Source: Lingula anatina
Taxonomy: Eukaryota; Animalia; Brachiopoda
Length of the DNA stretch: 64,000 nt
NCBI GenBank assembly: GCA_051362555.1
Contig: CM120642.1
Location: 6,386,001-6,450,000 of the forward strand
Direction: 5' to 3'
Shown piece by piece: positions 1-64,000 of this stretch (the stretch's first letter is position 1; each line of letters opens with the position of its first letter). The notes under the pieces were generated by a model. That model did no database searches, was not told the DNA's origin, and saw only the letters and a program-made list of their open reading frames with translations. A program made the position numbers and the translations under genes.

Positions 1-80
1 TTTTCTCAATCTTTTTTTCAATTTACGGTTACTTATATTTCATATAGTGATATTTGTTGCTGTTCTCCCTGTGTTTTCAG

Positions 81-3000
81 AAGCCGGCCCCAGCGGTCAA
101 GGAAGCACTGTTCGTTCAACTCCAGCCAGTATAAATCTGGACAGCTGCAGCTTTCAGGTGATAGAATTATGACTTTATAAAATATGTATGATGTTTGTAA
201 AAAGATGAGATATACACAGGGTAAGAAGTTTCCGACTACTGGCAGATTTCTGCCCTTTTTCGGGTGGTGTTAGTGCTAACAACTCAAACAAGATTTTGTT
301 TTTAGCTATATACAGAAGTGACAGGTACAAAGCAGGAGTGGATGCCACATAAAAGTTTCTTAGAGTGGTGCACATGATGCATACTGGTGGCAGAGTTGAT
401 AAAAAAAATAACCCTCTAGAGCAGGCTTCTTATGTCCCTAGACCTCCCAGGGTATTCCTAACCATTGCATACGATTATGAGCGCAGTTCATATTTATATC
501 ATATTACTCCCTTCAGCTAGTGCAAGAGGCTCATGAATAGTTCAAATTCATATAATGTTTATTCATTCATCCTGCCAGTGCATGAGGCTCACAGTTTTAA
601 TTTAAATCATATTCTGGGGTAGCGCTAGCAATTTTTTTACGCTCAGCCACATCACCTCATTTTTGTCAATTTGTTATAAAAATGATTATAAATTGGCTAA
701 AACGTCAAATGAAGCCCTTTTTCTTTAGCCAGTTTAAGTCAGTATTGGCATTTGGCTAAATTGGCGAGTGTTAGCGCTACCCCAGATACTTCTTCCTTTA
801 GCAAGTGCAAGAGGCTCACAGTTCAAAAACACATTATTTTTCTTCCTTCAGCCACTGCAAGAGGCTCACAGTGACAGTGCTTTCAGCGTGCATCAAGACC
901 AAGATGTCAGCTTCGATCATCTTCAGCTGGATGAGTCTGGAAACCTCCCCACCAGCTTGGAGGCAGCACTGGCCATAAACCGTGCCTATCAGGAGATTGT
1001 CTTTGAAAATATCAAACAGCTGGAAGAGGCTCTGATTGAGAACAGAGAGAAGCAGGTTGGGTCTAGTTTCAGAGTGGATGTGAAGAATAGAATTGGTGTT
1101 TCCTAGACATGCTCAATCTTTTAGTCAATCAGGTGTATTTCATTCACTCACTCACTCACAGGCACTGATGCGCAAACATGCACGCACGCATACACAATAC
1201 TTAGACACTGCTTGTTTGTTTTCTGACTATTGTAATAAACTCTTAATGCTTCATTTGGTTGTGTCACTGCAGCTTTATCTTTCTTTTAGAAAATGATTGA
1301 GGCAGAAATAGATGGCAAGGTTGGGACAAAAGTTAAAAAACCAAAAGCCATTTGTAAAAGTGACTATGCCATACCTTACTTTAAAGATGAGGACGGATTG
1401 GTGAGTAAAAGGCTTTAAGTAAGTATGATTTCAAATGATGAAATTACCTGGACTATTTATTGTAATTTATTATATAAATATGCTAAGAGGCAAGATTTGA
1501 AATGTTTGCTTCCTGAAGTGAGAGTTTTTAATTAAAAAAATGAGAAAAATTTAACATAAGTCGGATAAAAATAAGTTTTCAGAAAGTTTAATGTGCAAAA
1601 TAGCATTACCAATTTACCACTTTATTTTATCTATTTATTTAATTTTTATAACAAATTTTTGTTGTTGTTCCAGCCTGCCCCAGTCAATGAAGATACCAAG
1701 ATCAAGCGGGCGGGGGAACCCATGGACCACCATCTTACCAAACCACCAAAAACATGTAACTGATCAATTAATATACACCACATTATGATTGGGTTTTACA
1801 TTTTTGGCATTATGATCACTACTTAACAGTGAAATATTAAGTGAAATTGAGGAGAAAGTGTTGTTGATGAATAAAATGTTGAACTTTTTCTTTTGTCACC
1901 CAAAATTTGAAGGTTATCTGCACAAAACATATTGTTTTGAAAGCCATTTCTTATCTGGTAACTTTCATTTTTCCTCTGACAAAGTGTTAATTCTGGTCTA
2001 TAAATTATGTCCAGTTCGTATTTATTGCAGGGACTGCAGAAGAAAAGAAGAAGTTGCAAAAAGCTGTGAAAGAGGATAATTTGAAGCAGCTTTTACAGCC
2101 ACATATGAACAGGTGAAGGCCCCCACATTTTTACCTAGTGATAAATTTCTTTGTGTACAAAAAGGCTAATTCTGTACATTTAGACTAATAAGGGAAGTGA
2201 AAGGGTCTCAGCTGGCATGCTTCTATTTTGAAAATGTGAAATTTCCTACAAATGATTCTGGTGATAATCACTTCTAAACAGAATTAAAGTGAAACAGCTG
2301 TTGTCTCGAGAGCATCATCAAGCTGTGAATGCCAACAGGTCCCTCAGTGTTGGTAGACGTGAACTATTCTCTAGTGGAGAAGTAATAGATAGACTGAGCT
2401 CACAGGCCTGCCAAAACCAACTACCAACTGCCAAAACCAACTACATGATACTCTTGAGACAAGCGAAAAGTAGCTGTTTCACTTCAATTTTTGTTCCAAA
2501 GTAAGTAATTGTTATCTCTAGAATTATTAGTAAATACAGTTCCTTGGAACAATTAACAATATCATTTATAATGAAGTTTCCTGTGTTGACTAACTGCCCC
2601 TGTGTAGTCTTAACCTAATTCAGGTAGCTTGTAAATGTTAATTGAAAAATTTAGAGGTTGAAATTAAGAATGTTGGTAAGAAGAATGTCTTCATGATTAA
2701 ATTGAAAAATACATTCATTAAAATTGATAATATTTTTTTCGTGTTTTGGTAGAAAAGAGCTAGAGCTAGAGAAACTTCCTGAAGCTAAATCTATAAATGA
2801 GGAAAAGGAAATACAAAGCAGGATAAAAGATATTGATCAGAAAATAAGTGATATACAGTAAGTATTGCACATATTTCAGACACCACCAGTCTACATAGAT
2901 CATCCAGCTTAGCCTGGACTCTCGCTGGGTGCAATCAGCTTAAGCCGGTGAGTATACAAGTTTAGCTGATTGCACTCAGTGATAGTCCCCTCAAAAGATT

Positions 3001-6000
3001 GATTGGTCTATGTAGACTAGTGGTGTCTATTGGAATGGGATCTACATTCATCTGTAAGTGCACAATTAATATGGATGTCTGTCTGATGTTAATTTTGAAT
3101 TTGTATCCCCCTGACCAAATGTGTTGCATTGATATTTATGACAGGAAAGTATGTAAAGTAAATAATTGTAACAAATTATTTTATGGTGTATTCAAAAGAA
3201 AAAAAAAAAAAGGACAGTGCACTTTACAGAATATGTGAAGTTATGAAAAACACAAAATGACACTGCAGAAAAAGAGCACAAACAAAAACTGTTATTTAGC
3301 AGCAACAATAGCTTTAGAAATATTGCTTTAAATACCCATACTTTGTAATCATCTATAGAAATATGTTTTCAAGAAGCCAGTGAAGCACCTTTCGTGTGTC
3401 AGTGTATTTTTTTCTACTGCAGGAAGACTTCTGATAAAAAGATTTTTGGAAGCCTGGAGAACTGTGAGACGATAGATTGGATGAAGATTGCCAATATACA
3501 TGTTAGTTTCTTGGTGTCATGTATTTTTAATTGTTTGTTGTTTTATCTGTGTATTTTATATCTTTTTAAAGTAACTTAAAGATGATTTTATTGAAGTATA
3601 AAAGTGAATTTACTTTGCCTGGCAAACATTTTTGATTTATTAAAGATTTCTAGTAACAGCTCCCATTGGTCAGTGTTGATCCCTAAAATGTTGGTTTTTA
3701 TGGCTGATAGATGGCAGCATCATTGACAGTATGATATAGTTCTGCCAGTTGTGCTGCCATCTTTGTACTGCTTATTACAATTATGAAAGTTGCTTCCAAC
3801 GACTGATTAACAAATGATTAATGAGAAACTATAATTGTAACTTTAAATGCATAGAACAGCTGATAAAATTGTACGCTGGGGTCAGTTTTACAAAAAATCT
3901 AAAATCAGTTTCAGTGGCTAGAGTCTAACACCTATTTTATATATCTAATGTATCTGTTTTAGTTTGAAGGGAACAGAACAGCCAGTGACTGCCTCAATGC
4001 CTGGAAGAACGTCCTGCATCCTGACATCAACAAGAAAAAGTGGACTGCTGACGAAGATAAAAAACTGAAGGAAATTGTGGAGTCCTTTGAAGAGAGAAAC
4101 TGGGGGCACATAGCAGAGGCATTGGGGGTAAGTTTTTCACAACCTTCATCATACCAGACATGAGCTTTTTCCACGGAAAAGCGGAATTCCTGGTTTTTTA
4201 ATTCAATTCTGATTTCTTCCTGAGATTTGTCAAGGTTAGGTGTTGGGTCCCATGATAAATGTTCAGAGTTTTTTCTTTAAAGGTACATACGAACCGAGCA
4301 TCGGTGGAGTGTGGATTCCGAGTAACACATGTAAACCACTTCTACTAGATTCTTAAATGACTCAAATAAATTTGACATGACAAGGGATAAACTGAATAGA
4401 TCACTCGATCAGCCATAAAAAACCTTTAGACTGCTCCTTTCTTTAAATTTATGGTTGTAAATTTAACCTACTTCCGTGACCTACTTTCCTGCCCCATTGA
4501 CATACAGCTTAGAATGCCAGCAGAAAAATCTGTACAAACATCATTTTCGGGTAAAATAAAACAGTGCCCTTTGGTAATTCTCTTAGTTATACTACTTGAA
4601 ACTATATGCTGGCATTTGGTTGGTTTTTGTGACAAAAAAATTGACTTTGTATGCATCTTTAAATGCAAGAGTAGTGAAATGGGTTGTCCGCACAGATGCG
4701 TAACTTTACAGCATTCTATAATTGAAACGTCTATTTTTCCTTTCAGACTGGAAGAAGTTCCTTTATGTGTCTACAAAGATACCAGCAAAAGCTAAATCCT
4801 TTAATGCGTGGAGGGTGAGATTTGCTTTGACTTTTAAAATTGTAATGGGTTACCTTATTTACCTTTGGCTGTATTAGTTCATTAGATATGTGTTAGATGG
4901 TATTTTCATTATTATATTTTTATATGAAATGAAAAAGATGTTGGTCCCACCTACTAAATTTTAGATAAATACCAATTAAATTTTTATTTGAGTAATGTAC
5001 AAGCAGAATCTTGAATTTTTTTTTAGCTTCTTCCAAATATATTAATATTCTTAAATTTGTTATTATTTTGTCTGAAATTAGCAAGCATCTTAGCTGAAAG
5101 CAATATTTACCAATACTGAGACAAATAGGAGTTGTGTTATCGTGGAATAACAGATAACTACTTATCTATATGCCCTTGAAGCTTTGATTATGATAGTAAT
5201 ATCCCTATACTTCATGAGGTCAAACTTGTTTCAAGGATATAGATTTTAAAAGTGTATTGTAGCTTCCTTAATGTCTAATGAAACCTAAATTTTCTTGTTA
5301 AGGCCATTCACCCCAGAGGAAGATGAACTGCTCAGGGAGGTGGTGGCCTACTCTCAGGTTGGGAATATGGTCCACTGGGTACAAGGTGAGCTTTTGGGGG
5401 GTCTGAAATACCTACAGGGTGTCCAACATATTTATATGGGAATAGGATTTATCTGGGAGGAAGATAGGTGCTATTAACATTAAAAAATGACAATTTGTAT
5501 TGGCAGTTGTTTTTGGGACCAAGCTTATGCGCAGTAACTCCACTGAATGCAATCAGATTAACAGACTAACACACTTTCTATTGTTTCCAACATAGTCGTA
5601 TAACCACCATCTTCTCTGTATACTACTGAACACCAGGAGGAGGCGTGTTAGTCTGTTCATCTGATTGTATTCAAGAATAGCATTGATGGAATTAGTGGGT
5701 ATTAGCTAGGTCGACAAGATTCATTATGAACATTCCCTTTAAACACATGAATCTGTGCCATTTTATTCCAGTGGTCTACTACATGGAAGGGCGTAGTGTA
5801 TACCAGTGTAAGAAAAGATGGGAGCAACTTGAGGGAGGATATAATATGGGAAGATGGTCTACAGATGAAGATTATGTATGGATTTAGGATTATGTTTCTT
5901 TTTCAACTTTCCCTCATTTATATAAATTTGTTTAAATAATCAATGGTGTATTTTGATTTCAACCTAGTCAGTAAATTTTTTGTAATATCTCTAAAGTAAA

Positions 6001-9000
6001 ATGTCTCTAAAGTCATGTCTAAATTGTCAAAAAATGAAATAAAAGATCCAAGTATTTTATAATTTCTGAAGCCAAAGTAGATAATTTAAATACTATAGTA
6101 CAGTGTTCAGGCCCGTAGCCAGGGGGGATTCGGGGGGTTCGTAAGAACCCCCCTTTTTGCTGGAAAAAGGTCCACTCTGGGTAAAATTTGACCTAGGTAC
6201 ATGGGGATTATATGGTAAAAGGTCCACTTTTTCAGAAAAAGAACCCCCCCTTTGAAATTGCTGGCTACTGGCCTGGTGTTCATTTATTATTTAGATATGA
6301 CATTGTAATCAATTTAGAAAATTGATAGAATAAAGTATTTAAGTTAATCAATTAAAAAAAAAAGTATGTACTTCATTGGTAGGGATTTTTTTTATTATTT
6401 TGTAAATATTGTTGAATTTTTATTTTCTGTTTAATGTTTGTACATTTGCAAGCTTTGCTGTCTATGTTCCAGGCACTCAAGAGTGCAATAGACAAATATG
6501 GAGAAGGTGATTTTGTCAAAATTGCCAGAATGGTGCCTGGCAGGAGTGCACCCCAGTGTAGGGAGAGGTGGGTCATCTTGCTCTGGGGTCCCTTTCACAA
6601 ATTTTACTGTGGAAATGGCTGTTAATGACTTGATTCTAAATAGAGAAATAAAGTGATTAGAACCAGTCAGTTCTGAGTATAGATGGATGGATAGATATGT
6701 ATGATTTTTTTTTTTTTTTTGTAATTAGACAATATCAGTTTGTTATTGGCATACTGCAGTGTGTGTATGCTAGAGCATGCGTATTACGTTAAATGAACTG
6801 TGTAGGAAAAAGTATGTTTGGTGCTTAAACATTGTTTCAAAATCATGTAGATAATATTATTTTCCTTTTTGATATTTTAAAAGGTGGCGCAATGTCTTAA
6901 GTTCAGATCTGAGATTTGATCCATGGACATACGAAGAAGACAGAAAGCTGCTTGAATTAGTCGGGAAATATGGGAGAGGTACTTGTATTTTTTCTTGCAC
7001 AAAAATATTGAAAATTGTCCTCTGTACATTAAATAGAGCTTGAAACCTAACTACTTTTTTGCTAGCAGTGCAATCAAGCATGTCTGAGGGAGGTATATTT
7101 AATCATTTTAATCTTATTTCTACCATTTTGCAAACTTATATCATGTCATTTTTGCCACAGGATTTATTAGATCCAGTTCTTTAGCTTCCGAAAATGTAAA
7201 AAGAAAAAAGTATAGAAATGTGAGCAGTTGCATTGGCGTGAAAATTCAAATAAGGGGTTAATTTCTGTAGGAAGGGAAGAAGGACCTTTCTCATCTTTTG
7301 AAGTGCTTGTCACTAATATCATGTTTTATAATTGTTACAAACATAAAAAATAATTTTTACAAAGTTCTTTTAGAATTTGGGTTATTGAATAAATTGAGGT
7401 CCAGTGGATGAAGTTTTTATTGGTGCAGAAAATGATATGGAACATGTTGTATGGTGAACATAATTTACAGCAAAATTGGCCCTTGGGGCAAATGGTAAAT
7501 AAAAAAGAAAAATATTGTAACATAGTGACAAGATATATAAAATGATTTAATACAATATGACTGTACAGTTTGCTTTCACCCATTTCAGGCAAATGGTCCC
7601 AGATTGCTGCTGGCATCCCTGGCAGACATGATCGCATGGTCAGGGACAGATATCTTGGCTTAATGAAGTTGAAGCAGCAAATGGCACATGCTAAACAGGT
7701 ACACAAAATCATTGTGGATTGTTACATGTTCAGGAATTGTAACACTTTCTGATTTTTGATGTGTGTATGATCAGTTTAAAACTAACCCCAAGAATGAACA
7801 GTTCAAACTGGTGACTGCTTGTGAATGATGTAATAATAAAATGCAAAAAAATAAAAATAAATAAATAAATAAAAGGCATCATTTTTTGATGTTTTGTGTG
7901 TTGTCTGAGAGCACACAACCCATATAGTATTAAATATTTGTTCTTTTTCTTCTAATTCTCATTATCATCATTATTATTTACAGCAAGGGGGGCAGTCATG
8001 GGCCTTGGAAGGGGAGGAGCTGCAAAAAAAGCTGCAAGAACAGTTGTTTGATATCCAAGAAAGATACGACAGAGATAAGGAGAAGATGAGAGAAATGATG
8101 CAGGCAAATATGATCCAGGAGGTATTGGCCAATTTATACCCCCCCCCCCCCCCCCAAAAAAAAAAAGAAAAAAAAAAGTTTTTGCAGAAGTAAAGAAAGA
8201 AATTATGTCACTTTCTTAGTGTATGGAGAATGGGTGTTAAAGCAATAAAATTAAGTAAAATAGAGAGGAAGTTATATTTGAAGAGTGGGTTTGTCTAGGT
8301 TCTGTCGAGGACAGGAACGCTGCTTAGGTGGCAGGTGCCTTGTCTTGACCCTGATAAATAGGTGAATGCTAGTTTTCTTTTTTCTTGGAACAAATTAATG
8401 CCATTTCCTTTCTCTACTGGATCTTGAGATATATTGAACTTGAGAAAAGATAAAAACATAGCAAAAATGTAATTTAAGGGTTGCAAAATGCAATCTTTGT
8501 TGCATTTATAAATGATTTAATGTATTCAATTGTCATATTTTCTAGCTGGCCACTGCCCCAAATAAATCACTAACTTTGATCACTGCGGAAAATAGAAGCA
8601 AAGAGTTTGAACTAGATAATAAAAGGGGAACGGAGCTGCAGCTTTTGTATACAAAACTAATGAAGGAAAAAGAAGAGGAGGAGAGACAGATTAACATGCA
8701 GCTTAAGGATATGGAAAATGGTGAGTTCTCAATTGAGCCTTTTGACCTCCGCTACTGGACAAAACCATGTGGCCTTTGTTACAAAGAAGGCTGGCTTTTT
8801 TGGACAAATGAGAATGCTTAAGTGACAGCTACCCGAGCAAAGCCAACTTTGCTTTATTGGAGTAAGAGGTTTTGAGAATTGGCTCATAGTAAATGTATTT
8901 GACAAACCAAAATAAGGTATTGCTACCACTGAGGGTAAAACTGTTTGGTTAGTTTTATGACAGGGAAAAAATGAAGTAAGCAGCCTATTGGATTCCACGT

Positions 9001-12000
9001 GAAATTTTAAGTTTAGTCCCAAAACTGACTCATGATTTTGGTGAAACATACCCCAAAATGTGCCCTTTTTGTTTAACATGGAAAAGGAAGAAGAGGAATA
9101 TTTCTCATCGTCAAAAAGCTCAAGTGTATTTCCTGTTATTTCAATATTTTCATTGTTTCTAAACATATTTCAAGATAATATTTGGTTTTAAAGAAAATTA
9201 TTCCCTGTTTTGACCCAAATAAATCTTCCACTTTTACCCGGGACTGTGTTTATTAACAACAGTTTTGAGATTTCAGGTGTTTTGTTCTCAACCTCTTTCT
9301 TCTGTTTGACATAATTTTACAGCTGGAAAAAAATAAAGGAATTCTTTCCTGTACTAAATTTTGTATCACTCTAGGATTGTTTATACCACGCCCCCTTAAT
9401 AGACAGCACTTTAAGCAAGACAGAGTGCAGAGGTGGGATATGTTGTTGGATGCTATGGATGGGTACCTTCAGAAGAAAATGTCAAAACTTATCAAAGAGA
9501 AGGTAGAACCAGACAAGATGGACAAAGAGTTTGGCAGCACCACTGCAGCTGCTGTTGCGAGGCTTCGGAGGCTGAAGAGTTCAAAGGCATTGGTATGAGT
9601 TTTCCCCTTCATCCGTTCACCTTAGCTGCATTTCCACATTTCATACTTTATTTTTTCTGATCCTGTTATTTTATAATTGGGTTTGGTTCTCACTTTTCCA
9701 AACGCATGTGCTTTTTGATACCTTTTTTCTAAGTGTTACTTTAGAACACCTGCCGAATCTTGTTCCAAACACACAAGTTGTGTTTCTGTATCCGCTTTTT
9801 ATACTAATTATATATTCTTAAGAACATTTAACTTATAACTCAGTTTTCTTCTCTGTTCCAGACACCCGAGCTGCGTTTCCGCATCCACTTGCTGTCCCCA
9901 GAGACGACGGTGAAGGAAGTGCTAAGTGTGTCCCAAGAGATTAAGAAACAGTTGACAGGGCTGTCTAAGCGAGGCAAAAAACATACCAAGCTGGAAAGTA
10001 GGCGTCTTGACAATTTGCTCGACATGGCTCTTCGTCGCAGAGTGACTTTTCGAGTTAAGCCAGGAAGACCCAGAAAGTACTTAAGTAAGTTTGATGTCAT
10101 CCATGTGAGGATTTTTTTGTTATGGATAGAAAAAGAAGTAAGTGAGAGAGTAGACTGTCTTGATAAGAATGTGAACAGATGAAATAAGTGAATCAGGTAA
10201 TATAATATCTATCATCTGCACTCCTAGGAGATCAAAGTATATACCATGTGTTTGTGAGTTTCAAGTATGTGGTCCTGTGGTTCTCTTTATTTGCTATATT
10301 CATCTAAACCTAAATGACATTCATTAAATACATTTGATTATGGGAAAAAGAAGTTTCTGAATTTGTGCCTGCTTAAGGGGCCTTTTCTTTGTTCATATGA
10401 CCATATGTTACAATGTGATGTGAGTAGCACTCATTGGTAATTTTAACCAATTTTGTCTGAATAATAACCAGATGGATGATGAGGTTAGGTTTCAATATGA
10501 ATATATCACCTTTGTTAAGATTATATTGTTTTTTGATAACTTGCTGAAAATGCCAATGTTATATTTACCACACCAGAACAAACCAAGGTGCAGTATTTGT
10601 CAGCAGGAAATATGGATGAAGATGAAAGGACCGACTTGATTCTGCCACTTTTGTTCAAGGTAAGGTTTGTCTTTTACAGATTTATCATAAAAATTTTTAT
10701 TTGTGATGATTTTTTTTTCACATAATTTCCCATAATAACTGTGCCTATTAAATTTGAGCTTAAAGTCTTGTGGTATTAACATATATATTGTTTATGCAAT
10801 TTCGTAACAAGGGTTTGACTGTTCTTTCTTTTGAAAAAATTCAGTCCTGAACTGTTCCCGAGATGAATAGTTGTGTTATTTATGTATTTCATTAATTAAT
10901 TTATGGACTTATTTCAGACTGAAGCCATAGACGTACTGGGAGCAGAGCATAATCTAAAGGTACAGCAGCAATTAAAAGAGCAAAAAGAAGCAGAGGAAGA
11001 GAGAAAAGAGAAAGCTGCTGAAGCCCGGAACAATGCTGAAAGAACCACAGCAAGTGGTCGTCCCTTGCGTAAAAGAAAGGCAGAGATGGAGGCAGTGTGC
11101 CAGGAGCCTGATTTGAAGGCTGTAAACCTGGAGCAGGATATGCAGACGTTGGTACGCGTGCTCGAGGCACAGCCACAATTGAGGCAATTTTTACAAACTG
11201 TGAAATCTAATAAAAGCCCCCCAAGCACTGCTGAACAGAGTAAAAACCCAGAACAAGAGCAGGGTCAAGGAATTATGGAACAGAGTAGTGAGAAAGATGG
11301 TGTCAATCCAGATGAGGGGAAAGAGAAATCAAGTGACTCTTCTGTTGATGCATTGCCAGCAGAAAAGGAAACCCCAACAGTGACATTACAAAGCAGAGAA
11401 AAGACGAGCAACTGTTCTGTTAAAACACCAGCCCCTTACCAAAACACACCAATGATAATACAAAGCAGTGATATGGAGGAAAATTTGGAAGAGCAAATGA
11501 CCAATGAGAATACCCAAAACCCAAGGACAAAAGAATTGCATATCCAGGAAGCGCCTGGGACAGTATGTAAAAACTACGATCTACCTCCCTTTCCTCCAAC
11601 TTGTTCTACCATAAATGGGTTTAAATCTGTCCTATTAGATCGGAGAAAGCTCATGTCAGTTGGAGGGCAATACTGCAACAATTCCCCTATGGTCAGGGTC
11701 CATCTGTCCGAATGCCAGGCCACAGCAAAAGGCAACGACAGAAACTCGTCAGACACCACTGTGACTGAGGGGAAAAAGAAGAGGAAGAAAAAATCATCAA
11801 GTGTCACTCCTAAAGCCAAAAAATCTAAAAAAGATAGTGAGACTAATAACTTGAATTTTGTGGTGTATGAGGAAAACCCATTGACAAATATTCGTGAAAC
11901 CCATGATTATAAAATGTTAAAGGTATATTACGTTTTTGCAAGTTAATAAGTAATTAGTTTTTTATTGTGGATTATTGATATTAAATGGGTTATCAATAAT

Positions 12001-15000
12001 ATTATTGTTTATTGCTGGTAAAAATAAAGTCAATTTTGCTCCTATTTTTTACTTAAGAAAAAATATGGTTGAAAAAAAAAGACCTGTGCTTAGAATGTGA
12101 ATGCCACTTTAAAGATTGAGATGAATTTAACAAATGTAATGGATAATGATTAATATAATTATTTTTAATCTTCAAGGCACGTTTCATTTCTCTGTTCCTG
12201 TGGCCAGCTCTTCTATCTACGATCCGTACACCAGAATTACTGCCAAATGAAGGCAATGAATGGAATGCTGTAAGCACAGTTATTAATCTCTTTCTCTGTG
12301 GGCTAGAGTTTTTGCCACTCTCTTCAAAAAGGCTCCTCAAACAATTATATTACATGAATAAGGATGCAAAATTTAAGTGATGTAGAAATTGACTTTTACC
12401 TCCCAAAATTATTTTAAGAAAGCCAAAAAAATCAGTAATGATTATACTACAATTTTACTTAACCTAACAACAGCTACTGTCTAATTTTTGCTATTTTGCA
12501 AATATTGCTCTTTCAGGATTTTGTGGAATCCAAGAAGACGGATTCAAATAAAAGAAAGACGAAGAAAAAGTAAGTTATATAATTAGCATTTGAGCATTAA
12601 GAAATTTTGCAATACCTTACTCTCCTGCAGTTTTCATTTTGGTTCAAGACAAGGTTTCTTTTTGTTTATTTTTTTTTCATCAGACTTGTAAACCTATCCT
12701 TTTTCCATTTCCTTCTTTCTTATACATATTTTTTTTTTCAACAAAAGGAGCCCTTCCAGTGCAATCACAGTTTCTGTCAATGTTACCATTATGTACACGC
12801 ATGTATTTTTCAGATACGCATGTACCAAAGGGATACGTTTTCGCAAGGGTTTGGTGAAACTCAAAGAGGAGAAGGAAAAGATGAGGATCAAAACGGAAGC
12901 TGCAATGAAGCAGAGAAGTGAAACTCAGAGAAAGCTGAAACAGTTCCTATCAAATCGCAACAACTGCTCTGAAATATCTGCCACGTCGTGTGAACAGCAG
13001 CAGCCAAATGGAACTAACCAATCAGATGCACAGAAAGGGCCTACCCAATTGGTTGTCTTGGAAGATCCTAACCAGACAAGGACTTTAGAGCAAAACAACC
13101 AATCAAACGCCCAGAGTCATATCAGCCAAGGAGAGAGTCTAGAACATTCCGTCCAAACACTGCCAGTTAAGTCAAGTGGCCAGGGAAAAAATGATGGTGA
13201 ACATGGTCCTTCTGAAGCAGGGACTTCAGCGTCTGTAGATGGTGGCATGGCTATCACAAATGAAGATGCTCAAAAAGCAGGTTGTTATCTAAAAAAAAAA
13301 AGGTCAAAATTGTAAATGTCACAGATACATAGTCGGGAATTTCAAAATTTAAAGTGCTGCCCTGAATAATTTTTACACTAAGTACTGCTCATTGAAATTG
13401 AAAATATCCAGCTTGTTTGAAAATAATCTTGACATATAACAACTTCTTTTCATGGTCTTCACAAAATTTACCGTTTTCAGTATCTGTGAAGAAGCGACCA
13501 GGGCGTCCAAGAGGGCCTTGGATCAAAAGAGTCTGGTTCAAACCAGGGGAGAAGAATACAAGAACAAATAGCCGCCGCACCTCCAAAGAAGTCGCTTTGG
13601 AAAGTTTCAAGGACATGGAAATTGATATAGTAAGTGTGGAGATGGGAGTTGTCAGGATATTTGAGTGTTGTGTTCATGCCTCCCCTTCATGTAATTTTGA
13701 TAATTGCGCTTTAGAGATAATGCCTGTTATCCATTAGTGATTGCTTTCACAGATGGTTTGGTAATAAATCAATTAATTGTACCACCAGCATTAGCGCTGG
13801 CGGTACACATGGTTTTAGTCCCGTCCGGATCGTTCCGCCAGCTCCTGCGGCTCCGCCGGACGGCTACCGTTACCGCTTCTCCTCCTAGACAGTAAGGGCC
13901 TCCGTACCCATCTCTTGGATTTAGGTCACCTATAATCTCAACTCGTTCCACGTAAAATTTGGGCTTTGTCAGTATTGGGGTCTAGGTGTGGCACTCATTG
14001 CAATGCACCCTTGTCTAAAAATGGCAAAATTAAATGCTAATTATCTACCCTACGGAAGGAATTATGGGAAAAATTTCTACAGACAGTAGTACATATGTAT
14101 CAAAAAGTACATATGGGTGGTGAAAGCAAAATGTGCAGTACGGTAATGGATTATAAATTTTGAATTTTGAAAAATAAAACATAAGGCTTGGCGAGGCAGA
14201 CAACTTGTGGTCAAAAATGACATTATTTCATCAAATTTGAACATCTGGAACTTCAGAGCACCTCCCATTTCAAGAATATTTGACCAAAATGACCTTTTCT
14301 TTATTTTAATTAATTTTTTCTGTATGAAATTTATGGCACATTATTGTAACTCCAAAATTATAACATTTAGTCCCTTATATCTCCAAAACTGGCAGAGATA
14401 GGTCCATAGTTACTATTGAAGTTGAATAGGAAATCATATACTGGCAATCAAAATGTGACCTTGAAATTGACCTTTGACCTACTTTTCATCATGAATTGAA
14501 CTTTGCAAATTTTGGTTCCCTTGTATCTCCAAAACTGGCAGAGATAGGTCTATGGTTACTATTGAACTTGAATAGGAAGTCATATACTGGCAATCTAAAC
14601 GTGACCTTGAAATTGACCTTTGACCTACTTTACACCATAAACTGAACTTTGCAACTTTTTAATGCTTTTATTTTCAAAACTGGCAGAGATACGCCCGTAG
14701 TTACTATAAAATTTGAAAAGAAAGTCATACGAGGCAATTTACTGTGACCTTAAAATTGACCTTTGACCTTCTTTTTACCATGAACTCTACATTGCAAATT
14801 TTGGTTCCCTTTTATCTCCAAAACTGGCAATAGTAACTATTGAACTTGAATAGAAGTCATTAGAGGCAATCTAAGTGTGACCTTGAAATTGTCCTTTGAC
14901 CTACTTTTCATCATGAATTGAAGTTTACAAATTTTGGTTCCCTTTTATCTCCAAAACTGGCAGAGATGTGTCCATAGTTACTATTGAACTTGAATAGGAA

Positions 15001-15732
15001 GTCATATACTGGAAATTTACTGTGACCTTGAAATTGACCTTTGACCTACCTTACTACTAACTGAACTTTGATTGTACCATTTTTGGTTATATATTTTTTT
15101 TTGCATATTTTGAGAATTCTTGTTGATTGCATTTTTTACAGCTTGTCAAGCACAAGACTAGTGGTGGTGTCCCTTTTTTTGTGTGTGGGGGGTCTATACG
15201 ATCGCGCTTACTCCAGCTGGTGGTACAATATTCGGAGGCGGTATCACCTCTCTGATCCTCTAGTTCATTAATTCTATTTAATTCATTTTAAGTGAAATGG
15301 TATCATAAGCAGTATGTACATACAATTTTTTCAAACTCGTTATTGTGTGTTTTTCAGAGTTTTTCTTTACATTGTACTTTGCAGACTCTACCAAAGCGGC
15401 AATCACAATCAAGAATATCCAGCTCAGGCGCAAGGGTGGACTCATTTGTGAAAGCTGTTGAGAGATTGCGAGAAGAGAAGGCCAGAGAAGAGGCATTAAT
15501 AGAAAACTCTTGTCAGCAACCAGAAATTCTGGAAAGCAGTGGTCAGAGCAATGTGGGTCAAGGTGATTGCACTGGAGGTCAAGGCCAAATTATTTTAGTT
15601 CCTTCAACTAAGGAAATATTAACACCTGTAGTACTACGTGAAGGTGAAGCTCTTGTTCTTGGACAGTCTGCCATAAATGCTATTATAGAAGGACAGAGAG
15701 AAAAGGACACTGAAAACAACACACAAGAATAA
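81..15732 (+). CDS. SNAPC4: snRNA-activating protein complex subunit 4 (SNAPC4/SNAP190)-like, multi-exon, 5' end outside window
   Basis: Manually spliced, phase-consistent GT-AG exons: 81-157, 852-1055, 1290-1400, 1674-1755, 2031-2112, 2753-2857, 3423-3501, 3963-4127, 4747-4814, 5303-5385, 5772-5875, 6473-6567, 6884-6978, 7589-7698, 7984-8121, 8546-8720, 9375-9592, 9862-10084, 10577-10659, 10918-11922, 12177-12269, 12517-12569, 12814-13280, 13481-13629, 15385-15732 (TAA). The translation has an N-terminal coiled coil (LAINRAYQEIV..LEEALIENREKQ) and the PYFKD..PAPVNED motif. About 4.5 Myb repeats follow (IDWMKIA..FEGNRTASDC..WKNVLHPDINKKKWTADED; PFTPEED; GRWSTDED; DPWTYEED..GKWSQIA), then a late YKMLKARFISLFLWPALL motif. 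All are typical of SNAPC4. Confidence 0.92.
2878..3028. mobile_element. small palindromic MITE-like element in SNAPC4 intron
   Basis: Inverted ends AGACACCACCAGTCTACATAGA...TCTATGTAGACTAGTGGTGTCT, plus an inner inverted pair (GTGCAATCAGCT/AGCTGATTGCAC). Confidence 0.6.
5544..5673. repeat. inverted repeat, probable MITE remnant
   Basis: TGAATGCAATCAGATTAACAGACTAACAC ... GTGTTAGTCTGTTCATCTGATTGTATTCA are imperfect reverse complements. Confidence 0.55.
6108..6275. mobile_element. non-autonomous TIR DNA element (MITE) with apparent 5-bp target-site duplication
   Basis: TIRs CAGGCCCGTAGCCAG / CTGGCTACTGGCCTG, subterminal G/C tracts, flanked on both sides by GTGTT (6103-6107, 6276-6280). Confidence 0.7.
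13777..15263 (+). mobile_element. Helentron-associated non-autonomous element (HINE, family 1) with internal ~146-bp tandem array, in the last SNAPC4 intron
   Basis: 5' TTGTACCACCAGC subTIR that also forms a hairpin with GCTGGCGGTAC. About 5 tandem units (TGACCTTGAAATTGACCTTTGACCT) at ~14380-15070. 3' subTIR GCTGGTGGTACAA, stem-loop GAGGCGGTATCACCTC and CTAG-TT end. Same family as 44010-46077 but with an internal deletion. Confidence 0.8.
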
Positions 15733-16058
15733 AGATCAAACCGTGTATAATGGCATAAAGTATAATGTACTTTAACTGAAGAATTCTTGGGTTATTCATT
15801 CAATGAAGAATATGAAATTAAAATGTGTTAGGATGAAAATGTCTCGTTTTGAATTTGCAACATGTAGTGAACCAAATTAAATGTTCATGCAAACTATGCT
15901 GCTGTTGTTGATGTTTTTTATTTTATTTATTGTTTTTTGTTTTTAAACCTTCCGAAAAAGACTTTTTTCTTATTTTCATTTCTTGAAAGTTAAAAGATAT
16001 TTTTATTATTATTTGTAAACAAGTTGTATTCATTTGAATGTTAAATCTTACCTGCCAG

Positions 16059-16369
16059 GGCCCAGTTTTGTAAAGGGTGTTTAGCAGAAACCAGTGTTTA
16101 AGTCTAACCAGTGGATAAATTCTCCTAACACCCATTAACTAAACGACGGTTGAAATTGTGTTTCATAAACAGTGTTTAAACAGCTGGTTAGTTAACTGAC
16201 CTTTAAATAATTTATTCAGTTAAACACTGGCCAGTGTTAATTGGCTGTTTGAACACTGTTTATGAAACAAAATTTCAACCATCTTTTAGTTAATGGGTGT
16301 TAGGAGAATTTATCCACTGGTTAGGCTTATACACTGCTTAGTGCTAAACGTCCTTTATTAAACAGAGCC
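16059..16369. mobile_element. ~310-bp almost fully palindromic MITE (fold-back) with CAG target-site duplication, PIF/Harbinger-like
   Basis: Arms such as AACCAGTGGATAAATTCTCCTAACACCCATTAACTAAA / TTTAGTTAATGGGTGTTAGGAGAATTTATCCACTGGTT. Ends GGCCCAGTTT...AAACAGAGCC are flanked by CAG on both sides. Confidence 0.75.
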
Positions 16370-17143
16370 CAGGATTTTAATCATGAAATGACCAGTATGT
16401 ACCAGTAGTGGGTTCAGCGAGTATTATAAGTATAATAATAGGTTCCCTCGTACAGTGTCTGATTTAGGTAGACACAGTGGGTACGTGCACACCCTCTCGC
16501 GCGCACAAACCAGTGGGATAAGGTATATCAAGCGATTTTCCTTCCCCATGCCCTTATTATATTATTACTGCCATTGTAACAGTGACCCAACCCAGCCATC
16601 CTATTTTACGGCTGTTTTGATTGAGCTGGTCTGTATTTTGATGGACGAGGTCAAATTTAACATGAAAATCCAATTAGCTGAAGTCTTCAATAACGTATGC
16701 CATTAGTAGGAATATAAATGTGTCCATTCACACTAGAAGCCAGTTCTCAATAGCTAAGGGTTATCCTTAAAAAATAACTCAACCCAAATGCTGGCTGTTC
16801 AATCAAAGTACGATAAAAAGGCGACGTGTCATACTTGGTCATACTTGTTTAATAAGTCATGTGATGAGGCGTTGTCTGTTAAACCGGGGGGGGGGGGGGG
16901 GGCCTTCGGGCAATAAACACGGCATACTCGCTCGAAAACTTACTGCTTCAATACTGCGCAAACCACATCCAAATATGTTAGTTACATGACTTATTCCTTT
17001 GGAGAAGAAATAAATCATGTAACTAACATGATTTATTTTTATTTCTTTGGAGAAGAGTCAAGGGCAAAAAGCTAATGTGAAAAGTCCAAAGGCATTATTA
17101 AGGGATACTATCCCTGTTTTTGAAATTTTCTCAAAGCCATAGT

Positions 17144-17372
17144 TTTATGTACAGACACAGATGTGTCTGTACATAGTCATCACCTGCTTCTGTCGTCGCT
17201 GTCATGCACTTTCACCAATAAGTCTATAAGTGGAAAACCATTTTACCTTTTGCATTGAAACTTACAGAACTGATAAATAGTCATAATATGCAGTTCAAGT
17301 TTTTTTCAGCATATATGTAACGCCAGTAACACATTAAGTAGAAAACTATTTTACCTTTTGGCTTGAAACTTT
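17144..17372 (+). mobile_element. 5' fragment of HINE family 2
   Basis: TATGTACAGACACAGATGTGTCTGTACATA hairpin, a GTC microsatellite remnant and repeat sequence shared with ~25931, ~27934 and (reverse) ~51310. Confidence 0.6.
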
Positions 17373-17374
17373 AT

Positions 17375-18497
17375 TGTAGAAAAGTAGGGAATCCAATCAA
17401 AGAGATGCTGGATTTTTTTTTCTGAAAACTTAGGGTGCATTCCCAAAGATTTAGATCGATCCAGAGATTAAGATTTAGATCAACCTAACTCCCTGGGGGT
17501 TCACGCTAAATTGCAGTCAGCCGAGCGCGCACCATAGTTAATTACCCCTTTACAGCTTTTAGTAGGCGAGACAGAAACTTAAGCCAGCTAAGCTGACAGT
17601 AATCTAGTGAGACTCCCAACAGGGATATTTCGATCTAAAATCTATGGAAATGGGGTCTTAGTAGTTGGAGTCAAGAAAGGCAGCAAAAGGCCTGTTTGGG
17701 ACCCACATCGCCAGGTACCATTAACTTTCCACCAGCGTCCCTGGAGGTACTCTGTTATATTCCTACTATATGTGTCAGCCTTAATGTTCAGTCTCTCCTT
17801 GGATCTTGGACATATATTGCTATATCTACTTGTTTTTTTCTTTAATCTTCCTGGCCATGGGATGTTAATATTGTCATGATGCCTGTAGCCCTCAAAGTTA
17901 ACAAACTCCAAGAAGACGGTGATGTTGACACATGTATGTATCCTTGGACAGTGAGCAGTGTAGGTGCCCTTGAAGTAATCTTGGACAGGACACCACATCC
18001 TCTCTCCACCCATTATTGTGATTCTGAATCCACTCCCCCCAGTGGACATTGTCCTTTGGCCATTCTGAACAAATTCAGTTATCCTAAAGATGACAGAATC
18101 TGGATTAGGTAGATTTCGGCATCAGACTTGTACTTGGAATAATTCAGAGGAGAAGTTGTTATATCTGGTTCTTTTGTGGAGTTTGCTATGGTCCAGTAAT
18201 GGTAAAGTTGCAACATTTCTGTTGGACCAAAACGTATGGGCTCTTCCATGAATCTGTCCTCTGGTTTATTGAAATTTATAGGTAGTAAGGCATACTTTTG
18301 TTCTGCCAGAAACATCATACAAAATACAACAGCAACAATCAGTAAAACTTTGCAGTAAAAAATATATTGAAGTAACCCACGAGTACGCTGTTCTGCAATA
18401 CCTTTCTCTATATTCATTCTTGTGTTGACAATAGAAAACAACATTTGAAGCCACCTGGAAAATTAATTTAACCACAGTCTGTCTTCATGAATATTCA
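17375..18497 (-). pseudogene. NXPE/PC-esterase-like copy A, truncated pseudogene
   Basis: Near-identical to the 5' part of 19424-20944 but has a frameshifting deletion near 18110. A MITE is inserted at 17433-17657 just before the GDSH region, and the C-terminal SGNH half is absent. Confidence 0.85.
17433..17657 (+). mobile_element. 225-bp MITE (Tourist/PIF-Harbinger-like) with TTA target-site duplication
   Basis: Imperfect TIRs GGGTGCATTCCCAAAGATTTAGATCGA / TCGATCTAAAATCTATGGAAATGGGGTC, TTA on both sides. The flanks are colinear with the uninterrupted gene copies, and a second copy lies at 37697-37921. Confidence 0.85.
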
Positions 18498-19423
18498 TAT
18501 TTCCCTCTGTTACCAACACCTATCTAATCACTGTAAATGCCCAATGGCAATATAATTTTTATGACCCATGTAGTTTCAGTGATAACAGGATGAGTAAAAA
18601 ATATATTGAAGTAACCTATGAGTACGCTATTCTGCAGTAGGTATCTGTATATTCATCTTTATCTTACCATCAAGACTTGATAACAGAAAACAACATTTGA
18701 AGTCAGCCAGGGTATTCACATTTCCCTGTGTTACCAGTATCATATCATTTTTTTGTTATTTATGTATGGATATGACTTTATCTTTCCAATGGAGAAAATG
18801 TGAATTTTACACGTACTGTATTTTTTATTGTAATAAATTTTTAGAACATTCTAATTGAGTGTTAATAACAAAATTGGAAAGCAGGCTACCCTTTAGTCTT
18901 ATTCTCCTGAATAAAATCACCGCAAATGCTTTATAGAGATATAATTTTTATGACCCCAAAATAATGTTGCTGAGGGATTGGTCCTTTTTCCCCAACTGAA
19001 AATATTGAGTCATTACACTATTAGAATAGAAGAAGAGAACCTGGCTTATCCAGTTTTCTCATCTACCTGTATTTGGTTCCTAATAATTTGAAACCACTGG
19101 ATGATACCATTCTCAGAGTTCACTCGAGTTGGTGAAAGGTGCAGAAAATGGACATTTAAGTTCAATCATCCATTTTTCTTTGCTGATAAGACAATAAGTA
19201 AATATTTTTTTATTCTTGGTGTGCCCTGAGGATGTGTGAATTAAATAAAAGTATTATGCTTAATAAGTCATTTCAGGCACTGACCGACATAAATTCTTTT
19301 CAGGCACTTGTCTGTTTAATTTGCATTCAAACAATATTTAGGATGTAGTAATGGGATATTGCCATTGTAGATAATAAACAGCTGGTATATGACAAGTGTG
19401 TATAAATTGTTTTCTGGTAGAAG

Positions 19424-20944
19424 TTAATTCATACAGATTTTTCTGTAAAGTAACTGGGCAATGACTTTACCTGTATCACCAACAAATGTAGCATGACTAT
19501 ACCTCTTCTGTTTTGGACACAAGTAGTGAACAAGATCACACATTGTATCAGTCATAGGATGTACAATGTGGAATGCATCAAAAACTTCCACATCCAGTTT
19601 CTTCATTTCTGTTCCCAGTATTTCATTGGTTGCTGATTTCATAAAATAATTGCTATCTTTTTTCCACATTCCACCTGCCTGTATGTTCAGGTAGATCAAG
19701 CGAAGTGTTGCCTGCTTGGGATTTCTTCTTATACCTCTAATGACATCAAAGATAATTCTGCTTTGATTTAAAATGAGGTGTCTTGCATTTCTTCGAGTCA
19801 CATCCCATTGACCAAAACCTAGAACTATGACATCAGATGCAGACCATGTAGATCTTGACTTCAGGTGCTTTTGGAGATTTGCAGCAGCAACATGTGGATA
19901 ATTCCCCCACATTGCCGCAATGTTCTTATTGTAGAAAAATAGTGTATCTGTAGTGCCATCGAAGAGATGTAAATTTTTCATGTTGAGTAAATGCATTAAA
20001 TAATAACTTATTGCTCTTATGTGGGAGTCCCCAATGAAAGAGATGCTGGATTTATTTTTTTGACAACGTAGCAGTTCAGTTGGAGTCAAGAAAGGCAGCA
20101 AAAGGCCTGTTTGGGACCCCCATTGCCAGGTACCATTAACTTTCCACCAGCGTCCCTGGAGGTACTCTGTTATATTCCCACTATATGTGTCAGCCTTAAT
20201 GTTCAGTCTCTCCTTGGATCTTGGACATATATTGCTATATATATTTATTTTTTTCTTTAATCTTCCTGGCCATGGGATGTTAATATTGTCATGATGCCTG
20301 TAGCCCTCAAAGTTAACAAACTCCAAGAAGACAGTGATGTTGACACATGTATGTATCCTTGGACAGTGAGCAGTGTAGGTGCCGTTGAAGTAATCTTGGA
20401 CAGGACACCACATCCTCTCTCCACCCATTATTGTGATTCTGAATCCACTCCCCCCAGTGGACATTGTACTTTGGCCATTCTGAACAAATTCAGTTATCCT
20501 AAAGATGACAGAATCTAGAATGGGTAGTTTTCGGAATAACTGCACTTGATGATGGTACTGCTTGGCATCAGACTTGTACTTGGAATAATCCAAGGGAGAA
20601 CTTGTTATATCTGGTTCTTTTGTGGAGTTTGCTATGGTCCAGTAATGGTAAAGTTGCAACATTTCTGTTGGACCAAAACGTATGGGCTCTTCCATGAATC
20701 TGTCCTCTGGTTTATTGAAATTGATAGGTAGTAAGGCATACTTTTGTTCTGCCAGAAAAATCATACAAAATACAACAGCAACAATCAGTAAAACTTTGCA
20801 GTAAAAAATATATTGAAGTAACCCACGAGTACGCTGTTCTGTAATACGTATCTGTACATTCATTCTTGTGTTGACAATAGAAAACAACATTTGAAGCCAC
20901 CTGGAAAAGTAATTTGACCACAGTCTGTCTTCATGAATATTCAT
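19424..20944 (-). CDS. NXPE family/PC-esterase-like SGNH protein (type II membrane anchor, Ig-like domain, GDS...DxxH), intact copy B
   Basis: Uninterrupted ORF, open from 20962 with first ATG at 20944 (~506 aa). It has a hydrophobic anchor VLLIVAVVFCMIFLA and NXPE-type GGSGFR...VQDYFNGTYTA. The putative catalytic region has ISFIGDSHIR, LGFGQWD and CDLVHY (DxxH). A splice acceptor (ttttatag) lies just upstream. Confidence 0.8.
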   Translation of the reverse strand: MNIHEDRLWSNYFSRWLQMLFSIVNTRMNVQIRITEQRTRGLLQYIFYCKVLLIVAVVFCMIFLAEQKYALLPINFNKPEDRFMEEPIRFGPTEMLQLYHYWTIANSTKEPDITSSPLDYSKYKSDAKQYHHQVQLFRKLPILDSVIFRITEFVQNGQSTMSTGGSGFRITIMGGERMWCPVQDYFNGTYTAHCPRIHTCVNITVFLEFVNFEGYRHHDNINIPWPGRLKKKINIYSNICPRSKERLNIKADTYSGNITEYLQGRWWKVNGTWQWGSQTGLLLPFLTPTELLRCQKNKSSISFIGDSHIRAISYYLMHLLNMKNLHLFDGTTDTLFFYNKNIAAMWGNYPHVAAANLQKHLKSRSTWSASDVIVLGFGQWDVTRRNARHLILNQSRIIFDVIRGIRRNPKQATLRLIYLNIQAGGMWKKDSNYFMKSATNEILGTEMKKLDVEVFDAFHIVHPMTDTMCDLVHYLCPKQKRYSHATFVGDTGKVIAQLLYRKICMN

Positions 20945-21857
20945 ATTTCCCTCTGTGACCAACGGCTATAAAATCAATATTAATGGCTGTATAATTTTTA
21001 TGACCCCATGTAGTTTCAGTGATAACAGGATGAGTAAAAAATATATTGAAGTAACCTATGTGTACGCTGTTCTGCTGTAGGTATCTGTATATTCATCTTT
21101 ATCTTACCATCAAGACTTGATAACAGAAAACAACATTTGAAATCAGCCAGGGTATTCACATTTCCCTGTGTTACCAGTATCATATCATTTTTTTTGTTAT
21201 TTATGTTTGGATATGACTTTATCTTTCCAATGGAGAAAATTGTGAATTTTGCACATACTGTATTTTTTATTGTAATAAAATTTTAATTGAGTGTTAATAA
21301 CAAAACTGGAAAGCAGGCTACCCTTTAGTTTTATTCTACTGAATAAAATCACCGCAAATGCTTTATAAAGATATAATTTTTATGACCTCAAAATAATGTT
21401 GCTGAGGGATTGGTCCTTTTTCCCCCAACTGAAAATATTGAGTCATTACACTATTAGAATAGAAGAAGAGAACCTGGCTTATCCAGTTTTCTCATCTACC
21501 TGTATTTGGTTCCTAATAATTTGAAAACCACTGGATGATACCATTCTCAGAGTTCACTCGAGTTGGTGAAAGGTGCAGAAAATGGACATTTAAGTTCAAT
21601 CATCCATTTTTCTTTGCTGATAAGACAATAAGTAAATATTTTTTTATTCTTGGTGTGCCCTGAAGATGTGTGAATTAAATAAAAGTATTATGCTTAATGA
21701 GTCATTTCAGGCGCTGACCGACACAAATTCTTTTTAGGCACTTGTCTCTTTAATTTGCCTTCACACAATATTTAGGATGTAGTAATGGGATATTGCCATT
21801 GTAGATAATAAACAGCTGGTATATGACAAGTGTGTATAAATTGTTTTCTGGTAGAAG

Positions 21858-23380
21858 TTAATTCATACAGATTTTTCTGTAAAGTAACTGGGCAATGACT
21901 TTACCTGTATCACCAACAAATGTAGCATGACTATACCTCTTCTGTTTTGGACACAAGTAGTGAACAAGATCACACATTGTATCAGTCATAGGATGTACAA
22001 TGTGGAATGCATCAAAAACTTCCACATCCAGTTTCTTCATTTCTGTTCCCAGTATTTCATTGATTGCTGATTTCATAAAATAATTGCTATCTTTTTTCCA
22101 CATTCCACCTGCCTGTATGTTCAGGTAGATCAAGCGAAGTGTTGCCTGCTTGGGATTTCGTCTTATACCTCTAATGACATCAAAGATAATTCTGCTTTGA
22201 TTTAAAGTGAGGTGTCTTGCATTTCTTTGAGTCACATCCCATTGACCGAAACCTAGAACTATGACATCAGATGCAGACCATGTAGATCTTGACTTCAGGT
22301 GCTTTTGGAGATTTGCAGCAGCAACATGTGGATAATTCCCCCACATTGCCGCAATGTTCTTATTGTAGAAAAATAGTGTATCTGTAGTGCCATCGAAGAG
22401 ATGTAAATTTTTCATGTTGAGTAAATGCATTAAATAGTAACTTATTGCTCTTATGTGGGAGTCCCCAATGAAAGAGATGCTGGATTTATTTTTTTGACAA
22501 CGTTGCAGTTCAGTTGGAGTCAAAAAGGGCAGCAAAAGGCCTGTTTGGGACCCCCATCGCCAGGCCAGGTACCATTAACTTTCCACCAGCGTCCCTGAGG
22601 TACTCTGTTATATTCCTACTATATATGTCAGCCTTAATGTTCAGTCTCTCCTTGGATCTTGGACATATATTGCTATATATACTTATTTTTTTCTTTAATC
22701 TTCCTGGCCATGGGATGTTAATATTGTCATGATGCCTGTAGCCCTCAAAGTTAACAAACTCCAAGAAGACAGTGATGTTGACACATGAGTGTATCCTTAG
22801 ACAGTGAGCAGTGTAGGTGCCGTTGAAGTAGTCTTGGACAGGACACCACATCCTCTCACCACCCATTATTGTGATTCTGAATCCACTCCCCCCAGTGGAC
22901 ATTGTACTTTGGCCATTCTGAACAAATTCAGTGATCTTAAAGATGACAGAATCTGGATTGGGTTGTTTTTGGATTAACTGAACTTGATAATGGTACTGCT
23001 TGGCATCAGGCTTGTACTTGGAATAATCCAAGGGAGAACTTGTGATATCTGGTTCTTTTGTGGAGTTTGCTATGGTCTAGTAATGGTAAAGTTGCAACAT
23101 TTCTGTTGGACCAAAACGTATGGGCTCTTCCATGAATCTGTCCTCTGGTTTATTGAAATTGATAGGTAATAAGGCATACTTTTGTTCTGCCAGAAAAATC
23201 ATACAAAATACAACAGCCACAATCAGTAAAACTTTGCAGTAAAAAATATTCAAGTAACCCACGTGTACGCTGTTCTGTAATACGTATCTGTACATTCATT
23301 CTTGTGTTGACAATGGAAAACAACATTTGAAGCCACCTGGAAAAGTAATTTGACCACAGTCTGTCTTCATGAATAATCAT
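21858..23380 (-). pseudogene. NXPE/PC-esterase-like copy C, disrupted
   Basis: Full-length homolog of copy B with a 2-bp deletion near 23250, TGG>TAG at 23077 and frameshifts near 22560-22600. The ORF track shows it in four fragments. Confidence 0.85.
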
Positions 23381-24310
23381 ATTTCCCTCTGTGACCAACG
23401 CCTATAAAATCAATGTAAATGGCTATAATTTTTATGACCCCATGTAGTTTCAGTGATAACAGGATGAGTAAAAAATATATTGAAGTAACCTATGAATACG
23501 CTATTGTGCAACCAATAGGTATCTGTATATTCATCTTTATCTTACCATCAAGACTTGATAAAAGAAAACAACATTTGAAGTCACCCAGAATATTCATATT
23601 TCCCTGTGTTACCAGTATCATATTATTTATTTGTTATTTATGTATGGATATGACTTTATCTTTCCAATGGAGAAAATTGTGAATTTTACAGGTACTGTAT
23701 TTTTTATTGTAATAAATTTTAAGAACATTCTAATTGAGTGTTAATAACAAAATTGGAAAGCAGGCTACCCTTTAGTTTTATTCTACTGAATAAAATCACT
23801 GCAAATGCTTTATAAAAAGATTTTTATGACCTCAAAATAATGTTGCTGAGGGATTGGTCCTTTTTCCCAACTGAAAATATTGAGTCATTACACTATTAGA
23901 ACAGAAGAAGAGAACCTGGCTTATCCAGTTTTCTCATCTACCTGTATTTGGTTCCTAATAATTTGAAAACCACTGGATGATACCATTCTCAGAGTTCACT
24001 CGAGTTGGTGAAAGGTGCAGAAAATGGACATTTAAGTTCAATCATCCATCTTTCTTTGCTGATAAGACAATAAGTAAATTTTTTTATTCTTGGTGTGCCC
24101 TGAAGATGTGTGAATTAAATGAAAGTATTATGCTTAATAAGTCATTTCAGGTGCTGACCAACTCAAATTCTTTTTAGGCACTTGTCTGTTCAATTTGCTT
24201 TCAAACAATATTTAGGATGTAGTAATGGGATATTGCCATTGTACATTGTAGATAATAAACAGCTGGTATACATGTATGACAAGTGTGTATAAATTGTTTT
24301 CTGGTAGAAG

Positions 24311-25836
24311 TTAATTCATACAGATTTTTCTGTAAAGTAATTGGGCAATGACTTTACCTGTATCACCAACAAATGTTGCAGGACTATACCTCTTCTGTTT
24401 TGGACACAGGTAGTGGACAAGATCACACATTGTATCAGTCATAGGATATACAATGTGGAATGCATCAAAAACTTCCACATCCAGTTTCTTCATTTCTGTT
24501 CCCAGTATTTCATTGGTTGCTGATTTCATAAAATAATTGCTATCTTTTTTCCACATTCCACCTGCCTGTATGTTCAGGTAGATCAAGCGAAGTTTTGCCT
24601 GCTTGGGATTTCTTCTTATACTTCTAATGACATCAAAGATAATTCTGCTTTGATTTAAAATGAGGTGTCTTGCATTTCTTCGAGTCACATCCCATTGACC
24701 GAAACCTAGAACTATGACATCAGATGCAGACCATGTAGATCTTTACTTCAGGTGCTTTTGGAGATTTGTAGCAGCAACATGTGGATAATTCCCCCACATT
24801 GCTGCAATGTTCTTATTGTAGAAAAATAGTGTATCTGTAGTGCCATCGAAGAGATGTGGATGTTTCATGTTGAGTAAATGCATTAAATAGTAACTTATTG
24901 CTCTTATGTGGGAGTCCCCAACAAAAGAGATGCTGGATTTATTTTTTTTGACAATGTAGCAGTTCAGTTGGAGTCAAAAAAGGCAGCAAAAGGCCTGTTT
25001 GGGACCCCCATTGCCAGGTACCATTAACTTTCCACCAGCGACCCTGGAGGTACTCTGTTATATTCCTACTATATGTGTCAGCCTTAATGTTCAGTCTCTC
25101 CTTGGATCTTGGACATATATTGCTATACGTATATACTTATTTTTTTCTTTAATCTTCCTGGCCATGGGATGTTAATATTGTAATGATGCCTTTAGCCCTC
25201 AAAGTTAACAGACTCCAAGAAGACAGTGATGTTGACACATGTATGTATCCTTGGACAGTGAGCAGTGTAGGTGCCCTTGAAGTAGTCTTGGACAGGACAC
25301 CACATCCTCTCACCACCCATTATTGTGATTCTGAATCCACTCCCCCCAGTGGACATTGTACTTTGGCCATTCTGAACAAATTCAGTTATCCTAAAGATGA
25401 CAGAATTTGGAATGGGTAGTTTTCGGAATAACTGCACTTGATGGTGGTACTGCTTGGCATCAGACTTGTACTTGGAATAATCCAAGGGAGAACTTGTTAT
25501 ATCTGGTTCTTTTGTGGAGTTTGCTATGGTCCAGTAATGGTAAAGTTGCAACATTTCTGTTGAACCAAAACGTATGGGCTCTTCCATGAATCTGTCCTCT
25601 GGTTTATTGAAATTTATAGGTAGTAAGGCATACTTTTGTTCTGCCAGAAAAATCATACAAAATACAACAGCAACAATCAGTAAAACTTTGCAGTAAAAAA
25701 TATATTGAAGTAACCCACAAGTACGCTGTTCTGTAATACGTATCTGTACATTCATTCTTGTGTTGACAATAGAAAACAACATTTGAAGCCGCCTGGAAAA
25801 GTAATTTGACCACAGTCTGTCTTCATGAATAATCAT
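24311..25836 (-). pseudogene. NXPE/PC-esterase-like copy D, disrupted
   Basis: Full-length homolog with TAC>TAA at 25192, a small insertion near 25130 and an extra base in the T-run near 24945. Confidence 0.85.
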
Positions 25837-25930
25837 ATTTCCCTCTGTGACCAATGCCTATAAAATCAATGTAAATGGCTATATAATTTTTTATGACCCC
25901 ATGTAGTTTCAGTGAAAAAAGGATAAATTG

Positions 25931-28900
25931 TATGTACAGACACAAATGTGTCTGTACATATAGCTTTCACCAACATCTGTTTTTGATGTCACCGCAGTGC
26001 TATTTCACCAAAAACATGATTAGGGACATTTTTTGGCTTTTAACTTACAGAACTGATGCATATTCTAAAAAGGCAGGTCCAGTTTGAAAATGAGCATGAT
26101 AAGGACATTTTTTCAAAAGTTATACTGGTTTTTTACTCTTTTTTTTTTCAGCATATATGCAACACCAGTAACACAATAAGTAGAAAACACTATTACCTTT
26201 TGGCTTGAAACTTACAGAACTGATGAATATTCATAATACGAAGGTCAAGTTTGAAAATCAGCATGATCGGGCCTTTATTTAATAAGTTATGTTTTTTTTT
26301 CGCTTTTTTCAGCATGTGCAATACTGATAACACATTTCATGGAAAACCGATTGGCTTATTGTCTTGAAATTCACAGGAGTGATCATTCTTTCTAAAAATC
26401 ATTCTTTCTATGCTGTTTTTTATTTTTTATTTATTTATTTATTATTATTTTTTATTTTTTATTATTTATTTTTCTTTTGCTTTTTGCTTTTCTCACTATA
26501 TATGCAACACTGACAACACATTTCCAGGAAAACCGATAGGTCTATACTGTCTTGAAAATCACTGGAGCAATCAATGTTACTAAAATACAAGTTGAGTCTG
26601 AAAATCAGCTTGTTATGCCTTTTTTTGTATATAAATGTTTCTTCATAATATTTAATTCTTAGGCATGTTAACAGTCTTATTATTAAACTAATTAGGTAAG
26701 TAGGTGTTATTTGACATTTTCTGTGTTCTATTGACATTTTGTGCATCATAACAATATTGTTAGTTGAAAATTTAAAAATGATGGTAAACCTGTTATCATG
26801 TATTGTGTAATATAGTGTCAAAAATTGAAATAATCTCATATCATTGCAGTTTGTCAGATTCAATCATTCACTATATTCAGAATTTCAGAATAGAACAAAT
26901 TGGACATTTAAAAATATTCTATTGGTATCTTCCGCATCTCAACAATTTTCTTAGTTGATCATATAAAAGTTAGTATATTAGTATATTGATCATTTTATGT
27001 AAAAAAAAAAATTGTTGAAACAGGAAATAGTCTCAGTACAGTTATCTCTTGTGTACATATTGGCATTTTCAAGGTTTGAATTAGAAATGTCATGGGCCTG
27101 AAGACCTTTGCTAGCTACATTTTCTAAATATATGTGTTACCTGCAGTGCATTATTAACGATTGGTGATGATTATGCTGTTCAGTTTTATGTAATTTTGCA
27201 TCAAAATTGAAGAAAAACCTATTTTGGGCACTGCTGCCATAGTTACCATTAAAGGAAAACCACATCACTAACTCTTTTCAAACTTATAGAAAAGACACAA
27301 AGGAATCAGCTTCAATTAGAAAACAAATCTGATTATTTGATATTTCTGGAAGTTTTACTTTTTTTGTGTGTGAAAACTTCATTTTTTCACATCTTGACAT
27401 TTTCAAGGTGTGGCTATTAAACCTCTCTGAAGACCTTTACTAGTCACATCGTCTAAATATCCATGACACTTATACTTTATTATTGAAAATTGATGGCCAT
27501 TATGCTAGAAAGCATTCTGTAATATTGCATCAAAATTGAAGAAAACCCTTTTTTGGGCACTGCCTCCAAAGTGACCATAAAAGGAAAACCATGTCACTTA
27601 CTCTACTTACAGAAAAGAAACATATGACTTAAATGCTGCCCGAGTTGGAAAAGCAGTCAGATTGGCTTCTTTTTCTGGAAGTTATACATTTTGTGAGATT
27701 TTCCTTTTTTCAAATATTGGCATTTTCAAAGTGGGACTTGGAGTTCCCAGGGGCATGAAGCTGAATGGTAATCAAATGTACTAAATCTCCATGTAATTTA
27801 TAGTACATAATTAAAATTTGGTAGTAATTATGATGTTAATCATTATGAAATATTGCTTGAAAATTGACAAAAAATCTTTGTGCTTGCTACCAACACAAAC
27901 GTAATTAAAAGAAAACTGTGTTACTTATTATTTTTATGTACAGACACAGATGTGTCTGTACATATACATGTAGCCGTCACCTGCATCTGTTGTCGCTGTC
28001 ACCGTGCACTTTCACTGATAAAACGATTAAGTGGAAAACCATTTTCCCATTTGGCTTGAAACTTACAGAACTGATGAATATTCATAAAACCCAGTTTAAG
28101 TTTAAAAAATCAGCCTGATCGGACCTTTTTCTTAATAGTTATGCTGTTTTTTTTGCTTTTTTCAGCATATGTGCAACACCGATAAGAGGATAAGTGGAAA
28201 ATGGTTTAACCTTTCAGCTTTAAAATTAGAGAACTGATAAATATTCCTGAAAAAAGGTTAATTTCAAAATTTAGCCTGATCGGGCCATTTTTATCAAAGT
28301 TAAGCTGTTTTTTTCACTTTTTTCAGCATAATTAAAAATTGTTGGTAATTATACATTATGTATTCATTATGTTAGTTCAGAGCTTGCCTTATTAAGTTTC
28401 AAGTGGCCATTAAATGAGATAACATAAAACACACATGTTGAGATTTCCCTTTAAAATCCCATAGGTTAAGCTCTCTGCCAGATAACAGTGTCCATAATAA
28501 GGAAGCAGTGATAATTATGCAGGTAAATGTTGTTTAATATTGCAAATAAGTTTTCAAAAAATCATTTTGTCTAATGCCAACATTACTCCTTTAGATGGAT
28601 AACAGTGCTTTATTATCCTCAAACACAATGGGGTTATTCATATCATGTTAATACAACAAGATTAAAAGTTTGAATAGCAATTGGAATTATTTTTGTTGTT
28701 TTCTTTTTAATTTTTTTCAAACACTGGCATTTTCAAGATGTGACTTTTAACTCCCATCCACCTGAAGCTCTGCACATTTTCTGTATTTCAACATAAGTAG
28801 TTGTATTGGAATTTATGTCTTTAAACATAATGTATTATTATTTTACGCATTGTCATCATTTTTCAAATATTGGTATTTTCATTATATGAATTGGAACTCT

Positions 28901-29261
28901 CATGGTCCTGAAACTGTAATCTTATTGCAGGGTAGGATTGAGACCGTCTTCTGGGTCTTCCGGAAGACGGTCAGATTTTGAAGTTTACATTGACGGGTAT
29001 CTATTTTTTCTGTTGGAAGACCATCAAAAATGGAGGATGGATTAACAAAGATAATTTGGAATACTGTCAAAAAATATCTCTGGATCTGCTCCTGTTATTG
29101 ACCATGTTACCTGTTGTGCGTAATTAAAATTCAGTGTTGATTGACTGTGCTATTATAAGCATTATTTATTATTGCATCAAAATTGACAAAATGGCCTATT
29201 TTCTGCATCTTTATTTTCTGTTTTTTTTTTTGTCTGTACATTTGACAGCTTTGCTGCCTTG
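25931..29261 (+). mobile_element. HINE family 2 (composite or nested, two 5' ends)
   Basis: 5' hairpin ATGTACAGACAC-n4-GTGTCTGTACAT at ~25931 and ~27934. Internal repeats GATGAATATTCATAA..GTCAAGTT.GAAAATCAGCATGATCGGGCC. 3' subTIR GTCTGTACAT plus stem-loop GACAGCTTTGCTGCC and CTTG-TT at 29232-29263. Homologous to 46564-51343 on the opposite strand. Confidence 0.7.
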
Positions 29262-29888
29262 TTTTATCTCTGCATTTCATGCAAGGCTACTTTTCTTTCT
29301 CAATTTAGACCTTAGAAACGATGAAAGCCCTCTGATGAAACTACCCGAAGTCCATATTTCCGCTAGAAATATACAGGAAGTCATGGCGTTCCAAACGTAA
29401 CGGCATTTAGAAAATAAATTCAATTTAAAAAGGCGTAGAACATCGATTCGGGAGGTGCAGAAAATTACTTTTTTAAAGAAAAAATCCGGTTGGGCGTCAA
29501 AAACTGGAAAGAGTGCTTATCATATCAGCTATTGAGTAAAATCTGTCGGCATAGGACCCTTCTGTGCACACAAAATGCTTTTGCTAAGAAGCCTAGTATT
29601 CCTTCCAATCGCTTTTATAGTTTTTAAGTTCGAAACATCACATTTTTTCATATGGTAAACAGGCATTTAATCGATGTGTCAGCGTTAATGTGATGGACGA
29701 AAACGTTAATGTTCTCAACTGGATTGGTCTCTTGAGAAATTAAGTGTACTCTGTAGCTTGAAGCTGATGTATGAAAAACGAAGCCAAACACAAATCTACA
29801 AATCTTTATGTTGGGGACTCGTACCGAAATACCTTTTTATCATAAAAGTACACGGAATATTAAAGAGATAATAACTGGTCGTTTTAGC

Positions 29889-29890
29889 AA

Positions 29891-29971
<81 letters not shown>

Positions 29972-30012
29972 TAAAATAAATAAATAATAATAATAATATT
30001 AAATAAATAAAA
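29889..30012. repeat. compound poly-A/(TA)n/(AAT)n microsatellite
   Basis: Directly visible. Confidence 0.9.
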
Positions 30013-32077
30013 ATTGCATTCGTGTCGGTAAAAATCAGAATTTTAAACGCAAAAACTGGTGTACAGGCCATGAATTTTTCAACGGTTTCGGGTTGGATAT
30101 ACCTGTAGAAGAACCTGGTGAGCTGAACCGTCGAAGAGGAAGTTTTAACCTCAAGTGCCCTAGACTTTTATTTATTCTGTCTGGCAAAATCTCTGTTTAG
30201 CTGGATATCCTGCACAAGGTGTATCATATAGGAAAGGAGATTACAGTTATGACTCGTATGTTTTGTATGCCCTTGTCTCTGACTTTGTCTTGTTGAATTT
30301 TATTTTATAATACGTGCCCCGATCTCCCATGGGGATATACCTACATTAAATGTACAGTCTTTTTTGCCAGTACGGACGTATTGAAATATATTGACGTGAC
30401 ATTAACGGTATGAAGTACATGTATTGCCTCGTCCTGATCGAACACGTTAATATTATTAACTTATTGGTTATTATTTTTTAATAAATCATTATCATCATAG
30501 AAACTTCTACAGTCTATATGATGGTTATCATTCAAGAACGCTCAATTTTGACATCGCGTATTTTGAGTATAATTTTTGTATTTTGTATATGTATTTGTTA
30601 ACTTCGTAGTTTGTAAGACTACGTTAAAAGCAATTTTACCGAAATGTTTACTAGTTTGAAGTTGATGTATGAAAAACAGCAGAGCTCTGTAAACCGGTAG
30701 GGGTGGCGTATGGTCGGCACTATCAATATGATTCTTTTAGAGCCATAGTTAATACTGCGATGCGTTTTTTATCCACGCAAAATATATTTGATCAATTTGT
30801 CGAGACGCTAGTAACTAGGCTAATGGAATTATATTGATTGTTACAGTAACCGATAAAGACAAAGGTGGGGAAAATACCATGAAACGGAAATGTATCGTGA
30901 TTTGATGCATTTCACCTGAAATACATCTCTATTATTCCGCATAACGTAAAATAACGGCGAATATTTGCAGTCGATATCCCCATTTACAATAGGACACATA
31001 CTGTCTACGCGGAGTGATGTATAACATCGTTTTCTCTCGCCAGGGCGTTATGTCGAACTAAAGTAGACAGTAAGTACCGAAGAATTAACACAATTGTCAT
31101 TGTAATGCAGTCTGTGCAAAAGTATTCTCTATCAGGAAAAAAAAAACAGGGAAAACTTTTCACGTGACATTCGCAAGAAATTTCTCTGGTTGTTTTTCAA
31201 AAGTCGTGCACAGTCTCTATTGTTTTGGCGAGGATTTGTGATTGGGCTACCCTCAAATCGTGAATAACGAGAGCATGCAAAAGTAAAATGGAGCTGTTTT
31301 TAAGACATTTGACAGTGACTTTGTTTTGATCGCTGATTTTTTTCTCAACTTTTTGCATTGTCATATGCACTCGGATACTGTGGTACGACTTTTATCAAAA
31401 AAAGTTGAAATCAATCTAATAACGATATACTAGTTTGCGAAGCATCTTAACAAGGCATTTTTTTCTTTAGCGACCATAAACACTTTCCTGTTCTCCAACT
31501 TCTTGTGTATTTGTCTAATTTTAACTCCCGTCTCAACTCTGACCGAGCTCAAATTGAGCCCTTTTTGAACCGAAAATAAATTGTTTCTTACTAGTAGTAG
31601 GTCGCCGCGGCAATGGAAAAAGAACAAAACACCTTTTTAGATATCCTCTAGCCAGTTGGCCTGTAGACTGCCAAGTGGTCACAATTTTATTGAAAAAAGA
31701 ATGACAGTAAGAAAATAAAGACGACTTAGTAGTACAAAAAAAAATTAAATAATAATAATTATAACCTGAAAATTTACAATAAGCATCCCTTTCATCTGAC
31801 ATGTCTAATAAAGTTTAGAAAAACTCCCTCTAAACTTTACCATGCAGTGTGCTGCCTATAGGGCCAAAAGAAAGGTATTCTCTTTTCTTATAATCGAGAA
31901 GTAGTTACTTAATTATAATGCAATCAGTGAAAAGTCATTGTCACACCTCGGACTTGTTCTATGTTGAGTAGACCCGAACGAAAACAAACGCGTCTTCATC
32001 TATTTACCTTTCAGGTCTTTCTCGGCTTGGTCAGCGATCCGCATTACTGCTGACGTCAGGTCACACAAGCTGGGAAC

Positions 32078-35000
32078 ATGGCGTCTGCAAAAGCCCCTAG
32101 TCGTCGGTAAGTACCGCATGCTCCTTTGTGACACTAACTTCGCTTATCTACTCGTTCTTATGTAACTATAAAAATATGTGCGCTTAGTTTATAATTTAGG
32201 GTCAATATTGATAAAATATTAATCTTTACGGTAGCTGGGAGCAATTTCAACAAAGATAAGAGTGAACAGTGTACTATGCTGTGATACATATCTGACCTCA
32301 CAGCTCCGAAAAGCAAGTCCCTGTACTCAGCTGTGATTTGACCTTCTCCGGGTTATGTGATATCAGTATGTTTCAATCTCACATACCTGCTCTCGCTAGG
32401 ACTCATACGACGTGTAGAATGTGTCCTTAACCAACAGAAGCTTGGGAAGCTCTCCCTTATTTCACTAACTTAAGTAATATCTGAAAGTTGGACAGAAATC
32501 GCATGCTGTGTCGCGAAGGGTCACTGGCATTATTGTTAAACCCAGGGTACTTCGGTGAATTCCTTATCCGCCCATGAAATTATCACTTCAAAATAATTTC
32601 GATAATATAAGTGAGTTAAATAAATAATATGATTTGGTCTTTGACTTTTTTGTATTTCTACAAGCTTGAGAAGGTGGGAAGGCGTGTTTGTGATCGACTA
32701 GCTGTAAAGTGTGATGGTAGGGTGGGGTATAGAGGGGTGGTGGGGTACAGCAGGAGGGCATTGTCTGTATCCCTGAGTATGATTCAATATCTGATATAGC
32801 GTTAATAGAAATCTTTGTTCAATATATTGAGATCACTGGCCACGCCACCATTCACATGCATATACGTGTTTACACAATGGTGCATACACTCAAATCCAAC
32901 TGCTCTGCGCCTTAATTCTGTTTATTTGGACCACGCTGAAAAACCAGGTCGACTGACTGCTTTAGGCTAATATAATCGCTTCAGTTTAAGAGGGGCATGG
33001 GGTACCTTAAGCAGCGCTTGATCCTCTTTCCATTTTCCTCCCGACTCTCTTTCCTGCGATCAATTTAATAACTAATCTTCTTGTGTTTGTATCGTCATCT
33101 TGATTATTCCCAAGCTTCCATTAAATCAACAAACTTTATTGCCCTGTAGTTCAGCAAGGATTGTAGCCAAAATAATAAAAAAAAGTCGCGTCCCATTTAT
33201 ATTTCAGTGCGCACTACCTGAAGTGCTAGTGTCACGCTCTCAGAGTGACCTCGTGCTGAGACCGTTACAAGAAAATTAAATTGTAGTTTAAAGTAATCTT
33301 AATGTCGTAGTGTAAAACTTTCTCACCTCTATCGTAAGATATGGCGATAATCAATCCATTGAACACGTAATCAATATCATTAAATTCTAAATAACAGAAA
33401 ACTTCTCTGGACACGACTTGACGCGCCACTGTATGCTAGCATCCACCGAGGTTGTGCCTCGACCGTCGTAGTTTTTCTATACTTCTTTTTTTCTATATGT
33501 ATATCATATCGAATACAGCAAGCACACCAAAAGATCTAATGGGGAAACATAATATAAAATGATCTGAGAACAGTGGGAGCACGGCGGTCTGATAACGGAA
33601 CGTTTGAGTCACGCCACCTCGGCAGCATTGAACCTTTTCGAAAACGATTTCAGCATTAAATGGGACGGCAAATGGCTGGCATTAAGCATATTTACCACTG
33701 ACCCGAACTTTGCAGTGATGTTTTAAATAAGCCGTCTGGATTATCAGAAGGTGTTTCCTGTGTTTGTGTCAGGAGCTCGAATAGAAATGATATATATATA
33801 TTTTGCACATTACCAGTTCACCACGCATTCAGCTCTGTATTTGATGCGGGTTCACTATGAATTCACAGCTGGCGTTTGTCATATTCAGGTAAGCTGTAGA
33901 TATACAAACAGATGTTGGTTTGAAGTACGCCAGAGGTTTATTTATTGCTATGTTTAGGAAACCGTTATCTTTAAGTAAAGGGAATTTTAAATTGTAGTAA
34001 AAATTCATCCTTCCTTGGTACGCCCCGGGCCTGTGATAACAAGTCGACGTTCGATCTTAATCAAGACGGCTATGTTCTTAGCCGACTAAAATGCGCTTTA
34101 TAAATACTCGTTATTTTTTTTTGCCCCCCCCCCCGCCCCTGAAGAAAATTACGGTTGTCTAGGCATGGGTTACTGGTTACAATTTTAATAAGATAAGCGT
34201 TATATGGTTTGTCGACTATGTTGACAACAGTTGTTCAATCCTTCGTGAAACGCATTTTTAGATTTAAAAAAAAAATGCGACAATGTTTAATTTTCCCCAC
34301 CACTTCATGTGATGGACCCGGGAAAAAAGGAAAGACAAAAAGAAAAAGAAAAAAGAACGAAAGAAAGATTGGCGTGTCATTGTATGTCGAGTTCTGGATA
34401 TATAAGGTACTTTGTGTACACGCTTTTTGCCAAAATTATTTGATAGGTACGTTAGGTGATTAACAAGAATGAAAGGCAGCAAAATTTGAGTTTGCTCAGC
34501 ATCACAATTTCATTTCAAAACATATATATTAACCGTAATGGGATAGTAAAAAAAAAAAAAAACGAGGCGATGGCACGAGGCAGTGATGAGAATATTTTTA
34601 ATGTGACGCTTGAGAGCTTGATCCACGTACACCGAAAAAAATTCATCAAAATTATACCTTCTTAAATAAGTCGATTTATCTCCCAAATGTGTGGTTTGAA
34701 ATTTAAATTAGCATTTTAATGGAGCCTTTGAAAACAATTTTGAAAAAAAAAAAAAAACACTTGGCAGTTATCAGTAGAACACACACTATAGACGTATGTA
34801 CCTATTTTGGCAGGACACAAAACATTTACATTGGTATAGTAACAAAACGTTCACATGATAGACTACCCTGCTCCATGTCCTGGTACTTGACGTGGCTTAT
34901 ATTATTACCATGAGAATAAAGCAGTTTCAATTAACACTTGGCTGAATTGGCTGTCAGTGTCTGCTGACTCCCTGAGGTAAATAAGACGTGATAATGGAGT

Positions 35001-35860
35001 TCTCCCAAGTCCATATACTCTTTTGCGTTTACATATATCAAGTCCTTGTAAGTTCCCTGTGGATTATTTTCAATACGCAGTTGTAAGAAATTTGGAAGGT
35101 TTTCGATTACTTTGACTTTTGTACAGTGTTTAACAACAGCAACAACAACAACGACAACAATGATGATGATGATGATGATGATGAACTCCATTAGATAAAC
35201 GATATACATTTCGTCAATATTTAGGAGCATTTGTAGTGATAATGCCGCTAGAGTAGTGGTAAGAATTTCCTTTGCAGCCACTAGTGTATTGCATATCGAT
35301 TGTGTGATCCTGTGGCTGTGATAGACCAAACTGAGAGCTGAGCAGACCCTTTTGGTATTATTCCAAATTACATTTAGTTCAGCTTCTGGCTTGACAAAAA
35401 GCCATAGACAGACTGTGTGTTTCAGGTGATTGTTTTGCATTTACGTGATGAAATACCCCCCCTCCCCCACCCGAGTTTCAGAGGTCTCTGGCAACTCCTG
35501 TGTCTGTTGTATACTCGCCCCTCTAATATCTGCCGTTTCCAGTAACGGAATCTCTGAACCTCAAGGTGAAAAACAAATCAAAAACGAGCGCAATTCATTG
35601 ACAGAATAAAAATGAATGGTTGTAAATTTGCAGAGTTGACAATCACGACTATTAACTAAGCGGAATTGGAGCCCGTTACGTTATTATTCTTTTCTTTCAT
35701 ATTACAGGTACAAGTCTCGTGATTTCTGCGGCCTATACTCGGTATTCACCATCAGTGCAGGACTGGTGTTTCCCCTGGCATTGGCTTTCTCCAGCTCTAG
35801 GCATATCACTGCTGTGTGTTTGGAGGTATAGTCTCTCTCTCTCTCTCTCTGTGTATTTGC

Positions 35861-35903
<43 letters not shown>

Positions 35904-36351
35904 AGAGCCCTTCTGTAGACCCATATAACAGATGACGATGCAGGATGAAAAAAGTCACAAATTTAAAGCATGTTTATTTTTACAAATGTTATCATATCCT
36001 GTGGCCCCGTCAACATTCTTTGCTATATTAAAATGACACGGGTTTTCGCCAGATATTCTTTATTTGCCTCATAGTTAAACTTACATATAATCCGCTTCAA
36101 AAGCTATATAGATGTATTCAGGTTTCAGTCTTTTCAAAATGATTTTTATTGAAAACTCGTCGACCAAGTTTCATAAACTAATTGGGCCGACTTCATCTTT
36201 TGAGAGCAAGTCTCAGAATAGGGAAAACGATCACATCCTTTAAAGTTACCATAAAAGATTTTTCAGCCAACTTCATACTAAATCGGATTCGTTGCCACTC
36301 CCAGTATTTCTGTTTGTCGTTTTTGCGAAAGTAGGGAAGGGGGAGGGAAAT

Positions 36352-36390
<39 letters not shown>

Positions 36391-39377
36391 GGGGGTATCT
36401 CCACTCTTCAGGTAGGGGCGACAACACCTGTACGTCATCCCCTGGATAAGATGTCACTGATATACTCGAGTGGAAATAACTGAGTTAAGATGTTGTTTGA
36501 GGGAAACTTTTAATATAACGTTGAGGGCAAAAAGAAGGTGATGCAGTTCTTTGCAATTTCTGTTCCTTGACTGAAATATTCTCAACATTCGTTGCAGGTT
36601 TTCCAGGGCTACCAGTACTTGGTCTCCATTGGTTATCTGATCTACGTTTTTCTGCACTACCTGCATGTAAAAGATCCCGAAAAACCAAGGCAGGTAGCCT
36701 ACCACGAAAACAAAGTGCACTTGGACCACGCTGACAAAGATGAAGATGGATTCAGCAACGGAGCCACGTCATCCAAGGAGTCCCCGAAGAAATCAGTCGC
36801 CAGCGGGGAGGAAGAACTTCCGGCTGTTCACTACGGCGGAGAGGGTCTCACTTTGTATCTACGGATAGGCGCCATAAGTATGCGGTTTATCAGTGTACTT
36901 TTTCAAAACTAATTTACTTTGTTAAAACATTTTGAGTTATATTCGGATAACTGCTTTATATCACTTTTTTTAAGTACAACTTTCATTATATTAAAAAAAA
37001 AAAGAATAATTTTGCGTACTACTCGGTTTATAAGCCTTTCGTAAAAACCTGACAAATATCGAAAATTAGATATTTGCAAGACAGGTTGTTGCCACTGCTA
37101 TTTTAAGCACCTTGAGTTTTAAAGTAAAGCTTCCTGGAAATTCCAGTAACGAGCGAGGCATACTGATACTAGACAAGTGAGTTTCTAAAGACCTCTGAAA
37201 CTAAGGGTGTTTGTAATAAATGAAAACTTATGAGAATATATCACTTCACTGTTCCAGTTTTCGGATTTGGCGGGTTCCTGTATGATATATTAAAAATAAT
37301 AGAATTCGGGACGGAAGTGTCACGAGGTTGCAAACCCTCCACCAACATCGTGTCGACCGTCATCAACCCTATCTTCGTCATTGTTCAAACTTATTTCATT
37401 TTCCGATTTCACAAGGTGAGGAATGAAAGAAGTTACGTTCACATCAGGTTAAATTTAGACCAGTTTGTCATATTAAAAAAAACAGAGAGGATCTAAGATA
37501 AACCTGACGTGAATGACGTGACTCCTGTAGAATGGGTTTTTGAGGATAAAAAGAAACTAAAAGCATTGGCATTTTTCCATTAATTGTTAGTGTGCAGAAT
37601 TCTTAGTGTGCAAAATCACTGCCAAAATAGGCCTACTGTGCCTGTTGACATTTTCAAGGAAATTAAAACGTTGTGTAATGTCTAACGCTTATTATAGACC
37701 CTATTCCCTCAGATTTTAGATCGGTCTATCCCTGTGGGGAGTCTCACTAGATTACTGTCAGCTTAGCCGGCTTAAGTGTCTGTCCCGCCTACTAAAAGCT
37801 GTAAGGGGGTAATTAACTATGGTGCGCGCTCGGCTTACTGCAATTTTGCGTGAACCCCCAGGGAGTTAGGTCGCTCTAAATCTAAATCTCTGGGTCGATC
37901 TAAATCTCTGGGAATGCACCCATATGCCTTTAAGTAATTGCGCCTACAACATCGTGATTGATTTTACTGTCAAATGATAACATCATGAATACTAAACTGA
38001 TATAATGACCTATTTTTGTTTTCCCCCTCATAATAGATAGTTGTGACAAAGAAAAAGGGTTTAGCCAATTTTGGCTTTAGCCACGTGGCTGCGACCAACG
38101 CATGCGTGTTTGTGGCGTACTCTATTCTGGACACCGAAGATGACTTCCGGGAGAGCTTAAGTAAGACCCTATCCTCAATCCCTGAAATACGCCGTAATAG
38201 TCAATTAATGAAGATCAATGTTTTTGTGAAATGCCATTAAGTTTTTCTAAAGCCATCGCAAAGTAATGCTCCCCAGGGAAATATACTGTTTGAATATCAA
38301 TCTTAATTTTTTCTGTTTATTTTAAGTTACTTGAAGGAAATTCGAGTCTTGATGGTCTTGATATCAAAAGTTGTTCGGTCTTGATTCCTTTCCCTTTCCC
38401 CGTTTTTTTTTTTCTCCCATATTAAAATATTATTGTTATACCATCATTATATTATAGAAGAGACTGCCGACAACTCCACCCCAAATGAATGCAGTCGTCT
38501 ACAGTCCCTCTTCGACCGGGCGTCGCCATTTTTGTACCCCTGTGTTCTCGAGTACAGCATCATCGGTGCGGCCCTTATGTACACCATCTACAAGAGCATC
38601 GGCGAACCACCCGAGGACGAGTTCGAGCGGCAGGAGAGGGAGAGGGATAAGCAGCTCAAATCTCGGGCTCTAAAGGACCACGTGCCATCTGTGATTGGGG
38701 GGATATTAGGGCTTGGCGTTGGCCTTGTCACAGTCATTATGATCACAATATACATGGTGGTGTTCGAGGACAGCGATACGGGAAATGACGTCATTGGTGT
38801 TGATATTATCGCATCTTTGGATATCTTGTTGCTGGCGTTAGCAGGGATATCAGTGATCATAGGGTTCGTTTGGATGAAGGATTTGAAATACATGGGTATG
38901 GAGATAGACACTTTGGACGACAACCTCTTGTTGGTGTCGACTGCTGGAGTTTTTGTCAACGGTCTCTTTCTTCTTCTGTCTGTTGTGTCATCCATTGGGG
39001 AAGCAGAAACGTCCACCGTGATCCCAATACTGTTCTTGTGTGTCATGGGAATGACACAGGCCACGGCACAGTTCGTGTTCATCACAGACAGTAGCCGTCG
39101 CGTCCCGGACGTGAAAACGCCGTACAGTACGCACGCGGCGCATCGGCGTGGGCGTGGCCTTATTGTGTTTCTCATGGCCTGTAATCTTTGCATCTGGGCC
39201 GTGAACACGCTGGCGGTGAAAAGAGTCGAAAAGATAACGATATTTAACGACTTCTACGGCACTTTACCTTGGATGATTTTGTATAACCTGACCGTCCCAG
39301 TCGTGATTTTTTTCCGTTTCCATTCAGCAGCCGTTTTAGCAATAAGTTGGAAAAATGCGTTTGTGAAGAAAGATTAA
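32078..39377 (+). CDS. otopetrin family proton channel (OTOP/OtopLc-like)
   Basis: Phase-consistent exons 32078-32106, 35708-35825, 36598-36877, 37258-37415, 38037-38160 and 38458-39377 (TAA). Motifs GLTLYLRIGAIIFGFG, FVIVQTYFIF, FGFSHVAATN, FLYPCVLEYSIIG, FLMACNLCIW and PVVIFFRFHSAAVL are characteristic of otopetrins. The first small exon is the least certain. Confidence 0.93.
35832..35901. repeat. (CT)n and (GT)n microsatellites
   Basis: Directly visible just after a splice donor; another (GT)n lies at 36354-36389. Confidence 0.9.
37697..37921 (-). mobile_element. 225-bp MITE, second copy of 17433-17657, in otopetrin intron
   Basis: Reverse-complement homolog over the full length, flanked by ATA on both sides. 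Confidence 0.85.
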
Positions 39378-39751
39378 TTTTACAGTAAACACCCAGCTTA
39401 AGCTAAAAGCTATAGGCACCGCGTTTCGAAGCTTGACCACATAGTTTGTTAAATGGGAATCATCTGGAATAGTTCAAAAGTTATGCAAGATTATGTGGTA
39501 TTTGGAGGAGAGTGGGGTCAGAAATAATGGAAAACTGGCAAGTACAGTACGGCAACAGAAAAAAAGCTGAGAGGGTTTATAAAATATATCCATTTATTCT
39601 GTAAAATCACTAAACATTAGTGCGAATTCATCATTTTGTGTCACTTTCGTATTGGCTTCTAAGGTGACATGCCCGGTTCATAATAAAGTTTCGCCTTTCA
39701 TGTAATAATTATCACTAAAAAATTAACCCTACCACAAACGGATCATTTCAG

Positions 39752-39885
39752 GCCCCAGTTTCACACACAAAGAAAAAAACAACAACTTAAGTCAGGTTCC
39801 CTGGCTAAGAACTTTAAAAATTACCAAGGTTACATGATCACATGGGCACATCTTACCCTGTCGGATGCAGTGATTAAACTGGGGC
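39752..39885. mobile_element. short MITE with CAG target-site duplication
   Basis: TIR GCCCCAGTTT / AAACTGGGGC, with CAG at 39749-39751 and 39886-39888. Confidence 0.6.
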
Positions 39886-41852
39886 CAGGCTATATCGGAT
39901 GGTTCCCATTATATCTTACCCATGCCTTCGAGTGCCTGTGATCGAGGGACGTTTCACAAAACGACTTTAGTTTAAAATAGGTCATAGCAAAGACTGCTTA
40001 GAATGTTAGCCAGGAAGTTGAGTTTCACAAAGAATCTAAAAGGCAGACTACCTCGTTTTTTTAAAAGTTATTCTGAGTCAGTCGTTCTTAAAACGGCCTT
40101 AAACCCAAATCGCAAAGTTAATTGTACTCGTGGGGGGTGGTATCATAAATTGGCTATCGCCCTATAATTGGTTTAAACCTTTAGACTCGAAACTAATTAT
40201 AAGTTTAATTAACTTTAAGAAAAACCCATTGTAGTTCACTTTCATAAAGTAGACACCTGAAGCATTAGGCAGGTCTGTCCTGTTCAAAACGAACACAGTA
40301 TTTCATTTCATTGAATTCCTTCCAATTTATCTTGTGTCAAATTGGACATAAGTACTGGTCGAATAGTTTTGATTTGTTTTTGGACTTTTTTATGCTCTTT
40401 GGAGCTCTTTTATTCACATGTTCTAGCTATCAGTCTAGTGTGTTGGCTAAGTGTTCGAGCACAATTTTATTATCACAATCATCGAACGTTTCTTTATACT
40501 TTGTCATACTTGTTGGAGAGTAGATACTTCTGATAAAAAAGGGGGCTTCCTGTAATGTTTCTTTTTCGCGCACAACTTCCAGCATTTCGACATTACCTCT
40601 CAACTGAGTGTCTAACATAAGTTTTATCACTTTTTGGTGCATCTTCTATACGGATTACTGTGATATAAATACCTCTCATTTATTTTAGATTGGCGTATTT
40701 TGCTAGTATTTTTAGCGAGGACAGAGCCGGAGTCCGTCAAGTCGGCTGTGTAGGCCAGTTGCATTGGTCACCTCAGAATGAAGTAGTATGAAGGGGTATG
40801 AACGCGCCAGGATTAGTACAGAATAGGCGCTTAATCATTTTAAACTAGTATGCTGTATTATTACTGGGTAAAAATTTTGTGTTACAGAAAGTATTAAACG
40901 GTGCTTTAAATAATCTTAGCCCCTTTTCTCATCTAGCGGTACTTTTTTTTTCACAAGCTCCAATGTAACAAGTAAATAAACTAGTTGTCTGGGAATGCCG
41001 AGCGCGTACTCCTTTTAAGCGAATTTCTTACGTTAAAACCGAGTTTTCTTTTAATATTTTTAATAAAAAATTTTGCCAATTTCTCAACCAAAATAATATA
41101 GAAAACTGCACCGATCGATGTAAAAAGGGGCTTTGATATTTAGGGCTTCGAGTTTTTAATGGTACTCGCCATTAAAGATTTTTTCTATCTTTATTGTACT
41201 TATCTTTTATGACACATAATTCTATACAGGTTAATCCCCTTCAAATGGTCTATTACATGCTATTAGGTTATTACATGCCTATTAAGTGGAAAAGAAGCGT
41301 TGATGCTGAACTTTCGCATTTCTATTGTAAGTGAAAATAAAATCTAAGTGTTTCACTCTAAAATGTGGTGTTTTAAAATGCATTATGCGTTTTACTCAAA
41401 TTCCTTTTCTATTCATAAGTTGTCGGACTTGATGGCCTCAGGGATTTTTATGTCAAACAATGTTCTAAATATAGCCTGGGGATTTTGATTGATAAAGCAC
41501 AGAGTTCGAACTAAACGAACTTCTTGAAAGGCATCGTAAGTTGGATAAAAATGCCTCATCAAATTTTGGTGATGGAAATTATTCTGAAGACAATCTGACT
41601 TTCCTTTCGCATTGTGGCACATCAGTTCCCTTTCTGATTACCTTTTCATTCATAAATTTCAAGAAGAGTCTATATCAGAAGAAAACCCGACTTAACAAAT
41701 TCCAATCCACTGAAATGATCAAACGCTTTCTGTCATAAGTGTTATTTGGATAAAAGAAAACTCATTTCTAGTCCTCTCAAATATTCAATTTCCCTGATAT
41801 AGTAATTTCAAGATGCATTTTTTGGTTCTCCGAAACAGCAACATCCTGGCAC

Positions 41853-42067
41853 TCATAATCCCCGCTGTATGGTTCTACCACGCATCTCTTCTATATATTC
41901 CTGCATCTTATACCAGCCATCAGGATCCTTTGTGTAGTATTCTTTGGGTGGTGGTCCCTCCATCAGACGCACGTGATAGCTACAGAATCTGAAGTTTAAC
42001 TTGGTGGGCCCCCGCTTCGTTTTACAGACGCCCTTAATCGACGATTGGCGCTTCATTACGGACTCGG
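41853..42067 (-). CDS. MRPL22: mitochondrial ribosomal protein L22 (uL22m), last coding exon
   Basis: After acceptor tttacag it encodes (A)ESVMKRQSSIKG...RFCSYHVRLMEGPPPKEYY...MQEYIEEMRGRTIQRGL*, matching the MRPL22 C-terminal pattern (VRL.EGPPP ... EY...R.R.I..L). Phase-compatible with exon 61765-61834. Confidence 0.85.
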
Positions 42068-42994
42068 CTGTAAAGAAATGACATCAGTTGCACTATTTAT
42101 ATTTTCATTATATGCGACGAATATCGTATAATATTTTGTGCAGACATTTTTATCAAAATTATCTAAATTCTACTCTTTAATACAGAATATGTCAAATGGA
42201 ATATGTCAAAAGGTACTCTTAACCTTATCATAAATCCATAGTTAAATTCATAATGTTTGGCCATTACTTTTAACAAAGACACAGAAAGCTTGAGATCTCG
42301 AAACTGTAAACAATTAACAGAAAAAATTAAACTGAAATCTATCGCAAAATCATTTTAATTGCATACAAATACTGCCAATTTCCTGGTAAAAAAGTAAAAT
42401 TTGCAGTTTTAAAAATATTCAGACTGACACATCACTATCAGCATTTGGTGAGATTTTTCAAGGCCTGTGCAAATACTTCCTCAGTTGTGCTAAAAGGGAC
42501 TTTTTGGGCTTTTAAACTAAACTAAACTGACCATGCAAGCAAATCTCTCCTGCCCCACAGATGACATATTGTTCATGCAAAGAGAATGGACTCTAGAGTA
42601 AATGTCCCCTTGGACAACTGACTGACCATGACATTGAAAATGACCATACAGGTCAATGCAGGCCTGACAGGGAACGGGCTGACCACATAAAAGAAATGGT
42701 TAGTCTTAAATTAAAGTTGAAAATCTCACATACTAAAAATATTAACAACTTATAGAAAGAAGAAAACTGCTTGCATTTATCAAAAAATTTTAGTATGCAT
42801 GTGTCAAGACTTCAGTTTTTTGGTCATTAATAAAAAATTGACACTGAATAAATAAATAAATAAATAAAAACAATTTTGTTTATGTTTTCTTTAAAACTGT
42901 AATCATTAAGTTTTTCTTTCATAAGAGAAATATCATTGCAATCACAAACCGACCAAAAAATGTGCTGCTTCATTTTTGTATTATGAATTGTATT

Positions 42995-43325
42995 TCACCA
43001 GGTGATAAAACTGTCACATCAACTTATTCAAACATGCCACTAGACAGGTGTCGTGATTTACCCGACTTAAAGCCAGTCAATCACAAGGCAGGTTTGATAA
43101 ATGGTTAACCAAATGACCTGTCACTGGACAATGCCACACAATGAGCTGTTTGTCGCCTCAGCCTGTGAAGTGTCACAAACTAGTTTCTGTCTGATTAGAC
43201 AACCAAGCTGACAGCCAATTAACAGCTGTATTTAAGTCCAGCCAAATCATGCTTAACCCATCACTTCTCAACTGCTCTTGAGATAAGTAACAGTATCTTC
43301 TGAGAAATTTTCTTGAGGAAGCAAC
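42995..43325 (+). promoter_or_regulatory. putative Pol II promoter of the 114-aa ORF (CCAAT, TATA, Inr, TGTCA cluster); repeated upstream of copies 2-4
   Basis: GCCAAT at 43214, TATTTAA at 43229 and pyrimidine-rich CCATCACTT about 30 bp further on. Equivalent TATA sites at 52101, 58784 and 60789 (TATATAA with TCAGTT at 60821). Confidence 0.6.
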
Positions 43326-43670
43326 ATGGAAGAGACATCCATCCCTCCTGTGTTTGTGTCAGATGAGCCAGAGCCTGATTTCTGCACAGCCTATCTGAAG
43401 ATGTACATGGGAAGGAGAGAGGCCACCAGACTGGAGATGCAGGTTTCTCGTCTGAAGAAACGCTATGCCAAGGCTGTGAAGCAACAGAATCGCAAGGCTC
43501 TGTATCAGTTACGAAACAGACTCCTGATCACTGACGGGGTATGGAAGATGTTCCAAGAGTATACCACGAGAAAAGAAGATGAGCTCAGTTATATTCCATT
43601 CTCTGAGAATGACAGCACAGAGCTCTTTTCTTCCTCTGGACTACTTCCCAATGCCAATGGTAGAAGTTGA
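43326..43670 (+). CDS. intronless 114-aa helical protein of unknown function, copy 1 (nested antisense in MRPL22 intron)
   Basis: Good Kozak context (GCAACATGG), upstream TATA/Inr, downstream AATAAA (~43951), higher GC than the flanks, and ORF intact in four copies. Confidence 0.7.
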   Translation: MEETSIPPVFVSDEPEPDFCTAYLKMYMGRREATRLEMQVSRLKKRYAKAVKQQNRKALYQLRNRLLITDGVWKMFQEYTTRKEDELSYIPFSENDSTELFSSSGLLPNANGRS

Positions 43671-44009
43671 GTGTGCTAAGCACAATGTGTCAACAAACAG
43701 CCCTTTTCAGGGCTCCTGGCTGAGGTCCATTTGTGGACCTGCACATCTTCCAAGAAAAGCTAAACCAGACAAGTTCAATACATAACTAAATACTGATTTA
43801 TCTTCGTTCCATAGAATTTAAAATATTTACCAATATTTTATAATAATACTTTTAGTTGAGGTAAAACACAAAAAAAAATGGGCAAAGTAGTGAGTACTCC
43901 AAGAATGCAGACATCTGCCAAGGTAAAATGTTAATAATAATAATAATAATAATAAATACCAAAAAAATACTAGAAGAGTTGAAGCTTGAGATCTTGAAAC
44001 TGTAAACAA

Positions 44010-46077
44010 CTAGAGGATCAGAGAGGCGATACCGCCTCCGAATATTGTACCACCAGCTGGAGTAAGCGCGATCGTATAGACCCCCCCCACACACAAAAAA
44101 GGGACACCACCACCATCAGTCTTGTGCTTGACAAGCTGTAAAAAATGCAATCAACAAGAATTCTCAAAATATGCAAAAATAGTATATAACTAAAAATGGT
44201 ACAATCAAAGTTCAGTTAGTAGTAAGGTAGGTCAAAGGTCAATTTCAAGGTCACAGTAAATTTCCAGTATATGACTTCCTATTCAAGTTCAATAGCAACT
44301 ATGGACACATCTCTGCCAGTTTTGGAGATAAAAGGGAACCAAAATTTGTAAACTTCAATTCATGATGAAAAGTAGGTCAAAGGTCAATTTCAAGGTCACA
44401 CTTAGATTGCCCCTAATGACTTCTATTCAAGTTCAATAGTTACTATGGGCATATTTTTGCCAGTTTTGGAGATAAAAGGGAACCAAAATTTGCAATGTTA
44501 AGTTCATGGTAAAAAGTAGGTCAAAGGTCAATTTTAAGGTCACAGTAAATTGACTTTAATGACTTTCTATTCAAGTTCAATGGTAACTATGGGCGTATCT
44601 CTGCCAGTTTTGAAAATAAAAGCATTAAAAAATTGCAAAGTTCAGTTTATGGTGTAAAGTAGGTCAAAGGTCAATTTCAAGGTCACATTTAGATTGCCAG
44701 TATATGACTTCCTATTCAAGTTCAATAGTAACCACAGACCTATCTCTGCTAGTTTTGGAGATAAAAGGGAACCAAAATTTGCAATGTTAAGTTCATGGTA
44801 AAAAGTAGGTCAAAGGTCAATTTTAAGGTCACAGTAAATTGACTTTAATGACTTCCTATTCAAATTCAAAAGTAACTATGGGCGTATCTCTGCCAGTTTT
44901 GAAAATAAAAGCATTAAAAAGTTGCAAAGTTCAGTTTATGGTGTAAAGTAGGTCAAAGGTCAATTTCAAGGTCATGTTTAGATTGCCAGTATATGACTTC
45001 CTATTCAAGTTCAATAGTAACTATGGACCTATCTCTGCCAGTTTTGGAGATAAAAGGGAAACAAAATTTGCAAAGTTCAATTCATGATGAAAAGGGACTA
45101 AATGTTATAATTTTGGAGTTACAATAATGTGCCATAAATTTCGTACAGAAAAAATTAATTAAAATAAAGAAAAGGTCATTTTGGTCAAAAATTCTTGAAA
45201 TGGGAGGTGCTCTGAAGTTCCAGATGTTCAAATGTGATGAAATTATGTCATTTTTGACCACAAGTTGTCTGCCTCGCCAAGCATTATGTTTTATTTTTCC
45301 GGAGTTCAAAATTTATTATCCATTACCGTACTGCACATTTTGCTTTCACCACCAATATGTACTTTTTGATACAGCGTAACTCGAAAACCGTATGGAATAC
45401 GAAAAACGGAGACCACCTCCAGTGTTGGGCTTTACATGCTCTACAAAATGCAAAAAAGAATGGGTCTCTAGCATTAACGGTTCCCGAATTAGAGACAGTT
45501 TTCATTTTGGTATCTTATGGCCGCTACTCCCGTGAAAATGCACCGATTGACCCCAAATTCACGGAGATGAAAGATGACCCGAAGGGTAACACTTTCCAGT
45601 AATATTATTGGTTAAGTCTGTGTGGTGTCTGAATAACATCGCAAATAATTTTTTTTTGTAAAAAAATTCGTTTTTTTGAAAATTTTGGCCCGTTTGGCCT
45701 TGAAATAAAGGTCAAAGGTCAAATCCAAGGGCATATTTGAAATCTACACATATGACTTTTGGAAAGCTGTCTGTAGAAATTTTTCCCATAATTCCTTCCG
45801 TAGGGTAGATAATTAGCATTTAATTTTGCCATTTTTGGACAAGGGTGCATTGCAATGAGTGCCACACCTAGACCCCAATACCGACAAAGCCCAAATTTTA
45901 CGTGAAACGAGTTGAGATTATAGGTGACCTAAATCCAAGAGATGGGTATGGGGGCCATTACCGTCTAGGAGGAGAAGCGGTAACGGTAACTTGTCGGCGG
46001 AGCTGCAAGGAACCGGCGGAACAATCTGGACGGGACTAAAACCATGTGTACCGCCAGCGCTAACGCTGGTGGTACAA
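44010..46077 (-). mobile_element. HINE family 1, full-length (~2.07 kb), ~6 units of ~146-bp array
   Basis: Same termini as 13777-15263. Inserted in AAACAA|TTAACAG with no TSD; empty sites are visible at ~42310 and ~59548. Confidence 0.85.
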
Positions 46078-47811
46078 TTAACAGAAAAAATTTAACTGAA
46101 ATCTAAAAATCCTTATCGGAAAATTATTTAAATTGAATACAAATACTAGCAATTTTCTGGTAAAAAAGTAAAGTTTGCAGTTTTGAAAATATTCCGAATG
46201 ACACATCACTATCAGCATTTTTTGAGATTTTTCAAGGTCTGTGCAAAGACTTCCTCAGTTGTGCTAAAAGGGACTTTTTGGGCTTTTAAACAACATTGAT
46301 AGTTGGAGGGAAAACTAATTCCTTTGCCTTGCTGCTGTATCCTGATGAAACCTCAGATCAACTTCATACTTATGTGCAGAATCAAGTCTCAGGCTCTTCA
46401 AAGGCTTCAGGTAGGATTTGGGTCATTTCCAGGATACTGGACTCTGGCTGTACAGGGACATGGTTCACATAAGAACCTAAGACTGAATGTCTTAGTTGAA
46501 ATATCATATACGACATATGACACGGCATGCTTGACAGGTGACACACATACACACAAGAAAAAACAAGGCAGCAAAGCTGTCAAATGTACAGACAAAAAGC
46601 AGGAAATAACTATGCACAAAATAGGCTACTGTCAATTCTGATGCAAAAGTACATTATGTTAAACTGTAAATTCAACATCAATTTTTAATTATGCTCAACA
46701 GGAAATACCAATGAAAGTAAAATGTGTAACAAGCATAAGGCTTCAGGCCCATGAGAGTTCAAGTTCACACTTTGAAAATGTATAACTTCCAGAAAAAGAA
46801 GCCAATTAGACTGCTTTTCCAACTCAGGCTGCATGCCGATTTTCGAACTTGACCTCCGTTTTAGTAAGATCGATTACTCCTGAGAGTTTCACGACAACAG
46901 GCCTATCGGTTTTCCTTGAAATGTGTTTACAGTGTTGCATATATGTTGAAAAGTGAAAGAAAAAAGCATAACTTCTACAATAATGGCCCGATCATCCTGT
47001 TTTTTGAACTTGACCTGGGTTTTATGAATATTCATCAGCTCTTTAAATATAAAGCCCAAAAGTAAAACTGCCTTCCACTTATTGTGTTTACAATAAAAGT
47101 GCAAGGTACATCTGTACATATTTACTGTACTGTTTGAGAACAGTAAGTGACATGGTTTTTCTTAAATGGTCATCATGGGAGCAGTGCCCAAAATAGTTTT
47201 TTTTCAAATTTTGACGCAATATTACATAATGTTTAACAGCATAATGACCATCAATTTTTAAGAATAAAATATTAGTATCATGGATATTCAGAAAATGTGA
47301 CTAGCAAAGGTCTTCAGGCCCATGGAACTTCAAAGCCACAACTTGAAAATGCCAAAATGTAAACAAGACAGCACTGTTCTGAAATGGGTTTATTTCCATT
47401 TTTAACAATTTTTAACATAAAACAAAATGAACAGTTTACTGCCATTTTTATATGATCAACTAAGAAAATTGATGAGATTGGAAAAATATCAATATAACAG
47501 TGTTAAATGTCCAATTTCCTCCATTCTGAGATTCTGAACATAGTGGATGATTGAATCTGACAAACTGCAATGATATGAGTTTATTTCCATTTTTGACACT
47601 TTATTACACAATACACGATAAAAAGTTTACCATCATTTTTACATAATCAACTAACAATGTTGTAAAGATGCAGGAAATGTCAAACAATCACTTTTACGTA
47701 TCTTATTAGTTTAATAATGAGACTGTTAACATGCCTAAGAATTGAATCTGAGGAAATGTAAAAAAACAGCACACCTTCTAAAATAATGGCACGATTATGC
47801 TGATTTACGTA

Positions 47812-49970
47812 CGGTAAAGTCTTGAAAATTTCGTCGCTTAAAAATTAATTAATATTTTTAATTGTGTAAATCCGACTAATTTTTCAAAATTACCTCCCCC
47901 CGACTCCTGGGTATGACGAAATTTTCAAAAATCCGGCCTTTGGGCTTTTATCTTTGACCCTCCTATATTGTGGGATATTTAAAACTACTTCCTAAGTCGT
48001 TTTCTGGTGGTTAATAATAATATATTTATTGCATCTCGATTAAGTTAAATTTAACTTACTGTACCCGAAAATGTGTTGAGAATTATCTTCTCGGTAAGAA
48101 ACATACCTCCTGATAGAGGAGAAGGATCAAGATAAGCTTAATTGCCTCCTTGCATTATAACCTGGCCGCGACATATTTAAAAAAATTATGCACTTGGCAA
48201 CGTTTGTTGCATGCAGGGCTTTTCCCAGGATTGAATGTCAGGCCTTCTAAAAGTACCATCTGTAACTTCCTAAAAATTTACAGGGAGTTAAAATAATTGC
48301 TCCCGCAGACGATCTTCCGCAATTTAAGTTTCTTGAACTTATATGAAAACTGAACGATCTCCCGATGATGATATGAAAATTGCCTTTTCGTCTCGCTCGG
48401 ATCGCGAACGATCTCCCTCTGACGATCTTACGCGAACAAAGTCCTGGCGATATATTACGCAAACGATTCTTCGCCGAAGATACATGTATGCCGTGAGCGG
48501 GGAAGGGGGGGGGGGGGGATAAAGATGAAATTAAAAATATATATTATTTATAATATTCAAAGGGGAGGGGGGGGGTTAAAATAATGATCTCCCGCTGACG
48601 ATCGTTTGCAAACTAAGTTCCTTGAACTAATATGAAAACTGCATTTTATTATTGCTTACATCGCGAACAATCTCCCGACGATGATATGAAAATTGCCTTT
48701 ACGTCAAGCTAGGATCGCGAACGATCTCCCTCTGATATGATCTTACGCGAACAAAGTCCTGAGGATATTACGCGAACGATTCTCCGCCGAATATATACCA
48801 TGAGCGGGGGAGGGGGGCTGTTTAAAGATAAAATGAAAAAGATATTTTTTAAATCCAAAGTGTGTGTGTCTGGGGTCTGGGGGGGGGGGGAGTGAAATAA
48901 TGATCTCTCGCTGACGATCTTCCGTTAACGAAGTTCCCTAAATCCCTTGAACTAATATAAAAATTGCATTTCATTCTTGCTTACATCGCAAACGATCCCG
49001 CGATGATTATCTTACGCGAACGATTCTCCGCCGAAGATATGCCATGAGCAGGGAAGGGGGGGGGGGTTTAAGATAAAATGAAAATATATATATTATTTAT
49101 TAAATTCAAAGGGGGGGGGGTTAGAATAGTGATCTCCCGCTGACGATCTTTTGCAAACTAAGTTCCTTGCAATAATTTGAAAATTGCATTTCATTCTTGC
49201 TTACATCGCGAACGATCTCCCGATGATGACATGAAAATTGCCTTTTCGTCTTGCTCGGATCGCAAACGATCTCCCGCTGATGATCTTACGCGAACGGAGT
49301 CTGCTATAAATATGAAAATTTTCTTCTTGTCTCGTTTGGATCGCGAACGATCTGTTGACAATATTACGCGAAAGATTCTCTGCTGAAGCTATGAAAATTG
49401 CCATCTCGTCCCATTCGCATTGCGAACGATCTCCATGGATGAGCCAGGTAATTGTTAAGTGGTCCTAAATTGAACATGGACATGAATAGAAGTGACGGGT
49501 ACATTTCCCTTCGAGATAATATCTTGATTTTTCATTGTGTCTTCCTCATTTAGGACAGCCGCCGATAACAATAACGGCGTTACAAATGACTTTTATTTGC
49601 CGGCTTGATAACGCACCTTGAGCCAGGTAATAGTAATGAAACTATTTAGACAAAAGGCCGATGTTCCCGCAATTAAGAACGGGGATTCACATCTTAACCA
49701 CTTATATTGTGAGTAACCGCTCGCAGGGGCGCACTATTGTTCCTATCTCCCATTGAGAGTGTTATCGGCAATGATATCCTGATCGTATCATTGTCTTGAA
49801 TCAACTGACGCATTACCTTCATGTTTGAGCTGGACAACGCGACCATATTTGGTGACGAACTTTTCAAAAATTATTGAGTACCTCATTTTCAAGGTCGACG
49901 AAGTTTTCAAGGGGAAAAAAATTACCTCGGCGGAAAATCGTCTGCCGACGAAATTTTCAAGACTTTACCG
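47812..49970. mobile_element. non-autonomous TIR element with TA target-site duplication (Tc1/mariner-like), internal complex tandem repeats
   Basis: TA-CGGTAAAGTCTTGAAAATTTCGTCG ... CGACGAAATTTTCAAGACTTTACCG-TA. The flanks rejoin to a HINE-2 repeat motif (GCTGATTT.CG..CT..ACCTGC). No transposase ORF. Confidence 0.8.
48295..49435. repeat. CpG-rich complex minisatellite (CGCGAACGATCTCCC / GACGATC units in ~250-300-bp blocks separated by G-tracts)
   Basis: The motif ACGATCT/ACGATTCT recurs many times, with G-runs at ~48500, 48560, 48805, 48880, 49050 and 49110. Confidence 0.8.
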
Positions 49971-51696
49971 TACTCAACCTGCATTTTAGTAAAATTGACC
50001 ACTCCTGTGACTTTCATGACAATTGGCCTATCTGTTTTTCTTATATTGTGTTTACAGTGTTGCATATATGCTGAAAAAAGAAAAAAAAGCATAACTACTA
50101 AAATAGTGGCCCGATCATGCCAATTTTCGAACTTGACCTGCGTTTTAGTAAGATCAATTTTTCCTGTGAGTTTCATGACAACAGGCCTATCGGTTTTTGT
50201 TGAAATGTGTTTACAGTGTTGCATATATGCTGAAAAGTGAAAAAACAGCATAACTTCTACAATAATGGCCCGATCATGCTGATTTTCGAACTTGACCTGC
50301 ATTTTATGAATATTCATCAGCTTTGTTAATATAAAGCCAAAAAGTAAAACTGCCTTCCACTTATCGTGTTTACAAGGAAAGTGCACGGCAACGACGGCGA
50401 CGGCAACGACAGTCGCAGGTGATGGCAATATGTACAGACACATCTATATATATTTACTGTACTGTTTGAGAACATGGTTTTTCTTAAATGGTCATCATGG
50501 GAGCAGTGCCCAAAATAGGTTTTTTTCAAATTTTGATGCAATATTACATAATGTTTAACAGCATGATGACCATCAATTGTTAAGAATAAAATATTAGTAT
50601 CATGGATATTCAGAAAATGTGACTAGCAAAGGTCTTCAGGCCCATGGAACTTCAAAGTCACAACTTGAAAATGCCAAAATGTAAACAAGACAGCACTGTT
50701 CTGAAATGTTTTTTTTTTTCATTTTTAACAATTTTTAACATAAAACAAAATTAACAGTTTACTGCCATTTTTATATTATCAACTAAGAAAATTGACGAGA
50801 TGGGAAAAATATCAACAGAGCAGTGTTAAATGTCCAATTTCTTCCATTCTGAGATTCTGAACATAATGAATGATTGAATCTGACAAACTGCAATGATATG
50901 AGTTTATTTCCATTTTTGAAACTTTATTACACAATACACGATAACAAGTTTACCATCATTTTTACAAAATCAACTAACAATGTTGTAAAGATGCAGGAAA
51001 TGTCAAACAAACACTTTTACGTATCTTATTAGTTTAATAATGAGACTGTTAACATGCCTAAGAATTGAATCTGAGGAAATGTGAAAAATATGCTGAAAAG
51101 TGAAAAAACAGCATAACTTCTACAATAATGGCCCGATCATGCTGATTTTCGAACTTGACCTGCGTTTTATGAATATTCATCAGCTCTGTAAATATAAAGC
51201 CAAAAAGTAAAACTGCCCTCCACTTATCGTGTTTACAAGGAAAGTGCACGGCGCCGGCATCGCCATCGCCATCGGCATCGGCGACGGCGACGACAGACGC
51301 AGGTGATGGCAATATGTACAGACACATCTGTGTCTGTACATAAAAAAAACTCTCAGGTGACAATGTCACTAAACTGACCACGCAAGCAAATCTCTCCTGC
51401 CCCACAGATGACATATTGTTCATGCAAAGAGAATGGACTCTAGAGTAAATGTCCCCTTGGTCAACAGAATGACCATGACACTAAAAATGACTAAACAGGT
51501 CAATGCAGGCCTGACAGGGAACAGGCTGACCACATAAAAAAAAAAGGTTAGTCTCAAATTAAAGTTGAAAATCTCACATACTAAAAATATAAACAACTTA
51601 AAGAAAGAAGAAAATTGCTTGCATTTATCAAAAAATTTTAGCATGCATGTGTCAAGACTTCAGTTTTTTGGTCATTAATAAAAAATTGACACTGAA

Positions 51697-51735
<39 letters not shown>

Positions 51736-52197
51736 AAACAATTTTGCTTATGTTTTCTTTAAAACTGTAATCATTAAGTTTTTCTTTCATAAGAGAAATA
51801 TCACTGCAATCACAAACTGACCAAAAAATGTACTGCTTCATTTTTGTATTATGAATTGTTTTTCACCAGGTGATAAAACTGTCACATCAACTTATTCAAA
51901 CATGCCACTAGACAGGTGTAGTGATTTACCTGGCTTAAATAAAGCTAGTCAATCACCTGGCAGGTTAGATAAATGGTTAACCAAATGACCTGTCACTGGA
52001 CAATGCCACACAATGAGCTGTTTGTCGCCTCAGCCTGTGAAGTGTCACAAACTAGTTTCTGTCTGATTAGACAACCAAACTGACAGCCAATTAACAGCTG
52101 TATTTAAGTCCAGCCAAATCATGCTCAACCCATCACTTCTCAACTGCTCTTGAGATAAGTAACAGTATCTTCTGAGAAATTTTCTTGAGGAAGCAAC

Positions 52198-52542
52198 ATG
52201 GAAGAGACATCCATCCCTCCTGTGTTTGTGTCAGATGAGCCAGAGCCTGATTTCTGCACAGCCTATCTGAAGATGTACATGGGAAGCAGAGAGGCCACCA
52301 GATTGGAGATGCAGGTTTCTCGTCTGAAGAAACGCTATGCCAAGGCTGTGAAGCAACAGAATCGCAAGGCTCTGTATCAGTTACGAAACAGACTCCTGAT
52401 CACTGACGGGGTATGGAAGATGTTCCAGGAGTATACCACGAGAAAAGAAGATGAGCTCAGTTATATTCCATTCTCTGAGAATGACAGCACAGAGCTCTTT
52501 TCTTCCTCTGGACTACTTCCCAATGCCAATGGTAGAAGTTGA
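52198..52542 (+). CDS. intronless 114-aa protein of unknown function, copy 2
   Basis: One amino-acid difference from copy 1 plus synonymous changes; promoter conserved. Confidence 0.7.
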   Translation: MEETSIPPVFVSDEPEPDFCTAYLKMYMGSREATRLEMQVSRLKKRYAKAVKQQNRKALYQLRNRLLITDGVWKMFQEYTTRKEDELSYIPFSENDSTELFSSSGLLPNANGRS

Positions 52543-52801
52543 GTGTGCTAAGCACAATGTGTCAACAAACAGCCCTTTTCAGGGCTCCTGGCTGAGGTCC
52601 ATTTGTGGACCTGCACATCTTCCAAGAAAAGCTAAACCAGACAAGTTCAATACATAACTAAATACTGATTTATCTTCGTTCCATAGAATTTAAAATATTT
52701 ACCAATATTTTATAATAATACTTTTAGTTGAGGTAAAACACAAAAAAAAATGGGCAAAGTAGTGAGTACTCCAAGAATGCAGACATCTGCCAAGGTAAAA
52801 T

Positions 52802-52836
<35 letters not shown>

Positions 52837-52887
52837 CCAAAAAAATACTAGAAGAGTTGAAGCTTGAGATCTCGAAACTGTAAACAA

Positions 52888-55800
52888 CTAGAGGATCAGA
52901 GAGGTGATACCGCCTCCGAATATTGTACCACCAGCTGGAGTAAGCGCGATCGTATAGACCCCCCCCACACACAAAAAAGGGACACCACCACCATCAGTCT
53001 TGTGCTTGACAAGCTGTAAAAAATGCAATCAACAAGAATTCTCAAAATATGCAAAAATAGTATATAACAAAAATGGTACAATCAAAGTTCAGTTAGTAGT
53101 AAGGTAGGTCAAAGGTCAATTTCAAGGTCACAGTAAATTTCCAGTATATGACTTCCTATTCAAGTTCAATAGCAACTATGGACACATCTCTGCCAGTTTT
53201 GGAGATAAAAGGGAACCAAAATTTGTAAACTTTAATTCATGATGAAAAGTAGGTCAAAGGTCAATTTCAAGGTCACACTTAGATTGCCCCTAATGACTTC
53301 TATTCAAGTTCAATAGTTACTATGGGCATATTTTTGCCAGTTTTGGAGATAAAAGGGAACCAAAATTTGCAATGTTAAGTTCATGGTAAAAAGTAGGTCA
53401 AAGGTCAATTTTAAGGTCACAGTAAATTGACTTTAATGACTTTCTATTCAAGTTCAATGGTAACTATGGGCGTATCTCTGCCAGTTTTGAAAATAAAAGC
53501 ATTAAAAAATTGCAAAGTTCAGTTTATGGTGTAAAGTAGGTCAAAGGTCAATTTCAAGGTCACATTTAGATTGCCAGTATATGACTTCCTATTCAAGTTC
53601 AATAGTAACCACAGACCTATCTCTGCTAGTTTTGGAGATAAAAGGGAACCAAAATTTGCAATGTTAAGTTCATGGTAAAAAGTAGGTCAAAGGTCAATTT
53701 TAAGGTCACAGTAAATTGACTTTAATGACTTCCTATTCAAATTCAAAAGTAACTATGGGCGTATCTCTGCCAGTTTTGAAAATAAAAGTATTAAAAAGTT
53801 GCAAAGTTCAGTTTATGGTGTAAAGTACGTCAAAGGTCAATTTCAAGGTCACATTTAGATTGCCAGTATATGACTTCCTATTCAAGTTCAACTAGAGGAT
53901 CAGAGAGGCGATACCGCCTCCGAATATTGTACCACCAGCTGGAGCAAGCGCATTCGTATAGACCCCCACATACACAAAATAAGGGACACAGCCACCAGTT
54001 TTGTGCTTGACAAGCTGTAAAAATGCAATCAACAAGAATTTTTAAACTATTGCAAAAAATATATATGGTACAATCAAATTTAAGTTCTTCGTAAGGTAGG
54101 TCAAGGGTCAATTTCAAGGTCACAGTAAATTGCCAGTATATGACTTCCTATTCAAGTTCAAGAGTAACTATGGACCTATCTCTGTCAAGTTTGAAGTTAA
54201 AAGAGAAAGAAATTAGCAGAGTTCAGTTCATGATAAAAAGTAGGTCAAAGGTCAATTTCAAGGTCACATTTAGATTGCCAGTATATGACTTTCTATTCAA
54301 GTTCAATAGTAACTATGGACCTATCTCTGCCAGTTTTGGAGATAAAAGGGAAGCAAAATTTGCAAAGTTCAGTTTATGGTGAAAAGTAGGACAAAGGTCA
54401 ATTTTAATGTCACATTTATAATGCTAGTATATGACTTCCTATTCAAGTTCAATAGTAACTATGGACCTATCTCTGCCAGTTTTGGAGATAAAAGGAAAGC
54501 AAAATATGCAAAATTCAGTTCATGGTGTAAAGTAGGTCAAAGGTCAATTTTAAGGTCACATTTAGATTGCCAGTATATGACTTCCTATTCAAGTTCAATA
54601 GTAACTATGGACCTATCTCTGCCAGTTTTGGAGATAAAAGGAAAGCAAAATTTGCAAAGTTCAGTTCATGGTGAAAAGTAGGTCAAAGGTCAATTTCAAG
54701 GTCACATTTAGATTGCCAGTATATGACTTCCTATTCAAGTTCAATAGTAACTATGGACCTATCTCTGCCAGTTTTGGAGATAAAAGGGAAGCAAAATTCA
54801 GTTCATGGTGTAAAGTAGGTCAAAGGTCAATTTTAAGGTCACATTTAGATTGCCAGTATATGACTTCCTTTTCAAGTTCAATAGTAACTATGGACCTATC
54901 TCTGCCAGTTTTGGAGATAAAAGGAAAGCAAAATTTGCAAAGTTCAGTTCATGGTGAAAAGTAGGTCAAAGGTCAATTTCAAGGTCACATTTAGATTGCC
55001 AGTATATGACTTCCTATTCAAGTTCAATAGTAACTATGGACCTATCTCTGCCAGTTTTGGAGATAAAAGGAAAGCAAAATTTGCAAAATTCAGTTCATGG
55101 TGTAAAGTAGGTCAAAGGTCAATTTTAAGGTCACATTTAGATTGCCAGTATATGACTTCCTATTCAAGTTCAATAGTAACTATGGACCTATCTCTGCCAG
55201 TTTTGGAGATAAAAGGGAAGCAAATTTTGCAAAGTTCAGTTTATGGTGAAAAGTAGGTCAAAGGTCAATTTTAAGGTCACATTTAGATTGCCAGTATATG
55301 ACTTCCTATTCAAGTTCAATAGTAACTATGGACCTATCTCTGCCAGTTTTGGAGATAAAAGGGAAGAAAAATTTGCAAAGTTCAGTTCATGGTGAAAAGT
55401 AGGTCAAAGGTCACTTTCAAGGTCATAGTAAGATTGCCAGTATATGACTTCCTATTCAACTTCAATAGTAACTATGGACCTATCTCTGCCAGTTTTGGAG
55501 ATATAAGGGACCAAATGTTATAATTTTGGAGTTACCATAATGTGCCTTACATTTCGTACAGAAAAAATTAATTAAAATAAAGAAAATGTCATTTTGGTCA
55601 AAATTCTTGAAATAGGAGGTGCTCTGAAGTTTCAGAAGTTCAAATTTGATGAAATAATGTCATTTTTGAACACAAGTTGTCTGCTTTGCCAAGCCTTATG
55701 TTTTATTTTTCCAGAGTTCAAAATTTATTATCCATTACCGTACTGCACATTTTGCTTTTACCACCAATATGTACTTTTTGATACAGCGTAACTCGAAAAC

Positions 55801-57542
55801 CGTATGGAATACAAAAAAACCGAGACCACCCCCAGTGTTGGGCTTTACATGCTCTACAAAATGCAAAAAAGAATGGGTCTCTAGCATTAACGGTTCCCGA
55901 ATTAGAGACAGTTTTCAGTTTCGGTATCTTATGGCCGCTACTCCCGTGAAAATGCACCGATTGACCCCAAATTCATGGAGATGAAAGATGACCTGAAGGG
56001 TAACACTTTCCAATAATATTATTGGTTAAGTCTGTGTGGTGTCTGAATAACAGGGCAAAAAAAATTTTTTTCGTAAAAAATTTCATTTTTTTGAAAATTT
56101 TGGCCCATTTGACCTTGAAGTAAAGGTCAAAGGTCAAATCCAAGGGTATATTTGAAATCTACACATATGACTTTTGGAAAGCTGTCTATAGAAATTTTTC
56201 CCATAACTCCTTCCGTAGGGTAGATAATTAGCATTTAATTTTGCCATTTTTAGACAAGGGTGCATTGCAATGAGTGCCACACCCAGACCCCAATACCGAC
56301 AAAGCCCAAATTTTACGTGGAACGAGTTGAGATTATAGGTGACCTAAATCCATGAGATGGGTACGGGGGCCCTTACCGTCTAGGAGGAGAAGCGGTAACG
56401 GTAGCCGTCCGGCGGAGCCGGCGGAACGATCCGGACGGGACCGAAACCATGTGTACCGCCAGCGCTAACGCTGGTGGTACAATAATAACTATGGACCTAT
56501 CTCTGCCAGTTTTGGAGATAAAAGGGAAACAAAATTTGCAAAGTTCAATTCATGATGAAAAGGGACTAAATGTTATAATTTTGGAGTTACAATAATGTGC
56601 CATAAATTTCGTACAGAAAAAATTAATTAAAATAAAGAAAAGGTCATTTTGGTCAAAAATTCTTGAAATGGGAGGTGCTCTGAAGTTCCAGATGTTCAAA
56701 TGTGATGAAATTATGTCATTTTTGACCACAAGTTGTCTGCCTCGCCAAGCATTATGTTTTATTTTTCCGGAGTTCAAAATTTATTATCCATTACCGTACT
56801 GCACATTTTGCTTTCACCACCAATATGTACTTTTTGATACAGCGTAACTCGAAAACCGTATGGAATACGAAAAACGGAGACCACCTCCAGTGTTGGGCTT
56901 TACATGCTCTACAAAATGCAAAAAAGAATGGGTCTCTAGCATTAACGGTTCCCGAATTAGAGACAGTTTTCATTTTGGTATCTTATGGCCGCTACTCCCG
57001 TGAAAATGCACCGATTGACCCCAAATTCACGGAGATGAAAGATGACCCGAAGGGTAACACTTTCCAGTAATATTATTGGTTAAGTCTGTGTGGTGTCTGA
57101 ATAACATCGCAAATAATTTTTTTTTGTAAAAAAATTCGTTTTTTTGAAAATTTTGGCCCGTTTGGCCTTGAAATAAAGGTCAAAGGTCAAATCCAAGGGC
57201 ATATTTGAAATCTACACATGACTTTTGGAAAGCTGTCTGTAGAAATTTTTCCCATAATTCCTTCCGTAGGGTAGATAATTAGCATTTAATTTTGCCATTT
57301 TTGGACAAGGGTGCATTGCAATGAGTGCCACACCTAGACCCCAATACCGACAAAGCCCAAATTTTACGTGAAACGAGTTGAGATTATAGGTGACCTAAAT
57401 CCAAGAGATGGGTATGGGGGCCATTACCGTCTAGGAGGAGAAGCGGTAACGGTAACTTGTCGGCGGAGCTGCAGGAACCGGCGGAACAATCTGGACGGGA
57501 CTAAAACCATGTGTACCGCCAGCGCTAACGCTGGTGGTACAA
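52888..57542 (-). mobile_element. HINE family 1 copy at the same site as 44010-46077 (co-duplicated), interrupted by a nested HINE
   Basis: Identical junctions AAACAA|CTAGAGG and GGTACAA|TTAACAG; sequence near-identical to 44010-46077. Confidence 0.85.
53892..56482 (-). mobile_element. nested HINE family 1 (related subfamily) with ~10 homogeneous 146-bp units
   Basis: Has its own CTAGAGG... and ...GCTGGTGGTACAA termini inside a host repeat unit (CAAGTTCAA|TA.TAACTATGG). AGGTCAAAGG-type anchors at 54242, 54388, 54534, 54680, 54817, 54963, 55109, 55255 and 55401. Confidence 0.85.
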
Positions 57543-58379
57543 TTAACAGAAACTTTAACTGAAATCTAAAAATCCTTATCGGAAAATTATTTAAATTGAA
57601 TACAAATACTAGCAATTTTCTGGTAAAAAAGTAAAGTTTGCAGTTTTGAAAATATTCCGAATGACACATCACTATCAGCATTTTTTGATATTTTTCAAGG
57701 TCTGTGCAAAGACTTCCTCAGTTGTGCTAAAAGGGACTTTTTGGGCTTTTAAACAACATTGATAGTTGGAGGGAAAACTAATTCCTTTGCCTTGCTACCG
57801 TATCCTGATGAAACCTCAGATCAACTTCATACTTATGTGCAGAATCAAGTCTCAGGCTCTTCAAAGGCTTCAGGTAGGATTTGGGTCATTTCCAGGATAC
57901 TGGACTCTGGCTGTACAGGGACATGGTTCACATAAGAACCTAAGACTGAATGTCTTAGTTGAAATATCATATACGACATATGACACGGCATGCTTGACAG
58001 GTGACACACATACACACAAGAAAAAAAAAAAAACTCTCAGGTGACAATGTCACTAAACTGACCACGCAAGCAAATCTCTCCTGCCCCACAGATGACATAT
58101 TGTTCATGCAAAGAGAATGGACTCTAGAGTAAATGTCCCCTTGGTCAACAGAATGACCATGACACTAAAAATGACTAAACAGGTCAATGCAGGCCTGACA
58201 GGGAACAGGCTGACCACATAAAAAAAAAAGGTTAGTCTCAAATTAAAGTTGAAAATCTCACATACTAAAAATATAAACAACTTAAAGAAAGAAGAAAATT
58301 GCTTGCATTTATCAAAAATTTTAGCATGCATGTGTCAAGACTTCAGTTTTTTGGTCATTAATAAAAAATTGACACTGAA

Positions 58380-58418
<39 letters not shown>

Positions 58419-58880
58419 AAACAATTTTGCTTATGTTTTCTTTAAAACTGTAATCATTAAGTTTTTCTTTCATAAGAGAAATATCACTGCAATCACAAAC
58501 TGACCAAAAAATGTACTGCTTCATTTTTGTATTATGAATTGTTTTTCACCAGGTGATAAAACTGTCACATCAACTTATTCAAACATGCCACTAGACAGGT
58601 GTAGTGATTTACCTGGCTTAAATAAAGCTAGTCAATCACCTGGCAGGTTAGATAAATGGTTAACCAAATGACCTGTCACTGGACAATGCCACACAATGAG
58701 CTGTTTGTCGCCTCAGCCTGTGAAGTGTCACAAACTAGTTTCTGTCTGATTAGACAACCAAACTGACAGCCAATTAACAGCTGTATTTAAGTCCAGCCAA
58801 ATCATGCTCAACCCATCACTTCTCAACTGCTCTTGAGATAAGTAACAGTATCTTCTGAGAAATTTTCTTGAGGAAGCAAC

Positions 58881-59225
58881 ATGGAAGAGACATCCATCCC
58901 TCCTGTGTTTGTGTCAGATGAGCCAGAGCCTGATTTCCGCACAGCCTATCTGAAGATGTACATGGGAAGCAGAGAGGCCACCAGATTGGAGATGCAGGTT
59001 TCTCGTCTGAAGAAACGCTATGCCAAGGCTGTGAAGCAACAGAATCGCAAGGCTCTGTACCAGTTACGAAACAGACTCCTGATCACTGACGGGGTATGGA
59101 AGATGTTCCAGGAGTATACCACAAGAAAAGAAGATGAGCTCAGTTATATTCCATTCTCTGAGAATGACAGCACAGAGCTCTTTTCTTCCTCTGGACTACT
59201 TCCCAATGCCAATGGTAGAAGTTGA
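58881..59225 (+). CDS. intronless 114-aa protein of unknown function, copy 3
   Basis: Intact ORF (C20R relative to copy 2), promoter conserved, downstream HINE site empty. Confidence 0.7.
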   Translation: MEETSIPPVFVSDEPEPDFRTAYLKMYMGSREATRLEMQVSRLKKRYAKAVKQQNRKALYQLRNRLLITDGVWKMFQEYTTRKEDELSYIPFSENDSTELFSSSGLLPNANGRS

Positions 59226-60873
59226 GTGTGCTAAGCAAAATGTGTCAACAAACAGCCCTTTTCAGGGCTCCTGGCTGAGGTCCATTTGTGGACCTACACA
59301 TCTTCCAAGAAAAGCTAAACCAGACAAGTTCAATACATAACTTAATACTGATTAATCTTCATTCCATAGAAATTAAAATATTTATCAATATTCTGTAATA
59401 ATACTTTTAGTTGAGGTAAAAAAAAAATGGGCAAAGTAGTGAGCACTCCAAGAATGCAGACATCTGCCAAGGTAAAATGTAAATTATAATAATAAATACC
59501 AAAAAAATACTAGAAGAGTTGAAGCTGGAGATCTCGAAACTGTAAACAATTAACAGAAAAATTTAACTGAAATCTAAAATTCCTTATCAGAAAATTATTT
59601 AAATTGCATACAAATACTAGCAATTTTCTGGTAAAAAATAAAGTTTGCAGTTTTGAAAATATTCGAATGACACATCACTATCAGCATTTTTTGAGATTTT
59701 TCAAGGTCTGTGCAAATACTTCCTCAGTTGTGCTAAAAGGGACTTTTTGGGCTTTTAAACAACCTTGATAGTTGGAGGGGAAAACTAATTTCTTTGCCTT
59801 GCTACTGTATCCTGATGAAACCTCAGATCAACTTCATACTTATGTGCAGAATATTCAGAATGACACATCACTATCAGCATTTTTTGAGATTTTTCAAGGT
59901 CTGTGCAAAGACTTCCTCAGTTGTGCTAAAGGGGACTTTTTGGGCTTTTAAACAACCTTGATAGTTGGAGGGAAAACTAATTCCTTTGCCTTGCTACCGT
60001 ATCCTGATGAAACCTCAGATCAACTTCATACTTATGTGCAGAATCAAGTCTCAGGCTCTTCAAAGGCTTCAGGTAGGATTTGGGTCATTTCCAGGATACT
60101 GGACTCTGGCTGTACAGGGACATGGTTCACATAAGAACCTAAGACTGAATGTCTTAGTTGAAAGGTGGCACAGCATGCTTGACAGGTGACACACATACAC
60201 ACAAGAAAAAAAACAACTCTCAGGTGACAATGTCACTAAACTGACCATGCAAGCAAATCTCTCCTGCCCCACAGATGACATATTGTTCATGCAAAGAGAA
60301 TGGACTCTAGAGTAAATGTCCCCTTGGTCAACAGAATGACCATGACACTAAAAATGACCAAACAGGTCAATGCAGGCCTGACAGGGAACAGGCTGACCAC
60401 ATAAAAAAAAAAGGTTAGTCTCAAATTAAAGTTGAAAATCTCACATACTAAGGCTTCATTCACATGCAATGTCTATTTTCTAAATTCTATTTTCTATTCG
60501 CGGTATGCCTTATGATCACGGTCTGTGCCCTTAATATCCCGCGGCGTAATTACTGGCAGCGCGAGCCAGTTACTATAAGTTACTTATTCAAACATGCCAC
60601 TAGACAGGTGTAGTGATTTACCTGACTTAAAGCCAGTCAATCACCTGGCAGGTTTGATAAATGGTTAACCAAATGACCTGTCACTGGACAATGCCTCACA
60701 ATGACCTGTTTGTCACCTCAGCCTGTGAAGTGTCACAAACTAGTTTCTGTCTGATAAGACACCCAAGCTGACAGCCAATTAACAGATGTATATAAGTCCA
60801 GCCAAACCATGCTTAACCCATCAGTTCTCAACTGCCCTTGGGATAAGTAACAGTATCTTCTTGAGGAAGCAAC

Positions 60874-61218
60874 ATGGAAGAGACATCCATCCCTCCTGTG
60901 TTTGTGTCAGATGAGCCAGAGCCTGATTTCTGCACAGCCTATCTGAAGATGTACATGGGAAGCAGAGAGGCAACCAGATTGGAGATGCAGGTTTCTCGTC
61001 TGAAGAAATGCTATGCCAAAGCTGTGAAGCAACAGAATCGCAAGACTATGTATCAGTTACGAAACAGACTCCTGATCACTGACGGGGTATGGAAGATGTT
61101 CCAGGAGTATACCACGAGAAAAGAAGATGAGCTCAGTTATATTCCATTCTCTGAGAATGACAGCACAGAGCTCTTTTCTTCCTCTGGACTACTTCCCAAT
61201 GCCAATGGTAGAACTTGA
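60874..61218 (+). CDS. intronless 114-aa protein of unknown function, copy 4 (most divergent)
   Basis: Intact ORF with 4 amino-acid differences from copy 2; consensus TATATAA and TCAGTT Inr. Confidence 0.7.
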   Translation: MEETSIPPVFVSDEPEPDFCTAYLKMYMGSREATRLEMQVSRLKKCYAKAVKQQNRKTMYQLRNRLLITDGVWKMFQEYTTRKEDELSYIPFSENDSTELFSSSGLLPNANGRT

Positions 61219-61764
61219 AGTTGAGTGTGCTAAGCACAATGTGTCAACAAACAGCCCTTTTCAGGGCTCCTGGCTGAGGTCCATTTGTGGACCTACACAT
61301 CTTCCAAGAAAAGCTAAACCAGACAAGTTCAATACATAACTAAATACTGATTAATCTTCGTTCCATAGAATTTAAAATATTTACCAATATTCTGTAATAA
61401 TGCTTTTAGTTGAGGTAAAAAAAATGGGCAAAGTAGTGAACACTCCAAAAATGCAGACATCTCCCAAGGTAAAATTTAAATAATAATAATGATAATTACC
61501 AAAAAAATACTAAAAGAGTTGGATTCACTTGCGATTGCTATAACTTCTTTCCCTTCGCTAAAATGTTGGTCCATAAAATTTTATAAACATCTGTGAATTT
61601 TTTTTCAGCCATCTCAACACTTACAAACCAATGCTGATGAAAAAGTAACCTCCTTCATTGCTGGAGCAAAGTATATATTTTGTTTTTAGTAACTTATTAT
61701 TGGGCAAGAACTAAGAGGGTAACTGCAAACACCTGAAAGTCACACCTCTCCTCAGTGTACTTAC

Positions 61765-61834
61765 CAACCCAGAGATTGGACTTATACTCCACATTATGTT
61801 CTTTTACTGCCTTTTCTTGGGCTTCAAGAAGCAC
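61765..61834 (-). CDS. MRPL22: MRPL22 internal exon
   Basis: AG...GTAAG-bounded 70-nt exon encoding VLLEAQEKAVKEHNVEYKSNLWV, a hallmark MRPL22 motif. Confidence 0.9.
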
Positions 61835-62356
61835 CTACAATAATTTGAATAATCATTTATTATCACTTTATACATTGAAACAAATTCCAGTTTGCATTAA
61901 ATGAAGATGTTTACGCTTATCCACGTCGTATATCAGGTGAAAAATTATATCACCACATTCCTGAACAACTGAATCTTTGTTGTATGTTCTGGTGACACAA
62001 CACAATCTTTTTTTTCTACCAGGTGAAGCACTAGAATCTTTGTTTTGTGGTTACTCGATTCACCTTTCCATAGATAATGATGCACATGCACGGTTAACCC
62101 ATTTCTGCTGGTCGTGGTTGCCTGATGACTAATTGACTGGAAATGGCAGTGCAACAATCTACACCAGAATGCAACATGCATAACAAAGTTGGTGCATGCA
62201 TGTCATTATCTGGTGAATGACACTACAGAAGGCAAATGACACTACAGAAACTTTGTTTAAGGCCTGCTGAATGACACAAATAAACAGTTTATTTTGGGGT
62301 GAAGTCTCTTTTTCCAATCTAGCATATCTAAAAAAATATGACCATAAAAAACTCAC

Positions 62357-62434
62357 ATCTTTCACAATCTGACCACCTTCCCTTTTGTAAAATGTTAACT
62401 GCTTCAAGGCATCATCAATACTCATCCCGCGAAT
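62357..62434 (-). CDS. MRPL22: MRPL22 internal exon
   Basis: AG...GTGAG-bounded 78-nt exon encoding IRGMSIDDALKQLTFYKREGGQIVKD (uL22 IRGMSID.A..QL.F motif). Upstream canonical exons were not found in the window. Confidence 0.9.
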
Positions 62435-62533
62435 CTAAAATAATAAATATTGCAGTATATGAATTAAAATTTTTGCCCAGCTGAGACTTTAATAAGCAAC
62501 AGTTGATTGATTCAATTTCATCTGAAGATTCAA

Positions 62534-62609
<76 letters not shown>

Positions 62610-62746
62610 TAAATAATAAAAATAAATAAATAAAAATAAAATAAAAAACAAAATACAGGAAAGGCAAATTGTTAAGCTGGTAACCCAGCAGTGTCTCTGC
62701 AAAAAGGGTCAGTAGACAGATATTGTTCTTTCAACATATGATGTTG

Positions 62747-62780
<34 letters not shown>

Positions 62781-62795
62781 CTAAATTTCAGGGTT

Positions 62796-62849
<54 letters not shown>
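62534..62849. repeat. (AAT)n, poly-A and (GT)n microsatellites
   Basis: Directly visible. Confidence 0.9.
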
Positions 62850-62851
<2 letters not shown>

Positions 62852-64000
62852 TTTTCTTTCAATTTAAATTTGATGGGTGGAAAATTCAAATCCAGAGTGT
62901 GGCCAATTTCTGAGCATAAGAACAGTGCCATGATATCTTTTTCTTATTTCAATCATAAATTTCTCCACCTCCAATGTCCAAAGCACTTTTTCCATTTGAA
63001 AAAAGAAAAAAAAATTCACTCAAAATTATGGTTGATCGCAATCATTTGGTCAAATTTGTCTGGCATAATGGTCTGAATATATTGCGGTAATATGCCAAAC
63101 AATTCGACCAAGATTAATTAATTAATTTCATGGAAATGTCAGTTTGGTCGAATTGATTAAAATACAGCAAATGGAAACCTTTGATATCGTCGGATTGTTA
63201 GGGGTATCTGCCAAAACGTCCATCTTTCCGGAAGTATTGCATTTTACCGGAAGTGTTACGCAAGATAAGCCGCAATTTTCGCCTAACACGTGTTTCAGGC
63301 TTGTTTTATCCTCCTTTTAAAATCTTATTTTGCTGTGTACAATATGTGCTAACATTACTTAACATTAAAAAAGACGACAATGATAATTTCTAATTATATA
63401 TTTCCCTCACCTACGATCATTTTCATGATGCGCTTCAAGAGTGGGACGGGTATTTCCCCAGAGACGGGTGTTGTAAACAAAGGCCGGTCACTTATATTTG
63501 AAACCGGTAGCTTTAGTAGACTTAAACTAGTTATGTGATCTACGTTCGCCCTATTTGAATTTAAATATGACAACTGAAATCAACCGAATTGAAATTTTTT
63601 ACCAGTCTGAGATCAGTTGTTTTCAACCCGCAAGGCTTGCTCAGCGTCGAGGCATAGACGTACTTCTGAAGAAAATTCAATCACCCGTATCAAAGAATAC
63701 CAACTGGCACTCAAACGGAATTCAGTGTAACTTCAAATTACTTATAAGTATTTTATTTAAAAAGCATGTCATATTAAAACATATTGAGAAAAGGCAAAAT
63801 ACGGAGCCTACCTGTGCCGATAGACATACAGTAGGCCTATCTTGCTGGCACTCTTCCGATTTTCTTACTTATATACTCTCGCTGTGCACAAACCACGGTG
63901 CATATTGAAAACCCCACTGATACAACCCGAACGTAAAATAAGCATTTAATTGCCATAATTTTCACAAAACAAGTGCATTTATAATTTGACGCGAGAATTG

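Follow-up and report, generated by a model that had tools for sequence, protein, structure and literature searches.

Four copies of a small intronless gene lie antisense within the last intron of MRPL22 in Lingula anatina, and they are coding genes whose mRNAs are probably ended in the manner of histone messages, by SLBP and the U7 snRNP, in a double-hairpin form. Since each copy is followed by two histone-like hairpins and a purine-rich signal, the message is likely to lack a poly(A) tail. Throughout, the window is the whole 64-kb stretch of DNA that was analysed.

The gene array and its host intron

The window holds four intact ORFs of 114 aa on the + strand with zero indels, at all four positions named in the original prediction, and the coding sequence is uninterrupted and free of introns in every copy. 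The array is antisense to MRPL22 and fills an intron of 19,697 nt. This nesting had been proposed from the DNA and is upheld by splice sites, by a spliced form present in RNA reads and by a uL22m match (E 5.7e-5) that identifies the host gene. The features of the locus are as follows.

42068-61764, - strand: last MRPL22 intron, in which the array lies, 19,697 nt (splice sites; spliced RNA reads)
41853-42067, - strand: last coding exon of MRPL22 (splice sites; uL22m match)
61765-61834, - strand: MRPL22 exon upstream of the host intron, followed by the next exon at 62357-62434 (splice sites; RNA reads)
42286-61521, + strand: tandem array of four units of ~2.0 kb (unit-to-unit comparison)
43326-43670, + strand: ORF copy 1, 114 aa (family profile E 4.9e-11)
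52198-52542, + strand: ORF copy 2, 114 aa (family profile match)
58881-59225, + strand: ORF copy 3, 114 aa (family profile match)
60874-61218, + strand: ORF copy 4, 114 aa, with four private amino-acid changes including R46C (R46 is family-invariant)
44007-46073, no strand: inserted repeat element that contains a satellite of 144-146 bp, where units 1 and 2 meet

The units run head-to-tail (42286-44012; 46074-46566 plus 51342-52890; 57539-59552; 59546-61521), and two of the four are broken up by repeats. A duplicated unit had been expected at ~2-2.4 kb; the duplication stands, and its size is about 2.0 kb. A larger nested version of the inserted repeat element occupies 52885-57538, and another copy of the element lies at 13773-15265.

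Twelve codons vary among the four ORFs. Six of these differences are synonymous, as had been pointed out, and six are non-synonymous, which had been omitted; this proportion is evidence for constraint (p 0.03-0.07), weak when taken alone. Comparison with a contig of the diverged sample X10 revealed 12 synonymous and 3 non-synonymous differences, the latter conservative, and a dN/dS of 0.06-0.08 (p 2e-6 to 2e-5). Judged from this pattern of substitution, the ORFs are protein-coding genes under purifying selection, and the value below 1 agrees with the outcome anticipated for genuine genes.

A divergent member of a spiralian protein family

The gene had been described as an orphan, a description that had to be abandoned. 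An index-free search combined with a profile recovered 290 related proteins at E <= 0.001 among 2262 candidates; a word search started from the single sequence came up empty (0 of 3 candidates), so that the family surfaced by the former route only. Relatives that carry names belong to molluscs, annelids and one nemertean (for example Mya MAR_014607, Patella SNE40_012698, Lamellibrachia LSAT2_008627 and Tubulanus LOC141898434) and are without a Pfam family. An uncharacterised multicopy family with mollusc members had in fact been named in the original prediction, and the motif given with it is present in the family. A profile of 116 members, from which the window protein was left out, scored that protein at 39.0 bits against at most 6.6 bits for controls (1000 shuffles plus the reversed sequence), and among 1223 peptides of the window it gave scores for the four ORFs only. 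By these comparisons the window protein is a divergent member of an unnamed spiralian family of helical hairpins.

The protein shares with the family a basic hairpin core and the motif R46/Y47, Y60-L-R63, G71, E78-Y79, K83-x-D-E. Unlike the family, it has its acidic stretch at the N-terminus, a weakly acidic tail (charge -4, against a family median of -16 and values of -5 or lower in 69 of 75 members) and a saturated branch. It keeps 7 of the 17 near-invariant columns, defined as those conserved in at least 90% of 75 members. With ten of these columns changed and the long acidic tail missing, it may differ from the family in role; and because its very long branch is saturated, it is not placeable in a tree of 44 rows.

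A Pfam survey of 76 members gave no meaningful family, the best shared match being TBCA (11 of 76, E 0.0023), which we attribute to a coiled-coil effect. Twenty-seven longer matches consist of repeated domains or of case-specific unrelated partners, probably fused gene models, and consequently add no function. Many family members come from short Logan/ENA contigs, which may be assemblies of poly(A) transcripts, a point that weighs against a tail-less message. Run X11, from another organism, had no coverage of the gene at 80% likeness and carries no weight. Searches of open-access full text turned up no account of this family, nor of spiralian clients of U7 other than histones.

Histone-like 3' ends

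The sequence downstream of each stop codon contains two hairpins in series and a purine-rich element, which the original prediction had overlooked.

43699-43714, + strand: hairpin 1 of copy 1, 6-bp stem and UUUC loop, predicted SLBP site
52571-52586, + strand: hairpin 1 of copy 2 (pattern search)
59254-59269, + strand: hairpin 1 of copy 3 (pattern search; Rfam 12 bits)
61253-61268, + strand: hairpin 1 of copy 4, unchanged in X10 and matched by the distant paralogue
43724-43739, 52596-52611, 59279-59294 and 61278-61293, + strand: hairpin 2 of copies 1-4, 6-7-bp stem
43750-43759, + strand: purine-rich HDE-like element CCAAGAAAAG of copy 1, with those of copies 2-4 at 52622, 59305 and 61304

Hairpin 1 has a 6-bp stem and a 4-nt loop in 4 of 4 copies, lies 28-34 nt past the stop, and carries G-C at stem position 2 and, in the loop, U at position 3. 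A preprint, bioRxiv 10.64898/2026.10.14.759114, gives as criteria for a histone stem-loop G-C at that stem position, U at that loop position and a distance of 25-60 nt. When a loose histone-hairpin definition was applied to both strands of the 64 kb it returned four sites, one per ORF stop; 4 of 20000 shuffles did as well, and the pattern search gave 4 matches against a shuffle mean of 0.02. Departures from the canon are an A-U first pair and non-canonical flanks. The Rfam model RF00032 (Histone3) found no match at E <= 10 in the whole window, and a 201-nt scan of copy 3 reached 12.0 bits, against a gathering cut-off of 34, over model positions 7-20.

Hairpin 2 has a reversed closing pair, which is lost in X10, and occupies the position that a canonical stem-loop holds in a homologous locus of another animal (L001). 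The purine-rich element lies 10 nt 3' of hairpin 2 and 35 nt from hairpin 1. An HDE is expected about 10-20 nt past the stem-loop that SLBP binds; the spacing from hairpin 2 agrees with this and with L001, but that from hairpin 1, which has the canonical loop, is longer. The distance from stem-loop to HDE is reported to be critical (PMC1635294) and cleavage to fall a constant distance away from the HDE (PMC7026596).

Three independent loci are readable at the 3' end: the window array, one paralogue and L001. Two homologue loci were fetched, and since L002 ends before its stop, RF00032 could be read in one of the two. L001 has a single canonical stem-loop (812-857) that scores 40.2 bits (E 2.5e-8) and passes the cut-off of 34, whereas the window hairpins fall below it and their processing is predicted. 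A near-identical purine-rich element follows the L001 stem-loop, and the locus is a tandem repeat with a period of 1507 nt. A contig of the distant paralogue was found in all three runs of the same species label, and it matches the coding core and the hairpin region only. Its 3' end is visible in a 29-nt match plus 30 nt of loose end; the latter reads as hairpin 2, its stem kept with changed pairs and its loop non-canonical, and then as the same downstream element. Finally, X10 and the window differ at 1 of the 61 nt that span hairpin 1 through the purine-rich element, whereas the flank has 37 differences in 465 nt (p 0.049).

Promoters and RNA reads

A predicted promoter, read from sequence only, precedes each copy.

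43229-43265, + strand: TATA-like box and Inr-like site of copy 1

The corresponding sites of the other copies are at 52101, 58784 and 60789. A TATA and Inr at every copy had been claimed; both elements are predicted in each, with the reservation that copies 1-3 have TATTTAAG as their TATA and copy 4 has TATATAAG. The Inr-like site follows about 30-34 nt on, and the predicted leader of 54-66 nt is without an ATG. The AATAAA noted earlier downstream of copies 1-3 is indeed present, 265-285 nt past the stop, where an (AAT)n run ends; the 400 nt that follow the stop of copy 4 contain none. Because the conserved histone-type 3' element is much closer to the stop, polyadenylation at AATAAA is unsupported as the main mode of ending.

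Four RNA runs were used (one PolyA, two oligo-dT and one unspecified, without stage labels), 6-30% of each being read. Three runs gave a depth of 0 over the ORFs and the fourth no more than 1, against 33-107 over the neighbouring MRPL22 exon. The near-absence of reads in mostly poly(A)-selected runs fits a tail-less message; since no transcript of the gene was seen, the missing reads fit silence in these samples equally well. An early-zygotic or stress role and shelter within the intron, both put forward in the original prediction, are conjectural.

Fold of the product

The structure model is an antiparallel hairpin of two helices only, a generic helical fold, and the product is basic (net +11) with an acidic arm. 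Pfam searches with the four copies found no histone family and no Snf7 to E 10. A histone identity was rejected on this ground and on that of the two-helix model. Foldseek against PDB and viral structures returned none at E <= 0.001, with every PDB row at E > 0.7. CENP-U, the best PDB sequence match (E 0.087), was also rejected. The ESM Atlas contained none at or above 0.9 for the window protein or P0050, the best (0.84) being an unnamed mollusc cluster. That the product is a nuclear adaptor binding chromatin or nucleic acid is a guess from charge and co-regulation, and a doubtful one.

Alternative explanations

A different account of the 3' ends is that of a stage- or stress-restricted gene with ordinary polyadenylation at AATAAA, in which the hairpins, inherited from a histone-type ancestor, form an internal element of the 3' UTR that would bind SLBP for storage or translation, or serve stability, with no U7 cleavage. 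The AATAAA of copies 1-3, hairpins that score under the Rfam cut-off and the 35 nt that separate the hairpin with the canonical loop from the purine-rich element all speak for it, as does the internal stem-loop of the polyadenylated form of H2A.X (PMC4604434). However, the AATAAA arises where a microsatellite ends and is missing from the vicinity of copy 4, and L001 and the paralogue both retain the purine-rich element at a spacing of 10 nt, a conservation that is difficult to account for unless U7 pairs there. We consider this account unlikely. As to the product, an ESCRT-III/Snf7-type membrane-remodelling subunit, a resemblance raised in the original prediction, is very improbable. A wide structural search does place Snf7/CHMP4 hairpins at Z 10.3-10.6 against the model, and their alpha1-alpha2 is likewise an antiparallel two-helix hairpin of similar length. 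The search returned generic hairpins only, however; with the tool used, Z under about 13 denotes a common arrangement, and SMC coils, designed proteins and F-BAR domains, among dozens of unrelated hairpins, tie within 1 Z unit at 8-14% identity. ESCRT-III proteins moreover have further helices, no sequence similarity to the window protein and a Z no better than that of unrelated hairpins, in line with the Pfam and Foldseek results.

The array could itself be a selfish or decaying repeat: either a transposon or virus would have contributed an accessory ORF, or the copies would be silent and alike through recent duplication. Its repeat-rich setting, the almost complete lack of RNA reads in four runs, a weak Pfam match to RVT_N (E 0.055, below the cut-off), the very long branch and the changed invariant arginine of copy 4 would suit such an origin. 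Against these stand the low dN/dS and a sample, diverged by about 8%, in which the unit end lies beside the MRPL22 exon. Nor were there inverted repeats of at least 60 nt or a long ORF in the unit, or, by eye, an evident target-site duplication at the array edges. A match to a transposon accessory ORF had been named as one outcome that would overturn the prediction, and the searches for terminal inverted repeats, a transposase or RT ORF and viral relatives came back empty: of the pattern matches in viral contigs, 0 of 64 and 0 of 59 in two scans were relatives, PHROGs gave 0 of 22 members, and viral structures none. No relative was found in prokaryote genomes (0 of 14). This origin is thus improbable. 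Even less credible, to the point of being hardly worth entertaining, is an assembly artefact of one locus. Although the copies are 97-99% alike and no contig from another run reaches across the array, the copies carry different insertions and show 3-9 coding differences per pair. In runs X2 and X4, from two studies, the 3' flank occurs in three distinct versions per run, which exceeds the two alleles of one locus, so the array is not an artefact, a possibility the original prediction had flagged. The contig of a third run joins the unit end to the MRPL22 exon.

A model of processing and its significance

Under the histone-like processing that we favour, Pol II would start at the TATA/Inr and produce a short unspliced RNA antisense to MRPL22. 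SLBP would bind hairpin 1, the one of constrained sequence, and U7 would pair with the purine-rich element, directing a cut at a fixed distance, just past hairpin 2. The product would be a tail-less mRNA of ~0.5 kb with two hairpins at its end. Because hairpin 2 keeps its stem alone, it may serve as a spacer that is folded and caps the 3' end. Read-through to the distal AATAAA could give a minor polyadenylated form, as for H2A.X, and tandem copies, like those of histone genes, could deliver much product at once where cells divide rapidly, as in cleavage embryos.

Replication-dependent histone genes are also intronless, short-leadered and tandem, and their 3' ends share with the window a hairpin of 6 bp and 4 nt, the G-C at stem position 2 and a downstream purine-rich element. 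Unlike them, the window genes have a non-histone product and two hairpins in series, with the purine-rich element 35 nt from the canonical-loop hairpin and 10 nt from the degenerate one. H2A.X (H2AFX) resembles copies 1-3 in that one gene has both a stem-loop close to its stop and an AATAAA farther on (PMC4604434, PMC7807067); it differs in being a histone with one canonical stem-loop, whereas the AATAAA of the window sits in a microsatellite and is a predicted signal.

To our knowledge, the SLBP/U7 pathway is thought to serve histones only. Lopez and Samuelsson are said to have listed, in 2008, a few non-histone genes with a stem-loop in other taxa, which would lessen any claim of uniqueness. 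We offer, tentatively and as something short of an even chance, the broader view that spiralians process a large non-histone family through the histone pathway, that this lineage has rebuilt the signal as two hairpins, SLBP on the first and the U7 cut behind the second, so that the set-back SLBP site would uncouple the message from decay at the end of S phase, and that the product is an unrecognised chromatin component supplied with histones in early embryos. If true, the histone-only rule would fall to a conserved client other than a histone in 'a third of animal phyla's largest clade'; poly(A)-selected transcriptomes would all under-count such genes, which would point to an unknown protein required alongside histones. 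The double hairpin would offer a natural experiment on two matters, the spacing that U7 cleavage obeys and the need for an SLBP site at the very end of the message. Tandem organisation is common to the window array, the L001 homologue and the Mya models, the last in the form of repeated domains.

Array and host intron

The four 114-aa ORFs constitute a real gene array that lies, as the original prediction had it, inside an intron of MRPL22 (the last one) with frames free of indels. RNA reads join position 61765 to the last MRPL22 exon, which matches uL22m (E 5.7e-5), and therefore delimit the intron at the proposed ~19.7 kb; the array occupies all but ~460 nt of it.

Features of the window
13773-15265, 44007-46073 and 52885-57538, no strand given: non-coding repeat element with an internal 144-146-bp satellite
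19424-20965, minus: sole intact copy of a 513-aa ORF
38385-39377, plus: last coding exon of Otopetrin (Pfam E 2.9e-55), converging on MRPL22
42068-61764, minus: MRPL22 last intron, 19,697 nt (RNA reads spanning exons)
Starts 43326, 52198, 58881 and 60874, plus: ORF copies 1 to 4, 114 aa each, indel-free

Self-alignment resolved the segment from 42286 to 61521 into four head-to-tail units, which bears out the predicted duplication but sets the unit at ~2.0 kb rather than ~2-2.4 kb; a 4.8-kb repeat block interrupts unit 2. The satellite-bearing element, which may resemble non-autonomous Helentron-type elements, occupies the junction behind unit 1 and that behind unit 2, at the same insertion point both times. 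Upstream of copy 4, a short repeat (60452-60581) stands in place of ~300 nt, and in each of the four RNA runs many other transcripts contribute reads to it on both strands. The 260 nt before the copy 3 TATA (58524-58784) contain three TGACAG sites, presumably of TALE-homeodomain type, and three CAGGTG sites; shuffling gave as much in 4 and 0 of 20000 cases, respectively, with motifs picked post hoc. This lead is weak, because the homologous locus L001 has only one TGACAG and one CAGGTG.

Coding constraint and copy number

Twelve codons vary among the four copies. The synonymous differences noted originally are present (6 codons) but are equalled by non-synonymous ones (6 codons; p 0.03-0.07), and this variation is weak evidence for constraint. 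DNA contigs from other runs gave stronger evidence (four runs compared, three covering the gene). In run X10, whose unique flank is changed at 37 of 465 nt relative to the window, a single contig spans the ORF with 29 differences in all, 20 of them within the ORF, and 5 of these 20 revert to the sequence of copies 1-3. What remains relative to copy 2 is 12 synonymous and 3 conservative non-synonymous differences, so that dN/dS, for which a value below 1 had been proposed, is 0.06-0.08 (p 2e-6 to 2e-5); several copies may be collapsed in this contig, and the ratio stands regardless. X10 also connects the end of the unit with the MRPL22 exon, and the locus is therefore older than the split between X10 and the window.

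In run X2, and likewise in X4, the 3' flank occurs in three versions, which exceeds what two alleles would supply; multiple copies therefore exist outside this assembly, and for these the suspicion of an assembly artefact is answered. Contig depth is no measure of copy number, and the number four comes from this assembly. X10 is ~8% diverged from the window, and RNA runs X18 and X20 carry several mismatches in MRPL22 exons (61765-62434 and the last exon), with several changes at the last-exon start, although all three runs bear the same species label. These runs possibly represent a distinct population or cryptic species.

Protein family and predicted fold

No relatives emerged from a word search. 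An index-free search returned 4 proteins (E 2e-4 to 1e-3), and a profile built from them matched 290 of 2262 candidates at E <= 0.001, 120 of which were listed. The few named members among the matches listed are Mya, Patella, Littorina, Nucella, Mytilus, Mactra, Dreissena, Lamellibrachia and Tubulanus; longer matches bring in Capitella, Ostrea and Magallana. With a profile of 116 members (P0011-P0126), from which the window protein and seed matches were left out, the window protein scored 39.0 bits, whereas neither 1000 shuffles nor the reversed sequence exceeded 6.6. Orphan status was thus lost, and the suggested uncharacterised family with mollusc members was upheld: none of the members examined had an informative name or Pfam family, and we found no account of this family in open-access full text. 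With 7 of 17 near-invariant family columns retained, a core charged +11, an N-terminus that is acidic (-6) and a tail of -4 (family median -16), the window protein is a far-diverged member, for which no tree placement was possible.

The AlphaFold model contains the two long helices anticipated (19-53 and 56-89; 63 residues at pLDDT >= 90). Structure searches with it gave nothing beyond generic hairpins, and the ESCRT-III/Snf7 resemblance gained no support, since Snf7, one of these hairpins, scored level with SMC coils and designed proteins. In a distant family branch (P0139-P0146, E 8e-7 to 2e-4), a long low-complexity insertion separates the two helices. Three Mya arenaria gene models (P0127, P0128 and P0010) consist of two to ~10 near-identical domain repeats and are probably tandem genes merged by annotation.

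A histone-like 3' end

Past the stop, each copy carries hairpin 1 (AGCCCT-TTTC-AGGGCT), 9 nt, hairpin 2 (GGTCCA-TTTG-TGGACC), 10 nt, and the purine-rich CCAAGAAAAG. A loose histone-hairpin definition found exactly four sites on both strands of the 64 kb, namely the hairpin-1 sites; when the 150 nt that follow a stop were shuffled 20000 times, it was satisfied 4 times, the four copies counting as one event. Two homologous loci came from metagenome contigs, of which L002 stops short of its stop codon and L001 is readable (98-aa ORF, 1507-nt tandem unit). L001 has a canonical histone-type stem-loop 20 nt past the stop (RF00032, 40.2 bits; cut-off 34), which aligns with hairpin 2, as does its downstream element with that of hairpin 2. 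Hairpin 2 is identical at 13 of 16 positions to the Drosophila H3 stem-loop excerpted from PMC5435866.

Hairpin 1 is identical in X10, and hairpin 2 is altered once, at the closing pair; across hairpin 1, the purine-rich element and all that lies between them (61 nt), X10 has 1 difference, against 37/465 in the flank (p 0.049). Another contig, found in X10, X4 and X2, aligns over just 50 nt of the coding core plus a 29-nt stretch with hairpin 1 and the beginning of hairpin 2. Provided that its final aligned letters are those of the window, the loose end of this contig forms a 6-bp stem with other pairs and another loop, then TCCTCCCAGAAA. Copy pairs differ at 0-2 positions in the first 95 nt past the stop and at 11-13 in the next 180 nt (5 of 6 pairs). 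Hairpin 1 is therefore conserved in sequence and hairpin 2 in stem only. Only three independent loci were readable at the 3' end, which weighs against the histone-type reading.

Expression and proposed 3' processing

Reads of four RNA runs, drawn from three studies, were mapped to copy 4 at 92% likeness, so that reads of every copy were admitted; one run was PolyA-selected, two were oligo-dT and one was unspecified, and 6-30% of each was read. Three runs gave an ORF depth of 0 and the fourth did not exceed 1, against 33-107 for the adjoining MRPL22 exon, and no gene transcript was demonstrated in these portions. Near-absent reads are equally compatible with a tail-less and with a stage-restricted message.

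Coding constraint, tandem amplification and a conserved two-hairpin plus purine-rich element are established here. We consider that the message of copies 1-4 probably undergoes histone-type 3' processing. Hairpin 1 would be the SLBP-bound site, hairpin 2 would fold the long spacer, and cleavage would fall directly 3' of hairpin 2. The AATAAA originally noted downstream of copies 1-3 would serve a minor poly(A) form arising by read-through. An ordinary poly(A) gene, its hairpins relic or internal, is rather unlikely; it is favored by the window hairpins, which fall below the Rfam cut-off and do not allow the copies to be classed as RF00032 members, and by the 35 nt between the canonical-loop hairpin (hairpin 1) and the purine-rich element, a distance reported as important in the excerpt of PMC1635294. 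A selfish or silent repeat is very improbable.

With histone-type processing, the copies are predicted to work like replication-dependent histone genes, yet they are not histone genes. Excerpts of PMC13525598, PMC5011920 and bioRxiv 10.64898/2026.08.17.745202 mention no non-histone client. Charge and co-regulation permit a tentative guess that the product could be a chromatin-bound adaptor of dividing cells.

Second tandem array

A second tandem array (17600-25900, minus, period ~2.43 kb) carries the intronless 513-aa ORF, which has a predicted membrane anchor and gave nothing in Pfam at E <= 0.05; it may resemble NXPE/SGNH-type proteins. Its remaining copies are broken or partial and 93-97% alike.
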